Shown piece by piece: positions 1 through 64,000 of a stretch of DNA of 64,000 nucleotides. This DNA is from Candidatus Xenobia bacterium (GTDB lineage Bacteria > Vulcanimicrobiota > Xenobia > Xenobiales > QWHO01), in contig BTUM01000011.1 of NCBI GenBank assembly GCA_045863235.1, positions 32,001 to 96,000 of the forward strand. Reading direction: 5' to 3'. How positions within the stretch are numbered: the first letter of the stretch is position 1; every line of letters begins with the position of its first letter. The notes beneath the pieces are model-generated. The model worked only from the letters and a program-made list of their open reading frames with translations, searched no databases and had not been told where the DNA came from. Made by a program: the position numbers and the translations under genes.

Positions 1-3000
1 TTTCGCCAGCTGCTCTGCCTGGCAGCCGAACGGGTCGGCGAGGAGCTCCGCAGGCCCCCAACCCTGGATCGGGTTTACACCGGGGTTTTGAAGACCGTTG
101 CCGAGCAAAGACTTGCCCTCAGCGAGAGACTTTACAAGGACACGGTTCTTCTCAACGATCTGAGCCTGGCGCGCGATCTCAACCTGATCAGCCTGGTCGG
201 TGCGACGGACCCGCAGCGCCACGCGCCCGGCTATGCCCATCTGCTGTACCAGGAGGTCTGCGATCGCTATTACAGCCTGCCCCCTTTGGGGCTGGGCAGC
301 TATATCGAGGCTCCCTCTGTCTGGACCCAGCTCAAGTGTCGTCCGCTTCCCGACCTGGGCTGGTCGGAAGACCAGTTTTTGACGTTCCTGCGTCTCTGGA
401 TCCGCGTTCAGCTCGAGCGCAGGTGCTTCCGGGCCCTGGGAGTCAGTCTCTACGATCTCGGGCGCGAAGATCAGATCTGGCCGGAAGGGATCGAGATCCG
501 CAAAGAGGGCCAGTGGCTCCCGCGCAAAGTTAACCGCTATTTGCAAGCGCTCGCCCTGGGCGACGAGGATATGGCGCTGCTGCTCGAGTGGCTCCAGGCC
601 CACGTGTCCGGCACCAAGCTCCTTTACAGCGAGCAGCAGAAGTATTACATCGACGAGCTCGGTCTACAGCTCGATCTCAGTCGAGAAGGCTGGCACCTCT
701 GCCAGCGTTGTAACCGCCTGCACCGATTCTTCCTCGAGAACTTGTGTCCCGACTGTTGTGGTGCTATGCATCCGCTGGAGGACAGACAGGAGGCGGTTGA
801 GTCCCGTCGCGGCTACTACCGCCAACAGGTGGAACGAGCCCTCAAGCGGGAGGGCATCGAGCCCTTCGGTCTGTTCGCTGCCGAGCATTCCGCGCAGCTG
901 GCGACTCAGGGCGATTTCGAGGACCTGGCGCGTACGGAGGAATACGAGCTGCGCTTTCAGGACATCCTGCTCGACGATACCGAGCCGCCCGTGGACGTCC
1001 TCAGCTGCACCACGACCATGGAGGTCGGCATCGACATTGGCACACTCAGCGCTGTGGCGCTGCACAACGTTCCTCCGCACGTCTCCAATTACCAGCAGCG
1101 AGCTGGTCGAGCCGGTCGTCGCGGTCGCGGGGTCGCCGGTGTCATCACCTTTGCGCAGGGCGGCACCCACGACGCGTACTTTTTCCAGAAGCCGGACCTC
1201 ATCATCACGGGTGACGTCCAGCCTCCCGTGGTCTATATCGAAAACCGGGAGATCTCGGTCCGTCATGCGCGCGCTTTCGTCTTGCAGACCTTCTTCCACG
1301 AAACGGTGCCATCGACCGGAAGCCCGCAACTCTTTGCCACGCTCGGAACGATCCGAGAGTTCCTTGCCCCTGGCCCTTGCTCGCTCGCGGCTCTCGAGAG
1401 CTGGCTCCAGGGTCACGGTGCCGGGGCTCGCCAACGCTTACTGGCCTGGCTGCCGAAGACTAGTCACTGGCTGGGTGAGGAGATTCCGGAGAGCCTGCGG
1501 GAAGATATCGCCGACGAGGCCACGTTAAAGCTTCCCGACCGCATCCGCGAGGTTCTGCCCCTGGACCAGTTCGCGCGCTATCAGGAGCTGACGCAGAGCG
1601 AGCGGGATCGCCTCGACCTCCTTCTGGACGCCACTTTGTTACAACACCTGATCGAGCGAGCGGTCCTCCCGCGCTACGCCTTCCCGACCGATGTAGTGAG
1701 TCTGCATATCTTCGAGCCGCGCGAGCGGAACAAGCCTCCAAAGTACAAGTATCAGCCCCAGCGTGATCTCCGCATCGCCCTGAGTGAGTATGCTCCGGCG
1801 GCCGAGTTGACCATCGACAAGTATTTATACACGGTCCGGGCTCTTTACTCGCCCTTCCAGGCCAATCCCAGAGAGCCGCTCGAGCACGCCTCTTATCACA
1901 TCTCCTGCGTTGCCAACAAAGACGGTTGCGGGTTCGTCACGGTCAGCCCCGAGCCGAGCGACCTGATCGTCTGTCCGGTCTGTAACGGAGAGCTCGACTG
2001 TCAGGTCTTCGTTCGGCCGCCGGGCTTTGCACCCGACGTGAATCAGGAGGCCAAGCTGGACAAGGGAGGCTCCTCCCACCGCTCAGGTTTCGCGACCCGG
2101 GCTCGGATGGAGGTGCCTCTCGATTCCGGACCCGGAAACTGGAAGCCGGGCCCCGTTCTCCAGCTCCAGACGCGCCACGACACGGTGCCCCTGATCAGCG
2201 TGAACAAAGGCATTCAGAATCGCGGCTTCCTGATGTGCCGCCTGTGCGGGTGCATCGATCCGGTCGAAGGCCCTGGTTACCCGCGCGGAGTTCTTCACCA
2301 AGCGGGTCGTCGGGGAAAGCAGGGAGACAACACCCATAATCACCCCATCCAGCGGGGGGACGTCTGCACGGGCGACTTGGCCCCTCCCTTCTACCTCGGG
2401 CACCGCTTCATCACGGACGTTCTGGTCCTCCGGGTCGAGATGGCTCCGCCACTCACCTGTGACACCAGGCGCCCGGCTGTGAGGGCGGCTCTGACCACTC
2501 TCTCAGAGGCTTTGCTCCAAGCGGCCTCCCGCGTGCTGCAGATCGACGAGGGCGAGATGGAGGCAAACTGGAGTCCTGTGCAGGCCAGCGTGGGACGCTA
2601 CGTCGATCTGTACCTCTACGACGTCCTTCCCGGCGGAGCTGGTTTTGCGCGCGAGAGCCAGGAACGACTGGAGGAAGTCCTCAAGGCCACCGGGGAGCTT
2701 CTGGCGCCGGCCAGCTGCTCGTGCGAAGCCTCGTGCTACCGGTGCCTACGCAACTACACGAACCAGTTTTACCATGGGATGTTGGACCGGGGCCTGGGCT
2801 ACGATCTGCTCTCTTACATCATGACCGGCGCGGTGCCGGCGCTTGCCCCCGATAAGGAAGAGCTGGCCCTGACAGGTCTGTGCCAGGCGCTGGCTCTCCA
2901 CGGCATCCCTGCAGCACTGCGCCAGACCGCCGAGGGACTCGAGGGCCCGATCACTGTGCCGCTGGTGGCCGGGCAAGGAGACGCTACCCTCTGGGTCGCA

Positions 3001-3156
3001 GCTCACCATCCTCTAGTCGAGCGGGCCCTGTCGGAGCACTGGCTGGATGAAGCGGGCCTGATGCTGGCCCAGCCCGTGCACCTGGCGGACGCCTACCAGG
3101 CTGAGCACCAGTTGCCGCTCGCATTCGAGGAGCTGCGAAGAGCGCTGAGTCCCTAG
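1..3156 (+). CDS. SF2 (DEAD/DEAH) helicase, C-terminal part with DUF1998 Zn-binding domain (MrfA/DruE-like); 5' end lies outside the window
   Basis: Frame is open from base 1. Helicase motifs CTTTMEVGIDIG and NYQQRAGRAGRR, several CxxC pairs, and DUF1998-type LYDVLPGGAG...CSCEASCYRCL. Confidence 0.85.
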   Translation, partial: FRQLLCLAAERVGEELRRPPTLDRVYTGVLKTVAEQRLALSERLYKDTVLLNDLSLARDLNLISLVGATDPQRHAPGYAHLLYQEVCDRYYSLPPLGLGSYIEAPSVWTQLKCRPLPDLGWSEDQFLTFLRLWIRVQLERRCFRALGVSLYDLGREDQIWPEGIEIRKEGQWLPRKVNRYLQALALGDEDMALLLEWLQAHVSGTKLLYSEQQKYYIDELGLQLDLSREGWHLCQRCNRLHRFFLENLCPDCCGAMHPLEDRQEAVESRRGYYRQQVERALKREGIEPFGLFAAEHSAQLATQGDFEDLARTEEYELRFQDILLDDTEPPVDVLSCTTTMEVGIDIGTLSAVALHNVPPHVSNYQQRAGRAGRRGRGVAGVITFAQGGTHDAYFFQKPDLIITGDVQPPVVYIENREISVRHARAFVLQTFFHETVPSTGSPQLFATLGTIREFLAPGPCSLAALESWLQGHGAGARQRLLAWLPKTSHWLGEEIPESLREDIADEATLKLPDRIREVLPLDQFARYQELTQSERDRLDLLLDATLLQHLIERAVLPRYAFPTDVVSLHIFEPRERNKPPKYKYQPQRDLRIALSEYAPAAELTIDKYLYTVRALYSPFQANPREPLEHASYHISCVANKDGCGFVTVSPEPSDLIVCPVCNGELDCQVFVRPPGFAPDVNQEAKLDKGGSSHRSGFATRARMEVPLDSGPGNWKPGPVLQLQTRHDTVPLISVNKGIQNRGFLMCRLCGCIDPVEGPGYPRGVLHQAGRRGKQGDNTHNHPIQRGDVCTGDLAPPFYLGHRFITDVLVLRVEMAPPLTCDTRRPAVRAALTTLSEALLQAASRVLQIDEGEMEANWSPVQASVGRYVDLYLYDVLPGGAGFARESQERLEEVLKATGELLAPASCSCEASCYRCLRNYTNQFYHGMLDRGLGYDLLSYIMTGAVPALAPDKEELALTGLCQALALHGIPAALRQTAEGLEGPITVPLVAGQGDATLWVAAHHPLVERALSEHWLDEAGLMLAQPVHLADAYQAEHQLPLAFEELRRALSP

Positions 3157-4265
3157 AGATAGATTTCCGATGCGCGCGTCAGAGTGAGGGTGGTTTCATC
3201 GGTCAATGTCGCTCGCAGGACACGGATGCGGGAGTTCCTCGGGAATTGCCGCAGGGAGACACCGAAGGTAGGCTCCGCCAGGACATCGACCTCCCGGTTT
3301 TGCCCGTCGACTGCGGTCAGGGAGGCGTCCGAACGCGGCTGAGTCACTCGAAGCTCCCGGTCGATCAGGTGAGAATCCAACGGCGGGGCCTCCCAGTAAG
3401 CGTCACACAGCTGACGGACGGCACAAAATCGGCAGACCTCCGGTTCGGGCCGGGCTTCGACTAGGCCTCGCCCCAACTGGGAACGCCAAGAATCGATCTC
3501 TCGGCCCAGGCGGCGCTCGAGCTCCAGGAGTTGCGGTTCCGTCGGACGGACCTCAAGCGACCTGCCCGAGACGGGAACCACTCGCAGAAGAGCGGGCAGT
3601 CGCCCGCGAGCCCGCCACCAGAGCAAGCCATATAGGGCGATCTGGTCTCGGTAAGCCTCGCTCATCTCTCCCGACTTGTAGTCGGTGATCCAGTCTCCGT
3701 CGGGACGAATCTGCACCAGGTCAAGGATTCCTTTGAGGGGCAGCGTCGGGTGCTCGACGAGGCACTCTCCCAGAGTCTGGTAGTCTCCGGTGTGGCTCTC
3801 GCGTTGCGGGCTGGGCGAAGTGCGCCCTTCCCAGGTGGACCTCAGGAGTCGCAGCACGGTGTTGCGCACCTCCAGCGCATCGATTCCGAGCCCTGTCTCG
3901 CGCCACGCGCGGGGGTTCTGTCGGAGGCGGACCAACGCGCGCTCTAACAGGGCGTCCGTCCTGGTCTTGAAATCGAAACTCTTGAGCGCCTCCCCGGCCT
4001 CACGGGTTCCAAGCGGCGGAGAGCCCTTCTGGATCAGCCAGGCGATCAGCTCCTTCATCAGGGCGTGAACGACCTGGCCCTGCGCGGAGCGAGAATTGTA
4101 GGGAGAGGGATAGCACCCCGAGAGCCCCGGGTAGGTCGAGTTCTCCAGCTGCCAGCGCCTCGGGCACTGGCGCAGCGCAGTCAGCGCGGAGAAGCTGAAT
4201 TTGTGCGGAGCTTCGGCCAGACGAAGGGGCTGAGAGTTGAAGTAAAGCTCGGGCGCCGGCGTCAC
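3153..4265 (-). CDS. PD-(D/E)XK RecB/Cas4-like nuclease with predicted 4Fe-4S cysteines
   Basis: FSFSAL..LRQCPRRW, LKGILDLV...ITDYKSG, QIALY and CRFCAVRQLC. GTG start at 4265 overlaps the EVE gene stop (GTGA). Confidence 0.8.
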   Translation of the reverse strand: MTPAPELYFNSQPLRLAEAPHKFSFSALTALRQCPRRWQLENSTYPGLSGCYPSPYNSRSAQGQVVHALMKELIAWLIQKGSPPLGTREAGEALKSFDFKTRTDALLERALVRLRQNPRAWRETGLGIDALEVRNTVLRLLRSTWEGRTSPSPQRESHTGDYQTLGECLVEHPTLPLKGILDLVQIRPDGDWITDYKSGEMSEAYRDQIALYGLLWWRARGRLPALLRVVPVSGRSLEVRPTEPQLLELERRLGREIDSWRSQLGRGLVEARPEPEVCRFCAVRQLCDAYWEAPPLDSHLIDRELRVTQPRSDASLTAVDGQNREVDVLAEPTFGVSLRQFPRNSRIRVLRATLTDETTLTLTRASEIYL

Positions 4266-4705
4266 GCGAGATGAAGGGAACCGCCGACTTCCGCCCCACC
4301 CAGAATGCCCCTCAGGTAATCGTAATCGCTCCCAGGAATCTCGATGAATCCCCCGCGGCAAAAGAGCATGTTGGTCGGGACCGTGTTGTTGAGCTCGCGG
4401 AAGACGTCGAGGAACCAGAGGCTATCCCCTACTGGCCTCCGTACCCCGGTCTCCAGGAACTTGACCCGACAGCGGTTGGGGTAGTTCTGGCCTTCTCCAA
4501 AGATCGGCTTGGTATCTTCGAAGGGGGACCCGTCGATCAATCCGTGCCCGTCCAGGCATTGCACCTGGGTCAGATAGACAATGAAGCGGTCGCCCTTGGC
4601 CAGGTCGGCGAAGCGCTTGCGGTGGTGCTTGAGCACGCCAATCGTGCCGTGCTGCTGGACTTTCTCATAGGTGTCGGGGCGGAAGGCCAGGAGCCAGTTG
4701 CGCAT
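4262..4705 (-). CDS. EVE (PUA-like) domain protein
   Basis: ATG at 4705 gives 147 aa: MRNWLL...LAKGDRFIVY...PFED..PIF...YPNRCRV...GFIEIPGSDYDYL, the typical EVE pattern. Confidence 0.8.
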   Translation of the reverse strand: MRNWLLAFRPDTYEKVQQHGTIGVLKHHRKRFADLAKGDRFIVYLTQVQCLDGHGLIDGSPFEDTKPIFGEGQNYPNRCRVKFLETGVRRPVGDSLWFLDVFRELNNTVPTNMLFCRGGFIEIPGSDYDYLRGILGGAEVGGSLHLA

Positions 4706-5025
4706 GCTTGCGGCTCTTCGTCGGCACCTGGTCCTGACCTCTCGGCAGGCAGCTCCCTCACTTCTCGAAAAGTCTGGACGCGGTTGATGACCGACGGTTT
4801 GGGTCGCGGGAAACCGTCTATTCTGGCCGCTGCTGCTCGCCTGAGCCGGCCTGCGGGTCGTTTCGCTTGGGGCGACTTTCAAGATAGGAGCAGACCATAT
4901 CGTAGCCAAGATTCAGGAGGATCGGTCCAGCCGCTATCGGGAGTTCAGTAGCCACTGTCATGCCAGGCTTACGGTCTAAATCTGCGTCTGGGGGCGGCTC
5001 ACTCTTCGTGAGGTCCTCCTTGGGG

Positions 5026-5224
5026 GTGCGACCTTCGCCTCCTCTGCTACGGCCGTGCGTAGGACGGAATTTGGCAATTTTCTTCTGCTCAACAGCCCGA
5101 CGTTCCCGGGCTGTAGTACCATCTCGGGCCACTTTGAACTCGAAGGTTTCGCCGATGCTTGGGTCTAGAGGAGACCAGTCCGGAGATGCCGTTTCATCCT
5201 GCGAAGAAGCAGGTAGCCGATCAA
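5026..5224 (-). pseudogene. Frameshifted remnant of a small GIY-YIG-like nuclease
   Basis: LIGYLLLRRMKRHLRTGLL* continues after a 2-nt shift near 5168 as DPSIGETFEFKVARDGTTARERRAVEQKKIAKFRPTHGRSRGGEGR. This resembles the RR..H, E..I and GGxG elements of GIY-YIG. Confidence 0.4.
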
Positions 5225-5263
5225 TCTAGAGGTAGGGACAGACGCTCTCCGGAAGTGTAATCT

Positions 5264-6664
5264 GTGAACACTCTGCCTCGACCCATTGGCCGCCAGAAAG
5301 AGGTTCTCTGCTTACCAGCGACTGGGCACACCGTTGTCCTTGGTACCGCTGGCAGCGGCAAGACGACGCTCGCGATCCACCGTGCGGCTTTTCTAGCCAA
5401 CCCCATGACCGACCACAGTGGGCGCACGCTTTTGGTCACATTTAATCGATGCCTGGTGGCGTACCTCAAAGCGCTAGGCGGAAGGCTCGGACAGGTCGAC
5501 GTTCATAACTATCACAAGTTTGCGCGCGGCTATCTTGCCCGTCGCGGCAGGATGGGATGGAACTCCATATGCAACGCGGACTCGATGGAGACTTTCTGCC
5601 GCCAAGCCGTCGCCGCGGCCAAAGAATCCGGAAAACGCAACCCGATCCTCGACCGCCCCATTGAATTCCTCGTGGAAGAATTCCGGTGGGTTGCCCAAAA
5701 TGGGATCAGGAACCTAGTCGACTACCTTGGTGCCGAGGACGCCGGTCGCTTGGGTTCTCGCGTTTCAGACATCGACCGAGAGCCAGTGTTTTCTGCCTAC
5801 GAGCGGTACCGAGCTATCCGGGATGCGAGCGGCAAGCACTACGACTGGGACGACGTTGCCCAGACGGTAATCTCCGAGTTCGAGTCCGATAGTGACAAGC
5901 GCTTCTACACGCACGTGATTATTGACGAGGGGCAGGACTTTTCGCCGGTGATGATTCGATCACTGGCTTTAGCGGTCCCCGAAAACGGAAGTCTCACATT
6001 TTTTGGCGACATGGCACAACAAATCTATGGAAACAAGATCTCGTGGCGAACTGCCGGCCTCTCGGTGCTGGATCACAATGTGTGGAGGTTCGAGGAAAAC
6101 TACCGCAACACGAAGCAGGTCGCCCAACTTGCCCTCGCCATCGCAAAGTCGCAATACTACCGAGGTGTAGCGGACCTCGTCGAGCCGAAATTCCCTGCTG
6201 CCGATGGACCACTGCCTGCCCAGGTGGCGTTCTCTTCGGAGGCTGAGGAGATACGCTTCGTTGTAGACATGGCGCAGAAGCTTGCTCAGACAGGAACCGT
6301 GGCTGTTCTGTTCCGTGACCGTGAACTCGAAAAGCAGCTCCCGGACCTCGCATCTATTCCGACGACCCGTCTTCATCGCGAACTTGAGACTTGGCCTGCG
6401 GGCCCAGGCCTGTTCTATGGTACATATCACTCGGCCAAGGGGCTTGAGTTTGATTCGGTGCTTATCCCCTATGCGACGAGTTCGCGGCTGCCGCATCCGG
6501 ACGATGTCGTTGCGTTCGGGGCGGAGGAGGCATGCGCGAGAGACGTGAAGCTGCTCTATGTGGCTGTTACGCGGGCGAAGCTAAACCTCATCATTACTCA
6601 CACGGGGGATCCCACGCCATTCCTGCCAGCCGGCGCCGGGCTGCTGCAAAGAAGCCGACGGTGA
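5264..6664 (+). CDS. UvrD/Rep-like SF1 helicase (compact, 466 aa)
   Basis: Walker A GTAGSGKT, VTFN, Walker B IIDEGQDFS, GDMAQQIY, NYRNT, TYHSAKGLEFD and LYVAVTRAK. Confidence 0.92.
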   Translation: MNTLPRPIGRQKEVLCLPATGHTVVLGTAGSGKTTLAIHRAAFLANPMTDHSGRTLLVTFNRCLVAYLKALGGRLGQVDVHNYHKFARGYLARRGRMGWNSICNADSMETFCRQAVAAAKESGKRNPILDRPIEFLVEEFRWVAQNGIRNLVDYLGAEDAGRLGSRVSDIDREPVFSAYERYRAIRDASGKHYDWDDVAQTVISEFESDSDKRFYTHVIIDEGQDFSPVMIRSLALAVPENGSLTFFGDMAQQIYGNKISWRTAGLSVLDHNVWRFEENYRNTKQVAQLALAIAKSQYYRGVADLVEPKFPAADGPLPAQVAFSSEAEEIRFVVDMAQKLAQTGTVAVLFRDRELEKQLPDLASIPTTRLHRELETWPAGPGLFYGTYHSAKGLEFDSVLIPYATSSRLPHPDDVVAFGAEEACARDVKLLYVAVTRAKLNLIITHTGDPTPFLPAGAGLLQRSRR

Positions 6665-7362
6665 GCGCCTCGATTCGAGCGAGCGTACAGTCGCGCGATA
6701 TTACAAGACTCTGCCATTTCACGCCCTCCCGGAATCTGATGCACATCGCCACAGACCCGAGCGGGCTCCTGGCTTCAGCTCGGCTGCGGGAAGACGAGAA
6801 GGCGGTGTTCAACGCGACTGATCGCCAGCGATTAGACGGCTGCCCGGACTATGTCTGCTGTTCCATCCAGTACCCCAACGCCTGGTATTTCCGGAGAGCT
6901 CGCGAAAATGAGAGTATCTTTAAAGACTGGGTAGTCGTGCTCATCAAGGCCCACCATTTGTGGGCTGCCGGAACGAAATTCTGCCCGCGCAACGCAGCGG
7001 CAAACTCTGGCCGAGACGTTGAAGAGGGGGACATCGCGTTCGAGTCGATGTTCGCACCTACTGTCGTAGGTGCCCACGGAAGGACCTTTACGCGATCGAC
7101 TACACATCCCCTTTGGCTCCCTACCGACGAACAGGCTGAGGTGCTTATTCCCGACCGCGTCGCTCGGGAAGATATCATTGCCGTAGCAGTGGCGGATGAA
7201 TCGCAGGCGAAGCGGGAGCACGCCCGCCTGACCCAGCTAAAGGTTGATCTGCCGGCAATCCTGATGATTCCCGACTTTTTTCGACCTAATTCGCTCAGCG
7301 CCCAGTTACGGAGTGGACGCGTGCCGACCGAGATATCCTTTCGACCGGGAGGTTGTCATTGA
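6661..7362 (+). CDS. darT: DarT-family (DUF4433) ssDNA ADP-ribosyltransferase, DarT1-like
   Basis: GTG at 6661 overlaps the helicase stop. Motifs LCHFT..NL..I, D..RLDG, CCSIQYPN, NAA and catalytic TDEQAEVL. Confidence 0.85.
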   Translation: MSASIRASVQSRDITRLCHFTPSRNLMHIATDPSGLLASARLREDEKAVFNATDRQRLDGCPDYVCCSIQYPNAWYFRRARENESIFKDWVVVLIKAHHLWAAGTKFCPRNAAANSGRDVEEGDIAFESMFAPTVVGAHGRTFTRSTTHPLWLPTDEQAEVLIPDRVAREDIIAVAVADESQAKREHARLTQLKVDLPAILMIPDFFRPNSLSAQLRSGRVPTEISFRPGGCH

Positions 7363-9167
7363 TGACGTCATCCGATGTCCCCAGCAGAACTACCGTTTCC
7401 CGTGCAAAGTCCGAGGGCGCCCTCATCGCTCTGGCAGCGGGTGACGCCCTCGGTTGGCCGCAGGAGTTCGCAGGGCGGGAACGCGCAAAGCTGCGGTTGC
7501 AGGCATCCCCAGCCTTCCGCGATTGGGAACGTAGCAGTGGGGGCCGCTACTACGCGTACTCTGAGACGATCCGCGCGGGCGAGTATAGCGACGACACGCA
7601 ACTCACACTTGCGACCGCCCGCTGCCGCATCCATGCGGGGGCAGCTTGGTGGGCGCACTTTACACGAAATGAGTTGCCACTCTGGACCATCTACGAGCGC
7701 GGTGGCGGCGGGGCAACCAAGCGAGCGGCCGAGAGTTGGCTCCGAGGAAGGGCGCCGTGGAAGCAAGCCGACGGGACAGCGGTCCGGCGATACTTCGATG
7801 CGGGGGGGAACGGGGTGACGATGCGAGTCGTCCCGCACGCCATATATTTCGCATCGGATGAAGATCCGACTAACCTACTCCGAGATGTCGTCATGGATGG
7901 CGCCGCCACGCACGGTCACCCTCGTGCGCTCGTTGGTGCCGCGGCATACGCATACGCAGCCTGGTGGCTCTTGCGGGCACATGAGACGGTTGGGTTTGGT
8001 GAGTTAATCACCGTCCTCCTAGACAACGCATCCAGGTGGGGAGCATTGCCCGGAGCCTCTGCCGCCAAGAATGGCTGGTTGGATGCCGCCGACAAAGTCG
8101 TCGGTAACTACGAGAAACTATGGACCGACGTTGTTGAAGAGACACGATCTCTTCTCGCATGCGTGCGAAGCGGCTTGTCGGCGGGCGCCCTCTCAGATGA
8201 TGAAGAAGTTCTGGCTAAGCTAGGTGCCTTTGGAAAAGCCAAAGGCGCAGGGACAGTAAGTGCAGCAGCAGCGATCTACCTGGCTGCTCGCTACGCAGCG
8301 CAACCAACTCAAGGTGTCCTTCGAGCTGCCTTCGCGGTCGGTGCTGACACAGACACGATAGCTGCGATGACGGGCGGACTTCTTGGGGCTCTCGCGGGCA
8401 CCGATTGGATTCCTGAAGAGTGGTTCGAGGTTCAGGACTGTCAGTACCTTCGGCACATCGCAAACAAGGTTGCAGCGCGCGCGACATCGGAAGTTGCCGA
8501 ATCGCACTACGTTACCGTGAAGGAAATCGATGCATTGATCGGTCGATTGGTGGTCGGCTCTAAGGAGGATGTCGACTTCGACTTCGGCGGCACGCGTCGC
8601 GTCCGTGTCATTGAGTCCTGGGCCCCCCCTGCAGCTTCGAATACGACAGTCGTTCAAGCCTGGCGGTTTCAGGTCTCCGACGGGCAAACGTTGTTCATGA
8701 GGAAGCTCGGCAGGAAGTCGAGGGATGATGGTGCTCCCAGTGGCAATCGAGGCGCTTTGGAATCGCCTGCCTCCGCACACCAGGCGCACCTCAAGATCGA
8801 AGCGCGAGCCGCGGGCGTAAAGCTAAGCGTCAGGGACCTAGCTACTTCAAGCGCGTTCTACGAAGGAGTGCTTGGCCTTACGGCAATGAAGAAGACGATT
8901 AATTTCGTTTCATTCGGCGCGCTATCGCTTGTCGACGGCAGGTACGCTGTAGAGCTCTCGGGCGGTGCGGTTGCTCTCGATGCTGCTGGCATGCGCAACA
9001 GGGTCGAGGTCCACGTGCCGGACCTCGGCACAATCAATGAAAGACTCGATAAAGATGGCGTGCGAATAGTGCAGCCAGTCGCGTCGATGCCGTGGGGTGA
9101 GCGATGCCTGCACTGCCTTGATCCCGACGGAAACCTCGTCGAGGTCGTCGAAAGGCGCGTCCGATGA
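7362..9167 (+). CDS. ADP-ribosylglycohydrolase (ARH/DraG family) fused to a C-terminal VOC/glyoxalase-like domain
   Basis: TGATG coupling with darT. ARH motifs AAGDALG, YSDDTQLT, GNG..MR..P, TH.HP and DTDTIAAMTG. C-terminal VRDL..S.AFY..VLG...PWGER....DPDGNLVE. Confidence 0.9.
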   Translation: MTSSDVPSRTTVSRAKSEGALIALAAGDALGWPQEFAGRERAKLRLQASPAFRDWERSSGGRYYAYSETIRAGEYSDDTQLTLATARCRIHAGAAWWAHFTRNELPLWTIYERGGGGATKRAAESWLRGRAPWKQADGTAVRRYFDAGGNGVTMRVVPHAIYFASDEDPTNLLRDVVMDGAATHGHPRALVGAAAYAYAAWWLLRAHETVGFGELITVLLDNASRWGALPGASAAKNGWLDAADKVVGNYEKLWTDVVEETRSLLACVRSGLSAGALSDDEEVLAKLGAFGKAKGAGTVSAAAAIYLAARYAAQPTQGVLRAAFAVGADTDTIAAMTGGLLGALAGTDWIPEEWFEVQDCQYLRHIANKVAARATSEVAESHYVTVKEIDALIGRLVVGSKEDVDFDFGGTRRVRVIESWAPPAASNTTVVQAWRFQVSDGQTLFMRKLGRKSRDDGAPSGNRGALESPASAHQAHLKIEARAAGVKLSVRDLATSSAFYEGVLGLTAMKKTINFVSFGALSLVDGRYAVELSGGAVALDAAGMRNRVEVHVPDLGTINERLDKDGVRIVQPVASMPWGERCLHCLDPDGNLVEVVERRVR

Positions 9168-9549
9168 CGAGCACAGGTCCGCGTAACAGGTAGGGGGCGT
9201 CTTACCGGGTCGTCATCGCTACCATCTAGCCAGTCACGTCTCAGTCTCGTTCAACTGGGTCACCAGGCGTCGGTTTCCCGTAGAGTGATCGGCTTCCCGT
9301 GGAATACGGACATATCCGAGATCTGGTACCAACGGATGCGGTACCTCCTCGAGCGCCTGGTGGACCCGGAGGCGCGGGAGAGGTTGGCGCAAGCAAGCTT
9401 GGCCATCGACTTGGGGCCGAGGTGAGTTTTCGACAGGAGATTCGTTTTCAAGTTCGCCAACCTCTGCCCCCAATGGCACCACCTCGGGACATAGAAGGAA
9501 ATTCAACCTTCTCGGGGAACTTTTTCAATGCGTGGCTTCAGATTCGCCC

Positions 9550-10857
9550 ATGAAGCAGTGGCATGAGTTTCGGGACCCTATCCATGGGTTCGTTCGTGTC
9601 GATTCGGATGAGCGGAAGGTCATCGACAGCAGACCGTTCCAGCGTCTTAGACACATCCACCAGTTGGCGCTGACCTATCTGGTCTATCCATCAGCGTCCC
9701 ATAAGAGGTTCGAACATTCTCTCGGCGTGATGGAGCTGGCGAGCCGGGTATTTGACGCCATTTTCTCCAAGTGGGATGATCCGGTCAAGAAACTTCTACC
9801 CAAGTTAATAGAAGACAAGAAGTTGAAATACTGGCGGACGGTCTTAAGACTGGCCGCACTCCTGCATGACATCGGTCATCTTCCCTTCTCCCATGCGGCC
9901 GAAGCGCAACTGCTTCCCGACGACTACGACCACGAGCGCATTGGTTGGGACCTGATCACAACTGATGCCAACTTGAAGACAGCTTTTGAAGGCTCCGATC
10001 CACCGGTGCGAAGCGAGGACGTTGCACGAATCGCGGTCGGGAAGGTGGATGGGCAGAGAGAGCTCGAGCCCCACGAGAAGCTCTTGAACAGCATTATCAC
10101 AGGAGATGCCTTCGGAGTTGATCGGATCGACTATCTTCTCCGTGATGCCCATCACTGTGGAGTGGCCTACGGTCGTTTCGACCATTACCGGCTCATCGAT
10201 ACCCTGTTAATCCTAATTGCTCCAAAAACAGGACAACCAGCGATCGGCGTGGAGCATGGTGGCCTCCAGGCGGCCGAATCACTCAATCTTGCACGGTATT
10301 TGATGTTCTCTCAAGTCTACCTCCACCCTGTTCGGCGGGCCTATGACAAGCATCTCCAGAGCTTTCTGAGCCTGTGGTTGGAAGAAGGCAAGTTCAAGAC
10401 GACTCCAGCCTGCTTTCTAGCGATCACCGATAACGAAATTCTGGCTGCAATCCACGAAGCGGCTTACGATGAAGGAAACAAAATGCACGGAGCGGCCCAA
10501 CGTATCTGGTGCCGTAATCACTTCAAAATCCTCTACCAGGCTGGACCCCAGGACGGTCCGGAAATGATGAAGCTGCTCGGCAAAGAAGCGGAGAACAAGT
10601 TCCCCGACGACGTTTTTCACGATGATTATCAAAAGAACAGCTCCGTGAACTTTCCAGTCTTGAAGCGGGACAACCAGGTCGGAGAGTCTCTGCAGGAGTC
10701 GCACGTTCTCAGAAACCTTCCTCCCATCGGCGTCAACGCGCTCATGGCCAGTTCAAATCTTGAAATCCAAAAGAAAATCAACGAGTGGCTCGTGCCGCGT
10801 TCAGCGGAGCTAAGAGCTGCATTCCCAAAGGAGAAACCAGATGACAAGAAGGCCTGA
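9550..10857 (+). CDS. HD-domain phosphohydrolase (YwfO/SAMHD1-like dNTPase family)
   Basis: RDPIHG, FQRLRHIHQL...YPSASHKRFEHSLG, LLHDIGHLPFSH, DRIDYLLRD and VYLH. Lower GC than the flanks. Confidence 0.9.
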   Translation: MKQWHEFRDPIHGFVRVDSDERKVIDSRPFQRLRHIHQLALTYLVYPSASHKRFEHSLGVMELASRVFDAIFSKWDDPVKKLLPKLIEDKKLKYWRTVLRLAALLHDIGHLPFSHAAEAQLLPDDYDHERIGWDLITTDANLKTAFEGSDPPVRSEDVARIAVGKVDGQRELEPHEKLLNSIITGDAFGVDRIDYLLRDAHHCGVAYGRFDHYRLIDTLLILIAPKTGQPAIGVEHGGLQAAESLNLARYLMFSQVYLHPVRRAYDKHLQSFLSLWLEEGKFKTTPACFLAITDNEILAAIHEAAYDEGNKMHGAAQRIWCRNHFKILYQAGPQDGPEMMKLLGKEAENKFPDDVFHDDYQKNSSVNFPVLKRDNQVGESLQESHVLRNLPPIGVNALMASSNLEIQKKINEWLVPRSAELRAAFPKEKPDDKKA

Positions 10858-11362
10858 CATTCAGATCCTGTTGGCTCTCATTCACGAGTGCCAGGAGCGG
10901 GAGGTTTCTCTGACGGAAACCACCGCACAGCAAATACTATTCCTCTATCAAGAGCTGAGCAACGACCAGGTGTTCCGTTTCGAGTGGAGCAGCTGGTCCC
11001 CCGAATGCTTCAATATCTTAGAAGTTCTCAATGAGCTAAGATGGTTCCAGCTGGCCCGGTACGAAACCTTGCCAGACGGATCCGCTACGCTTTGCCTTAC
11101 GAGCAAAGGCGTGTCACGACTTCAAGCATCGTCCCAAGAGCTTGGGAAGGCAATCGAAGACTATCTGGCATGGCCCTTTCAGCCATCCGGAAGCCTGGTG
11201 TCTGCGCTTTACATGCAGAGATATTGGGATAAGAAGATCTTCAAACAGGAGTTTGAGGCTCGTTTTCCCAATTTATCCGCCGAGAAAGTATTGCGGGAGC
11301 TCGCAACGTTGGCGAAGCCCATCGACAGCGAGGAGCGCCTCCCCGAGGAGGCCTGTGTCTAG
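10841..11362 (+). CDS. Small winged-HTH protein, YwgA/Panacea-like (divergent)
   Basis: Overlaps the HD gene end. T..QQILFLYQ...F.F....SP....L..L.....LTSKG resembles the YwgA pattern LQK..Y...F...YGP...LT..G. Confidence 0.5.
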   Translation: MTRRPDIQILLALIHECQEREVSLTETTAQQILFLYQELSNDQVFRFEWSSWSPECFNILEVLNELRWFQLARYETLPDGSATLCLTSKGVSRLQASSQELGKAIEDYLAWPFQPSGSLVSALYMQRYWDKKIFKQEFEARFPNLSAEKVLRELATLAKPIDSEERLPEEACV

Positions 11363-11988
11363 TCCCCGGCGCTTGAGCCGGGCACGCTTGCGTACGAGCT
11401 GGACGTCTTCGGTGAGCTTGCCATGCCGACACTGAGTCCGCACTGCTTGGTTGAGTGCACCGGGCGAGACAGATACCAAGTTCCAGTTCGAGGTGTCCTG
11501 GTACCAGTAGGGTACCAACTCCGCCAGAGTCTATGCCTCAAAGCAGAACTCAGACAAACAGCATAAAGAGACAAATTCTTTCAGGGAGCCATTCCAACAG
11601 TCACAACCGACCTCACCCCAACTCAGCCAAAGACCCCCATTGCGGACTCGTAATGAGCATGTCGGGCGTTCGAATCGCTCCCCGGCTCCAGCTTGGAAGC
11701 CCGCTACGGTGGGCTCTTTCATCGCAAAGCGCGGCAGCCAAAGTTGTGCCGGTTTCTGGCTCTGGGGACCTGGGGGGACCATTCTGCCGACCGGCCTGGT
11801 TATGGGCGTTGGGCTCGCTCGGAGGCGGAGGGCCTTTGTGCTCGCCAGCCGTTAGGTCAGCTGCGTGTCAGCCACGCCGGTCGCTTCCGCTTGTTCGATA
11901 TTGGGCAATAATCCATCAAGGGCAGCACTTTTTCCGCAAGAACGACCCCGGTCGACATCTTCGAAACTACGCTCACCGATCAGGCAAG

Positions 11989-13137
11989 CTACGGAGCGCC
12001 TGCGAGCTCTCGGTGGACCCAGGGAAACCGAATGAACTCCTGCTCCAACCGGAGCGAAGGCGCGTACCGATGGCGGACGAGGTCGAGGTACAGCTCTCGC
12101 TCCTCCGGGGTCAGCCGGAAAACATCCTCGGCGGTCGCCTTCTTCTCGGTGACCCAGCTCGACCGGTGCTCGAGCAGCGTGGCACGGTCCATCATGAGCG
12201 AGCGGGTCTGGGGAAAGTGCTCTCGCAAGCGATGGAGGATGGCGAACCCGTGCGTATCGATGTCGCCCCAGTAGTAGATGGGGCGGTCCTTGAGCCAGGT
12301 GGCGCGGTCCATCGTCTCGACCAGATAGCCCGACCCGAAGACCACCAGGCTGTCGGGCAGGCGCGGGAAGGCCAGCACGTTGATCTCGTTCTCCGCGATG
12401 AAGATGCGGCTGACGCTGGGCGCGAAGCGCGCGAACTCGTCGCGAGCCAGCGAGAGGTCGGTGAGCTCGGGGGGTAGCTCCTGGACACTGTCGAGCAGGC
12501 GAAAGCGCACGCGCGTTGGCTTCTGCAGGAACCCGAATCGCCCTTCGAAGTTGCCCGCCTCAGCGTCCACCGCCTCGGCCGGGAGCGCCAGCTCCAGCAG
12601 TTCGCGCAGCACCGTCTTGTGCTGCTCGATGAACTTGGTGTGGACGCCAGGGAAATCGACCTGCCGCACAAACACTCCGGGCCGCGGATTGACCTTTAGC
12701 CAAGACGTCACGTCCAGCAGGGAGGCCCAGCTGTCGGCCAGCTCCAGGGCCCTCAGCGGGCGGCGTAGGAGCCAGGGCAGCGCCTCCGGGCAGCGCGCCC
12801 GGGTCTCCTCGGTCAGGCACCGGAAGCGGGCCCAGTCGCGAGTCTTGCCGATGAGTGCCAGAGCCGCCTCTGGCGTGTCCAGCCAGACCCGCACGGGCAC
12901 CTCGTTGCGACCGATCACACGGTGGCGCACGCTGCGCATCTCCAAGCGATAGGCCGGGGAGCGCAGGCCCGCGATCCAATCCTGCACGGCGGCAAAGCGG
13001 CTGGCGAGCTCGTCTGAGGTCGGACCCTTAAGCGGGATGCGCAGCGGGAACAGCTGCTCCCCTTCCGCTAGGAGGCGCCCCTGGTCCCACAGCCTGCGAA
13101 CCCGCTTGCGCACCTCCGCCTGCGTGGTCCAGCTCAA
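11989..13137 (-). CDS. jetD: Wadjet JetD (DUF3322 + DUF2220 Toprim nuclease)
   Basis: GVHTKFIEQH, IAENEIN, FGSGY, YWGDIDTHGFAIL and RLEQE. TTG start overlaps the jetC stop. Confidence 0.93.
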   Translation of the reverse strand: MSWTTQAEVRKRVRRLWDQGRLLAEGEQLFPLRIPLKGPTSDELASRFAAVQDWIAGLRSPAYRLEMRSVRHRVIGRNEVPVRVWLDTPEAALALIGKTRDWARFRCLTEETRARCPEALPWLLRRPLRALELADSWASLLDVTSWLKVNPRPGVFVRQVDFPGVHTKFIEQHKTVLRELLELALPAEAVDAEAGNFEGRFGFLQKPTRVRFRLLDSVQELPPELTDLSLARDEFARFAPSVSRIFIAENEINVLAFPRLPDSLVVFGSGYLVETMDRATWLKDRPIYYWGDIDTHGFAILHRLREHFPQTRSLMMDRATLLEHRSSWVTEKKATAEDVFRLTPEERELYLDLVRHRYAPSLRLEQEFIRFPWVHRELAGAP

Positions 13138-16100
13138 GTCTGTCGGGCTTCCTTGAGGGCCTGGTACTCCTCGATCGTGAGATTCTGGAGCAGCGACTCG
13201 CGCCCGTCGCGATTGGAGACGAATCCCACGCAGGAGACGTAGGGCTCGATGATGTGGATCTTTTGCAGCGGCGTCACGATGAGGAGCTGGATGTTCAGCT
13301 TGCGAAAGAGGTCGAGCCCGAACTGAGCCGACTCGTCGGAGGCGCGCCCGAAGGCCTCGTCGATGACCACGAAATGGAAGCTGCGCGAACGCTCCGTTCC
13401 GAGCTCCATGTTGAACTGGTAGACCAGACTGGCGGCCAGAATGGTATAGGCCAGCTTCTCCTTTTGCCCCCCGGACTTGCCGGACGAGTCGCTGTAGTGG
13501 TCGAACTCCGAGTCGTCCGCGCGATACCGTTCCGAGGCCGAGAACGTGAACCAGTTGCGCACGTCGGTCACCTTGCGGGTCCAGCGCTTGTCCAGGTCCG
13601 ACTGCCCTTCCCGGCCCCGGAACCGCTCGATGATGCCCCGCACGCGCAGGAACTTCGTCTCGGAGTATTGCTCCTCGTCCGAGCCGGTGAGCGCCCCTTC
13701 AGTGCAGCTGCGCAGCTCGGACTGGAAATCGCGGATCTCCGCGTCAGTCGTGGACTTGGGAACGAGTTTGATGTAACGGCCCGGCGTGTAGTCGATATCC
13801 TGCAGGGAGCGGTTGATCTGATCGATCCGCTCATTGATGCTCTCGCGCTCCTTGGCGAGCTGCGACTGGAAGTTGGCGATCTCGCGGATGGTGTTCTCGT
13901 TGAGCAACTCCTTGAAGCGGGCTTCAAAGCGAGGCAGATCGTCCTCGTGCAAACGGATCAGGAGGGCGCGATACTCCACCGCCGCCTCCACGCTGGCATC
14001 CATCTCATGGCTCTCCAGCGGGAAGGCCTCGCGGAAGTCGGTCATGCGCAGGAGCACTTTCTCGCGCAACGAGGCGACCTGCTTGCTCTCCGAATCGATC
14101 CTGCCTTGCAGGTGCTCGCGCACCTCGCGTTCGCGGGCGTCACACGACTTGAGCGAGAGCTCGACCAGTCCCAGTTCCTTGGTCCGCAGCGCCTCCAGGC
14201 GCGGGAACTGCGCGCTCTGCTCGTCGGTGGGCAACGGCAGCTCGGCGAGCAGCTCGCGCGCGCTCAGCGACTTGTCCTCCGTGACGCGGAGATCACCCCT
14301 TTCGTCCGTGAGCCGGTGGCGGGTTTCCGTCAGCTGCCCTTCCAGCTCGGCCAGCTGCCGGGTGAGCTCGCGCAGCAGGTCGGAGGCCTTCTCGAGCGCC
14401 GCCCGCTGCTCCTCGAGCGCGGCGATCTCCAGCACCACCGGCTGCCAGTCCAGCTCGCGGTAGTCAGCGTACTCGTCTAGTTTGCCCAGCGCTGTCAGCA
14501 CTTCTTTGAGTCGACTGGCCTCGCTCTTGAGCCTGGCCACCGTGGCCCCGTGCCCGGCGATGACCGCTTCGAGATCCCGGCGCTGCTTGTCGAGCGCTGC
14601 GATCTTCGCTTCGTTGGACCAGCCCAGCACGAACCGACTGCGATCGTTGAGGGCGTGCCGGTCGTCCTTCTCGTGCTTGCCGTCGGGCGACTTCACCTGG
14701 CCCGCCCGCGTGACGGCTTTCGATTCCCGGCGGAACTGCTCGATGCTGCTGCTGCAGACATGGTCGAAGCGCCGGCGGAGTTCGCTCTCCAGCCAGCCGA
14801 AGTGAGGCGTGTCTGGCTTGAGCTCCAGCTTGCCCGCCAGCGTCTGCACGGGCAGCCCCGGGCGCGAGGAGACCGGGGCGGCCAAGACCTTGTAGTAGAC
14901 CAACCGGCCCCGCAGGCGTGTGCGGTCGACCCACTCCGAGACCTGCGCGTAGTGGCGCTCGGGCACCAGCAGAGACAGCGCGAAGTTGCGCAAGAGGCGC
15001 TCGGCGGCACCCTCCCAGTCCCTCTCGTCGTCGCGCACCTGGACCAGCTCTCCCGCGAAGGGCAGGTCGCGCTCGGCCAAGCCCAGCTCGCCGCACAGGT
15101 AGGCCCGCGTCTCGATCTGGGCCTGCTCGATATTGCTGCGCCGGGCTCGCAGGCCGCGCAGCTCGACCTCCAGCGCCTGATGCTCCGAGCGCTTCTGCTT
15201 GAGCTCGAACTCCGTCTCGCTGAGCTCATTCTCCCGCTCGGCCACGAGGGCTTCGTTCTGCCCGCGCAGGCGGCCGCACTCGTCGCGCTGGCGGCTGAAG
15301 TCCTCCAGCGTCTGGGTGACCGCCAGCCCCGCCGTGCGTGCCAGCTCCGCGTAGCGCCCGTGTCGCTTCTGGCGCCGCTCCTGCTCCTTGACCCTGTCCG
15401 CGATCTCGCCTTTCAGGCGCTCCAGGCGATCGCCGCCGTTGTCTGAGATGGCCCGTTTCAGCTCTCCCTGGCGACGCTCCTGACGCGCCTGCGTCTCCTC
15501 GAGCTCGGCGATCTGGACCTGGAGCTTTCCCGTCTTGAGGCCCAGGTTCCCGAGACGCTCCTCTAAGAGCCCGCGTTTGAGGCTCCCGAAGTAGGCCTTC
15601 AGGCTGTCGCGGCCGAGCTTCATCTCCTCGACCTCGGCCAGCAGAGCCGTGAGTGCGTCGCAGTCCCCAACCAGGGGAGCCAACTTCTCCACCTGGGCCC
15701 GGGCCCGCAGGACCGCTTCGTGAGCGCGATTCAGGTTGTCGAAGTGGGCGATCAGGTCGCCAATGCGGGCTTCCACTTCGAATTCCTCGAGCATGTGCTG
15801 GCGGACGAAGTCGGTCAGGTTCCCCACTGACTTCATCGAGACGGTCTGGTGAAACAGCTCCAGAGCTTGCTCTGACTGGATGCCGAAGCGCCGCCGGAAG
15901 TGCGCCGAGTAGCTCGAGAAGCTGTCGAACAGCTCCACCTTCTGAGCTTTGAGCCGTTTCTTGAGGGCCGCCACCTCGCTGCCGAAGTTGGCGAAGTGCT
16001 CGCGGATGGTCAGCCCCTCGTCGGCCACCGCGTAGAGGCGCTCCGGCTTCCCCCCGACCTCTCGCATCCAGAAGACCTGCGCCAGCGTGACCGTCTGGCG

Positions 16101-16496
16101 GTAACCGCGATTGCGAAAAACGCCCAGGATGACCGAGTAGCTGTTGTGGTCGCGCAGGCCGACGGGCTTAGCGGAGGAGCTCGTGTCCGCCAGCTCGGAC
16201 TTGTAGTAGCCCAGCACGTAGGAGCGCAGGCTGCGCTCCTTGGCGTCGGCCCCGGCCGCCTTGTTGAACTGCACGCGGTGAGCCGGAACCAGCAGCGTGG
16301 TGATAGCGTCCACCAGCGTCGACTTGCCCGAGCCGATGTCGCCGGTGAGGAGTGCATTCCGCCCCGTCGGGCGAAAGGCCCAGGCGCGCTGGTCGAACGT
16401 GCCCCAGTTGTACACCTCGAAGCGCTCCAGGCGGAACCCCGCCAGGTTTGGCTCGTTCTCCGCCTCGAGCAGGCTATGCAGCAGCTCGTCCATCAT
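13134..16496 (-). CDS. jetC: Wadjet JetC, SMC-like ATPase
   Basis: NWGTF, Walker A GDIGSGKS, long coiled coil, signature KSGGQKEKL and Walker B IDEAF. Confidence 0.95.
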   Translation of the reverse strand: MMDELLHSLLEAENEPNLAGFRLERFEVYNWGTFDQRAWAFRPTGRNALLTGDIGSGKSTLVDAITTLLVPAHRVQFNKAAGADAKERSLRSYVLGYYKSELADTSSSAKPVGLRDHNSYSVILGVFRNRGYRQTVTLAQVFWMREVGGKPERLYAVADEGLTIREHFANFGSEVAALKKRLKAQKVELFDSFSSYSAHFRRRFGIQSEQALELFHQTVSMKSVGNLTDFVRQHMLEEFEVEARIGDLIAHFDNLNRAHEAVLRARAQVEKLAPLVGDCDALTALLAEVEEMKLGRDSLKAYFGSLKRGLLEERLGNLGLKTGKLQVQIAELEETQARQERRQGELKRAISDNGGDRLERLKGEIADRVKEQERRQKRHGRYAELARTAGLAVTQTLEDFSRQRDECGRLRGQNEALVAERENELSETEFELKQKRSEHQALEVELRGLRARRSNIEQAQIETRAYLCGELGLAERDLPFAGELVQVRDDERDWEGAAERLLRNFALSLLVPERHYAQVSEWVDRTRLRGRLVYYKVLAAPVSSRPGLPVQTLAGKLELKPDTPHFGWLESELRRRFDHVCSSSIEQFRRESKAVTRAGQVKSPDGKHEKDDRHALNDRSRFVLGWSNEAKIAALDKQRRDLEAVIAGHGATVARLKSEASRLKEVLTALGKLDEYADYRELDWQPVVLEIAALEEQRAALEKASDLLRELTRQLAELEGQLTETRHRLTDERGDLRVTEDKSLSARELLAELPLPTDEQSAQFPRLEALRTKELGLVELSLKSCDAREREVREHLQGRIDSESKQVASLREKVLLRMTDFREAFPLESHEMDASVEAAVEYRALLIRLHEDDLPRFEARFKELLNENTIREIANFQSQLAKERESINERIDQINRSLQDIDYTPGRYIKLVPKSTTDAEIRDFQSELRSCTEGALTGSDEEQYSETKFLRVRGIIERFRGREGQSDLDKRWTRKVTDVRNWFTFSASERYRADDSEFDHYSDSSGKSGGQKEKLAYTILAASLVYQFNMELGTERSRSFHFVVIDEAFGRASDESAQFGLDLFRKLNIQLLIVTPLQKIHIIEPYVSCVGFVSNRDGRESLLQNLTIEEYQALKEARQT

Positions 16497-17050
16497 ACCT
16501 CCGCGTAGGCCGCCAGGCGGCCTTCCAGCTCGCTCAGCCACTGCGCATCCACGAACGCCTTCAGGATGCGGCGCACCTCGTATTCCTGCTCTTTGAGGCG
16601 CTTGACGAAGCCCATGTCGATCAGCTTATTCAGGTCGGCTTCCACCTTGTCGACCCGCTTGGCGTCGTTGCTGCCCTCCGGCTGGAAGAGGCGCACCAGC
16701 TCGCCGATCTCGTCGCGGCGCAGAACAAGCCGGGTCGACCCTCCCGCCGCGTCGAGCTCGGCCAGCTTGCGCCGCAGGAGAGCGATGAGCAGGCTGAGCG
16801 ACCAGGTGAGCTGCCTCTTCACCACCAGGCGGGGCAAGGGCGCCTCGTCCTCCCCCCGCGCGCGCTGCCGGAGGAAGGCATATCCCTCCGATTCGTCCAG
16901 GAAGAGCTCCAGACCCATCACCTTGACGTAGTCCCGCACGGCCGACTGGAGGTTCAGCAGGCCGGACCACACCGCCGGGTCCTGGTCCTGGTAGACTACC
17001 CCTTTGAGCAGTGGGATGACAATTCCCGACAGTTCCGCTACCGGCTGCAC
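16493..17050 (-). CDS. jetB: Wadjet JetB (DUF4194)
   Basis: LLKGVVY, L.LDESEGYAFLRQ and EVRRILKAFVDAQWL. Lies between jetA and jetC. Confidence 0.92.
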   Translation of the reverse strand: MQPVAELSGIVIPLLKGVVYQDQDPAVWSGLLNLQSAVRDYVKVMGLELFLDESEGYAFLRQRARGEDEAPLPRLVVKRQLTWSLSLLIALLRRKLAELDAAGGSTRLVLRRDEIGELVRLFQPEGSNDAKRVDKVEADLNKLIDMGFVKRLKEQEYEVRRILKAFVDAQWLSELEGRLAAYAEV

Positions 17051-18495
17051 ATCGACCTCACGAAAATCACTCGGGGAAGCTCCGCCATCTTGCGCTTCTG
17101 CTCCGCGTCCGTCCAGGAAATCTTTTCAAGGCCGGATTCGTCGATCATCGCCCGGTTCTCCTCCGTAGCCAGCCACAGGTAGCCCACCAGCTCGGCCAGC
17201 CCGTGCTCGAGCGGGTGCTCCTGGATCAGCTCCCCGAGGCTGACCTGGGTCCGGCTGCCCAGGGCGGTCCGCACCCGGTCGGCGAGCTTGGCGCGATCGA
17301 CCACGATCTGGTCGAAGAGTCTGCGGGTATCCAGTTGCGCCTCGCCCGCCTCGAGCTGGTCCGAGGTCAACTTCACCTTCAGGGGCGGGGTGTACAGCGG
17401 TCGGTCCATGGGCAGCTCGATGTCCACCCTGGACTCGTCGAGGGTCATGAACTCCCCTTCGGGGGGACGCTCGCGGACTTTGAGCGCTTGGCCCTCGATG
17501 CTCTTGAGGATCTCCAGGATGCGCCTGTTCTCCATGAAGGCCTGGTCGTCAAGGAATCGACGCAGTTGCTGGGAGAGCGTCGCCACCATGCGCTGGGTGT
17601 GCTCTCCGGCCGTGAGCCAATCGTAGTGGACGCGGCGCAGGCGCGCGTCCGGCTTGAGCGAGGCGACGGCTGGCAGGGCCAGAACCTTCTCGAGCATCGA
17701 TCCGAGCTCTTCCTGCTTGCTCTGAGACATCAAGAAGTCCCAGAAAGCCTGAAAGCTGCGTCCCTGGTCCGAGTCCGTGATCGCGTCGCGCTCGCCCAGG
17801 ATCTCGTCGAGCAGAGCTCCCTTCGTCCCGTCCCAGAGGGCGATGCGCTCGCGCACGCTGCGGTCGAGCTTGCGGAAATTCTCCTCCACCTCGCGGAAGT
17901 CGCCCAGCAGCTGACGGGCCGTGGCCGAGAGCTGGAGAAAGCGGTCCTTGAGCCCAGTATCGTCCAGTAGGTCCAGGTCACCCTGGTGGAGACGGTCGAT
18001 TTCGAGCTGGAGCTCGGCCTGCTTGTTGCGCAGCTCCTGGACGCGGGCCTTGGGGTCGGTTTCTGTGCCCTCGATCATCTCGCGCAGCAGGGCAAAGACG
18101 AGCATGAGACGGGACTCCGTGCCCACGAAGTGGCGCTCGAGCAGTTGGGCGAGCCAGGCAATGGCTTTCTCGCTGGCCGGAGTCAGGTCGTAGGACGGCT
18201 CGTCCTGGCCGGGGGGGTAAAACTTGCGCAGCCAGCCTTTGTCGTCCTGGGCCCAATCGTCGAGGTAGGCCGTGGCGGAGCGCGGGAACTTGTCCTCACC
18301 GTGGACCTGACGCAGGTGGAAGAGCTCGTCCTCGAGCTTCTCCTTCAGCTCCGACAGTGGGAGACTGCGGACGTTGGGGACCAGGAAGACCCGGTGCAGA
18401 AAGCTTGTCACGAGTGGGGCAAGATCTGCCCGGAGAAAGTTCCAGGCCGGGTGGTGGAGTCGCATGGCCTCTAAGGTCTTGTAGTCGAGCTGCAC
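17038..18495 (-). CDS. jetA: Wadjet JetA (DUF3375)
   Basis: DYKTL...HHPAW..LRAD.APL, GWLRKFY, FVGTESRL, SDQGRSF.AFWDFL and GLAELVGYL. Start is GTG 18495 or ATG 18540. Confidence 0.93.
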   Translation of the reverse strand: MQLDYKTLEAMRLHHPAWNFLRADLAPLVTSFLHRVFLVPNVRSLPLSELKEKLEDELFHLRQVHGEDKFPRSATAYLDDWAQDDKGWLRKFYPPGQDEPSYDLTPASEKAIAWLAQLLERHFVGTESRLMLVFALLREMIEGTETDPKARVQELRNKQAELQLEIDRLHQGDLDLLDDTGLKDRFLQLSATARQLLGDFREVEENFRKLDRSVRERIALWDGTKGALLDEILGERDAITDSDQGRSFQAFWDFLMSQSKQEELGSMLEKVLALPAVASLKPDARLRRVHYDWLTAGEHTQRMVATLSQQLRRFLDDQAFMENRRILEILKSIEGQALKVRERPPEGEFMTLDESRVDIELPMDRPLYTPPLKVKLTSDQLEAGEAQLDTRRLFDQIVVDRAKLADRVRTALGSRTQVSLGELIQEHPLEHGLAELVGYLWLATEENRAMIDESGLEKISWTDAEQKRKMAELPRVIFVRSMCSR

Positions 18496-18828
18496 AGATT
18501 TGCGGAATTGGCCCCGAGCGGCGGGTCTCCTGTCGAACATGGCTTTACTGTGTCATGGAAGGGTGACAGGTAGTGTCATTGCGCCAGGGATCAAGCTGAG
18601 CAACCAATTCGGGACAGCGAACAACTGGGCCGTGTGATTGACCCGCGAAATGTTGATCGCTGCAGTGCCTGCCGTCGTTGACACCGCGGAAGGCTACACT
18701 CGCAGCGCCATAACACGCGGCGTCTGGCGGGTCGAAAAGCACGGTCATTTGTTGAGGGTTATCAAGGAACCAGCAGGCCTCAATTTTCCCCTGCGCATTT
18801 CGCAGCGCGTCGGGAAGTTAAGACTCGT

Positions 18829-19785
18829 TCATTGGACGTTGATCAGAGTTTCGAGCCGCCGAAGCTCAGTTACCAAGTCGTCAAAAGTAGGCGGCACCTC
18901 ATAAAACATCACCTGCATTTGGGAGTAGTCCTCGCGCAAGCTTGCCAGCTGCGCTTCGCTCGGCACGAGCCTGAGGGTGCCCGGTCTAGCCAGGTCGTAG
19001 CGTGCCTTGCCTGATCGAAAGAGAAGATTCTTGTCTTGAGCCACAGTTTCAAGCATTCCGATGTCGGCAAGTGCCTGAGCTCCGAGTTCATGCCGAGCAA
19101 GCTTCACAAGATCGTAATAGTGACGGGACTTTCGGTGGCCGATGGCCTCGTTCGCCGAGTGGTAGCTGTGCAGGATGGTTGCCTTCTCCCAGAATGTCCG
19201 AACTGCCGACAGCACCCTGACTCTCGGGTGCGGGAAACGGATGTCTGGGAAATATTCTGCCAAGTCGACAAGAAGCTCCCTGAGTTCCGAAGGCTCCGTG
19301 GGGTTCCGTCCGCCAAGTTCGACACGGACAGTGTCCACCAAGTAGCCAGTAGGGGCGTCGAGCACCGTGGGATAGTAAATGATCACAATCTCGCCGGCCA
19401 GCTCAGCCCGTAGCTGGGAGATTTCCAGACCTTCAAAGAGGGGCAGGATTTCTTCACGAGCCACCCGGCGCAATTCTTGGTCCAGCGCCTCCAGAGCCTT
19501 CTCGCGCTTGGACTGTGAAGGATACTCCTCTCGGAATCCGAGGGCCTTCCGATCCACCGTAATGTCAATGTCTTCGGAGAAGCGGTCGATAACGCCGTAA
19601 GCCTTTGAGAGCGAAGTGCCACCCTTGAAGGTGAGCTCCGGCAAACCTCCGGCCGTGAAGAGCCGCTCAAGAACCCAACAGACCCAGAAGTCCTTCTCCA
19701 GAAGACGCGGCGAGCGCCCGGTAAGCTCCGAACCGCGAAGAAATACTGCTGAGCGCTCATCCTTGTTCAGATTAAGAAAATCCAC
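18829..19785 (-). CDS. abiEii: AbiEii/AbiGii nucleotidyltransferase toxin (type IV TA)
   Basis: EKDFWV, FKGGTSLSK, RFSEDIDI, WEKATILH and RHYYDL. Confidence 0.9.
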   Translation of the reverse strand: MDFLNLNKDERSAVFLRGSELTGRSPRLLEKDFWVCWVLERLFTAGGLPELTFKGGTSLSKAYGVIDRFSEDIDITVDRKALGFREEYPSQSKREKALEALDQELRRVAREEILPLFEGLEISQLRAELAGEIVIIYYPTVLDAPTGYLVDTVRVELGGRNPTEPSELRELLVDLAEYFPDIRFPHPRVRVLSAVRTFWEKATILHSYHSANEAIGHRKSRHYYDLVKLARHELGAQALADIGMLETVAQDKNLLFRSGKARYDLARPGTLRLVPSEAQLASLREDYSQMQVMFYEVPPTFDDLVTELRRLETLINVQ

Positions 19786-19788
19786 GGA

Positions 19789-20385
19789 TTACTCCTGGCA
19801 GATCGCCCGTAATGATTGACCCATCCAGCTGGGCACGTGCGGCAAGAGGCGCAAGAGCTGATTCTTAATCACGAATGAGAGAGAACCCTGAAGCTTGCCG
19901 ATAACCTCCGGAGTAACGGCTTCGCGTCCGAGATAGTAAAGTGCGGAGATCACCAAGCCACCCTCCGTACCGGCTCCTACCAGCTTTGTCGAGGCTGCGT
20001 GTTTTAGCTCGACCTCCTGCTTGCCGACCCGAATGATGCGAGAAGGCCCGTCGGTCAGGTAAATCGTCCGGGCCGGGACCTGGGTTGTAAGTCCCAAGCG
20101 ATTTGCTGCCTCCGCTCCCGAAAGCTGAAGCTTCTCCTGCCGCGCACGAGCGACTGCTTTCGCGACTTGCACCGCCGATACGGGTAGCCGGCCGAGGAGG
20201 GGGCTCTCCTTCGGGCGCACGTACACCCCTCGGCCAACGCGTTCTATCACTCGGTCTTTCACGAGTCGCGAGAGAGCTTGATCTACCGATGCGCGATTGC
20301 CAAGAGAACTCATCTCCTTGGCAGTAAACGGCTCGCCACGTCTCCTATGACGGACCTTCTGTCGGACTGTCTCCATTAAAGTCAT
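19789..20385 (-). CDS. abiEi: AbiEi-like antitoxin (DUF6088-type wHTH)
   Basis: VDQALSRL...IERVGRGVY, AANRLGLTTQVP...YLTDG. Directly upstream of the toxin, with a GGAAGGA RBS before ATG 20385. Confidence 0.85.
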   Translation of the reverse strand: MTLMETVRQKVRHRRRGEPFTAKEMSSLGNRASVDQALSRLVKDRVIERVGRGVYVRPKESPLLGRLPVSAVQVAKAVARARQEKLQLSGAEAANRLGLTTQVPARTIYLTDGPSRIIRVGKQEVELKHAASTKLVGAGTEGGLVISALYYLGREAVTPEVIGKLQGSLSFVIKNQLLRLLPHVPSWMGQSLRAICQE

Positions 20386-20397
20386 GGGTCCTTCCAC

Positions 20398-20432
20398 TCA
20401 GATATTATACCCTTAATTTCTGACACGAGCAA
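20398..20432 (-). promoter_or_regulatory. Sigma70 promoter of the AbiE operon with an overlapping inverted-repeat operator
   Basis: Minus strand TTGCTC-N17-TATAAT (20432..20404). Inverted repeat TCAGATATTA-N6-TAATTTCTGA (20398-20423) covers the -10. Confidence 0.7.
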
Positions 20433-20511
20433 GCTGAAAAAAGCTTACATATAAGAGATAAGAAGCGATAGACATTAAGTTAAACCGGGGTTGATAGTGC
20501 AGCGTCCGTGA

Positions 20512-20721
20512 AATCCGTCCCTGCCACGAATTACCCTACCTTCGAAAGGGTACCTCGAACGTGTTCGCGAGCACTATCGGTTGTTCAAGGCGGGATGCGT
20601 TTCCGGTGCGACCAAGAACGGAGTCAACCGCGGGAGGAGCAGAAACGAAGTCTGTCCCTGTGGTAGCGGGAAGAAGCGTAAGCGTTGCTGTGGTGATCTG
20701 GCGCGACAGCGGGCATCCTGA
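20512..20721 (+). pseudogene. C-terminal remnant of a SEC-C motif protein
   Basis: Frame reads GYLERVREHYRLFK...RSRNEVCPCGSGKKRKRCCG...*. An in-frame stop lies at 20509 and there is no convincing start. Not in the ORF track. Confidence 0.6.
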
Positions 20722-20744
20722 AACTCTCTCCCGCCCGCGCCTTG

Positions 20745-21087
20745 GCGCATGGCCCGCTCCGGGGACACGTCCGTGACGTTGGGTCCGCTGAAGAGGCTCC
20801 ACGTGCTGCCCGCCATCGTGACAGCCGCGACCACCAGCACCGTGCGGCCCTGCCAGAGACAGGCCGATCTCCGGTCGCGCGTCGCGCCAGATTCTGCTCA
20901 GCAACGAAGGGAGGAACCGGCCCGCCGCCAGTGCCCCCGATCAGGAGCAGCGCGATGGAGTCCAGGGCAAGGTCTCGAGCGATCGTGTCAAGCCAAGCAT
21001 GTAGAGCACCCCGGCAGTGACGAAGCCCAGTGCCAGGTTCAGAGGGACGATGAGCGCATCTCTTCTCGGGTGCATCTGTTCCACCAT
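20745..21087 (-). pseudogene. Frameshifted membrane-protein gene
   Basis: Hydrophobic segments LIVPLNLALGFVTAGVLYMLGL, IALLLIG, ALAAGRFLPSLL and TVLVVAAVTMAGSTWSLF follow each other across about three frameshifts. Confidence 0.45.
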
Positions 21088-21141
21088 GGCGCACTCGGAT
21101 CGCGACGGGCAGTGGTCATCAGTCAACATGGACAGGCCCAC

Positions 21142-22422
21142 TCACGGAAGCGGCCCCAGGGCGCGCAGCTCCAGGCTCTCGGCCTGCTCCTCCGCGGTCA
21201 GCGGGGTGGGCTGCACGTTGGAGGCGATCCAGCTGCTGGCCCCACCCGTCAGCTCGTCGATCATCTCGATGGCACGCTTGCGGGCGGCGCTCTGGGCGTT
21301 GAAAGTCAGCCAGGGCATGCCGCGCTGGGCCGACAGAGTCTGCACGGTCTCGCCGGCCCGGTCGAGGATGCTCAACTGGACGGTCACATAGGTCTCCCAG
21401 GCATCCACGTCCAGCTTGACAGCGCAGTCCCAGGGCGCCTCGGGGTCGACCAGGCGCAGGTCGGCCTCGTCCATGCGTGCCTCCAGGCGCTGGGCCAGCT
21501 CCGAGTCGTCGAACGCAACTCCATCCCCGCTGGGGATGGGCAGGAAATCGTAGGAGGGACCGATCAGGTAGCCGTCGGCGTCGATCTCGGCCAGGCCCAC
21601 TCGAACCATCCGGGGAGTTGGCCGCAAGATGGCCTGGGTGCGTGTCTGGGGCTCGGCTCGCAGCTCGACTTCCAGCGGGAAGACTCCCGGGCCCGACGCC
21701 TCCAGGAGGTGCTGGCCGGCCCGGACCGGCAGGGTCAGCGGAGTTGTCCCCACGCTCTGGCCGTTGAGCACCAGGTCGAGCGGTGGGCCGGACGACTCGA
21801 AGCTCAGCTCGGCCGGGCTGTGGGTCAGCTGCAGCGAGCGCTCCAGGTGGTCGCCGGCCTTCAAGTTCAGCACCACTGATTCGCTGGCGCAATCGGGATG
21901 GACCAGGCTCAGCTGGCGACGACCGGGAGCCAGGCTGACCTGGCAGGGGGTGACTCCCAACTCGGTCTCGCCCTCCAGTACCCGGGCGCCGGGGGGGTCA
22001 GTGGCCAGGCTGGCGCCGGTCCAGACGGTGGTGCTGGAGATCAGGTTGGGCTCGTCCACCTGAATGCAGCGGAAAACGGTCTCGGCGGTGGCCAGAGGAT
22101 CCTTGTAAGAGCGCAGCAGGTTGCGCATGTCGAGGCGGTTGCCCTGGCGCCGGTAGTATCCCAGGGCGGGCAGATCGCGGCCGGTGAGCTGGAACTCGCG
22201 CTGGAAGCGTCGTCCTTCGGCGGTGGCCAGGTCCACGGTTTTGAGGCTGAACTGGTAGTCGGCCAGCTTGTTCTGGCGGATCAGCACGTAGACATAACGC
22301 TTGGCGCGCGATGCCAGCTCGGACTGACCGGGGTGGCGCGAGTCGAGGATCACCGCCACCCCGGGCTCGGCTGCGGCGGGGAGCAGGAGGAGCACGATCA
22401 GGATCATTGCGCTGAATCTCAT
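21142..22422 (-). CDS. Secreted PEGA-domain protein
   Basis: Signal peptide and two PEGA-type units (TDPPGARV..G...GVTP; LVLNGQSVGTTPL). Confidence 0.75.
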   Translation of the reverse strand: MRFSAMILIVLLLLPAAAEPGVAVILDSRHPGQSELASRAKRYVYVLIRQNKLADYQFSLKTVDLATAEGRRFQREFQLTGRDLPALGYYRRQGNRLDMRNLLRSYKDPLATAETVFRCIQVDEPNLISSTTVWTGASLATDPPGARVLEGETELGVTPCQVSLAPGRRQLSLVHPDCASESVVLNLKAGDHLERSLQLTHSPAELSFESSGPPLDLVLNGQSVGTTPLTLPVRAGQHLLEASGPGVFPLEVELRAEPQTRTQAILRPTPRMVRVGLAEIDADGYLIGPSYDFLPIPSGDGVAFDDSELAQRLEARMDEADLRLVDPEAPWDCAVKLDVDAWETYVTVQLSILDRAGETVQTLSAQRGMPWLTFNAQSAARKRAIEMIDELTGGASSWIASNVQPTPLTAEEQAESLELRALGPLP

Positions 22423-22474
22423 GAGGACAGATCAGTGATCGGGGCCCCGATTCCTGCCAGGAAGGATCGCAGAC

Positions 22475-23239
22475 TTAATCAACGCTCCTGCAACCCCAGA
22501 GCAGGATCCGGTTGAACCCGTAGAATACCGGTCGCTCCGAGAACTGCGCCCCAAGCCTGAACCGACAGCGCTCCAGAAACGCTTCTTGCAGCCCGGGTTC
22601 GAGCCGTTCGAGGTAGGGCACCAGGGCGGTGCCGCGCACCCACTCCACCATTGCATCCGAGTCCGGGAGAAGGTGGGGGTACACCTTCTCCAGGGCGACC
22701 AGCTCGACTGCCCCGCTGGCATGGAGAATCTCGGCGTAGCGCCGCAGGGGCAGAACCGGCGAGAGGCGCGACCAGCCTTTCAGCGCGCTCACGAAAGGCT
22801 CCTCGGCAGCCGTCTCCAGAATGGCACGGTGGCTCGGATGATCGTGATTGGAGGGCATCTGCACGGCCAACTGCCCGCCTGGCGCAAGATGTCGCACGAG
22901 CCGAGGGAAGAGCCGCTCGTGGTCGTCCACCCACTGCAGGGCGGCGTGGGAGAAGATCAGGTCGTAGGAGCCAGCCAGCTCCTCCACCCGGCCCAAACGA
23001 AAGTTCAAGCCCGGACGCTGGAGAGGACGGGCTTTCTCCAGCATCTCGGGGGAGGAGTCCAGCCCTGTCAGCCTGGCCTCTGGCAAAGACTCAAAGAGGC
23101 GAGCGGTCAATTGCCCGGGTCCGCAGCCCAGGTCGATGGCCCGCATTCCCGGGGCGGGGCGCAGGAGACTGAGGAGGTCGGTGAAGGGGGCTTCTCGCTC
23201 GGCCTGAAAGCGGGCGTAACATTGCGGGTCCCAGGGCAT
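22475..23239 (-). CDS. tam: Trans-aconitate 2-methyltransferase-like SAM methyltransferase
   Basis: WDP..Y.RF..ER..PF.DLL, DLGCGPG, SHAALQWV and LAVQMP.N. Confidence 0.85.
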   Translation of the reverse strand: MPWDPQCYARFQAEREAPFTDLLSLLRPAPGMRAIDLGCGPGQLTARLFESLPEARLTGLDSSPEMLEKARPLQRPGLNFRLGRVEELAGSYDLIFSHAALQWVDDHERLFPRLVRHLAPGGQLAVQMPSNHDHPSHRAILETAAEEPFVSALKGWSRLSPVLPLRRYAEILHASGAVELVALEKVYPHLLPDSDAMVEWVRGTALVPYLERLEPGLQEAFLERCRFRLGAQFSERPVFYGFNRILLWGCRSVD

Positions 23240-23319
23240 GCAGGCGCTTTCGCTCCCACCAGGATGGGCGACCTCCCCGAGGCGGGATTTCCTGTCTGAG
23301 CGGGCGAACCGCCCTGGCT

Positions 23320-25191
23320 ATGCGCAGAATCACTTCGGGCGATCGGTTTCGCTATTTCTTCGATAACACCATGGCGCGGGGCCCCGTGGCCATGATCGGC
23401 TGGCTGGGCCTGGTCTCGCTGGCGATGGTGATGGTGGCGGCGCTGGTGGTCACCGTGCTGGGCATCAACGATACCGGCTTCATCGAGGAGCTCTGGCAGG
23501 GCACCATGCACGCCATTGATGCCGGCACCCTGGCCGGCGACCAGGGTTGGCCTCTTCGCATCGTGATGGCCGCCGTGACCGTGGGCGGCATCTTCATCGT
23601 CAGCACCCTGATCGGTATCCTCTCGAGCGGCCTGGAGAGCAAGCTCGACGAGTTGCGCAAAGGGCGCTCGTTCGTCATCGAGGACGGCCACACCCTGATT
23701 TTGGGTTGGAACTCGAAGATCTTCACCATCATCAGCGAGCTGGCCGTGGCTCAGGAGAGCGAGAAGAGCCCTTGCGTCGTGGTCCTGGCCGACAAGGACA
23801 AGGTGGAGATGGAGGACGAGATCCGCGCCGAGGTGGGCAACCTGCGCCGCACGCGGGTCATCTGTCGCTCGGGAAATCCCAACAACCTGGTCGACCTGGA
23901 CATCGTCAACCCCTACCAGTCCAAGTCCATCATCGTGCTCTCGCCGGAGGAGGGCAACGCCGACTCGCAGACCATCAAGACCATCCTGGCCGTGACCAAC
24001 AATCCCGACCGGCGTCCCGAGCCCTACCACATCGTGGCCGAGATCAAGGACGAGCGCAACCTCGAGGTGGTGCGCATGGTGGGCAAGGACGAGGTGGAGC
24101 TCTTGCTCGCCGACGACCTGATCGCCCGGGTGATGGTGCAGACCTGCCGCCAGTCGGGCCTGTCGGTGGTCTACACCGAGCTGATGGACTTCGACGGGGC
24201 CGAGATCTACATGCGTGAAGAGCCCGGCATGGCGGGGAAGAAGTTTGGCGAAGCGCTCTTTGCCTACCCCGAGTGTACGGTTTTCGGGCTGCAGTTCGCC
24301 GATGGCCGGGTCAAGGTGAACCCGCCCATGGATACCGTGATCGCAACCGGCGACAGGCTCATCGCCATCGCCGAGGATGATAGCACCCTGCGCGTCGGCA
24401 CCGGCAACCCCAGCCTGGATATGAGCGCGGTGGTCGGCAAGTCGGAGACTGAAACCGCTCCCGAGCGCACCCTGTTGCTGGGCTGGAACGAGCGAGCCCG
24501 CATCCTGGTGCGCGAGCTCGACCAGTACGTCCAACCGGGCTCTTTCCTCAAGATCGTTTCTACCTACGATGTGGCCGAGGCGGTGGGTGAGCTGGCCCTC
24601 AAGAACACAAGCCTGGAGTACCTCCACGCCGACACCACCGACCGGCGCGTGCTCGATTCGCTGGATGTGGCCAGCTACGACCACATCCTGTTGCTCTGCT
24701 ACAAGGAGCACCTGGACCTGCAGGAGGCCGATGCCCAGACGCTGGTGACGCTGCTTCACCTTCGCAACATCTCCGAGCTGACCAACATCGACCTCTCTAT
24801 CGTGAGCGAGATGCTCGACGTGCGCAACCGTGAGCTGGCCGAGGTCACCAAGGCCGACGACTTCATCGTGTCTGACAAGATGATCAGCCTGCTGATGAGC
24901 CAGGTTTCCGAGAACAAGCACCTGATGCGAGTGTTCGAGGACCTCTTCAACTCGGAGGGCTCGGAGATCTACGTCAAGCCCGCTGGCGACTACCTCAAAC
25001 CGGGCAGCACGGTCACCTTCGCCACCCTGGTGGAGGCGGCGCGTCTGCGCGGTCAGGTGGCCATCGGCTACCGCAACGTGCGCGATCAGTTCAATGCTTC
25101 CAAAGCTTACGGAATCGTGGTCAATCCGCCCAAGTCGCAGAGCATCACTCTGGGAGCCGACGATCGGGTCATCGTCATCGCCGAGGAGTGA
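23320..25191 (+). CDS. CASTOR/POLLUX (DMI1)-like ion channel with RCK domains
   Basis: RFRYFFDN, TM helices, GRSFVIE.GHTLILGW, VICRSGNP, QSGLSVVY.EL.DF.G.EIY and VNPPK. Confidence 0.85.
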   Translation: MRRITSGDRFRYFFDNTMARGPVAMIGWLGLVSLAMVMVAALVVTVLGINDTGFIEELWQGTMHAIDAGTLAGDQGWPLRIVMAAVTVGGIFIVSTLIGILSSGLESKLDELRKGRSFVIEDGHTLILGWNSKIFTIISELAVAQESEKSPCVVVLADKDKVEMEDEIRAEVGNLRRTRVICRSGNPNNLVDLDIVNPYQSKSIIVLSPEEGNADSQTIKTILAVTNNPDRRPEPYHIVAEIKDERNLEVVRMVGKDEVELLLADDLIARVMVQTCRQSGLSVVYTELMDFDGAEIYMREEPGMAGKKFGEALFAYPECTVFGLQFADGRVKVNPPMDTVIATGDRLIAIAEDDSTLRVGTGNPSLDMSAVVGKSETETAPERTLLLGWNERARILVRELDQYVQPGSFLKIVSTYDVAEAVGELALKNTSLEYLHADTTDRRVLDSLDVASYDHILLLCYKEHLDLQEADAQTLVTLLHLRNISELTNIDLSIVSEMLDVRNRELAEVTKADDFIVSDKMISLLMSQVSENKHLMRVFEDLFNSEGSEIYVKPAGDYLKPGSTVTFATLVEAARLRGQVAIGYRNVRDQFNASKAYGIVVNPPKSQSITLGADDRVIVIAEE

Positions 25192-25760
25192 GCCGCCCGC
25201 TGGGCGAAAAGGCCCGGGCTGTGAGAATCCTCTTGTTGCTGGCCTTCGTGTTGCTGGCCGCGGGTTGCTCGGGAGCCGGCGGAGGTGGGGCGACCCCCCC
25301 TGCAACCCTGGCGCCGGTCGGCAGTTATCTCGAGTATTCGCTGGTGCGCACCGACCGCTTCGGAAAGAGTCAGCCCAGGAAACTGCGCTTGACATTTCTG
25401 GCTGGCAATGAGCTGGGGCTGGGGGAGGAGAAGAAGCCCATCGCCACCCTCGATGGTGAGCTGGCTCCGACCGATGGCCAGCCCCTGCGCGAGTCCAACC
25501 TGGGCTTGCTCTACCTGCCGCCCGCTCAGCGCAAGGCCAACTCTCAATGCAAAGCTGGCCTCGTCCAGTTCGAGAAGCGCTGGGAGCGCTGGAGCGTCTG
25601 GCTGGTGCAGGTGCGCGAGGGCGACCTGTCGGGGCAGCGCTACTATGAGTCTCGGACGGGGTTCCTGGTCGGCTTCGAGCTCAATCAGGACGATCCCAAT
25701 CGCAACAAGGGCGAATTCGTGAGGGGGATTCTGGAAAGCACCGACCTGCCAGGACTGTGA
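25188..25760 (+). CDS. Hypothetical lipoprotein
   Basis: Lipobox LAAG-C. Coupled (GTGA) to both neighbours; true start may be slightly downstream. Confidence 0.6.
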   Translation: MSRPLGEKARAVRILLLLAFVLLAAGCSGAGGGGATPPATLAPVGSYLEYSLVRTDRFGKSQPRKLRLTFLAGNELGLGEEKKPIATLDGELAPTDGQPLRESNLGLLYLPPAQRKANSQCKAGLVQFEKRWERWSVWLVQVREGDLSGQRYYESRTGFLVGFELNQDDPNRNKGEFVRGILESTDLPGL

Positions 25761-27373
25761 GCTCGCACATCGAGAATTTCGAGATCCTGGTGCGCCACGG
25801 CGCCATCCGAGGGGTCTATCAGATCGACGAGTTCTTGGACGCCTTTCGGGCCATGCAGCCGAGCCTCCACCGCTTCTGCGATGAGAGCGCCCTGGTGGAC
25901 GTGGATGCTCTGATTTACTGCACTGCGCGTCTTCCCGAGGGCATTCACGCCCTGCGTGAGTTCCTGGTGCAGGCTGACGTGCCCGACAAGCTTCCCACCA
26001 TGGCCGGGGTGCAGCGAGTCGAGACGCCGGCCCGGCGCCGCTCCACCTTCCTGATCGGCGATGACATCGTGATCGTGGTGGCTCGCGAGGGCGTGACCGA
26101 GCTGCTCGACCTGGTCACCTTGCTGACCTCTTATGCCATCGAGGCTCACAAGATCTGCGAGCTGCTCAAGGGCACTCCGCTGCTGACTGACATCCAGCGG
26201 TATCTCTCCGGTCCCTTCGATATCGCCGTGCAGAACCGTTTGACAGCGCGGCTGGCTTTCCAACTCGGCAGCACCGACGACGCCATGGTGCGTCTGGACG
26301 AGCACTGGAAAGGAGAGTTGTTGCGCCGGGTGCTCTATCTCACCGAGCACCCGCCCAGCCTGGTGGTGCGATTGCATCGAGACTACTCGATCGAGGCCTC
26401 GATCGAGCGGGCGCGGGCCTGGTCCGAGCACCTCTTCCAGGAGACGGCCGCCTCGGCCGAGCACGAGGTCCACATCCTCTCGAGCAATCTTCAGTCGTGC
26501 TTGAACCTGCTCTCGAGCTATCCGCGCAAGGAGGCGCAGGCCATCTGGGCCTGGGCGGCCGAGCACTCCAGCCATGCTGAGCTCTACGTCGGCGAGCCGA
26601 ACACCAACCTGGTTTATCTGGCCCTCCATGAGTGGCTGGCCGCCCATCCCGACAAGGCGGCCGAGCGCAGGGCCTGGGATGAGCAGCACGGCCTGCGCAA
26701 CCTGGAGGATACCTTTCACGTGGGGGTGGGGGCCCAGGCCTTCGACCTGGCCCGCATCGACTTCGAGGGGGTCGATCCGCGGCTCAAGCTCGATCGCCAG
26801 CGCATCACCAGCGAGCGCCCGCTGCTCCTCAACGTCGACTACGCCTTCGGCGAGCAGGCAGGCATCGTGGTGGAGCAGCTCTTCCGCCGCTTTAACGGGC
26901 GCGTGGCCAGCTTCTCCATCATGGGCAAGGCTGGCACGGTGGTGGGCGATCGGGGTGGCGTCATGCTGCCCAACTACCTTTTGCGCGAGGGCAGCCGGGA
27001 CGTCTACGACCTGCCCTTCGGGAACTTCCTGGGGCGGGAAGACTTCCACGATCTCGAACTGGGCGAGGTCTATGCCGATGGACCGATGCTGACCGTGCTC
27101 GGCACCATCCTGCAAAATGACGAGATGCTCAAGCGCTATCGCGACGAGTGGAAGATCCTGGGCCTGGAGATGGAGGGCATCCCCTACGTTCGCGCGATGC
27201 ACCAGTGCCGCAAGCTGGGTTACCTGCGCGAGAATCTGCGGGTAGGAGTGGGCTACTGGGCCTCGGACGCGCCCCTTCGGGTGGGGGAGACTCTCTCGCA
27301 CGAGTCCGCCCTGCAGGGGCTGACGGCCGTCTACGCGATCAACGTGGCGATTCTCAACAACCTGCTGGGCTAA
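25757..27373 (+). CDS. DUF6909-like protein with a nucleoside phosphorylase-like C-terminal domain
   Basis: HILSSNL.S, DYAFGEQA, IMGKAG, TVLGT.LQN, LEMEG and Y.ASD.PL. Confidence 0.65.
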   Translation: MSSHIENFEILVRHGAIRGVYQIDEFLDAFRAMQPSLHRFCDESALVDVDALIYCTARLPEGIHALREFLVQADVPDKLPTMAGVQRVETPARRRSTFLIGDDIVIVVAREGVTELLDLVTLLTSYAIEAHKICELLKGTPLLTDIQRYLSGPFDIAVQNRLTARLAFQLGSTDDAMVRLDEHWKGELLRRVLYLTEHPPSLVVRLHRDYSIEASIERARAWSEHLFQETAASAEHEVHILSSNLQSCLNLLSSYPRKEAQAIWAWAAEHSSHAELYVGEPNTNLVYLALHEWLAAHPDKAAERRAWDEQHGLRNLEDTFHVGVGAQAFDLARIDFEGVDPRLKLDRQRITSERPLLLNVDYAFGEQAGIVVEQLFRRFNGRVASFSIMGKAGTVVGDRGGVMLPNYLLREGSRDVYDLPFGNFLGREDFHDLELGEVYADGPMLTVLGTILQNDEMLKRYRDEWKILGLEMEGIPYVRAMHQCRKLGYLRENLRVGVGYWASDAPLRVGETLSHESALQGLTAVYAINVAILNNLLG

Positions 27374-27378
27374 CCTAC

Positions 27379-27478
27379 CTCCCGCGCGTTGACCTGTTCA
27401 GAATTGGAACGCGCGGGAGTGTAGGCAATCTGTTGAACGGCGCCGCGCCAATTCCTGAAGTGTTCAACGCGCGGCGCC
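27379..27478. repeat. Pair of related GC-rich palindromes (REP/BIME-like) between convergent genes
   Basis: 12-bp stem 27379-90/27408-19 and 10-bp stem 27439-48/27469-78. The two units resemble each other in inverted orientation. Confidence 0.6.
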
Positions 27479-28966
27479 TTAATTGGGACGCAGCCCCATG
27501 CGGCTGTCCACCGGCTCCTTGAACTGCTGCTTGACCGGTCCCACTGCCTGCATCAGGTCGTCGAACTCGATGCGGGGCTTGCCGTCCTCGCTCTTGGAGC
27601 CCCGGCTCAAGGCCCGGATGGCGGCTTGCTTGACCAGCTCGTGCAGGGCGGCGGGGAGCAGGCCGTCGCTGGCGTCGGCAACTTTTTGCAGCTCCTCGTC
27701 GCCGGGCCCTCCCGGGCCTTCCAGAAAGCGCTTGAGAAGCCGCAGGCGAAGCTGCGTGTTGGGGGCTGGAATCGTGAGGATGCGATCCACCCGCCCCGGG
27801 CGGCGGATCAGGGCCGCTTCCATCTCGCTCGAGTCGTTGGTGGTCATGAGCACCACCACGTCCTCGTTGCCCTGCACCCCGTCCATCTCGGTCAAGAGCG
27901 CTCCCAGAAAGAGGGAGAGGTTGTTCTGGTAACGATTGGTGGCCAGCAGGTCGACGTCTTCCATCAGGATCAGGCTGGGCGAGAGATCGCGGGCCAGCGA
28001 GAAGACCAGCCGGAGCTGGTCAGGTGACTCTCCTTGCACCAGGATGGCGGTGAACTCGGGGGCGTTGGTCAAAAGCCAGCGCACCAGGGTGGTCTTGCCG
28101 GTACCCGGGGGGCCCACCATGAGCAGGCCACGCTTGGTGGGAATGCCAGCCGCTTTGAGCTGCTCGCGGTTCTTCATGAAGGCCAGCACCGCCTGGTCCA
28201 CCTCCTTGAGCAACTCCTCGTCGAAGACCGGGTGCTCGCCGCTGGGACGACTCAGGATGCTCAGCTTGGTTTGCTCGAGGATGCCTCCGGTCAGCGAGAT
28301 CAGGCAGCCGCGATAGCGATTGTTGCGGGTGATCTCGCGGCGGATCCGCTGGCCCAGCTTCTCGGCCGCCTGCTCACCGGAGCCTTTGAGGTAGGCCACG
28401 TGGATGGTGACGTCCTCGGAGTAGCCCTGGTCCCAGTAGGTGGTGTCCAGCACCACCGGCTGCTCGTCCACCTTCAGGAAGTAGAGGCTGGGGGCGCGCA
28501 GCGACACCGACTGACCGGGACCGGTCTCCAGCTCCTGGATCACCTCCAGTCCCCCGGGGCTGACGGTCTGCTCCACCCAGTGCTCGAAGCCCACCGCTCC
28601 CAGGGGAGGATTGAGGCTGAAGCCCAGCTGCAAGGCCGCATTCATCGGGGTGGGGAAGACCGCCAGCGGAGGGCGCTGGCCCAGCTCTTCCTGCAAGCGC
28701 TCGCAGGCAAGTCGGAAGTCGTCGTGCAGATAGCGCTTGATGCTGATGGTGAGGACCCCCAGCTGATCGCGCTTCTTGAACTTGAGATAGCTCCTCAGGG
28801 GGTGTCGGGCGCCGGCCCGCGAGCCGAGCAGCTTGTAGAAGAACCCCTGATCGCGCAACCAGCGGATGACCAGGGCGGGAAGGCCGAAGACCAGCCAGAG
28901 GATGACGGGAACGAGCAGGGGCACGAGCAAGACCAGCCCGGCGACCTCGAGAGCGGATTGCCACAC
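27479..28966 (-). CDS. Membrane-anchored AAA+ ATPase
   Basis: N-terminal TM, Walker A GPPGTGKT, Walker B LMEDVD and SRH TTN...ALIRRPGRVD. GTG 28966 is preferred because TTG 29020 lies in a terminator U-tract. Confidence 0.85.
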   Translation of the reverse strand: MWQSALEVAGLVLLVPLLVPVILWLVFGLPALVIRWLRDQGFFYKLLGSRAGARHPLRSYLKFKKRDQLGVLTISIKRYLHDDFRLACERLQEELGQRPPLAVFPTPMNAALQLGFSLNPPLGAVGFEHWVEQTVSPGGLEVIQELETGPGQSVSLRAPSLYFLKVDEQPVVLDTTYWDQGYSEDVTIHVAYLKGSGEQAAEKLGQRIRREITRNNRYRGCLISLTGGILEQTKLSILSRPSGEHPVFDEELLKEVDQAVLAFMKNREQLKAAGIPTKRGLLMVGPPGTGKTTLVRWLLTNAPEFTAILVQGESPDQLRLVFSLARDLSPSLILMEDVDLLATNRYQNNLSLFLGALLTEMDGVQGNEDVVVLMTTNDSSEMEAALIRRPGRVDRILTIPAPNTQLRLRLLKRFLEGPGGPGDEELQKVADASDGLLPAALHELVKQAAIRALSRGSKSEDGKPRIEFDDLMQAVGPVKQQFKEPVDSRMGLRPN

Positions 28967-29011
28967 GGGCGCTCTCTTCTTGCTTTTTCGAAAAAGACCC
29001 CTCAGGGCTCG

Positions 29012-29045
29012 TAAAAACAAGAGAGCCGGATCAAATCCGGCTCTC
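29012..29045 (-). terminator. Rho-independent terminator of the HNH gene
   Basis: 11-bp stem GAGAGCCGGAT/ATCCGGCTCTC followed by TTGTTTTT on the minus strand. Confidence 0.8.
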
Positions 29046-29065
29046 GGTCGAGCGACCTGAAGGGG

Positions 29066-29587
29066 TCAGTCAGGCACTTCCTCGATGGAGATGTTCCAGA
29101 ACAGGAAGCGAGCCCAGCCCTCTCTGGTGGCGTCTTGCTTGATCAGCAGCCAGGGGATGTGCGAGGGCTTGCGGGGTTTGCGAGTCAACAGCATGTTGGC
29201 CTCTTCCGGCGTGCGATTGTTCTTTCGCCGGTTGCAGGCCGCGCAAGCGCAGACGCAGTTCTCCCAGCTGTCGGGCCCCTTGCGGCTGCGCGGTCGCACG
29301 TGGTCGACCGTGTCGCCCGGTTTGCCGCAATACTGGCAGATATGCCGGTCACGCAAGAGGATGTTCTTGCGCGTCAGAGGGACCTCCTTGAAGGGGCGGT
29401 GGATGAAGTAGAGCATGCGGATGATCGAGGGCAGCGGCAGACGGATATGCCGCGACACCACCGCTCGATTGTCAACCGCTTCCACCACCTCGGCCTTGCC
29501 CTTGTAGAGCAGCTTGACCGCGCGCTTGAGAGAGGTGACGTTGAGGAACTCGTAACTGGCGTTGAGCACCAAAACGGCGTGGCTCAT
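29066..29587 (-). CDS. McrA-like HNH endonuclease
   Basis: VLVLNASYE, RDRHICQYCG, TVDHVRPRSR and WENCVCAC..CN..K.NRTP. Confidence 0.92.
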   Translation of the reverse strand: MSHAVLVLNASYEFLNVTSLKRAVKLLYKGKAEVVEAVDNRAVVSRHIRLPLPSIIRMLYFIHRPFKEVPLTRKNILLRDRHICQYCGKPGDTVDHVRPRSRKGPDSWENCVCACAACNRRKNNRTPEEANMLLTRKPRKPSHIPWLLIKQDATREGWARFLFWNISIEEVPD

Positions 29588-29739
29588 AGTGGATGCGCTC
29601 CGCCTCACGGGACGGAACTAACGCTTTGATCCTCCTTCCTGTTGCGGTTCTCCGGGCGTTGAATATTCCTCGCGTCCTGGCCCGCGGATGGCCGCGGGCG
29701 GGGGAACGGGTGGAATAAAAGGCTCAAAGAATCCAACTC

Positions 29740-29768
29740 TTTATACCACACGAAGCTCGCTCTGTCAA
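29740..29768 (-). promoter_or_regulatory. Near-consensus sigma70 promoter upstream of the HNH gene
   Basis: TTGACA-N17-TATAAA with extended -10 TG. Confidence 0.75.
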
Positions 29769-29956
29769 TCGCCCCCAGAGACCTCAATGGCTTCACTACA
29801 ACGTTTGTGAAGGCTTTTTAACTGAATTTTATTCAACGGGAAGGGGAGACGGTGATCCAGATCACCGTTCCGGCTGCCCCGCGCTCACCGACAGGGCGCC
29901 ACCTCTCGGGTTAGACTCGAGTTATTGAACTTCGTACGAATCAGGAGGGCTGGAGG

Positions 29957-30337
29957 ATGGGGAGCGGTCTGGACTACTTGCCTGTCGTAGTGGACTCGGT
30001 CGAGCGGAGAAGCTTGCGCAACAGTGCCCTGCGCCGCTGGGTGGACCAGGCGCGTCGAGAGCTTGGCGAGAGACGGCAGCGTCGCAAGATTCCCCGCCCT
30101 CTGCGAGCGCCCCGAAGCTATCTGTTGAGACTCCAGGCGGTGGAGCACTGGGCTCAGGAGGAGCTGGCCAACCTGAGCCAGGCTCTCGATCTCCTGGAGG
30201 CCTACTGCCGGGACTCGAAACCCGAGCGACTGGGGCTGGCGCGACGGCACTTCGACCTGGCCGTACGCGACTTCGAGCAGTACCGGACGGTGCTGATGGA
30301 CCTCTGCTCGGGCCCGGGCTGCTACGTGGCCGCCTGA
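29957..30337 (+). CDS. Hypothetical helical protein
   Basis: Purine-rich GGAGG upstream, host-like codon usage, no recognisable motif. Confidence 0.55.
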   Translation: MGSGLDYLPVVVDSVERRSLRNSALRRWVDQARRELGERRQRRKIPRPLRAPRSYLLRLQAVEHWAQEELANLSQALDLLEAYCRDSKPERLGLARRHFDLAVRDFEQYRTVLMDLCSGPGCYVAA

Positions 30338-30457
30338 TATGGCGGAATCAGGTCACGTTTTCTCCGACGGCCCACCTGGTCTGCAGACGCTCCTGGTGCC
30401 GCAAGACCGCAGACGTTGGAGGATGAAGGCCGCACCGGGACAAAGAGTACAAGCTGG

Positions 30458-31699
30458 ATGAGAAAGCTTCCCGGCCGAGGTTACTCGGCCGACTTCTGGA
30501 AGGCCTGCGTGATGAACCTGCTCTGCATGACGGGGCAGGCGGTCATGTTCTTGCTGACGCTCTACTTCACTCACGCCGGAATGACCCGCTGGCAGGTGGG
30601 CACGACCGATGCCGTTTTCTGGATCATCTCGGTCTTGATCCAGCCCTGGCTGGGCCGGCGCCTCGACCGCTGGGGGAGGCGCGTCTTCTTCATCTGGGGC
30701 TCGTACCTGATGGTGGCCTCGATTCTGTGCTACATCTACCTGCCCGTGAGCCTGCCCCTGATGCTGCTGGTGCGCACCCTGCACGGCCTGGGCTTCTCCT
30801 TCTTTTTCACCTCCACCTGGACCTGGGTCTCCGACCAGGCCCCTCCTCAGAAATTGACCGAGATGCTGGGCATCTTTGGGGTGTCGGGCCTGCTGGCCGG
30901 GGCTTGCGGTCCGGTGCTGGCCGAGCAACTGAAGAACTACGGAGGTTTTCCGGCTGTCTTCTGGTCCGCCGCCGGCTTGATGCTGGCGGGTGCCCTGCTC
31001 TCCCACCTGGTGCACGAGCCGAAGGTGGTACCGCTGCTCAACGACCGCCGCAACTTCGGCTTTCTCCGCATGGCTTTCGCGGCCCGCATGCGCGGTTTGA
31101 CCCTGGCCGCCGTCGCCATGGGCATGGCGATCGGCAGCGTCTTCTGCTTCATCGCTCCCTACATCGAGGCCAAGAAGCTCACAGGAATCAGCTACGTCTT
31201 CGTGTGCTACACCGTGGCCGCCGTGCTGACCCGGGTCTTCTCTGGCAAGCTGGCCACCCGGCTGGGCGCCTCCGGCACCATTCCGCTGGCCCTGCTGATG
31301 CAGGGGGGATCGCTGATCCTCTTCAGCTTTCTCAGCCCCACCGGTTGGCGGGCCCTGCCCCTGATGCTGGGCGCGGGGGCCGGGGCCGGTCTGTCCTACG
31401 GCATGATCTATCCCGCCCTTTCCACTCTGGCGGTCGAGCGCTCGGGCAGCCAGCGGGGCCTGGGGATGAGCGTGGTGGCCTGTTTTGGCGATCTGGGGAG
31501 CGGAATTGGCGCACTGGGAGCCGGCGTTATCGCTCACTTTTTCCGCGACGACTGGATGTGGGTGAGCATCGGGGTCGTGGTGGCCGCCATCGCGGTTCTC
31601 TTTATCTTGCTCGAAGGCCAGTGGCGCACCCGGCGACGCAAGCGCAGCCGCAGCTTGCAGCCTGCCCTGCGGCTGGTGGGCGAGCAGTTGTCGGGGTAG
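30458..31699 (+). CDS. MFS transporter
   Basis: About 12 TM segments and MFS motif A GRRLDRWGRR. Confidence 0.88.
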   Translation: MRKLPGRGYSADFWKACVMNLLCMTGQAVMFLLTLYFTHAGMTRWQVGTTDAVFWIISVLIQPWLGRRLDRWGRRVFFIWGSYLMVASILCYIYLPVSLPLMLLVRTLHGLGFSFFFTSTWTWVSDQAPPQKLTEMLGIFGVSGLLAGACGPVLAEQLKNYGGFPAVFWSAAGLMLAGALLSHLVHEPKVVPLLNDRRNFGFLRMAFAARMRGLTLAAVAMGMAIGSVFCFIAPYIEAKKLTGISYVFVCYTVAAVLTRVFSGKLATRLGASGTIPLALLMQGGSLILFSFLSPTGWRALPLMLGAGAGAGLSYGMIYPALSTLAVERSGSQRGLGMSVVACFGDLGSGIGALGAGVIAHFFRDDWMWVSIGVVVAAIAVLFILLEGQWRTRRRKRSRSLQPALRLVGEQLSG

Positions 31700-31727
31700 G
31701 GTTTTTCTCTTTCGAGGCGAACCCCAG

Positions 31728-32468
31728 GTGATGCTGCGCTCGGCATTCGAGCTTCTGGTCCGGCCCACCCACCCCCTGAAGCTTCACTTCTACATCGTCA
31801 CGGGCTGTACCAGCGCCAATCTGCTGCTGGGTCTGCTGGCCCTGCTGGCGGTCATGGCCGGCTTTCCCGGAGTGGCCGCCTGGTGCCTTCTGGTGTGCGT
31901 GGTGCTCGATGCTGCCGACGGGGCCCTGGCCAAGTTCTGGAACGTGGCCACTCCTTTCGGTGCCCAGCTCGACTCGCTGGCCGACATGACCTCGTTCATC
32001 GTGGCCGGCTCGGTGCTGGCCTTCAGCTGGTTGGCTCCGCATGTGGCCCTGCCCCTGATCGGGGCGGCCAGCGGCCTGTGGCTCCTGACCGGAGCCTACC
32101 GCCTGGCCCGCTTCAACGTGACCGCCCCCGGACCGTATTTCACCGGCATCCCCACCACTTTCGTAACGGCGGTGCTCTCAGGCACCTACCTGATCGCTCC
32201 CCACCTGACGCCCGTCTGGGGTGTGGCCCTGGTGGTCACGCTCTCGGTGCTGATGGTCAGTGTGTTTCCTTACCCGAAGCGTTGCCAGCTCAAGAAGGTG
32301 CCCATCTGGCTCTGGATCACGGTGGCTTCCGGCGGCGTGGTCGACTTCCACCGCACCCTGTCGCTGGTGGCCCTGGCCTACGTGCTCAGTGGCCCGCTGA
32401 TCTGGGTCGCTCGGAAATATAGCGGGCGATGGGAGTCAACCCACCCACCACACGATCCCCCGGCTTGA
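31728..32468 (+). CDS. pssA: CDP-diacylglycerol--serine O-phosphatidyltransferase (class II PssA)
   Basis: DAADGALA...FGAQLDSLADMTSF, RLARFN, FTGIP and LMVS. Confidence 0.82.
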   Translation: MMLRSAFELLVRPTHPLKLHFYIVTGCTSANLLLGLLALLAVMAGFPGVAAWCLLVCVVLDAADGALAKFWNVATPFGAQLDSLADMTSFIVAGSVLAFSWLAPHVALPLIGAASGLWLLTGAYRLARFNVTAPGPYFTGIPTTFVTAVLSGTYLIAPHLTPVWGVALVVTLSVLMVSVFPYPKRCQLKKVPIWLWITVASGGVVDFHRTLSLVALAYVLSGPLIWVARKYSGRWESTHPPHDPPA

Positions 32469-33738
32469 CCAGCACCTCCACCTGCCCGGCTTGCAGATAG
32501 ACGTCGGTGCGCGAGCCGAAGCGGATCAGCCCGTAGCGCTCACCCTGGGCGAGCAGATCCCCCACCTGATACCAGTTGACGATGCGGCGGGCCAGTACCC
32601 CCACGCGCTGGGCCACGGCACAACGACCGTGCAGGCCTTCGAGGACCGTGAAGAGGCTGTGGTTGTGCTCGGCCACCGGTCGGAATGCGGGTGCGTGGCC
32701 CCCTGAGCGGCTGAAGATGTCCACCACCTTGCCGGCGATGGGGGCCCGGTTGATGTGCACGTCGTGCACCCCCAGGAAGCTCGAGATGCGCAACCACTCC
32801 CCCTCTCCCAGGCGGGCGTCGGTCAGCCTCTCGATGGCCAGCACCTTGCCGTCGCAGGCCGAGTAGGCCAGCTCGGTATCCAGCCGCACCTCGCGGGCCG
32901 GGTCGCGTAGGAAGGCGCTGAAGGCCGTGGCCGCCGCCAGGGGTAGGGCGGACAGCGGAAGGCGCATCGACTTCAAGAGCGCTGAGGCTGCGGTCAGGAT
33001 GGCCGAGCCCTTGACCGCCTCGCGACTGAGCCCCCAGCCAAAGGGCAGGGCCACCCGGTGGCGGTCCTCCAGGGGGGCCAGGGAGAGCGCGCGCGAGGGT
33101 GGGCCCGAGGTGAAGCGCAGGTGTCGGATCCAGGCAGGAGGCAGGTTCCGCACCACGGTGCGCCGCGCGATCTGGTATTGCGAAAGATACTCGCTGATGA
33201 CCCGATCCACGGCCCGGAAGCGCTCGGGGTACAGAGGCCCCATCAGGTGCTTGCGCAAACCCCGCAGGTAGGCATACTCAATGTAGCTCAGGATGCCGCC
33301 CGGCTTGAGCAACCGCCGGCAGCGCTCGAAGATGGCGCGCACCAGGTCGGGGGGGAGGATGGTGAAGGGGATGGAGCAGAGGATGTAGTCGTACTCCCCT
33401 TCTCCTTCCAACTCGCTGGCACTGACCGCTTGCAGAGTGATGCGCCCCCGCAGGGCCAGGAAGGCCGGCTCGGTCTCGATGCGGCGCTGCAGGAACTGCA
33501 CGAAACCGGGATGGATCTCGCACAGTACCAGCTCGTCGTGGGGCCCGATACACGGCAGGATGTGGGTGGTGATGGCGCCCGTGCCGGCTCCCAGCTCCAG
33601 CACCTTCTTCGGGGTACGATGGCGGGCGCACTCTTCCGCCATCGCTCGAGCGGCGTAGCCCGAGGTGGGCGCGATGGCGCCGATGCTTACCTTGCCCCCG
33701 TTCTGGACCTGGTTGAGAAAGTGCAGGGTCTGGTTCAT
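32386..33738 (-). CDS. psd: Fusion of a PmtA-like phospholipid N-methyltransferase and phosphatidylserine decarboxylase
   Basis: N-half: IGAIAPTS, VLELGAGTGAIT, SIPF and NLPPA. C-half: FLRDP.R, S.CDGKV, VHINRAP and self-cleavage site IRFG-SRTDVY. Confidence 0.85.
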   Translation of the reverse strand: MNQTLHFLNQVQNGGKVSIGAIAPTSGYAARAMAEECARHRTPKKVLELGAGTGAITTHILPCIGPHDELVLCEIHPGFVQFLQRRIETEPAFLALRGRITLQAVSASELEGEGEYDYILCSIPFTILPPDLVRAIFERCRRLLKPGGILSYIEYAYLRGLRKHLMGPLYPERFRAVDRVISEYLSQYQIARRTVVRNLPPAWIRHLRFTSGPPSRALSLAPLEDRHRVALPFGWGLSREAVKGSAILTAASALLKSMRLPLSALPLAAATAFSAFLRDPAREVRLDTELAYSACDGKVLAIERLTDARLGEGEWLRISSFLGVHDVHINRAPIAGKVVDIFSRSGGHAPAFRPVAEHNHSLFTVLEGLHGRCAVAQRVGVLARRIVNWYQVGDLLAQGERYGLIRFGSRTDVYLQAGQVEVLVKPGDRVVGGLTPIARYISERPRSAGH

Positions 33739-33806
33739 GGTCGAAAAGGGGGGGTTCTCGATGCGCCGGGCGGGGTCCTGTGCGAGCGGGGCCCTCATCT
33801 GGCCGG

Positions 33807-34742
33807 TCAGTAGAACACCGTGCGCGTCCGGTGGTAAGGTTTCTCGCCCGGCCAGGGGCGCTGTCCCTCGTTCCACAAAAACCAGTCGATCTCGTAGGCG
33901 CACAGATCCATCGCCCGGCGCAGCTCCTCCACGGCCCAGATCATGGCCGCGCGGATCTCCACTTCCATCGGGTGGCCGGCCGGGATCTCGCGGCGGTTGT
34001 CCACCAGCCCGGCCAACTCGTCGGAGTAGACCAGCCCGCCCAGGGTGCGCAGAATCTGGGGGATCTTGTAGTCGGCGAAGGCGGTGAGCTGCTCGAGCCC
34101 GGTCAAAGCCCCCGGGCCCTGGCCCTGGAAGGTGCCGAACAGGTCCACGGCCAGGATCTGGGCCCGCTTCAAGAACCGCACCTCCGCCCCGTCGTAAGTG
34201 CAGACGTCGCGGAACGAGCTCAGCTCGCGTTCCACCAGTCGCACCAGCTCCACTGCAGAGCCCCCGGCCGCCTCCACCATGCGCTCGAACCGCCCTCCCC
34301 AGCGCTGGGAAAGGACCTGGCCGACCTCGCGGGCGTTGGCTACCCGCTCGTTCAGCATAGGAATCTCGCCCCGCCCGCGCAGCAGGTGGGCCATCTGCTC
34401 GCGGCTGACCTTAGCCAGCCAACCGGCCTCGAGCAGGGGAGCGCCTTCTTCCACGGCGCGGCGCAGAGCCACCGACAGGGCCTTGTAGCCATTGAAGCTC
34501 TGGCCCTGGTACTCCACCTCCCAGCGGGGCTGGTCGGGATCGGCCCAGAAGCAGAAGTTCAGCGCGTCCAGCACCAGCACGTAGTTGGCGTCGGCGTAGT
34601 GAATGGCGCTGTCCCATCCGGGCACGCCGAAGCCCGACTCCTTCCAGCGCTTCGCCAGGTCTTGCAAGACCCCGCTCTCGAGACGCACGTGGCGGGCCTT
34701 TTCGACGACGGTCAGGGTGGTTTCCAGCACTCCGAGGCTCAT
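33807..34742 (-). CDS. Queuosine salvage hydrolase (DUF2419/Qng1 family)
   Basis: LDALNFCFW, FLKRAQIL..DL, LTAFADYKIPQ, EVEIRA, IDWFLW and HRTRTVFY. Confidence 0.9.
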   Translation of the reverse strand: MSLGVLETTLTVVEKARHVRLESGVLQDLAKRWKESGFGVPGWDSAIHYADANYVLVLDALNFCFWADPDQPRWEVEYQGQSFNGYKALSVALRRAVEEGAPLLEAGWLAKVSREQMAHLLRGRGEIPMLNERVANAREVGQVLSQRWGGRFERMVEAAGGSAVELVRLVERELSSFRDVCTYDGAEVRFLKRAQILAVDLFGTFQGQGPGALTGLEQLTAFADYKIPQILRTLGGLVYSDELAGLVDNRREIPAGHPMEVEIRAAMIWAVEELRRAMDLCAYEIDWFLWNEGQRPWPGEKPYHRTRTVFY

Positions 34743-34821
34743 GGGCGGGATCATCGGGATGGCTGAACCGATCTCCTGCGCCGAAGGACCCCCCCGCTCA
34801 GGCGGGGAACCACGCCCCGCC

Positions 34822-36627
34822 ATGCTGACCCTGCAAGATCGACGCGACGCTCTGGCCCAGTGGGCCTTCGATACCCGACCCATCCTGGGCCGTTTCCACC
34901 TCTGGCTGGAGGACGTGGAGACGGTGTGGACCCGGGGGCGCCCCACCCCGGACGACCCGCGCGAGATGTCCTTCATCACCGGGCGCATCGAGCGCTCGTT
35001 GGCGATGACGGTGGCCGTCACGGCCCTGGGCACCCGCCTCTTCGGTCGCTTCGGCGAGGGCGCCGGGCAGGACAAGGCCGGGCTCAACCTGGTCAAGAAG
35101 GAGGCCGACGCCATCTCGGCCTACGCCATGAGCGAGAGTCTGTGGTATCTCACCCGCCACCTGCCCGAGAACCACGCCATCATGGTCTGCCTGGGCGAGG
35201 GCCTGATGCCCAAGGGGGGCGAGACGCCCGAGATGGGCTCGAACCCCAACCTCGGATTCGGGCGCGTCTATGCTCGCCCCGAGGTCGCCCGCTGGCTCGA
35301 CGACCGGGTGGTGCGCCTGCTCAACGACCCGAGCTACGGCTGGGATGGCTTTTATGGAGAGATCAAGCGCTCGGGCCTGACCGTCTGGGGGGCGGCCATC
35401 GACACCCTGGAGAACACCTCGCGCTTTGCCCTGGGTCGCGAGTCGGGCACCATGACGGTGCTGCACGTGTTCAACCAGCCTCTTCACATCCTGCGCCCCT
35501 ACGAGGGCTACATGGGCACCCTGATCCTGCCGCGCCAGGTAGTCGACCGGGCGGCCGAGCAGGCCATTCTGGTGGACTACCGCACCCCCCGCGCCCGGGT
35601 GATGGAGGCCATCGAGCTGGCCTATCCGGGCATTCGGCGCGAGCACGTGCACGTCTGGACGCTGGGCGGCAAGAGCCGGGCCAGGCGCCTTTCGGGCCTG
35701 TGGGAGAGCTGGCGCGAGCTGGGCGTGCACCTGGTGGAGGAGGGCTGGAAGCTGCCCTCGGGGATGGAAGCCTTTACCGAGTCGGGGACCTACGGCCCCA
35801 CTTACCAGGTGGGAACCTGGCAGGACGAGTCAGGCGCCACGCACCTGTTCCTGTGCGACGGCTACGCCGCCTCGGCCGAGGCGGTGCAGGCTGCCAGCCT
35901 GGCTCCCAAGCTGGGTCTGGAGGCCTCGCTCTGCGTTTTTACGTCTGCCTTCGAGCTGCCCTATGACAGGGAGTTGCACGTGATGCACCTGGGCCACGAC
36001 CTGGAGGCGGGCCTGGAGCGCCTCTTCGGGACCCAGCTCGAGCCGGCCCGGCTGAAAGCATATCGCGAGATGGTGCGGGAGGCCGAGGAGGCGGGCATTC
36101 CCCTCAACCGCCCCACCTTGCGCGCGGACGATTTCTTCCCCGAGAAGGGTTGGGAAGTGCTCGCCCTGGCCGGCTACATGGGCCCCGATCCATACTCGGG
36201 ACTGCCCGGGGTGGAGCCGGTGGGGGAGGGGCGCTACCGGGTCACGGTGCGCCTGGGCTCGCTGCGCACCGACAAGCGGGTCACCTTCACGCTACGCCTG
36301 ATGGAGACTCTGGAGCAGAGCCGGCTGGTGTTCAGCCCGCTTCTCAACCGCTTCCTCAGCGGCGGACAGGACTTCGAGACCCGGGCTGTCAAGATTTCCG
36401 ACTCCGGGCGCATTCGAAACGAGCTGCAGACGCTGTGCGCCGAGGCCCTGGAGTTCCCTGGCCAGAACCGCATGCGGGTCTACTTCGACCGCATCCCCGC
36501 CGCCGTCATCTCCCGGGAGCGGCAAGAGACCCTGCTCCGTGTGCTGCGTTGGTACCGAAAGCGTCACCCTATCTGGTTCTCCTGGCTGGAGCTGGTGCCC
36601 CCCGAGGCCACCGAGCCGGAGACCTGA
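34822..36627 (+). CDS. Hypothetical protein, possible divergent GlpX/FBPase-fold phosphatase
   Basis: K.EADA.S..AM, LGEG and AIDTLENT resemble GlpX K..AD..A..AM, IGEG and AVDPLEGT. Confidence 0.55.
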   Translation: MLTLQDRRDALAQWAFDTRPILGRFHLWLEDVETVWTRGRPTPDDPREMSFITGRIERSLAMTVAVTALGTRLFGRFGEGAGQDKAGLNLVKKEADAISAYAMSESLWYLTRHLPENHAIMVCLGEGLMPKGGETPEMGSNPNLGFGRVYARPEVARWLDDRVVRLLNDPSYGWDGFYGEIKRSGLTVWGAAIDTLENTSRFALGRESGTMTVLHVFNQPLHILRPYEGYMGTLILPRQVVDRAAEQAILVDYRTPRARVMEAIELAYPGIRREHVHVWTLGGKSRARRLSGLWESWRELGVHLVEEGWKLPSGMEAFTESGTYGPTYQVGTWQDESGATHLFLCDGYAASAEAVQAASLAPKLGLEASLCVFTSAFELPYDRELHVMHLGHDLEAGLERLFGTQLEPARLKAYREMVREAEEAGIPLNRPTLRADDFFPEKGWEVLALAGYMGPDPYSGLPGVEPVGEGRYRVTVRLGSLRTDKRVTFTLRLMETLEQSRLVFSPLLNRFLSGGQDFETRAVKISDSGRIRNELQTLCAEALEFPGQNRMRVYFDRIPAAVISRERQETLLRVLRWYRKRHPIWFSWLELVPPEATEPET

Positions 36628-37532
36628 CCCACGCGGGCCCAGCCGTGGCCCGGGTCCTCGGCTCGATCCGGGTGCAGCAGGTGGGCCAGGATCTCCAGCC
36701 CGTCCAGAATGCGCGGCCCCGGTCGGTTGAAGAAGCTGGAGCCATCCACGGCAAACACCCGCTCTTGCCGGGCTGCCGGCAGGTCCGCGAAGCCAGGCCG
36801 CCCGGTCACCTCGGGAGCCAGCTCCAGAGTTTTTTCCAAACTGCAGCCGCAGGCCATCAGCACCACCACCTCAGGCTCACGCTCGAGCACCAGCGACCAC
36901 TCCACCGCCCGCGACTTCTGGCCGGGGCCGGTAAAGGGATCGTGCCCGCCAGCCAGCTCGATCATCCCGGGCACCCAGTGTCCGGCCATGTAGACCGGGT
37001 CCAGCCACTCCAGAGCCGCCACCACCGGTCGGTGGTCCACCCCGGCGCTGGTCAGGCGGACCTGCTCGAGGCGCTCGCCGAGCCGTTCCACCAGCTCGCG
37101 GGCTCGAGCGGGATGGCCGCACAGGGCACCCACGGTGAGGATGTTGTCCAGGATGTCCTCCACCGAGTGAGGGTCGAGCGAGACCACCCGCGGGGGAGGA
37201 TCGAGCAGCCGGTCCAGGCGGCAAAGGCCGCGCGGCGTGACCGCGCAGACCTCGCACAGCGCCTGGGTCAGCACCAGCTGTGGGTGCAGCTCCCGGAGCA
37301 CTTCCTCGTCCAGCGTGTAGATCTCGTGGCCGGCCCGCAGCGCCTGCGAGACGGCCTGGTCGATCTGCCGGCTGGAGAGCGGCTCGAGCTCGAGGGCGGC
37401 CCGGCTGGCGATGGGACGATCCAGCGCGCGCGGGGGATAATCGCACTCGTGGGTGACCGCCACCAGAAAGTCTTCCAGGCCCAGCGCGAACAAGATCTCG
37501 GTCGCGCTTGGCAAGAGCGAGCAGACCCGCAC
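36564..37532 (-). CDS. BtuF-like cobalamin/siderophore-binding protein
   Basis: RVCSLLPSATEILFALG, VTHECDYP, LEWLDP...GHWVP and FNRPGPR. Confidence 0.85.
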   Translation of the reverse strand: MRVCSLLPSATEILFALGLEDFLVAVTHECDYPPRALDRPIASRAALELEPLSSRQIDQAVSQALRAGHEIYTLDEEVLRELHPQLVLTQALCEVCAVTPRGLCRLDRLLDPPPRVVSLDPHSVEDILDNILTVGALCGHPARARELVERLGERLEQVRLTSAGVDHRPVVAALEWLDPVYMAGHWVPGMIELAGGHDPFTGPGQKSRAVEWSLVLEREPEVVVLMACGCSLEKTLELAPEVTGRPGFADLPAARQERVFAVDGSSFFNRPGPRILDGLEILAHLLHPDRAEDPGHGWARVGQVSGSVASGGTSSSQENQIG

Positions 37533-37536
37533 CGGT

Positions 37537-38376
37537 TCAGGCCGTCAGGAGAAAATCGGCCGAGACCATGTAATGGTCGCTGCCCTGGCGGGCTTCCGGG
37601 AAGCGGTGCACCCGGGCCTCCTGGAACTCTTCCTTGAGGTTGTCCGAGTAGAGGATGAAGTCGATCGAGCGGCGAGGGGCGCCGGCCGGGTGGGTGTCGC
37701 GCTCCTTGAAGGGTTTGTCACCCAGGCTGTCTTTCACCTGACCCTCGCCCGGGGTGAGCATGGCCCGGATGGTGGGAGTGGGGGGAGTGTCGTTCATATC
37801 CCCCATCACGATCCGGAAGCGGTCCGGATCCTCGCGGTAGTCCTCGCGCAGCACGTTGCGGATCTGGCTGGCCTCCCCCAGGCGCTGGTCGTCGGCCGAC
37901 TGGCCGCCACCATGAGACTTGAGATGGGCGGCGTAGAGATCGACCGTGGGGCCCTCGGGGAGCTGGACGCTGACCTCGAGCAGATCACGCTTGAAGAAGC
38001 CCGGGCTGTTCTGATTGGGAACCGGGAAACGGTCCTCCTTGTGGCTCTCCACCCGGGTGATGGGATGCTTGGAGATGAAGGCCACGTCGATTCCCCGGTT
38101 GTCGTTGCCCTCCACCAGGACCACGTTGGGATACATCCCGGGCAGGTGCTCGTCGAGGAATTCCTGCAGCACCTCGACGTTCTCCACTTCCTGCAGGGCC
38201 ACCACGTCGGCGTCCACGCGCCGAAGCGTATCGGCCACCACCTGGAGGGAACGCTCACTCTTGGGCTCCATGTCATCATCGTCCTTGTGGGGGTCGTTTA
38301 CGTCGTCAAACATGTTCTCGACGTTGTACGTGCCCACGCGCAGGTGGACCGGAGAGGAGACGAGCATGGAAGGCAC
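37537..38376 (-). CDS. Endonuclease/exonuclease/phosphatase (EEP) family protein
   Basis: TYNVEN, DVVALQEVEN, HLKS, MGDMND, IDFI and SDH. Confidence 0.9.
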   Translation of the reverse strand: MPSMLVSSPVHLRVGTYNVENMFDDVNDPHKDDDDMEPKSERSLQVVADTLRRVDADVVALQEVENVEVLQEFLDEHLPGMYPNVVLVEGNDNRGIDVAFISKHPITRVESHKEDRFPVPNQNSPGFFKRDLLEVSVQLPEGPTVDLYAAHLKSHGGGQSADDQRLGEASQIRNVLREDYREDPDRFRIVMGDMNDTPPTPTIRAMLTPGEGQVKDSLGDKPFKERDTHPAGAPRRSIDFILYSDNLKEEFQEARVHRFPEARQGSDHYMVSADFLLTA

Positions 38377-38615
38377 CTCCGGACAATGAAGATATGGACT
38401 TTTCTGGGGGTCAGCCTAATCCGAGAAGGGGGCAGAAAAGTTTGCCCTTATGTTACCGGAACGTGGGACCCCGGAAAGGCCGTCAACACATTGCCAGGAT
38501 CCCGGCCGGTTTGCGGCCGAACGTCCAGGATCGACCGTGGCTCAGTGGCTGGCCAGCAACCCCGGCCACTTCGGCAGGCCGGCCGAGCTCTTTGAGAGCT
38601 TCGAGCACCGGGTCT

Positions 38616-39317
38616 TCATCGGGCCTCCCCGAACCAGTCCCTCAGAGGGCTGCCGGCGGGCAGCCTTACTTTTAGCTGCCGGAACCATTGTGGGTCGCTC
38701 TGCTCCTCGGCGGCCCTGCGCAGGAGCGAGGCGAAGAATCCTTTCATCTCGGCCTCCAGCTCGGGGGGCATGGGGTGCTCCAGGAACTCGGCCAGAAAGA
38801 CCATCACAGCCTGTACCTCAGCCCAGCGCTCGTTGGTGATGCCCAGGATACCGATCGCTCCCAGCCACCGTCCCACCAGGCCGAAGGGCTTGACCACCTG
38901 GCTGGTTTCGGGGCCCATCACCTGGCACGTCAGGTCGTAGGCCTCTTGATAGGAGAATTTGAGCTGGTCGGCGGCCAGCTCCAGCGCCAGCTGGGCCCTG
39001 CCCAGGCGCATGGCGCAGTCCACCAGCTGGTCGGCCGGGGAAGGGTCCGGCAGCTGCTGGAAGAGCTCCAGGCCTTTCTCGAAATAGGCCATCGGCTCGA
39101 GCAGGCGGGGGAGGGCCGGGGTTGCCATCGAGCCCCCGCAGGGCGCGCCCGGGAGCGTCCAGCTGTTGGGAGCGGTCACCCGGGCCGTGGCCTGATAGTG
39201 GGACCAGAGCCGCGAGCGAGTGGGATCGGCTGCCGGGCCGGCCGCCTCCCAGCGAAGTCCGAGAACCGGGTCGGATTGCCATTGGATGAGGAGCGAGGGG
39301 TCTTCTGGTTGATGCAC
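38616..39317 (-). CDS. Hypothetical protein
   Basis: Host-like codon usage and fills the gap between genes. Start uncertain (39317 or 39128). Confidence 0.5.
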   Translation of the reverse strand: MHQPEDPSLLIQWQSDPVLGLRWEAAGPAADPTRSRLWSHYQATARVTAPNSWTLPGAPCGGSMATPALPRLLEPMAYFEKGLELFQQLPDPSPADQLVDCAMRLGRAQLALELAADQLKFSYQEAYDLTCQVMGPETSQVVKPFGLVGRWLGAIGILGITNERWAEVQAVMVFLAEFLEHPMPPELEAEMKGFFASLLRRAAEEQSDPQWFRQLKVRLPAGSPLRDWFGEAR

Positions 39318-39401
39318 CCGCCAGCGCTTCCCGGGCCCGGGCTTACCTCCTCCCAGCACCAGCCCAGAGGGAAGAATCTTTCAGGCCCGAACGCCACTGC
39401 C

Positions 39402-40334
39402 GTGAAAAAGGGCTTCTACAACCGCCATTCCCAACCTCAGGCCGGGGCCGCCGCCCAGGGGTTTGCCCTGTTCGAGCGGGCCGCCCGCGAGGTGCCGCTC
39501 GACGATCTCGTGGAGGTGGCCGACCTGGCTTGCTTCCACGGGGGCAACTCCATGGAGCCGATGCGCCGGGCCGTTTCCATTCTGCGCGAGCGCTCCCCCC
39601 GGGCCAGCATCGAGGTGACTCATACCGATCTGCCCACCAATGACTTCAACCCGGTTTTCGAGCTGCTCTCCGGCCCCGACAGCTATCTCGGGCCAGGAGT
39701 GCGGGCCTCGGTTCGGGCCGGCTCGTTCTACCAGCCTCTCTTCCGGCCCGGCAGCCAGAGCCTGATCTGGTGCTCGGCGGCCACCCACTGGCTCAGCCGG
39801 GTGCCGGCGCCGGCCCACCCGACTTACGCCGCCCAGTGGTACGAGCAGGCCCGTCAGGACTGGCAGGCCTGGGTCGACAGCCGGGCGGAGGAGCTACGCC
39901 CCGGGGGCCAGCTGGTCATGGTGGGCAGCGGAGCGGACAGCTTCGGTCGTACGGGGGCGGAAGGGCTGGTCAGTATGGTGCGCGATACCATGGCCGAGGT
40001 GCTGGGCCCTCGCCAGAAAGGTCGCCTGGCTCTGCCCACCTACCACCGCACCCTGCGCGAGTGGCTGGCTCCCCTGGGTCCCAGACTGAGCCTGAAGGAG
40101 GTGCTGGAGCCGCCCATGCCGGAGCCGTACTGGGAAGAGTACCAGCAGACCGGCAACCTGGAGGCTTACGTCGACCGGGTGGTCGGGTTCGCCATCGCGG
40201 CCCTCAACCAGCCCCTTCTCAAGCGCCAGGGCGGCAAGGAGTTCGAGCAGCGCCTGCGCCAGCGGGTGCAGGCTCACCCCGACCTGGCCCGTCCTCGCTG
40301 GTGGCTGGTCGTGCTGCGCCTGGAGCGGGTATGA
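39402..40334 (+). CDS. SABATH-family SAM-dependent carboxyl methyltransferase
   Basis: YN.HS..Q, ADLAC..G.NS, DLPTNDFN..F, GSFY..LF, HWLS.VP and QA..DW......RA.EL.PGG. Confidence 0.85.
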   Translation: MKKGFYNRHSQPQAGAAAQGFALFERAAREVPLDDLVEVADLACFHGGNSMEPMRRAVSILRERSPRASIEVTHTDLPTNDFNPVFELLSGPDSYLGPGVRASVRAGSFYQPLFRPGSQSLIWCSAATHWLSRVPAPAHPTYAAQWYEQARQDWQAWVDSRAEELRPGGQLVMVGSGADSFGRTGAEGLVSMVRDTMAEVLGPRQKGRLALPTYHRTLREWLAPLGPRLSLKEVLEPPMPEPYWEEYQQTGNLEAYVDRVVGFAIAALNQPLLKRQGGKEFEQRLRQRVQAHPDLARPRWWLVVLRLERV

Positions 40335-41722
40335 TCCGTCTTTTGCTGGTGCTCTTGCTGCTGGTCCCGGGACTGGCCTCGCCTCTCACCGAGCGCGATC
40401 CCAAGGCCTTTCCCTCCGACCTGAGGCCCCAGCTTGACCGGCTGCGCCAGGCAGCCCTGGAGAGCGACTGGGCGTATCAGCGTCTGGCCCACCTGTGCAA
40501 CAAGATCGGCCCGCGGCTTTCGGGCACGCCCCAGGCCGAGCGGGCGGTGGAGTACGTGGCCGCCGAGATGCGATCGCTGGGGTTGGAGGTCACCCTGGAG
40601 GAGTGCCTGGTGACCCGCTGGGTGCGCGGCGTGGAGCGGGCCGAGCTGGTGGAGTACCCCGACCGCCCGGCCGGGGTCGAGCAGCAGCTGTCCCTGACGG
40701 CCCTGGGGGGCAGCCCGCCCACGCCTGAGCAGGGAATCACGGCGGAGATCGTGGTGGTGCGCGAGCTCGATGAGCTCGACCGGATGCCGGTGCGGGGCCG
40801 CATCGTGCTGGTGGATCATCCTTACGACGATCAGCTGGCGGCTCTGGGCGAGGGGGCGATGGCTTACGGCCAGTGCGCCCGCATCCGTGTGGACGGCCCG
40901 GCTCGGGCCGCCAGGAACGGCGCCGTCGCATGTCTGGTCCGCTCGCTGGGGGGAGTCTCCTACCGCCTGCCCCACACCGGCGTGCTGGACTGGGAGGATG
41001 GTCCTCAGATCCCTGCCGCGGCCGTGAGCGAGGAGGATGCCGAGCTGATCGCATCGCTGGCTCGCGAAGGGCCGGTGTGGGTCCGCCTGAGGTTGGGCTG
41101 CCACGAGCTGGCGCCGGTCAAGAGCCACAACGTGATCGCCGATCTGAAGGGCAGCGAGTTGCCCGAGCAGGTGGTCATCGTCTCGGGCCACCTCGACTCC
41201 TGGGATCTGGGCACCGGAGCACTCGATGACGGGGTCGGCGTGGTGATGGCCATGCAGACGGCCCACCTGATCAAGAAGCTGGGCCTTCAGCCCCGCCGCA
41301 CCCTGCGGGTGATCGCCTGGATGAACGAGGAGAACGGCACGGCCGGCTCCAAGGCATATTTCGCCAACCACGAGAAGGACCTGGCCAACCACTATGCGGC
41401 CATCGAGAGCGATCTGGGCTGTGGACATCCCTACGGGTTCGGCTATCAGGGCGACCCGAAGCTGGCCGCGGTGCTGGCGCCGGTCGCCGAGGCCCTGCGT
41501 CCCATGGGAGCGGGGGCCATGCGCCAGCTCCCGGGCACGGGGGCCGACATCTCCCCTCTGACCCGACGGGGCGTGCCCGGCTTTCACCCCCTGCTCGATA
41601 GCCGCACCTACTTCGACTACCACCACACCGCCGCCGACACGCTGGATAAGGTCAATCCGCGCTTTCTGCAAGAGAACTGCGCCGTGATGGCGGTGCTGGC
41701 CTACGCTTTGACCAGGCTCTAA
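40331..41722 (+). CDS. Secreted M28 metallopeptidase (carboxypeptidase Q-like)
   Basis: Signal peptide, GPRLSG, SGHLDSWD, GALDDG, NEENG and YHHTAADT. Confidence 0.9.
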   Translation: MIRLLLVLLLLVPGLASPLTERDPKAFPSDLRPQLDRLRQAALESDWAYQRLAHLCNKIGPRLSGTPQAERAVEYVAAEMRSLGLEVTLEECLVTRWVRGVERAELVEYPDRPAGVEQQLSLTALGGSPPTPEQGITAEIVVVRELDELDRMPVRGRIVLVDHPYDDQLAALGEGAMAYGQCARIRVDGPARAARNGAVACLVRSLGGVSYRLPHTGVLDWEDGPQIPAAAVSEEDAELIASLAREGPVWVRLRLGCHELAPVKSHNVIADLKGSELPEQVVIVSGHLDSWDLGTGALDDGVGVVMAMQTAHLIKKLGLQPRRTLRVIAWMNEENGTAGSKAYFANHEKDLANHYAAIESDLGCGHPYGFGYQGDPKLAAVLAPVAEALRPMGAGAMRQLPGTGADISPLTRRGVPGFHPLLDSRTYFDYHHTAADTLDKVNPRFLQENCAVMAVLAYALTRL

Positions 41723-41804
41723 AGTACAAGGCCTCTGGTCAACGGACGGGTGGCTTGAGCCCGGCTGGAGGAGATTCCCCCCGCGGCTGGGAACCGCCCC
41801 CAGC

Positions 41805-42782
41805 ATGAAACGCCTCGCACTCCTTCTTTTCGTCCTTCTTCTGGGCCTGGCCCGGGCCCAGAGCAACAGCCCCGCCGCTGTGGTGGGCTCGGTCTCCGGT
41901 CCGGTCCGCACTTTGACCCTTCCGGCCGGGGGCGGCAAGCTTTCGGCCGCCACCCCGGGCAAGCTCAAGACCTTGCAGCAGGTCAATGCGGGCGTGTTCG
42001 TGCAGCTGGCTCAGGGAGGGAGCGTGACGCTGGCCTACACCTCCGACGGCCACCTCGAGCGCCTGACCGGGCCGTGCGTCGTGCGGGTCGGGGCCGACGG
42101 GGGCCACCTGCTCAAAGGCGCCCAGAGCGCCTTGAAGGTGGAGAAGTCCCAGCTCGGCGCCGCTCTGCGTCCCGCCAGCCCGGCCCGGGTCAAGGTCGGT
42201 TCCGGCACCACGCTCTCGGTGACCAGCCAGGAAGGGATGCCCACCTTCAGCTTCACCACCAATCAAGCCGGTCCGTACCTGGTGACCGTGTTCCAGGGCA
42301 GCAACTCGCTGTGGAGCTCGGAGACGTCCAGTACCTCGGTACTCTACGACGGCCCCGTGCTCAGCCTGGACACCCCCTACGTGTGGCAACTGCAGGTGGG
42401 TAGCTCGGTGCTGGGAGCGATGCGCTTTGAGGTTCCTTCACACGGCGCCGCTCAGTCGCTGGGCCAGGCCCGGGCCGAAGTGCAGGCCGCGCCCGACGAT
42501 GCGGCCCGCCAGGCTCTCTGGGCGGCTGCCCAGGACCAGCGGGGCAACCTGCCCCAGGCCGTGGACGCGGCCCAGACCGCACTCAAGAGCCAGCCGCAGG
42601 ATGCGGCTTTGATGAATCGTCTTTCGGGCATGTTCCAGGAGATGGGTCAGGAGGCCGAAGCCCAGCGCTTCGAGGGCCAGGCCCGGATGTACGAGGACGT
42701 GGAGGGCCCCAGCGTGGACCCGGACGGGGACCTGATCTTCGGCGACTACATCAACGACCTGCCTGGAATTTACGCCCCCTGA
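41805..42782 (+). CDS. Secreted hypothetical protein with C-terminal TPR-like helices
   Basis: Signal peptide, beta-rich N-part and a TPR-like region. Confidence 0.6.
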   Translation: MKRLALLLFVLLLGLARAQSNSPAAVVGSVSGPVRTLTLPAGGGKLSAATPGKLKTLQQVNAGVFVQLAQGGSVTLAYTSDGHLERLTGPCVVRVGADGGHLLKGAQSALKVEKSQLGAALRPASPARVKVGSGTTLSVTSQEGMPTFSFTTNQAGPYLVTVFQGSNSLWSSETSSTSVLYDGPVLSLDTPYVWQLQVGSSVLGAMRFEVPSHGAAQSLGQARAEVQAAPDDAARQALWAAAQDQRGNLPQAVDAAQTALKSQPQDAALMNRLSGMFQEMGQEAEAQRFEGQARMYEDVEGPSVDPDGDLIFGDYINDLPGIYAP

Positions 42783-42794
42783 TGTGAGCTGCAG

Positions 42795-43697
42795 TCAGGG
42801 CTCTCCTGCCTTGAGGGGCAGGATGGTCACGCTCAGGTCCATCCCCTGGTAAAGGTTGACGTGCACCTCGGCGCTGGGGAAGATCCAGACCGTGCGCTTG
42901 CGACTGACCAGCTCGTTCTCCAGGTCGTCATTTCCATCCGGCGGTCCGTACAGCGTGACGAAGAAGGCCTCGAGCTCGGAGAACTCCTCAGGCGAGCCGG
43001 AAGGGTACTGCTGAGGCCTTATGTAGAGCCCGTTCAGCTTGCCCGTTTCGGCGTTGAAGGGGAACAGCAGCGTGTAGGGCCGTTTGCCCAGGTAGTACTG
43101 CGGGATGCAGAACGGCACGTAGTTGCGCGGGTTGGCGTACTGGCCGCTGAAGGGCTTGAGCCGTTTGCCCAGCTTCTTCTGCACCTCTTGCTCGGTCATT
43201 CCCAGCTTGACGCCCTCCAGCCCGGTCACGTCGGTGGGCCGTTTGCCGGTGCCCGTCAGTGGCTTGGAGTCACCCATGGCGTCGGCCGCCTCGAGATACT
43301 CGCGGGCTCTGTTGGAGCTGGCCCCGCCCACCAGCTCGACCACTTTCTGGGCGTGAGGATAGGCTTTGGACTTCTTGCCGGGCATGGGGTCGAGGGTGGA
43401 GTAGCACAAGAACAGCTGCAGGTGTACCTCCGGGTCGTCCGGGGCGGCGGCCAGGGCTTTTTCGAGCGGCACCAGCGCTTGCTCGTGCTTGCCTCGAAGC
43501 GACAGATCGGTGCCTTCGCGCACCAGGGCGCTCACATCCACGGTGGGGGTGGGCGTCTCACTGGGAGTGGCCGAGACGGTGGCCGAGGTGACCGGGGCGG
43601 GAGTGGCCGTGGGGGTCACCGGCGGTGGGGGAGCCGGGGGAGAGGAGCAGCCCGAAACGAGCACCAGGAGACAGATCAGTCGAACCACAACCCCCAT
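42795..43697 (-). CDS. Lipoprotein with Pro/Thr linker and TPR
   Basis: Lipobox VSG-C, PT-rich linker and A...LEKAL...PDD.EVH. Confidence 0.65.
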   Translation of the reverse strand: MGVVVRLICLLVLVSGCSSPPAPPPPVTPTATPAPVTSATVSATPSETPTPTVDVSALVREGTDLSLRGKHEQALVPLEKALAAAPDDPEVHLQLFLCYSTLDPMPGKKSKAYPHAQKVVELVGGASSNRAREYLEAADAMGDSKPLTGTGKRPTDVTGLEGVKLGMTEQEVQKKLGKRLKPFSGQYANPRNYVPFCIPQYYLGKRPYTLLFPFNAETGKLNGLYIRPQQYPSGSPEEFSELEAFFVTLYGPPDGNDDLENELVSRKRTVWIFPSAEVHVNLYQGMDLSVTILPLKAGEP

Positions 43698-43710
43698 GGC
43701 GGGGCCTTCG

Positions 43711-44190
43711 TCATCGAAGCTTCTGGCGCCTCTTGAGCTGGACAGGTCCGACCTGGACGCTGGTCTCGGTCACTTCCAGACTGCCCCGACCGGGGGAGAC
43801 CATGCGGTTGGCCAGCTCTCGGTCACGCCGGGCCTGATCAGCAAGCTCCTCGCGACGAAGCTGCATGCACCCCTGCAGCCAGCGCTTTTCACGCTCGCGA
43901 TTTTGCATGCGCATGGCTCCGTAGGCGAAACCGAAACAGGCCACCGAAGCCGCCAGCGGCAGGCCGATGGGTCCGAGCAGGCTCGCCACCGGCTTGAAGC
44001 CGAGCGCCAGCGAGCCGAAGGTCACCACGGAGGAGGCAGCCGCTGTCCAGGTCAGGGCTTCCTCCACGTGGACGCCCCATCCGGTCAGGGAATCGTAGCG
44101 GTCCTGAAAGCGCTCGAGCAACGGGTCGGTGTGATTCTCGTGGGGCTCAACCGTGCGGATGGCCGGCATGGCCAGGGCGCTGATCTGCAT
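43711..44190 (-). CDS. Orphan two-TM protein with shared C-terminal motif
   Basis: Two hydrophobic segments. Ends LEVTETSVQVGPVQLKRRQKLR. Confidence 0.6.
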   Translation of the reverse strand: MQISALAMPAIRTVEPHENHTDPLLERFQDRYDSLTGWGVHVEEALTWTAAASSVVTFGSLALGFKPVASLLGPIGLPLAASVACFGFAYGAMRMQNREREKRWLQGCMQLRREELADQARRDRELANRMVSPGRGSLEVTETSVQVGPVQLKRRQKLR

Positions 44191-44264
44191 GCCCTCAGCA
44201 TGACCGATCCATCTGAAAAAGCTCTGATGAGCTTTCTTTCAGACCCCTGGTCTAAGCTGTGCTC

Positions 44265-45764
44265 GTGCAACTCCAGCAAGCTTCCGCCAGCTTTCGACCC
44301 GTGCCCACCCCACCGCCGGCCGGGCCCGAGAAGCGCATGAAGGACATCCACCTGGTGTCCCTGATCGACGCCTCCGAGGAGGTGATCGAGCCGCTGGCCG
44401 TGGCCTGCGTCGAAAACCTGGAAAGCGCCCGCAGCAACTCGCCCAGCCAGCTGACCGGGGCCGTTTTCGTGCAGCGCAGCGGCACCAGCCCCGGGGCCAA
44501 GAAAATGAAGGCCACGCTGGCCTCCGTTGTTCCTCGGGCGGTGGGATTCGGGCTGGGAGTGGCGGCCGGTAGCTACCTGGTGGGCGGCCTCGTGGGCGCC
44601 GGAATCGGCGGCGCGGTCGGGCTGGCGGTGGGCTCCACCGTGGCCAACCGGCTCTTCGGCCGCACGCAGCTTCTGGCCCACATCCCCGACAACGGCTCCG
44701 AGCCGTTCTGGAAGGGCAGTCGTACTTACGAGCTGGGAGAGAACCGCAGCGATGCCATCGATTCCAAAATCGTAGCCGAAGACCCGGGAGCCCGCCAGCT
44801 CGACCCCAAAGCCATGGGAACTTTCCTGGGCACGGAGATGGCCGCCCATCCGGACAAGATGGCCGTGGCCCACGTGTTCGGACACGGGCTGGCCTACCGC
44901 CAGGCGGCCGGCCTCCAGTTCACCGCTTATCGCGAGATGCTCTCCCAGGCCACCACCCTGGCCGGTCGCCCCGTCGACCTGCTGTTGGTGGAGTCGTGCC
45001 TGTGCGGCAACCTCGAGAGCCTGCTGGCCACGGCCCCCTTCGCCCGCTATGCGGTGGTTTCCGAGGAAGTGGTCTCGGCTGGCGCCATCTCGCACGCCTT
45101 CAGTAAGGCGGTGGGAGCCGCTGCCGGTCACGAGGTGACCCCGGGTCAGCTGGGCCAGGCGGTGGTGCGCAGCAACCCCGAGACCGGGGTTCGAGACCTC
45201 TTCTCGTTCTTCTTCGGTCTGCCGCCCAGCAAAGACGAAATCTCGCTGGACGACACCCCCGAGCAGATGGTCAAGAAGACCACAGCCGAAACTCTGGCCC
45301 TGGTCGACCTGGGCCAGGTGGAAGCGCTCGGCCAGGCGGTCGACCGGCTGGGCGGCGTGCTCAGTCAGGAAGTTCGCGACGGCCTCGCCCCGGCCATTCA
45401 GGCGGCTTCCGAGGAAGCCATACACACCGGGGGCGACCCCATGCTGGTAGTCGCCAAGCGCTCGCTGGCGGTAGGCGACCTGAACGTCTTCGTGAACTGT
45501 CTGGCTGAAATCTACGCTTCCGGTGTGCCTTCGCAGCGGCCCCGCGAGGTCTTGACCGCCCTGGGCGAGGTCAGCCGACAGCTCCAGAAGACCGTGGTGG
45601 AGGCCTCCATCAGTCCCCAGTTCGCCGATTCAGCCGGCCTCACGATACAGCTTCCCAGCCGCGACCTCACGGTGATCGACGGTCAGCACAGCGAGAGGCT
45701 CTCGGGTAGCGCCGCTCCTCCTAACTGGAAGGAGTTCGTACGGCTGGCCAGCTCGGCGATGTAA
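44265..45764 (+). CDS. Clostripain-like (C11) cysteine peptidase
   Basis: His-Gly in VFGHG and Cys in DLLLVESCLCGNLE, followed by VVSEE. Internal glycine-zipper segment. Start 44265 or 44259. Confidence 0.7.
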   Translation: MQLQQASASFRPVPTPPPAGPEKRMKDIHLVSLIDASEEVIEPLAVACVENLESARSNSPSQLTGAVFVQRSGTSPGAKKMKATLASVVPRAVGFGLGVAAGSYLVGGLVGAGIGGAVGLAVGSTVANRLFGRTQLLAHIPDNGSEPFWKGSRTYELGENRSDAIDSKIVAEDPGARQLDPKAMGTFLGTEMAAHPDKMAVAHVFGHGLAYRQAAGLQFTAYREMLSQATTLAGRPVDLLLVESCLCGNLESLLATAPFARYAVVSEEVVSAGAISHAFSKAVGAAAGHEVTPGQLGQAVVRSNPETGVRDLFSFFFGLPPSKDEISLDDTPEQMVKKTTAETLALVDLGQVEALGQAVDRLGGVLSQEVRDGLAPAIQAASEEAIHTGGDPMLVVAKRSLAVGDLNVFVNCLAEIYASGVPSQRPREVLTALGEVSRQLQKTVVEASISPQFADSAGLTIQLPSRDLTVIDGQHSERLSGSAAPPNWKEFVRLASSAM

Positions 45765-45769
45765 GGCCC

Positions 45770-46657
45770 TTGCTCGCGCGTCTTCTGATTCTGCTCGCCT
45801 GTCTGGCCATCGCCTGCGGTCCGGACCGGCAACCAGCTCCGACCCCTTCGTCCTGGGTTGACGAAGCTCGCCAACTCGAGGAACCCGCAAGAGCGCTGAT
45901 GACTTCTGAGCCCAGGCTCACGATCACTTCGGGCGACACGGTCAAGACCTTGACTCGCTCGCAGCTCCTGGCCCATCCCGCCATCCAGACGCTCTCGATT
46001 CTGGACGAGTCGGGCTATGAGGACCAGCAGATGACTTATCGAGCCATCCCCATGGCCGCCCTGATGGAAGGTCTGCAGGTACCCGGCGGGAGCGAGCTGG
46101 GCTATCAGACGCAGGACGGCTTTTCCTCGGGAGTGCAGGCCGCACTCGTGATGAACCAGGACCCGGGCCGCTCCATCGCTTACCTGGCGGTGGAGCCGCC
46201 CGACCAACCCTGGCCGCGTTTCGAAGGGCGCAACTATGGAGCCGGGCCCTTCTACATGGTCTGGGTAAACCCGCAACTGTCCGAGATCGGTCGCGAAGAG
46301 TGGCCGTTTCAGGTCACTTCGTTCACCGTTCGCCCCTCCACCGAGTCTCTTTACCCCGATCTCGTGCCTGACAGGAAGAACCAGGCTCTCTACCGCGGCT
46401 ACAAGTCCTTCGTGCAGAACTGCTTTCCCTGCCACACGCTCGACGGGCACGGGACCGGCAAGCTCGGACCTGACCTGAACGTGCCCATGAATCCGACTGA
46501 CTACTTTCAGCCGGAGGTGCTCAAGAAGCTCATCCGAGACCCCCACTCGGTGCGCACCTGGGCCGACATGAAGATGGCCGGCTTCGACGAGAAGGAGCTC
46601 CCGGACGCTGAGCTCGAGGAATTGATCGGTTACCTCCGCTCGCGCAAGAAACGCTGA
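45770..46657 (+). CDS. Lipoprotein with C-terminal c-type cytochrome
   Basis: Lipobox AIA-C, CFPCH haem motif, GPDLN and distal Met. Confidence 0.85.
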   Translation: MLARLLILLACLAIACGPDRQPAPTPSSWVDEARQLEEPARALMTSEPRLTITSGDTVKTLTRSQLLAHPAIQTLSILDESGYEDQQMTYRAIPMAALMEGLQVPGGSELGYQTQDGFSSGVQAALVMNQDPGRSIAYLAVEPPDQPWPRFEGRNYGAGPFYMVWVNPQLSEIGREEWPFQVTSFTVRPSTESLYPDLVPDRKNQALYRGYKSFVQNCFPCHTLDGHGTGKLGPDLNVPMNPTDYFQPEVLKKLIRDPHSVRTWADMKMAGFDEKELPDAELEELIGYLRSRKKR

Positions 46658-46683
46658 GCCGACAGGTCACACAGGTTGTGAGG

Positions 46684-47037
46684 CTACTGTCGCGGGCGCC
46701 CATCCGGACCATACTTGCTGTTGGCGTACTTGACGATCCAGTAGTCGTTGGTCTCCTTGTCGTGACCGGTCAGCTCCATCTCGTAGCTCCAGTCGTAGAA
46801 CTGCTGGATGCGGAGCACCACGTTACGCTTCTCGGCAGGGATGCGCAGCGTGGCGTACTTGCCCTCAATGTCGATCTCGATTCGTTTGTAGACCTGGTCC
46901 TTGGTCTTATTCTTGGCAGTCTTGGCCAGATAGAGCCCGTCCAGCGAGTTGTCGGTGTTCTCCAGCACGCGCCCGGCCAACGCCGGCAGCGCGACCAGAA
47001 GCATCAGGAGGAGGGCAATACCCTTATAGTTCTTCAT
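46684..47037 (-). CDS. Small secreted hypothetical protein
   Basis: Signal peptide MKNYKGIALLLMLLVALPALA with GAGG RBS. Confidence 0.6.
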   Translation of the reverse strand: MKNYKGIALLLMLLVALPALAGRVLENTDNSLDGLYLAKTAKNKTKDQVYKRIEIDIEGKYATLRIPAEKRNVVLRIQQFYDWSYEMELTGHDKETNDYWIVKYANSKYGPDGRPRQ

Positions 47038-47199
47038 CGGCGGACACACCTCTGTGAATTTTATTCTAGAATAGATTCTCTGCCTCCTGGACGGTTCCTG
47101 GCCGGGATCCCGGCACAATCTGTTGGGCGTTGCGCGGCTGGAGTTTCCGGCCAGGCTCCTCAAAGCAGGTTTCCCGATCTTGGCGTAGTAGCCCCTGGT

Positions 47200-47577
47200 A
47201 TGTCAAGACTTCTGGTGCTGCTTTTGTTGCTGGTGACGGTAGGATGCTCGCGTCCGGCCGCCGGGGGAGGCGATCAGGCGGCTGAGGTACAGTTTACCGT
47301 CCAGGTGACGCCCGGTCCCGCCCGGGTGGGTGACAACCTGCTCCAGGTGGAGGTGTTCGGTGGCGAGCCGGCCCGGCTCGAGGTGGAAGCCAACATGTCC
47401 CACGCCGGGATGACTCCCGTCCTGGCCCCCCTGACCCGGGCCGAGGGCGCACGCTGGCAGGCCCCCCTCAAGCTCACCATGGCCGGCGACTGGTTCTTGA
47501 TCCTTCGGGGTGAGATGAAGGACGGGCGCAAGATCGAGCGCCAGATCCCCCTGCCGGGGGTGGTGGCCTCCCCCTGA
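47200..47577 (+). CDS. YtkA/FixH-like lipoprotein
   Basis: Lipobox TVG-C, EANMSHAGM.PV and TMAGDW. Confidence 0.8.
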   Translation: MSRLLVLLLLLVTVGCSRPAAGGGDQAAEVQFTVQVTPGPARVGDNLLQVEVFGGEPARLEVEANMSHAGMTPVLAPLTRAEGARWQAPLKLTMAGDWFLILRGEMKDGRKIERQIPLPGVVASP

Positions 47578-48896
47578 TCGGGCGCTTCTTTCGCTGGCGC
47601 CACGCCCGCACGGCCCTGCAGTTGCCGCTCTTCGCCCTGGCGCTGGCGATGATCTGGGACGGTTTGACAGGGCCCCAGCTCGCCCCCAAGAACCTGGCCA
47701 CGGTTCTGTCCTGGCTGCACTTTCGGGGGGTGGCCGTGGCCGTGCTGCTGGTGGCTGGCAACCTGTTCTGCATGGCCTGCCCCTTCATGCTGGTGCGCAA
47801 CCTGGCCCGAAGGTTGGTGAAGCCGGCTCGCTCGTGGCCAGCCGGGCTGCGCAACAAGTACCTGGCGGCCCTGATCCTGGCCGCATACCTGTTCACCTAC
47901 GAATGGCTGAACCTGTGGGAGAGCCCGCGGGCCACGGCCCTGGTGATCGTGTTCTACTTTGCCCTGGCTCTGACCCTGGATAGTCTGTTTCGGGGCGCGC
48001 CCTTCTGCAAGTACGTGTGCCCGTTGGGTCAGTTCAACTTCCTGTCCTCCACCATCTCGCCCCTCGAGGTGGGCGTGCGCGACCTGAGGCGCTGCCACGA
48101 TTGCCAGACCAAGGACTGCATCAAGGGTCGGGGCGACATCCCTGGATGCGAGCTCGGGCTCTTTCAGGAAAAGAAGGTGGGTAATCTCGATTGCACCTTC
48201 TGTCTTGACTGCGTGCAGGCGTGTCCTTATGAGAACGTGGCCGTGCAGATCCGCCTGCCGGCGGCCGAGCTGGCCGACGACTCCTACCGCTCCAGCCTCG
48301 GTCACCTCTCGCGCCGGCCCGACCTGGCTCTGCTGATCGTGGTCTTCACGTTCGGGGCGCTGCTCAACGTCTTCGGCATGATCTCGCCGGCCTACGCCCT
48401 GGCCTCCTGGCTGGGCTGGCGCTCGGACACGGCCTTCCTGATGGCTCTCTTCGCGGCCATGCTCGTGCTCGAGCCGCTCGCGCTGCTGGGGACGGCCGCT
48501 GCCCTCTCGCGCCTGCCTGGCCGCTCGCTGCCGCAGACTGCGGTGCGCTTCATGCCCTGTCTGGTGCCGCTGGCCTTCTCGGTGTGGCTGGCCCACTACT
48601 TCTTCCACTTCCTGACCGGCTTTTGGACCATCGTGCCCCTGGTGGAGCAATTCTTCAGGCCCGAGGTCAATTGGGTCGTGCCGCCACTCCTCTCGGGAGG
48701 CGAGCTGGTACCACTGGAGTATGCCCTGCTCGCGCTGGGGCTGGGGGGCAGCCTCTGGGTGGCCGGCCAGATCGCGCGGGCGGAAGGGCGGCCCCGCGCC
48801 GCCTGGCCCTGGTGGGTGGTGTGTGCCTTGCTGGCGGTGTCGGCGGTGTGGATGCTCTCGCAGCCCATGGAGATGCGGGGCACCTTTCTCTCATGA
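47574..48896 (+). CDS. Membrane polyferredoxin (FesM/NapH-like)
   Basis: FCMACPF, FCKYVCPLG, CHDC....C and CTFCLDCVQACP with multiple TMs. Start uncertain (CTG 47574 or TTG 47622). Confidence 0.82.
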   Translation: MIGRFFRWRHARTALQLPLFALALAMIWDGLTGPQLAPKNLATVLSWLHFRGVAVAVLLVAGNLFCMACPFMLVRNLARRLVKPARSWPAGLRNKYLAALILAAYLFTYEWLNLWESPRATALVIVFYFALALTLDSLFRGAPFCKYVCPLGQFNFLSSTISPLEVGVRDLRRCHDCQTKDCIKGRGDIPGCELGLFQEKKVGNLDCTFCLDCVQACPYENVAVQIRLPAAELADDSYRSSLGHLSRRPDLALLIVVFTFGALLNVFGMISPAYALASWLGWRSDTAFLMALFAAMLVLEPLALLGTAAALSRLPGRSLPQTAVRFMPCLVPLAFSVWLAHYFFHFLTGFWTIVPLVEQFFRPEVNWVVPPLLSGGELVPLEYALLALGLGGSLWVAGQIARAEGRPRAAWPWWVVCALLAVSAVWMLSQPMEMRGTFLS

Positions 48897-49369
48897 GAGC
48901 CCTGCTGCTGTTCTTCTGCCTGCTGCTGCCGGCCGGGGCCCACATGGGGGCACCTTACGTGGTCTTGCTGGACGAGCCGTTCGGAGCCTACCGGGTCACG
49001 GTCTGGTCGGATCCGGACGTGGGCGAGGGCACCTTCTACCTGGTGGCCATGCAGGGCGAGCAGACGGCTGCGCCCCCTCCGGCCCGGCTCTGGGTGAGAG
49101 CCTTGAACGACACGGCCGAATTGGGCCCCTTCGAGACCAGGGCCGAGGAGTGGGGGAGGCGACCGTGCCAGGCCGCCCGGGTTCGATTCGACCGGGAAGG
49201 CGACTGGGAGGTGCGGCTCGAGTCGGAAGGCCACACGGCCCGGTTCCGGGTGCTGGTTACCCCGCCCGGGCCACCCTGGCTGTCGTGGGTGCTGGGATTG
49301 GGCCCGTGCATCCTGCTGGCGGCTCTGTGGGCATGGGGGGCTCGCCGGGCTCAGGCCAGACGTTCCTGA
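48893..49369 (+). CDS. Exported protein with C-terminal membrane anchor
   Basis: ATGA coupling, signal peptide ending AGA-H, VWSDPDVG.G.F and a C-terminal TM. Confidence 0.65.
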   Translation: MRALLLFFCLLLPAGAHMGAPYVVLLDEPFGAYRVTVWSDPDVGEGTFYLVAMQGEQTAAPPPARLWVRALNDTAELGPFETRAEEWGRRPCQAARVRFDREGDWEVRLESEGHTARFRVLVTPPGPPWLSWVLGLGPCILLAALWAWGARRAQARRS

Positions 49370-50591
49370 CCCGCGAAGAGCTCGGCTCGGGAAGGCTCAG
49401 GCGCAGCTGCCGCAGGCGCAGGCCGTCGCCAAAGTCGCAGTCGATCGAGCCGCCCGCCCGGGGCGAAGCCCTCAACTCGGCCACCCGGCGCATGCGCTGG
49501 CGGGGCCTGGCGGGAGCGTTCTCGCTCGCGATCAGGGCCAGCAGCTTGCGGGCCGCCTCGTTGCCAGGCTCTTGCTCGAGGACGCCGTCCAGGCACTCCG
49601 CGGCCTTCTCGGCCTGGCCCTCGGCCTGGTAGGCCCGGGCCGCCGCCAGCCAGTGGGGGAGGGCCTCGCTGGGCTCGCCCAGCCGGGTCAGGGCGTCGGC
49701 CAGGCGGTGGGAGGCCAGCAGATCGCCCGGGCGAAGCTCCAGCCAGCGGCGATAAGCGAGCACCGCCTGGCCCAGCCAGCCGGCCTCGTAGCAGACCGAG
49801 GCCAGCCCGGCCAGGGCGTCGGGATGGTCCAGATCGTGCTGCAGCACCTGGCGGAACTCATAAGCAGCCCTGGCGTGCACCCCCTGGCGAGCGTAGAGCT
49901 GGCCCAGCTTGAGGCGAGCCAGAATCGAGTCGGGAGCCAGCAAGAGCTTGCGTTGGAGCACCTCGATGGCTCGCTCGTCGCGTCCCAGCTCGATCATCCG
50001 GGTGGCGGCGCGGCGCAGGAAGGCCCGGGCTACCTGCACGTGGCCCTCGACCAGGTGCACCTCGGCCAGGGCCAGCACCAGCTCGGGCTCGTCGGGCATG
50101 CGATCGAGCGAGCGACGCAAGAGCTCAAGGGCGCGCTCGGAACGCCCTGACTCGACCGCCTGGCTGGCCAGCTCGCGGGCGTAAAGGATGGCTCGCTCTT
50201 CGTCGCGCAGCTCCAGTGCCAGGGCCAGAGCCGTCTCGCGCAGGTCGACGGCGGTAGGCTCCAGGCGCAGACAAGCTTCCACCACCGCCAGACCCAGCGG
50301 GCTCTTCTGCTCGGCCAGCAGGGCCAGCCAGCGTCGCCCCAGCTGCAGGCGCTCGCGCAGCTTGCCGCGTACCGCCAGAGCCCGGGCCAACTGGTTGAGG
50401 GCCACCCGATGATGGGGTTGGCTCTGCAGGATCTGGCGCGACACCCGTTCTACCTCGGCCCAGCGTCGCTGGCGGACCTGTCCGTCGAGCTCGGTCTCCA
50501 GCAGACCCAGGCTGCTCTCCCGGGGTCGCGTCAGCCCGGCCCGCACTCCCAGGCGGCGGGCGCGCTCGGAGCAGTGTTGAAGAAATTTCAC
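49257..50591 (-). CDS. TPR repeat protein
   Basis: Multiple TPR units such as LKLGQLYARQG....A..EFRQVL..D.DH.DA. Confidence 0.75.
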   Translation of the reverse strand: MKFLQHCSERARRLGVRAGLTRPRESSLGLLETELDGQVRQRRWAEVERVSRQILQSQPHHRVALNQLARALAVRGKLRERLQLGRRWLALLAEQKSPLGLAVVEACLRLEPTAVDLRETALALALELRDEERAILYARELASQAVESGRSERALELLRRSLDRMPDEPELVLALAEVHLVEGHVQVARAFLRRAATRMIELGRDERAIEVLQRKLLLAPDSILARLKLGQLYARQGVHARAAYEFRQVLQHDLDHPDALAGLASVCYEAGWLGQAVLAYRRWLELRPGDLLASHRLADALTRLGEPSEALPHWLAAARAYQAEGQAEKAAECLDGVLEQEPGNEAARKLLALIASENAPARPRQRMRRVAELRASPRAGGSIDCDFGDGLRLRQLRLSLPEPSSSRVRNVWPEPGEPPMPTEPPAGCTGPIPAPTTARVARAG

Positions 50592-50650
50592 CTTCGGCCA
50601 GTTGGACGAACGGGCGGGAAAACCCTGCCGGGTGCTGAAATCATTCCAGC

Positions 50651-51706
50651 ATGCGCCGCCTCCTCGTCCTCCTGGTGCTGGCTCTGCTCCTGCCCGTCGC
50701 TGCCGAGACCACCTATTACCTGCGTCATCGGCCCATCAACGGAGTCCACGATTCGGGCGACCTCTGGGTGGCGGTCAGCGACCTGAGGCGCTATCTGCAC
50801 GACGCCGAGGTGCGTCGGGTCAAGGTGGAGGGGGATCGCGTGCTGGTCGATCAGCGGCCGGTGGGCGGCGTGCGCGAGGAGATGGTGCCTTTCCTGGCCG
50901 TCACCCGGGCTCTGGGCTATCAGCAGCGGCCGAGCCCGGGGCTGGGTTTCATCGACCTGCTCGCGCCCGGCGACTCCTCCACCACGGCCGCCTCGCTGCG
51001 GCGAGGAGACTACCGCACCGCGGCCGACCGGTTGGAGATGGTGCTGGGCACGCTGCCCGAGTATCGCGATCCGGAAATGATGCGTCGGGTCAACACGATC
51101 GGTCAGCGCGTGGTGAAGGCCTCGCCCCTGTCCGAGTTGACCTGGAAGTTCGTGGTGGTGGACTCGGAAGAGCCTAACGCCGCCTGCACGGGCGAGGGGC
51201 ACATCTTTGTCACCCGCGGATTGCTCGATCTCGGCTTCACCGACGACGAGCTGGCCGGCGTTCTCGGCCACGAGATTGCCCACGGGGTGCGTCGCCACTG
51301 TTTCCGCGTGGTGGAGCTGTTTCGTCAATACCTGGTCTTGCTCCGTGACGTGGACCGCTTTAAAGCCAGGGTGGCCGCTGCCCAGCGGGGCGAGTCGACT
51401 CTGGTCAGCGAGGCCAGCTTGGAGAGCGAGCGCAAGTCGCTCGAATCGCGCATGAACGCTCTGGTGGAGCGCATTCGCGACGAGCGGGTCTACGGGCGCC
51501 AGGATGAAGAAGAGGCCGACGTGCTCGGATTGCGTTACGCGGTCACGGCTGGCTACTCGCGCTCGGGCTTGAGCTCCGCCCTGGAGAAGCTGCACAAGTA
51601 TCAATACCAGAATTTCGGCACCGCTGTGCTGGAAGATGACATGACTCATCCGCCCATTCCGCGTCGACTCGAGATTCTGCGACGAGTTCAAGCAGGTTGG
51701 CGCTGA
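50651..51706 (+). CDS. M48 family metallopeptidase
   Basis: Signal peptide, PNA...G.G.IFV..GLL, HEIAH, E.EAD and THP...RR. Confidence 0.88.
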   Translation: MRRLLVLLVLALLLPVAAETTYYLRHRPINGVHDSGDLWVAVSDLRRYLHDAEVRRVKVEGDRVLVDQRPVGGVREEMVPFLAVTRALGYQQRPSPGLGFIDLLAPGDSSTTAASLRRGDYRTAADRLEMVLGTLPEYRDPEMMRRVNTIGQRVVKASPLSELTWKFVVVDSEEPNAACTGEGHIFVTRGLLDLGFTDDELAGVLGHEIAHGVRRHCFRVVELFRQYLVLLRDVDRFKARVAAAQRGESTLVSEASLESERKSLESRMNALVERIRDERVYGRQDEEEADVLGLRYAVTAGYSRSGLSSALEKLHKYQYQNFGTAVLEDDMTHPPIPRRLEILRRVQAGWR

Positions 51707-51748
51707 CGTAGGGAAAGAGCCCCTGAGCTGCGAAGGGGGGGCTTGCCC

Positions 51749-52291
51749 ATGGCCAGTGACCCGAACGAAGAATACGCCGTGATTGCCGCGGCTCTGCGCA
51801 AGCGATTCAAAGACCGCTCGACACGGCCTGCTCTGTCGCCAGAGTTCAGGCCGGCCAGGAATCTTCCTGAAGATCCGATGAGCGAGTTTCGCGATCTGCA
51901 GCGGCGTGGCTTCTTCCGCCGTATGTCGGACAAGACGTTCCAGGACTATGTGGAGAAGAACCGCACCGCTTCTCGGTTCGAGGCGGCTGCCCTGGCCGAG
52001 TTGTCCAGGCTGCCCCTGGTGGGGGAAGGCAATGAGGCCCGACATGGCGTGGTGCGAGTCACCCGGGTCGGCTTCAGCGATGACCAGGCCTTCGTCACCC
52101 TGGAGTATCATTTCGGACCGAGCGAGGAGCACGAGATCGGCTCCTTCCTGTTCCGGCGCCCCGCCCGGGGCACCTTGCGCTACAAGCCGGGTCGGGCCGC
52201 CTGGGTGCCGGTGGAGACCCTGTTCGTTCTCTCTGGCAATCCCGATGAGGCTTCTCGCGAGCCGATCGGGCAGCTCGAGCACCACTCCTGA
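51749..52291 (+). CDS. Hypothetical protein
   Basis: Co-oriented ORF filling the operon; RVGFS....AFV segment. Confidence 0.5.
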   Translation: MASDPNEEYAVIAAALRKRFKDRSTRPALSPEFRPARNLPEDPMSEFRDLQRRGFFRRMSDKTFQDYVEKNRTASRFEAAALAELSRLPLVGEGNEARHGVVRVTRVGFSDDQAFVTLEYHFGPSEEHEIGSFLFRRPARGTLRYKPGRAAWVPVETLFVLSGNPDEASREPIGQLEHHS

Positions 52292-52293
52292 CC

Positions 52294-53430
52294 TTGCGCC
52301 AGCATTTTCCCATCCTCGAGCGGGGGACGTATCTGGCCAGTCATTCCCTGGGAGCTGTTCCCCGCGCCACCGAGGAGGCACTGCGCGAGTACTATCGACT
52401 CTGGGCCGAGCGCGGCATCCTGGCCTGGGACGGCCCCTGGTGGGCGGCCGTGGAGGAATTCTCCAGCCGTATCGAGCGATTGTTGAAGGCCGCGCCCGGC
52501 ACCGTGGTGCCGTTCCCCAATGCCACCCGGGGAATGGCCGCCGTGGCCAGCGCGCTCGACTTCTCGGGCCCGCGCAACAAGGTCATCATGACCGACCTCG
52601 AGTTCACCACCGCCTACCCTTTCTGGCGCAATCAAGAGCACCACGGCGCCCGTATCGTGGTGATCAGCTCGAGCGATGGGGTGAGCGTGCCGCTCGAGCG
52701 CCTGATCGAGGCCCTGGACGAGGAGACCTTGCTGGTCTTCACCAGTCATGTCTACTTTCGCTCCGGCGCGGTGCAGGATCTGGCCGCGCTGGCCCGGGCT
52801 GCGGCCGGCGTGGGCGCCTACTCGATGGGCGACGGCTACCAGGCGGCGGGTACGATCGAGGTCGACCTGGCTGCGCTGGGAGTCGATTTTTACGTCGGGG
52901 GCTGCCACAAATGGCTGTGCGGCGGACCCGGGGCCGGCTATCTCTACTGCCGCCCGGATCGCATCCAGGGCCTGCGTCCTCGGCTGACAGGCTGGTTCGG
53001 GCTCCAGGAGCCTTTCGAGTATGAGCCCGGACACGGGGTGGGCAAGGTGCACGACGGAGTCTACCGCTTCCTGGACGGGACCCCCAATATCCCGGGCCTC
53101 TATGCTGCCCGCGAGGGGCTGAGGCTGGTCGAAGAGGTGGGTCTGGCCCGCATCCGCAGCCACTCCCTGCGGCTGACCGATCGGATCGTCGAGGGGGCTG
53201 ACCGGTTGGGCTTCACGGTGCGCACTCCCCGTGAGCACGCGCAGCGCGGGGGGATGATCTGCCTGGACTTCCCGGGCTCGCGCCAGGCCTGCGATGCCCT
53301 GGTGGCCGCTGGAGTCACGGTGGACTGGAGGCCTGACTGCGGACTGCGGGTCTCGCCACACTTCTACAACGACGAAAGCGACCTCGAGCGCTTCTTCGAG
53401 CTCTTGCCTCAGGGGAGCCTGACCACTTGA
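52294..53430 (+). CDS. Class V PLP enzyme, kynureninase-like
   Basis: YLASHSLG, DGYQAAG, GGCHKWLCGGPG, GWF, GTPNIP and RVSPHFYN. Confidence 0.85.
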   Translation: MRQHFPILERGTYLASHSLGAVPRATEEALREYYRLWAERGILAWDGPWWAAVEEFSSRIERLLKAAPGTVVPFPNATRGMAAVASALDFSGPRNKVIMTDLEFTTAYPFWRNQEHHGARIVVISSSDGVSVPLERLIEALDEETLLVFTSHVYFRSGAVQDLAALARAAAGVGAYSMGDGYQAAGTIEVDLAALGVDFYVGGCHKWLCGGPGAGYLYCRPDRIQGLRPRLTGWFGLQEPFEYEPGHGVGKVHDGVYRFLDGTPNIPGLYAAREGLRLVEEVGLARIRSHSLRLTDRIVEGADRLGFTVRTPREHAQRGGMICLDFPGSRQACDALVAAGVTVDWRPDCGLRVSPHFYNDESDLERFFELLPQGSLTT

Positions 53431-53443
53431 GCTTTCCGCTCGC

Positions 53444-53887
53444 TTATTCGAGGACGGAAGTATGATCGTGCAGGATCTTCCAGCCTGAGTCGGTCTTGAC
53501 CATCACCAGGCTGAAGATCCCTCCCATGCCTGGTTTGTCGGGCTGATCGGGCCATTTGAGGTGCCATCTGCCGATCAGCAAAAGGTGCTTTTCGCCCAGC
53601 GGCTCGATCTTGACGGCTTCGAACCCCAACTGGCCCATGGTTTTCTTGTTGGAGCCGTAGCGGTCGAGGTAGCGCTTGCGGATGGCGTCATACCCCTGCG
53701 TGATCTTGCCGCTGGAGGTGAAGATCAGGTCGTCGGACTCGACGTAGGCCTTCAGGAAGGCCTCCAGATCGCCCCGATTCCAGGCTTGCTGCTGCTCGAG
53801 CAGGACCCCCCAGGCGGGGTGGACCTGGTTGGCCCGGGCGGCGGGGCAGAGGAGTAGGAGCAGGGTCAGAATCGAAAGGGCTCTCAT
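53444..53887 (-). CDS. Secreted NTF2-like (DUF4440/YybH) protein
   Basis: QQ.AWNRGDLEAF and GWKILHDHTS. Confidence 0.85.
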   Translation of the reverse strand: MRALSILTLLLLLCPAARANQVHPAWGVLLEQQQAWNRGDLEAFLKAYVESDDLIFTSSGKITQGYDAIRKRYLDRYGSNKKTMGQLGFEAVKIEPLGEKHLLLIGRWHLKWPDQPDKPGMGGIFSLVMVKTDSGWKILHDHTSVLE

Positions 53888-54623
53888 GGTCGAGGCTGGT
53901 TCGCGGGGCCCCGGGGACAATCCCCCGCACGTTCTGATCACTGCCGGCGCCCCCTGGAAAGGCTCGCTGAAGGCCTTGCTGCCGGTGGCCGGAGAGAACC
54001 TGCTGGATCGGGTGCTGAAGGCTGCCCGAGGCCTGGGGGCGCCTGTGGTGCTGGTGGGCGGGCCTGCGAGCTACGCCGACCGGGTGGAGGTGTGGCTGCC
54101 CGATGCCGGAGGAGGGGCCGAGAACTTCTTGCAGGGTCTGACGAGCGTTCGAGCGGGCTCGGCCTGCCTCTTCTGCGCCTCCGACCTGCCCTTCGTCACC
54201 AGCTCGGCCTTGAGGGACTTCCTGCAGGCTGCCGAGCCGGAGGCGGTGCTCAATTACGGGGTCACCCCGCGCCGGGAGTTCCTGGCCAGCTATCCGGCCG
54301 CCCGGCGGCGTTTCGTGCCTCTGCGCGAGGGCGCCTACACGGGAGCAGGGGTGTTCTTGCTGCAACCGGAGGGAACCCTGGCCATCGCCGAGACCGTGCG
54401 ACGCGTCTTCGCCTCGCGCAAGAACACCCTGCGCATCGCCTGGATGCTGGGCTGGCGCTTTCTCTGGGGGCGCTTGACCGGCTCTTTGACGCTGTCAGGC
54501 CTGGAAGCTCGCGCCAGCGAAGTCACCGGGGTGAGCTGTCGAGCCGTGCCGGCTCCGGCCAGCCTGGCCTACGACGTGGACGACGAGCGCGACTATCGCT
54601 ACGCGCTGGACCTGCTGCGGTAA
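53886..54623 (+). CDS. MobA-like NTP transferase
   Basis: LITAG, KALL.V.G, SDLPF and DVD...D. Confidence 0.8.
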   Translation: MVEAGSRGPGDNPPHVLITAGAPWKGSLKALLPVAGENLLDRVLKAARGLGAPVVLVGGPASYADRVEVWLPDAGGGAENFLQGLTSVRAGSACLFCASDLPFVTSSALRDFLQAAEPEAVLNYGVTPRREFLASYPAARRRFVPLREGAYTGAGVFLLQPEGTLAIAETVRRVFASRKNTLRIAWMLGWRFLWGRLTGSLTLSGLEARASEVTGVSCRAVPAPASLAYDVDDERDYRYALDLLR

Positions 54624-54809
54624 TCAGCGGCGACAGGAGCGGTCGATCATCCTTGGGCCCATCCCCAACCAGGCCCCGCTCAGGGTGCCGGCCAGGAGCC
54701 CGAGTCCGATGACGAGGCTTCCGGCCAAGACTCCCACCGCCACCAGGATGAGCCCGGCGAGCAGCAGCAGCAACTGACCCAGGAGCCTGGTCGAAAGCGT
54801 TGTTGGCAC
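54624..54809 (-). CDS. Small membrane protein
   Basis: AAGGAG RBS before GTG and two hydrophobic helices. Confidence 0.55.
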   Translation of the reverse strand: MPTTLSTRLLGQLLLLLAGLILVAVGVLAGSLVIGLGLLAGTLSGAWLGMGPRMIDRSCRR

Positions 54810-54997
54810 GGCGGACTCCTTTTGAGAACTCGACTTGATGCTCTATCGCGACGGGCGGCTCCCGGGTTAAGGTGTGTTATGTTATCGGGATGTGAGCAAG
54901 TTGTTGACAAATTTTGAACTTGCCCGTCCTGTATGCGTTTGGTCTGTCGAAAAGCGCGCTGAATTCGTGTCCGAATATTCTGCGGGTGCCCGGCTCC

Positions 54998-55046
54998 GAG
55001 GTCCGGCCGCAAACCCCCTGGTGGTGGCGGCCTGCGGCCGGACCTC
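54998..55046. repeat. 14-bp-stem palindrome, member of a dispersed intergenic repeat family
   Basis: GAGGTCCGGCCGCA/TGCGGCCGGACCTC. 54998-55020 is the exact reverse complement of 58238-58260. Confidence 0.7.
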
Positions 55047-55054
55047 TCGTCGGG

Positions 55055-55639
55055 TTACTCGTGACCGGCTTCGACCAGGATTCGGATGTTCACCTCGTCG
55101 CCCAGCACGCTGCCGCCCTTGTCCAGGGCGCGGTTCCAGACCAGACCGAATTCCTTGCGGTCAATGGTGAACTCGGTGCGGAAGCCGATCAGCTCGCTGC
55201 CGGGCTTGGGCCCCGGAGTGGTGCCCAGGATGGTGACCGGAACGGTGATGGCTTTGGTGACCCCGTGGATGGTCAGCTCGCCCACCACGTCAAGCTGTTC
55301 CTTGCCGCGCGGGATGACTTTCTTGCTCACGAACGAGAGCGTGGGGTACTTGTCGACATTGAAGAAGTCGGGGCTGCGCAGGTGGTCGTCGCGCTTGTCG
55401 TTGTCGGTATCGATGCTCTTGGCCTGGATGGTGAAGTTGACCGAGGACGCGGCCGGATTGGCGGCATCGTAGTCGATGTTGCCCACGAACTCGCGGAAGC
55501 GACCCTCCACGTAGCTCACGAAGTGGCGGATGGAAAAGACGACGTTGGAGTGGGCTGAGTCGACCTCGTAGACCTTTGCCAGGGCTGCCTGGGGCAGCAA
55601 CAGAGCCACCGCAAATGCGGTCAAGATTGCTTTCTTCAT
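55055..55639 (-). CDS. yceI: YceI family polyisoprenoid-binding protein
   Basis: Signal peptide, D.AHS.V.F.IRH, SIDT....RD.HLRSPDFF and LTIHGVTK. Confidence 0.92.
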   Translation of the reverse strand: MKKAILTAFAVALLLPQAALAKVYEVDSAHSNVVFSIRHFVSYVEGRFREFVGNIDYDAANPAASSVNFTIQAKSIDTDNDKRDDHLRSPDFFNVDKYPTLSFVSKKVIPRGKEQLDVVGELTIHGVTKAITVPVTILGTTPGPKPGSELIGFRTEFTIDRKEFGLVWNRALDKGGSVLGDEVNIRILVEAGHE

Positions 55640-55751
55640 CGCTTTGTCGACCTTCTTTCCGGGAATATAGTTTAAGGTCAAATCATTTTCGGACCCGGTC
55701 GGGACTTTCCTTCCGGGGGGGATCGGGCCCAAACTTTCAGAAGGCTGGGCG

Positions 55752-57194
55752 ATGCAGCCCGCCGAGTTTCGCCGCCAGGCCCATCTTCTGGCCGACTGGA
55801 TCGCTGATTACCTGGAGGGGTCCGAGCACTACCCGGTGCTCTCTCAGGTCAAGCCCGGGGCCATCCGGGCCCAGTTGCCCACGGCCCCACCTGCCACCGG
55901 CGAGCCCATGGGGGCCATCTGGGAAGACTTCCAGCGCATCCTCATGCCCGGTCTGACCCACTGGAACCATCCCGCCTTCTTTGCCTACTTCTCCATCAGC
56001 GCCAGTCCACCGGGGGTGCTGGCCGAGTTCCTGTCGGCGGCGCTCAACCAGCAGGCCATGCTCTGGCGCACCTCTCCGGCCGCCACCGAGCTCGAGCAGG
56101 TCACTCTGGGTTGGCTGCGCGACCTGATCGGCCTGCCCGAGCCTTTTGAGGGCGTCATCTATGACACTGCCTCCATCTCCACCCTGCACGCCCTGGCCGC
56201 AGCCCGCGAGCGGCTGAGCCGCGACATCCGAGTCAGAGGGCTGTCAGGCCAGCCTCCCATCACGGTTTACTGCAGCCAGGACACCCACTCCTCGGTGGAC
56301 AAAGCTGTGATCCTGCTCGGGCTCGGGCACGAGTGGCTGCGCAAGATCCCCACCGACGAGAGCTTCCGGATGAGGCCCGAATTGCTGCAGGAGGCGATCG
56401 ACCGGGACAAAGCCGCGGGCTGTCTGCCCATGGCCGTGGTGGCCACGGCCGGCACCACCTCGACGAGCAGCGTGGACCCCATCGCGGCTGTGGCCGACAT
56501 CTCCCAGCGCGAGGGATTGTGGCTGCACGTGGACGCCGCTTATGCCGGCCCGGCCGCCATTTGCCCCGAGTACCGTTGGATTCTGGAAGGGGCCGAGCGG
56601 GCCGACTCGCTCACGCTCAATCCCCACAAGTGGTTGTTCGTGCCTTTCGACCTCAGCGTGCTCTACGTACGCGACCTGCACACATTGAAGGCGGCCTTCT
56701 CGCTCATCCCCGAGTACCTGCGCACCGAGGAGGAGACGCTCAATTTGATGGACACGGGAATCCAGCTCGGACGACGATTTCGCAGCTTGAAGCTGTGGTT
56801 CATCATGCGCAGCTACGGGGTGGAAGGTCTGCAGGCCATGATCCGCCAGGCCTGCGAGCTGGCCCGCCATTTCGCCCGGCGTGTGGAGGAGCATCCCCAC
56901 TTCGAGCTGCTGGCACCGGTGCCGCTCAGCCTGGTCTGCTTTCGCGCCTGTCCGCCCGGTGTCGAGGATCTGGATACCCTCAACGAGGAGCTGATGCAGA
57001 CCCTGAACGCCAGCGGGGAGGCGTTTTTGTCCCATACCCGTCTGGGGGGCAAGCTGGCCCTGCGCCTGGCCGTGGGTCACATGGGCACGCGTCACCAGCA
57101 CGTCGACCGGGTCTTCGAGCTGCTGGAGGGATATCTGGCTGCGAGAGGAAATTCGGGGTCGCACTCAACCCAGCAAAGGAGCTTGTCTCAGTGA
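55752..57194 (+). CDS. Aromatic-L-amino-acid decarboxylase (group II PLP)
   Basis: [36 protein letters not shown] and [11 protein letters not shown]. Confidence 0.92.
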
Positions 57195-58177
57195 AAGCAC
57201 CGGTCCGTGTCACCGTTACCGGCGCCGCCGGCCAGATCGGCTACGCCATCTTATTCCGCATCGCCAGCGGAGCCATGCTCGGCCAAGACCAGCCGGTCAT
57301 CCTGCAGCTCCTGGAGATCACCCCGGCCCTCAAGGCCCTCCAGGGCGTGGTCATGGAGCTTGACGACTGCGCTTTCCCGCTGCTGCACGGCGTGGTCACC
57401 ACCGACGACCCCAACGTCGCTTTCGCCGATGCCGATTATGCCATTCTCGTGGGAGGGATCCCCCGTAAACCCGGCATGGAGCGCTCGGACTTGCTGGCCG
57501 CCAACGGAGGCATCTTCGGGCCCCAGGGGCAGGCCCTCTCCAACCACGCTCGCAAGACCGTGAAGGTCCTGGTGGTGGGCAACCCGGCCAACACCAACTG
57601 CCTGATCGCCTATTCCAATGCTCCCAACCTCTCGCCCCGCCAGTTCACCGCCATGATGCGGCTGGACCACAACCGGGCTATCTCCCAACTGGGCCAGAAG
57701 CTGGGCAAGCCGGTCACGGCCATCAAGAAGATGACCATCTGGGGCAACCACAGCACCACCCAGTATCCCGACCTCTTCCACTGCGAAGTGGAAGGCAAGC
57801 AGGCGGCCGCCCTGGTCAACGACCAGGAGTGGATCGAGAAGACCTTCATTCCCAAAGTTGCCAAGCGCGGCGCCGAAGTGCTGGAGGCCCGGGGCTTCTC
57901 CTCGGCCGCTTCGGCTGCGAACGCCGCCATCGATCACATGCGCAACTGGGCCCTGGGCACCCCCGAGGGGGACTGGGTCAGCGTGGCCCTGCCCTCCGAC
58001 GGAAGCTACGGGATCCAGGAGGGTCTGGTCTACGGCTTCCCCTGCGTGTGCAAGGACGGCGAGTTCTCCATTGTCCAGGGGCTGGAGATCGACGACTTCT
58101 CCCGAGCCAGGATGAAGGCGACCGAGAAGGAGCTCGCTGAGGAGCGCGCCGCGGTCAAGGAGCTGGTGCTGATCTAG
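57191..58177 (+). CDS. mdh: Malate dehydrogenase
   Basis: [37 protein letters not shown] and IWGNHS. AAGGAG RBS before GTG. Confidence 0.97.
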
Positions 58178-58181
58178 AAGC

Positions 58182-58217
58182 GCAGCCGGAACCCCACTGA
58201 CAGGGTTTTCCGGCTGC
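58182..58217 (+). terminator. Hairpin after mdh (possible terminator)
   Basis: 10-bp stem GCAGCCGGAA/TTCCGGCTGC just after the stop; no U-tract. Confidence 0.4.
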
Positions 58218-58305
58218 CCGACGCCCGCAGTATCCAACAGGGGGTTTGCGGCCGGACCTCCAGGAATTCCGAGGGGCCCGGATTGGCGCTGTCGAACCTG
58301 CAAAG

Positions 58306-61044
58306 GTGAGACTCAACCCGATCGACCCGGGAATCAGTATCGTCTCCGCCTCCACGCGACCCTCGGTCACGGCCAGCCAGAGCCCGGTGCCGGTCGATGA
58401 GGTGGCGCTGGGAGCGTCGACTCCTCCGGCCCCTCCTCAGGTGGCGCCCGGCGGTCTTGGCAGCGCCATGCGGGCGGCGGCCTCCTTGCTGGGGCTGGCC
58501 GGACCGGCCCTGGAGGCGCCTGTCCGGGAGCCCGATCCACTTGCCGAGGCCCTGGTCGGCCTGGAGCGCTTTTCCAACAAGAAAGGCTACGGTATCGACC
58601 GTGACGAGGCCCTTCGGCTCCTGCAGCAGGGTCAGGAGATCTATCTCGAGGGCAGCGGGGTCAAGGGGACCGATGAGGCCTGGCTTTACCTCTACCTGAT
58701 CGGGAAGTCGGGTGCCGACCGGGTGGCCGACCCGGAGCTTGCTCGTGGCCTGAAAGCCCTGGTGGACGGGAAGGTCTACGGCCCGGACAACTGGGACATC
58801 AAGCCCTTCAAAGCCATCCTGCATTATCGCGAGCTGGCCGAGAAGCCAGGCAAGACGCTCGAGTTGTTTCTGCGCCACGGCACGGACCGCGAGCACGTGG
58901 CCCTGCCCCTGGGTCGCTTCGGGCTCAGCGACCTGCGAGCCGATGAGCTGGGCCAGCGCATCGCAGACAGCCTGGAGGCGTCGGCGCAGCTGGGGCGGTC
59001 GGTGCGCTATTACGAGGCTTCGGATCACTGGCAACGGATCCACGACCCGGCCCGCCAGCACGCCGGCCGCTCGCTCCAGGAGCGAGTCGCGGTGTCGACC
59101 GCGCTCGATCGCAAGGGGGAGCTCTACGACCCCCTGCTCGCGCTGGCTCGCGATCTTCCCGACAAAAAGGTGGTCGATTGGGCCGGCCAGCTGGCCGCTC
59201 TACCCCTGGAGAAAGCCCTGCAGGCCATCGGCCACCTGCGCCAGGTGCCCCCCGAGGTCTATCTCAACTGCCTGCGCCAGCACTCCGACCCCGAGGTGGC
59301 CCTGCAGCTGACCCGTCTGCGCCAGAACCCCGAGCAGGAGCAAGCCTACCAGTTGCTCTCCGACAAGCTCTCCCTGCGCCGCGAGGTCCGCTCCCGGCTT
59401 CTACAAGTCTGGGCCGGGGTGGATGGGCAGGTCGATGTCTTCCGGCTGCAGACCGAGCGTCCCCGGGGCGAGTTCTTCGCGAATCTGTGGAGCTCGGTTC
59501 CTCGTCAGGATCACGAGCGATTTCTGCGCTACCCTGCCGACCAGGAGCTGGCCTTCCAATCGCTGTTGAAGGCCGATGCCGCGGTGACGGCACGGGGCTC
59601 CGAGCACGTCGAGGGGCGTCTGCAGGCCTGGCTGGGCTGGTACAGCCGTCTGGACAAGAGCCGGGGGGGCGAGCAGGCGACCGCCCTGCTGCAGTCCTGG
59701 CCCACGGCCGAGGTCACCCCGCGGGACGCGCGCGATTTCGCCCAGGTGCTCGCCCATCATCGAGGCGACATCCTGGCCAGCCAGCTGGCCTGGGCTGACC
59801 TTGCCCGCTCGCCCTCCCGGGACCTGGCCATCGCCTTGCACCAGCTGGACGCACGCCAGGAGGAGCAGACCATGACCCGTCTGGGCCTGGCTGAGCCCGA
59901 GCGGGCAGCGAGCCTGCGTTTCCTGGCCGAAGCCGGGGTCGGGCTCGAGCCCTCTCTGGACGCACTGGAGCTGCTCTCGCGCCAGCAACGGCCTCTGGAC
60001 GAGCTGGCCGCGGAGTATCTCGAGCTGCGCTCCGGGCTGGGCGATCGCCGGGCCTGCTCGGCTCTGCGCCAGGCCTTCGAGCACGGCCCGCGGGCGTCCG
60101 AGTCACTGGTTCGGGCTCTCAAGGTGACCCGCGACCTGCCTGCCGCCCTGGCCCTTCTCCCCGCTCTGGAACGGCCCGAGCCGGGGCGGGAGGAGCGGCT
60201 GGCCAACCTGGAGCTTTCCGGCCGCCTGGGGGTTCCCGAGGCCGCCTCGCTCTTGCTCGAGAGCGGGCTCGATGAGGCCGGTCGCCACGCTCTGGAGCAG
60301 GCCATGAGCGCGGAGGTCTCCGGCTCGGCCCTGACCAGGTTGGAGGACTATCTGGGGCGCCAGGCTCAGCCTTCCGAGTCGCCCGTGGTGCGGTTTGCCA
60401 GGGGGGGTGAGCTTCTGACTCGCACGCTGGGTGCCGAGCAGGCCGCCAGCGAGCTGGCCCGACGCCTGGCCTCGGCCTACGGTGGGGAGTGGGGCGAGCA
60501 GGCTCGGGCCCTGCTGGGGACCGGCACCGAGTTCGCCCGTCACCTGCCCGGCCCGGAGGAGCTGCGGGCCGCCACCCCTCTGTTACAGCAGCTGGCCGGT
60601 CGGCCGGTGAAGGACTTCGTCGAGCTGACCGCTCCGGTCGGCCAGGAAAGCTTGAAGGAGCGTTGCCAGGCGGCCGCCCGCTGGCTCCAGGCGGGGGGGG
60701 ACGTGAGCTCGTGGTGCGCGCTGACAGCCCGGGGCGAGCTGCCGCTGGAGGCTGGTCTCGAGCTGAAGGCCCAGGTCTCGGTCTGGGATCCAAGTCAGGT
60801 GGCGCCGGCCATCGAGCTCGTCCATCGCATGCAGCGGCGGGGCGAGCTCGAAGGAGACTTCAGCCAGGCCAGCAGCGCCTTCCTGGGAGCGCTGGGCCGC
60901 CTCAGCACTCAGAGTTTCTTACAGGGCTTCGACTTGCAGGCGGTGACCGTCGAGATGCGCCAGCCGGCTCCCATGGAAAGCTCGCTGCGCGACGGGCCGA
61001 TGGCGGTCACCCTGCCCGGAGTGCGACTGCGCAAACGCGGTTGA
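58306..61044 (+). CDS. Large orphan alpha-helical protein with shared C-terminal motif
   Basis: About 910 aa ORF with a P/S/A-rich N-terminus. Ends LRDGPMAVTLPGVRLRKRG. Start uncertain. Confidence 0.65.
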   Translation: MRLNPIDPGISIVSASTRPSVTASQSPVPVDEVALGASTPPAPPQVAPGGLGSAMRAAASLLGLAGPALEAPVREPDPLAEALVGLERFSNKKGYGIDRDEALRLLQQGQEIYLEGSGVKGTDEAWLYLYLIGKSGADRVADPELARGLKALVDGKVYGPDNWDIKPFKAILHYRELAEKPGKTLELFLRHGTDREHVALPLGRFGLSDLRADELGQRIADSLEASAQLGRSVRYYEASDHWQRIHDPARQHAGRSLQERVAVSTALDRKGELYDPLLALARDLPDKKVVDWAGQLAALPLEKALQAIGHLRQVPPEVYLNCLRQHSDPEVALQLTRLRQNPEQEQAYQLLSDKLSLRREVRSRLLQVWAGVDGQVDVFRLQTERPRGEFFANLWSSVPRQDHERFLRYPADQELAFQSLLKADAAVTARGSEHVEGRLQAWLGWYSRLDKSRGGEQATALLQSWPTAEVTPRDARDFAQVLAHHRGDILASQLAWADLARSPSRDLAIALHQLDARQEEQTMTRLGLAEPERAASLRFLAEAGVGLEPSLDALELLSRQQRPLDELAAEYLELRSGLGDRRACSALRQAFEHGPRASESLVRALKVTRDLPAALALLPALERPEPGREERLANLELSGRLGVPEAASLLLESGLDEAGRHALEQAMSAEVSGSALTRLEDYLGRQAQPSESPVVRFARGGELLTRTLGAEQAASELARRLASAYGGEWGEQARALLGTGTEFARHLPGPEELRAATPLLQQLAGRPVKDFVELTAPVGQESLKERCQAAARWLQAGGDVSSWCALTARGELPLEAGLELKAQVSVWDPSQVAPAIELVHRMQRRGELEGDFSQASSAFLGALGRLSTQSFLQGFDLQAVTVEMRQPAPMESSLRDGPMAVTLPGVRLRKRG

Positions 61045-61121
61045 CAGCTCTTCATGGGGTGGAAGCTTCGCCTTTCCTCGCCTGGTAGCTTTCTTTCAGC
61101 GCCCTCAGTTACCCTCGAGCC

Positions 61122-61772
61122 ATGCAGCTCTCGGCTCTGCCATGTCCGGCCAGCAACCTCCGTCAGGTGGCCCACGACCTTTGCGTCCCGAGCCCGCCGC
61201 CTCCGCCGCCCGGGCCTTCCGATGAGCTGCTGGCGGCGCGTGCCCGCGAGCCCTTCCTGAGGGCCGGCCGTGGGCTGCGAAACCTGGCTGTGGGGGCCGG
61301 CGCGGTGTTCCTGCCTGGCTTTGCGGGCAAGGCCTGTGGGGCCGTGGTTGGCGCCATGGGGGCCGGGGTCACGATCGGCGGGGTGGCGGGAGTGCTGGTC
61401 GCGATACCATGCTTGCTCCTGGCGAAACAGAACAGGAACTGGCCTGTGATGATGGCGATCGGAGTGGCTGTTACGGGTTTTGTGGCTGGAACGATCGCCG
61501 GCGGTTATCTCGGGTACCAGCTGGGCGGCGAGGGCCTGAGCCTTTCGAGCGCCGCCCTGGCGGCCTCGGCCTTGTTGATGAATACCCAGAGCTCCAAGCT
61601 CAAGCGTCTGGAGGGGGAGCACGCTGCTCGAGTCGAGTCCAACAAGGCTCTCCACAGCGGCGAGAAGGCGCGCGAGGACAAGCCTCTGGAGGCTCCTTCG
61701 GCCATCGAGCGGATCGGGGATCTGGTCCTGGTGGGCGGCATCCGCCTGCCTCAGCGACGCAAAGTTTCCTAG
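61122..61772 (+). CDS. Orphan glycine-rich membrane protein with shared C-terminal motif
   Basis: Poly-Pro N-terminus and Gly-rich TMs. Ends IERIGDLVLVGGIRLPQRRKVS. Confidence 0.65.
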   Translation: MQLSALPCPASNLRQVAHDLCVPSPPPPPPGPSDELLAARAREPFLRAGRGLRNLAVGAGAVFLPGFAGKACGAVVGAMGAGVTIGGVAGVLVAIPCLLLAKQNRNWPVMMAIGVAVTGFVAGTIAGGYLGYQLGGEGLSLSSAALAASALLMNTQSSKLKRLEGEHAARVESNKALHSGEKAREDKPLEAPSAIERIGDLVLVGGIRLPQRRKVS

Positions 61773-61887
61773 AAAGCGACAGAGGAGATTTCCAGCAGCG
61801 TCGTCCGATCGTCTTGCTGGCTCATGGGTTGCGGTTTGACCGCTGCACCCTCTTTGTGTTACTGATTGTAGCACAGGAGGTGTTCCT

Positions 61888-62142
61888 ATGGAGCGATCCA
61901 CAGTTCGGCGCAGCTTCGCCCTGCCGCGCGTCCTCATCGAGGAGGCGCTGGCCGCGGCGCCCCCCGGTCTGCAGAATAATCTGAACAGCCTGGTCAAAGA
62001 GGCCTTGCGCGAATACATCGCTCATCGGCGAGAGGCGGATTTCGCCCGGGCCATGGCCGACATGGCCAGGGACCCGGAAATTCTCCGTGAATGCAACCGC
62101 ATCGAGAGAGAGTTTCAAGCTGCCGAGAGCGACGGTCTGTAG
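61888..62142 (+). CDS. Putative RHH-type antitoxin
   Basis: AGGAGG RBS, N.LVKEALREY and C-terminal E.DGL. Abuts the toxin. Confidence 0.75.
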   Translation: MERSTVRRSFALPRVLIEEALAAAPPGLQNNLNSLVKEALREYIAHRREADFARAMADMARDPEILRECNRIEREFQAAESDGL

Positions 62143-62487
62143 ATGCCGCGGCGGGGAGAGATCCATTGGGCCAGGCTCGATCCGGTGCAGGGGCGAGAGC
62201 AGTCAGGCCGACGACCGGTCCTCGTCGTCTCGTCTGACGCGATCAACACGCAACCTCTCGTGGTGACAGTCGTCGTGGGCACCGATAGCGCTCATGTAAC
62301 GCGAGACTACCCCACCAACGTCCGAGTCCCGACGGCCGAGTCCGGCCTCCCCAAGGACACGGTCTTCCTCTGCTTCCAACTCCGTTCCCTGGACCCGAGC
62401 CGTCTGGAGGGCCTCGCAGGTCGTTTGCCGCAGTCTCGGATGGGCGAGGTCGACCAGGCTCTCCGCTGCACTCTCGGCCTCAAGTAA
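62143..62487 (+). CDS. mazF: PemK/MazF family toxin
   Basis: RGEI.W..LDP..G.EQ.G.RPVLVVS and QLRSLD..RL. Confidence 0.92.
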   Translation: MPRRGEIHWARLDPVQGREQSGRRPVLVVSSDAINTQPLVVTVVVGTDSAHVTRDYPTNVRVPTAESGLPKDTVFLCFQLRSLDPSRLEGLAGRLPQSRMGEVDQALRCTLGLK

Positions 62488-62546
62488 ATTCCAGCGGGCC
62501 CGCAAGCCTGGAGGTCTCACCGGCCCCTGAGAGGGAACACCTGGAC

Positions 62547-63629
62547 GTGGACAGCTGGGTACAAGCAGCCATGCAGGCCGAGGACTACGCCTCGGCCCTG
62601 ACCTGCGCCCGGGCCATGCGAGCCACGGTCCAGGGCGAGCAGCTGCACTGGGCCGTCTGGAAGGAAGCCCAGTGCCTGCAGAAACTGGGCCAGCACGAAG
62701 AGCTGCTGCAACTGGCTGCCAGCGCCGACCCCGGCAAGTACGGGGGACGGCTGTACTCGCTGGCCGCCGAGCTGACCCGGGGCGAGCCGCGCTTCGACCG
62801 CTTCGCCGCCCTGGCCGCCCGGGCCACCGAAGACCTGGACTGGCTGCGCCAGGCCTGGGCTCAGCAGCCCGGTCCCGAGCTGGCCTGCCAGCGCGTCGAG
62901 CTGGGCCTGAGCCAGCAAGAGCCCGAGGAGGCCTTTGCCGGCCACCTGGGCCTGCTTGAGCTGGCCGAAGAGCGGCAGGATCGCAACCTGGCCTGCCTGG
63001 CCTGGCAGCTGATGGACGAGCTCAAGAAGGTGTGCTATCCGGCCGACTACTTGCACGAGCTGGTCTCGCGCTGGGAGCGCCTCGCCAGCCTGCTGGCCCC
63101 GGCCGAGCGCCAGGCCTGGGAGGAGGGCCGCAAGGCCTACCAGGCCGGGGCGGCCGGCGAGCAGGCCCTGTTCGAGCAACTGCTCCTCCTGGGCGTCAGC
63201 CCGGACGCTTGCGACGTGGCCGGGCGCACGGCCGTCTTTGGGGCCGCCATGACCGGGGCCGTCGGCATGCTGGAGTGGCTGCGCGAGCACCGGGCCGACC
63301 TGGACCGCCCCAACTACCAGCTGCTCAGCCCTCTGATGGCGGCTGTGATGGAAGGCAAGATCGAGGTGGTGGAGCTGCTCTTGCCCCGCCATGCCAGGGT
63401 GGACCGCCGCGGCCCTGAGGGCAACACCGCGCTGCACTTCGCGGTCTCCCGGAACCGGCTCGAGATCGCTGAGATCCTGGTGCGTCGGGGTGCCAACCCG
63501 GCTCTGGCCAACCAGCAGGGCCAGACCCCTCGCTCGCTGGCCGAGGCGGGCGACAACGAGGAGCTGCACAGGCTCTTGCGCCCGGCTCCTGGAGGGCTGT
63601 TGGGCGGGCTGCTACGCCGGAAGAGCTAA
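62547..63629 (+). CDS. Ankyrin repeat protein
   Basis: GRTAVFGAA, SPLMAAV..G, GNTALHFAV and GQTP. Confidence 0.85.
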   Translation: MDSWVQAAMQAEDYASALTCARAMRATVQGEQLHWAVWKEAQCLQKLGQHEELLQLAASADPGKYGGRLYSLAAELTRGEPRFDRFAALAARATEDLDWLRQAWAQQPGPELACQRVELGLSQQEPEEAFAGHLGLLELAEERQDRNLACLAWQLMDELKKVCYPADYLHELVSRWERLASLLAPAERQAWEEGRKAYQAGAAGEQALFEQLLLLGVSPDACDVAGRTAVFGAAMTGAVGMLEWLREHRADLDRPNYQLLSPLMAAVMEGKIEVVELLLPRHARVDRRGPEGNTALHFAVSRNRLEIAEILVRRGANPALANQQGQTPRSLAEAGDNEELHRLLRPAPGGLLGGLLRRKS

Positions 63630-63630
63630 A

Positions 63631-64000
63631 TCAATGGATCAAGAACGGGCTTTCGGGCAACTCCACCCGGCCGCGCAGGTCCAGCACCAGGTGGTCTTTC
63701 TGGGGACGCGGGCGCAACTCGGCGCTCTGCTCCTGCAGGGCCAGCAGAAAGCTTAACACGCCCCAGGTCGTCGGGCTGCGACCAGCGCACCACCAGGCGA
63801 CGCTCCCAGGCGGGCTCGCTCTCACCGCGCAGGGCCCGCACCAGGGCCGTCCGGGTGGAGGGGAAGACAGCTCGAGCGGCGTTTTGCACCGGCTCGGGGG
63901 TCAGGATGGGCATCAATTCGTTGGCCCTGGGCCGGTAAGAGACTTCCTCCAGCGCCAGCGGCTCGGGCCAGGGCCAGCCGGCCACGAAGGCTGGGAACTC
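63631..64000 (-). CDS. 3' end of a hypothetical gene with an apparent frameshift near 63762
   Basis: The GC3-rich frame switches at a G4 run: ...WSQPDDL(G) / VLSFLLALQEQ...PFLIH*. Confidence 0.45.

Follow-up and report, generated by a model that had tools for sequence, protein, structure and literature searches.

A putative DarHTG operon encoding a helicase, a DarT toxin and an ARH-fold antitoxin in a defence island of a Candidatus Xenobia bacterium

Introduction

DarHTG (Liu-DS3) was described by Liu et al. (Nucleic Acids Res 2026, PMC13069673) and validated in E. coli. As set out in the DarHTG section of that paper, it consists of a UvrD-like helicase without the 2B subdomain (DarH), a DarT toxin and an antitoxin with the ARH fold (DarG3); the helicase is named TgaH in a preprint (10.64898/2025.12.08.692795). 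The same section reports that the E. coli system protects against phages T4, T5, T7 and SSL_2009a, that defence is lost in mutants of the DarT active site and of the DarH ATP site, and that a DarG3 mutant could not be cloned; the antitoxin role of DarG3 is shown there indirectly, and the section reports no in vitro activity of this protein. The ARHs tested so far do not remove guanosine-linked ADP-ribose from RNA, and a 2026 table enters no ARH as a hydrolase for any base-linked ADP-ribose.

Here we examine a three-gene operon in a 64,000-nucleotide stretch of DNA from a Candidatus Xenobia bacterium (contig BTUM01000011.1), referred to below as the window. The original prediction took these genes–a helicase, a DarT and an ARH–to be an undescribed defence or toxin-antitoxin system, with the ARH as a third class of DarT antitoxin. 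The layout of the trio is that of DarHTG, so the system is not a new one, and the proposed antitoxin class has likewise been published, as DarG3 (both in the DarHTG section of PMC13069673). The functional part of the proposal agrees with that section, where a system of the same layout protects E. coli. Judged from its sequence, the window trio is very probably a member of this family of anti-phage toxin-antitoxin systems. What the window copy adds is an extra domain in DarG3 and a predicted contact between helicase and toxin.

Organization and genomic setting of the operon

The features of the operon and its surroundings are as follows.

88-3156: Druantia DruE-like gene
5264-6664, + strand: darH, 466 aa with a GTG start; UvrD-like superfamily 1 (SF1) helicase without the 2B subdomain
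5360-5362, + strand: darH Walker A lysine K33 (Walker B is D221-E222)
6661-6664, + strand: GTGA stop/start overlap of darH and darT, read from the sequence
6661-7362, + strand: darT, 233 aa from GTG 6661; DNA ADP-ribosyltransferase on the DarT1 side, with residues H19-F20-T21, D54, R57, D59, S68, N111 and Q158
7138-7140, + strand: darT catalytic glutamate E160
7347-7364, + strand: ribosome-binding site (GGGAGG, 7347-7352) and TGATG stop/start overlap (7360-7364) of darT and darG3
7362-9167, + strand: darG3, 601 aa from ATG 7362; ARH-fold antitoxin of three domains
7392-8486, + strand: ARH catalytic domain of DarG3 (residues 11-375), with metal site E35, S76-D77-D78, D329, D331 and T332
8517-8714, + strand: middle helix and beta-sheet domain of DarG3 (residues 386-451), of no named family
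8808-9158, + strand: C-terminal glyoxalase/VOC domain of DarG3 (residues 483-599), clade-specific
11989-18540: Wadjet JetABCD
18829-20397: AbiE

The two overlaps that couple the three genes lie where the original prediction had placed them, and the catalytic motifs that it had read as intact are present in all three proteins and invariant in our alignments. Between 4700 and 9600 we found no sigma-70-like promoter, and the seven terminator-like sites there are not clearly above the number in shuffled sequences (mean 3.9, sd 2.2). With Druantia, Wadjet and AbiE genes nearby, the trio does sit inside a defence island. Also as predicted, there is no macrodomain or NADAR gene beside it: the gene downstream of darT is the ARH, none of the four macrodomain matches in the genome is on the contig of the trio, and NADAR was not found anywhere in the genome (97.6% complete). 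The GC content of the trio is 58-61%, versus 65.8% for the genome, and the trio is absent from all four of the same-genus genomes searched, two of which are only about 65% complete.

Relationship to the E. coli system

Compared with an E. coli trio (locus L069; WP_000699006.1, WP_000151475.1 and WP_001087212.1), each of the three window proteins is 25% identical over nearly its full length. This E. coli trio is probably the tested Liu-DS3, to judge from its layout and its prevalence: its DNA, at an identity of at least 99.8%, is present in 21 of 5,426 E. coli genomes, and PMC13069673 gives 'less than 0.5%'. The tested system probably belongs to a different clade (C) from the window trio (A), and the clade C-type toxin is farther from the window DarT (25%) than DarT1 is. 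When profiles were built from the E. coli-type proteins alone, the window genes ranked first among the 30,796 ORFs of their own genome, with scores of 161 bits for the helicase (next 134), 76 for DarT (no other match) and 189 for the ARH (next 28). A blastn search of E. coli genomes with the window operon gave no match, the two being too distant for a DNA search. The trio looked uncatalogued because PADLOC 2023 matches its DarT only weakly (22 bits) and has no model for the ARH. Apparent matches to 'DarT3/DarG3' in 10.1101/2023.12.14.571748 are citation marks, not proteins.

Conservation of gene order and phylogeny

That the trio should recur elsewhere was borne out: helicase, DarT and ARH are in the window order at 55 of the 64 GTDB loci found with the window DarT, which is not chance, and all three genes are present at 67 of 79 DarT-anchored loci. 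With the ARH as anchor, DarT is directly upstream in 11 of 11 plasmid records (including near-copies, three from Ralstonia and two from Cereibacter) and in 8 of 9 non-seed genome matches. DarG3 and DarT occur without DarH at loci L070, L175, L184, L216, L218 and L219, so not all such systems need the helicase; at L175, DarG3 adjoins a DarT2-like toxin. Several relatives of the trio are frameshifted or split. A tblastn search of 50,697 phage records with the ARH gave no match, and no E. coli-type DarT was found in viral contigs.

DarT trees were built carefully on subsets of 58 and 40 rows, drawn from 163 extracted sequences plus four added ones, with L076 left out. The helicase-linked DarTs grouped together in 0 of 200 bootstraps, yet a single clade passes the AU test (p = 0.077), and we therefore do not claim that they fall into more than one clade. 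Nor do we retain the reading that ARH was the ancestral partner with NADAR nested inside, for which the AU p value is 0.022 with all rows versus 0.434 without L079 and L184; the outgroup in this test was five DarT2 sequences from one phylum, where long branches meet, and its result is only a lead.

The DarT toxin

The window DarT matches PF14487 above the cut-off (62.9 bits), and its residues H19, R57, D59, N111, Q158 and E160 are invariant in 43 of 43 rows. Its sole match in the PDB is 8BAQ, the DarT1 of E. coli C7 (E = 1.9e-21), with no DarT2 chain at E <= 10, in keeping with the expectation of a DarT1-like toxin; by its sequence, its residues and the DarT trees we place it on the DarT1 side. 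The DarT1 residues E152, R52, D54, N104 and S63 correspond to E160, R57, D59, N111 and S68 in the window protein. M71 and the guanine contacts K74 and Y75 of DarT1 are not matched, their counterparts being Y76, R79 and A80.

The DarG3 antitoxin

The Pfam family ADP_ribosyl_GH (PF03747) matches residues 19-353 of DarG3 above the cut-off (146.6 bits), and S76-D77-D78, D329 and D331 are invariant in 115 of 115 rows. DarG3 and the E. coli-type ARH, 25% identical, form one clade (100/100). An AlphaFold2 model from the 115-row alignment has a mean pLDDT of 90.5; a single-sequence fold (pLDDT 36.9) was discarded. In VIA-align comparisons the modelled ARH domain superposes on ARH3 (6g1p) with Z = 35.9 and an rmsd of 2.8 over 304 residues, and on both ARH1 (6g28) and the immunity protein 6dre with Z = 33.3; the top Foldseek matches are to ARH3.

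DarG3 has two further domains, a conserved middle beta domain and a glyoxalase/VOC domain, which the original prediction had missed. The middle domain, whose secondary structure we take from the AlphaFold2 model, is conserved in every DarG3 clade and can be aligned across clades A, B and C and L175, with G441-Q442 conserved. An Atlas structure search with it matched mainly ARH clusters, and there was no usable Atlas feature match; it is possibly a module that binds ssDNA or a partner. The C-terminal tail matches PF00903 (39.2 bits, residues 486-595) and superposes on VOC folds with Z of 11-15; no VOC domain is present in E. coli-type DarG3. Because the first-strand histidine is missing (K487), though E549 and E594 are kept, the tail is likelier to serve in binding or dimerisation than in catalysis.

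DarH and its predicted complex with DarT

DarH matches UvrD-helicase (52 bits) and UvrD_C (64.7 bits), both above the cut-off, and across 464 alignment columns it shares 25% identity with the E. coli-type helicase. It has no 2B subdomain: residues 357-545 of E. coli UvrD map to only residues 353-372. The motifs G30-S31-G32-K33-T34, D221-E222 and R437 are invariant in 38 of 38 rows.

A complex of DarH with DarT was predicted with a score of 0.79, compared with 0.01 for the best of three controls. Of 157 solved complexes, 116 attain the score mark used, as do 2 of 215 mismatched pairs; these are rough counts, made with alignments of our own. Between runs, at least 91% of contacts agree, and the partner pLDDT is at least 81; a sequence search of the PDB found no DarT-helicase structure. 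The predicted DarT interface comprises residues 22-31, 85-89 and 181-193 and excludes R57, D59, N111 and E160, so that DarH is predicted to bind DarT directly, away from most catalytic residues. Interface residues of DarT are conserved within clade A (R189 in 40/45, F87 in 43/45, D89 in 44/45 and H28 in 37/45) but mostly lost in 13 NADAR-linked DarTs, where R189 is replaced (most commonly by L, in 7), H28 is most commonly S (9) and D89 is kept in 6. They are unconserved in clades B and C, and on the DarH side conservation of the interface is hardly above average (0.72 versus 0.68). The DarHTG section of PMC13069673 is silent on how the helicase acts, and the predicted interface names residues to mutate.

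Proposed mechanism and alternative explanations

In the explanation that we favour, whose probability we put at roughly 0.6 with the delivery mechanism included, DarT would transfer ADP-ribose from NAD+ to a base of single-stranded DNA, an activity established for the DarT family, and DarG3 would strip the mark in uninfected cells through its two-metal ARH site. DarH, as a putative 2B-less SF1 translocase whose N-terminal subdomain is predicted to hold DarT, would spend ATP in moving on or opening phage replication intermediates–the DarHTG section of PMC13069673 shows the ATP requirement in the E. coli system–and would bring DarT to ssDNA at a rate that erasure by DarG3 could not match. Marked phage DNA would then bring replication to a stop, with abortive or slowed host growth, as that section shows for E. 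coli DarHTG. The hypothesis that the helicase supplies ssDNA to the toxin, already part of the original prediction, gains support from the predicted complex.

As the marked position, we give guanine N2 about an even chance. That the same system marks another base or position, with DarG3 matched to that linkage, comes only a little behind. M71, which is essential in DarT1, is Tyr in all 45 clade A toxins, and in 41 of them Ala replaces Y75, which contacts guanine; Asn at the N104 column, which might have served as a guanine marker, is weakened as one by its presence in 3 of 5 macrodomain-linked DarT2s as well. ARHs tested to date fail on guanosine-ADPr, and the partner of DarG3 in L175 is DarT2-like. 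Moreover, E. coli DarHTG restricts T4 (DarHTG section of PMC13069673), although T4 defeats DarTG1 with the NADAR protein AdfN (gene 30.3), a guanine-ADPr eraser that is argued to act whatever toxin made the mark. This last result, however, probably concerns clade C, which does not keep D49, whereas in clade A the D54-equivalent Asp and N104 are kept in 45/45 each, S63 is Ser or Thr in 45/45 (against Tyr in 5/5 DarT2) and K74 stays K or R in 31/45; and the only PDB match is to a DarT1. The biochemistry of DarHTG could explain why it stops T4 when DarTG1 is defeated by AdfN. That DarG3 neutralises DarT mainly in some way other than by erasing the base mark, whether as a binder of DarT or as an enzyme whose substrates are ADP-ribosylated proteins or free derivatives of ADP-ribose, is improbable in our view. 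The folds nearest to it are those of protein ADP-ribosylhydrolases (ARH3, ARH1, Tri1, DraG), the 2026 table has no ARH for base-linked ADPr, and the extra domains could bind a partner, but its metal ligands do not vary among 115 sequences and its aromatic and basic inserts (W55-x-R57, GGR, W133, Y144), which are specific to the clade, would suit nucleic acid. One and the same ARH clade, moreover, is found with DarT lineages that differ widely; an enzyme whose target is a common product would account for this better than a lock-and-key inhibitor would.

We think it rather unlikely that DarH is instead a sensor or switch, silencing DarT (or its balance with DarG3) until an encounter with phage ssDNA or with a protein of the phage triggers release or activation. 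Such a role is also compatible with the predicted complex, and the DarT interface takes in residues 22-24, beside the NAD-binding strand H19-F20-T21, but it excludes most catalytic residues. The DarHTG section of PMC13069673 points both ways: it suggests regulation of DarT toxicity, and ietHAS, a sister system, has a helicase that is partly antitoxin-like there, but the E. coli DarH ATP-site mutant, unlike the ietH mutant, could be cloned and lost defence, with no toxicity reported in that section. Finally, it is very improbable that the operon is a selfish addiction module, or decayed cargo, that plays no part against phages in its host. The absence from all four same-genus genomes, the deviating GC content and the broken relatives would fit it, but defence systems are normally patchy in their distribution, and the window operon has three intact frames with invariant catalytic residues and lies among Druantia, Wadjet and AbiE. 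The family has, besides, been validated against phages (PMC13069673, DarHTG section).

Beyond the favoured explanation, we offer a wider proposal tentatively, leaning against it as a whole: that DarG3 is the first ARH-fold eraser of ADP-ribose from DNA bases, that DarH and DarT form a stable, helicase-driven marker able to outrun both its own eraser and the NADAR counter-defence of phages, and that DarG3 defines a broader group of DarT-ARH systems, some with a helicase and some lacking one, and in one case with a DarT2-like toxin; this group may predate DarT1-NADAR, NADAR having taken the place of ARH a single time.

Comparison with known systems

The window trio shares with DarHTG the same three genes, a helicase without 2B, an ARH-fold antitoxin and a defence-island setting. 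It differs in being only about 25% identical to the E. coli trio, in forming a separate clade in both toxin and antitoxin trees, in the VOC domain at the DarG3 C-terminus, which the E. coli type lacks, and in a toxin that retains the D-x-x-R-x-D loop of DarT1, partly lost in clade C. DarTG1 (Schuller et al. 2023, PMC11543638; 8BAQ) has a toxin of the same fold, sharing H17, F18, T19, D49, R52, D54, S63, F72, N104, Q150 and E152 with the window DarT, in which M71 is replaced by Tyr, Y73 and K74 by Arg and Y75 by Ala; the window has an ARH antitoxin and a helicase, and no NADAR. With DarTG2 (DarT2 and the macrodomain protein DarG) it has in common the toxin superfamily PF14487 and the toxin-antitoxin layout, but it is without a macrodomain, and Ser68 stands where the Tyr of the H-Y-E motif is found in 5/5 DarT2. 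Gabija GajB and other UvrD-like defence helicases share SF1 motifs with DarH, whose PADLOC matches are weak (best GajB, 59 bits); DarH is shorter, lacks 2B and has DarT and an ARH as neighbours, so that its partner is an ADP-ribosyltransferase and the GajA nuclease is missing. Within the ARH/DraG family (ARH3, ARH1, DraG, Tri1), DarG3 has the same helical fold (Z 30-36) and the two-metal ligand pattern S/T-D-D, D-x-D-T and Glu, but it falls in its own clade, with inserts, two extra domains and DNA as its presumed substrate.

The operon and its surroundings

The operon and its neighbors in the window lie as follows:

88-4361: end of a DruE-like helicase gene (PADLOC, 699 bits) converging with a minus-strand PD-(D/E)XK nuclease gene that weakly matches DruK
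4262-4705, minus strand: short ORF without Pfam matches, lying immediately before darH and divergent from it
5264..6664, plus strand: darH, helicase
6661..7362, plus strand: darT, toxin
7362..9167, plus strand: darG3, ARH-fold antitoxin
9550-11362: HD-domain protein gene and, overlapping it, a 173-aa ORF that matches no Pfam family, possibly a further two-gene module of the island

The sequence bears out the original prediction in its three ORFs, its two overlaps and its catalytic motifs, and the products exceed the Pfam cut-offs as a UvrD-type helicase, DarT and an ADP-ribosylglycohydrolase (ARH). The third protein also has a C-terminal glyoxalase domain, detected by Pfam, which had been overlooked. 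The claimed defence-island setting also stands: by Pfam and PADLOC, the neighbors include Wadjet JetABCD, AbiE and the DruE-like helicase, together with the PD-(D/E)XK nuclease and the HD protein. Beyond about 21 kb of the window, the 12 ORFs scanned included no defence family. GC content is 58-61% in the operon and 65.8% in the genome, and the operon was not found in any of four genomes of the same genus (two of them about 65% complete). The window DarT is the only one in its genome. Neither NADAR nor macrodomain genes had been seen in the window; we found no NADAR in the 97.6% complete genome, and the four macrodomain matches are all on other contigs.

About 2.6 kb ahead of the window's start (contig positions 27322-29436), a ParE/RelE-like domain is fused to a UvrD-like helicase. 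Because this helicase scores 134 bits against the DarH profile, we place DarH in a wider group of island helicases.

Conservation of the gene trio

The trio is conserved elsewhere, a point on which the original prediction hinged. Using DarT as query we recovered 64 GTDB loci from many phyla, some with split or frameshifted genes; helicase, DarT and ARH occur in the window's order in 55, and the others comprise DarT+ARH (3), helicase+DarT (1), DarT+NADAR (3) and DarT alone (2). With an E. coli-type query we recovered 79 metagenome loci, of which 67 hold all three genes, seven DarT+ARH and five helicase+DarT, with many of the partial loci on short contigs. Since anchoring on the ARH avoids selection for DarT, we also searched from that gene. 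In every one of the 11 plasmid records, DarT is the gene directly upstream. Four samples of 301 genomes yielded 3, 2, 7 and 2 matches, counting the centre genomes; among nine non-seed genome matches, DarT is upstream in eight (DarH too in four) and a transposase in one. On viral contigs, 22 ARH loci divide into 14 with an ordinary ARH without DarT and eight with a strong DarG3, accompanied by helicase and DarT (6), by DarT only (1) or cut by the contig end (1). One set of viral-contig loci (L189-L199) holds ordinary phage ARH genes without DarT; a helicase-like gene follows within about 1 kb in 10 of the 11 loci plus one repeat, and all 11 rows have a weak helicase match.

DarG3 also occurs beside helicase-free DarTs (loci L070, L175, L184, L216, L218 and L219). 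At L175 (5040-7375), in a genome of the window genome's phylum, a DarT2-like toxin (PF14487, 131.8 bits) with Tyr at the H-Y-E position overlaps a DarG3-clade ARH; the neighbors on either side are a sacsin-like protein and a TOTE-type primase. Divergent DarTs follow an Eco57I-type methylase gene at L218 (3101-4045) and L219 (3586-4533), DarT is fused to a cold-shock-domain N-terminus at L216 (4659-6698), and a fused DarT lies in a BREX locus at L070 (2248-3843). Four plasmid loci (L088, L091, L092, L093) represent a clade on the DarT1 side for which no adjoining NADAR or ARH was detected; a toprim-domain gene region precedes two of them, and a NERD-helicase gene precedes one.

Antitoxin and toxin

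ARH enzymes use a two-metal mechanism, and VOC domains have known metal-ligand positions. The DarG3 model (pLDDT 90.5) comprises an ARH domain, a middle helix-plus-sheet domain common to all DarG3 clades, a disordered linker and a VOC domain. Its ARH domain matches ARH3 (Z 35.9), with invariant metal ligands. By a single-sequence profile the VOC tail is present in 13 of 64 loci, an undercount because Pfam detected it in two more. We regard this tail as accessory, since E. coli-type DarG3 lacks it and other tails exist, such as the C-terminal Mrr-type restriction endonuclease domain at L161 (4630-6744). In the literature text available to us, guanosine-ADPr on RNA is not removed by the ARH enzymes tested so far, and a 2026 table enters no ARH for base-linked ADPr.

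In a tree of 33 DarG3-type rows and eight other ARHs, which carries a long-branch warning, the DarG3 types form one clade (100/100) with three subclades: A holds the window's protein, B comes mainly from Bacteroidota, and C contains the E. coli type. The toxins fall into the same three groups in their own trees. When the toxin tree is rooted on DarT2, the DarT1s linked to NADAR make up a single clade (98/97) within ARH-linked lineages. Grouping all ARH-linked DarTs was rejected by the AU test (P = 0.022), but no longer after dropping L079 and L184 (P = 0.434), so we treat this nesting as a lead only.

The toxin is DarT1-like, as had been proposed. E. coli C7 DarT1 is the only PDB match, and among the residues tested in DarT1 (PMC11543638) H17, F18, T19, D49, R52, D54, S63, F72, N104, Q150 and E152 are kept; however, the essential M71 is Tyr (45/45 in clade A) and the guanine contact Y75 is Ala (41/45). 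Asn in the N104 column is also seen in three of five macrodomain-linked DarT2s. DarTG1 is defeated by T4's NADAR AdfN, and T4 is nonetheless restricted by E. coli DarHTG (PMC13069673); either the E. coli toxin marks something other than guanine N2, or the helicase works faster than AdfN. On these residues, we put the odds that the window DarT targets guanine N2 at about even.

A predicted DarH-DarT complex

Alignment of DarH, a helicase with SF1 motifs, to UvrD shows directly that the 2B subdomain is missing. Complex prediction supports binding of DarT by DarH: the score is 0.79 (best control 0.01). The mark used was attained in 116 of 157 solved complexes and in 2 of 215 mismatched pairs, counts that are rough here given custom alignments of 38 and 43 rows. 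Runs agree on at least 91% of contacts, with partner pLDDT of at least 81, and a sequence search found no similar DarT-helicase complex. On the DarH side the predicted interface involves residues 4-51 and 269-274, and on the DarT side residues 22-31, 85-89, 181-193 and 229-230, leaving DarT R57, D59, N111 and E160 outside. Conservation of its DarT residues holds within clade A, mostly fails among NADAR-linked DarTs and is also missing from clades B and C; DarH interface conservation is barely above average (0.72 vs 0.68). DarH would be a motor carrying DarT to ssDNA at phage replication forks, the simplest reading given the predicted complex and the ATP requirement published in PMC13069673, although DarH may possibly act as a sensor instead.

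Relation to the published DarHTG system

The system had been proposed as undescribed, but Liu et al. 2026 (PMC13069673) already report DarHTG (Liu-DS3), of the same composition: DarH, UvrD-like without 2B; DarT; and DarG3, resembling eukaryotic ADP-ribosylhydrolases. The E. coli system protects against T4, T5, T7 and SSL_2009a; defence is lost in DarT and ATP-site mutants, and no DarG3 mutant could be obtained. In mostly non-subscription literature, we found DarHTG only there and in preprint 10.64898/2025.12.08.692795. In the passages covered, we saw no mention of which base is modified, of the biochemistry of DarG3, of binding between DarH and DarT or of a glyoxalase tail, though the figures, Fig. 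S5 and Tables S4-S9 may show some of it.

A Salmonella plasmid carries a helicase-DarT-ARH trio that also occurs, at ≥99.8% identity, in 21 of 5,426 E. coli genomes, a prevalence matching the "less than 0.5%" given by Liu et al.; this trio is probably the system they tested. The window proteins are each 25% identical to this E. coli-type trio (E = 3e-29, 2e-10 and 3e-35 for helicase, DarT and ARH), and profiles of E. coli-type sequences only (58, 79 and 61) rank the window's genes first in their own genome. The window trio is of this already published kind; the original observation is confirmed, and its interpretation is partly supported.
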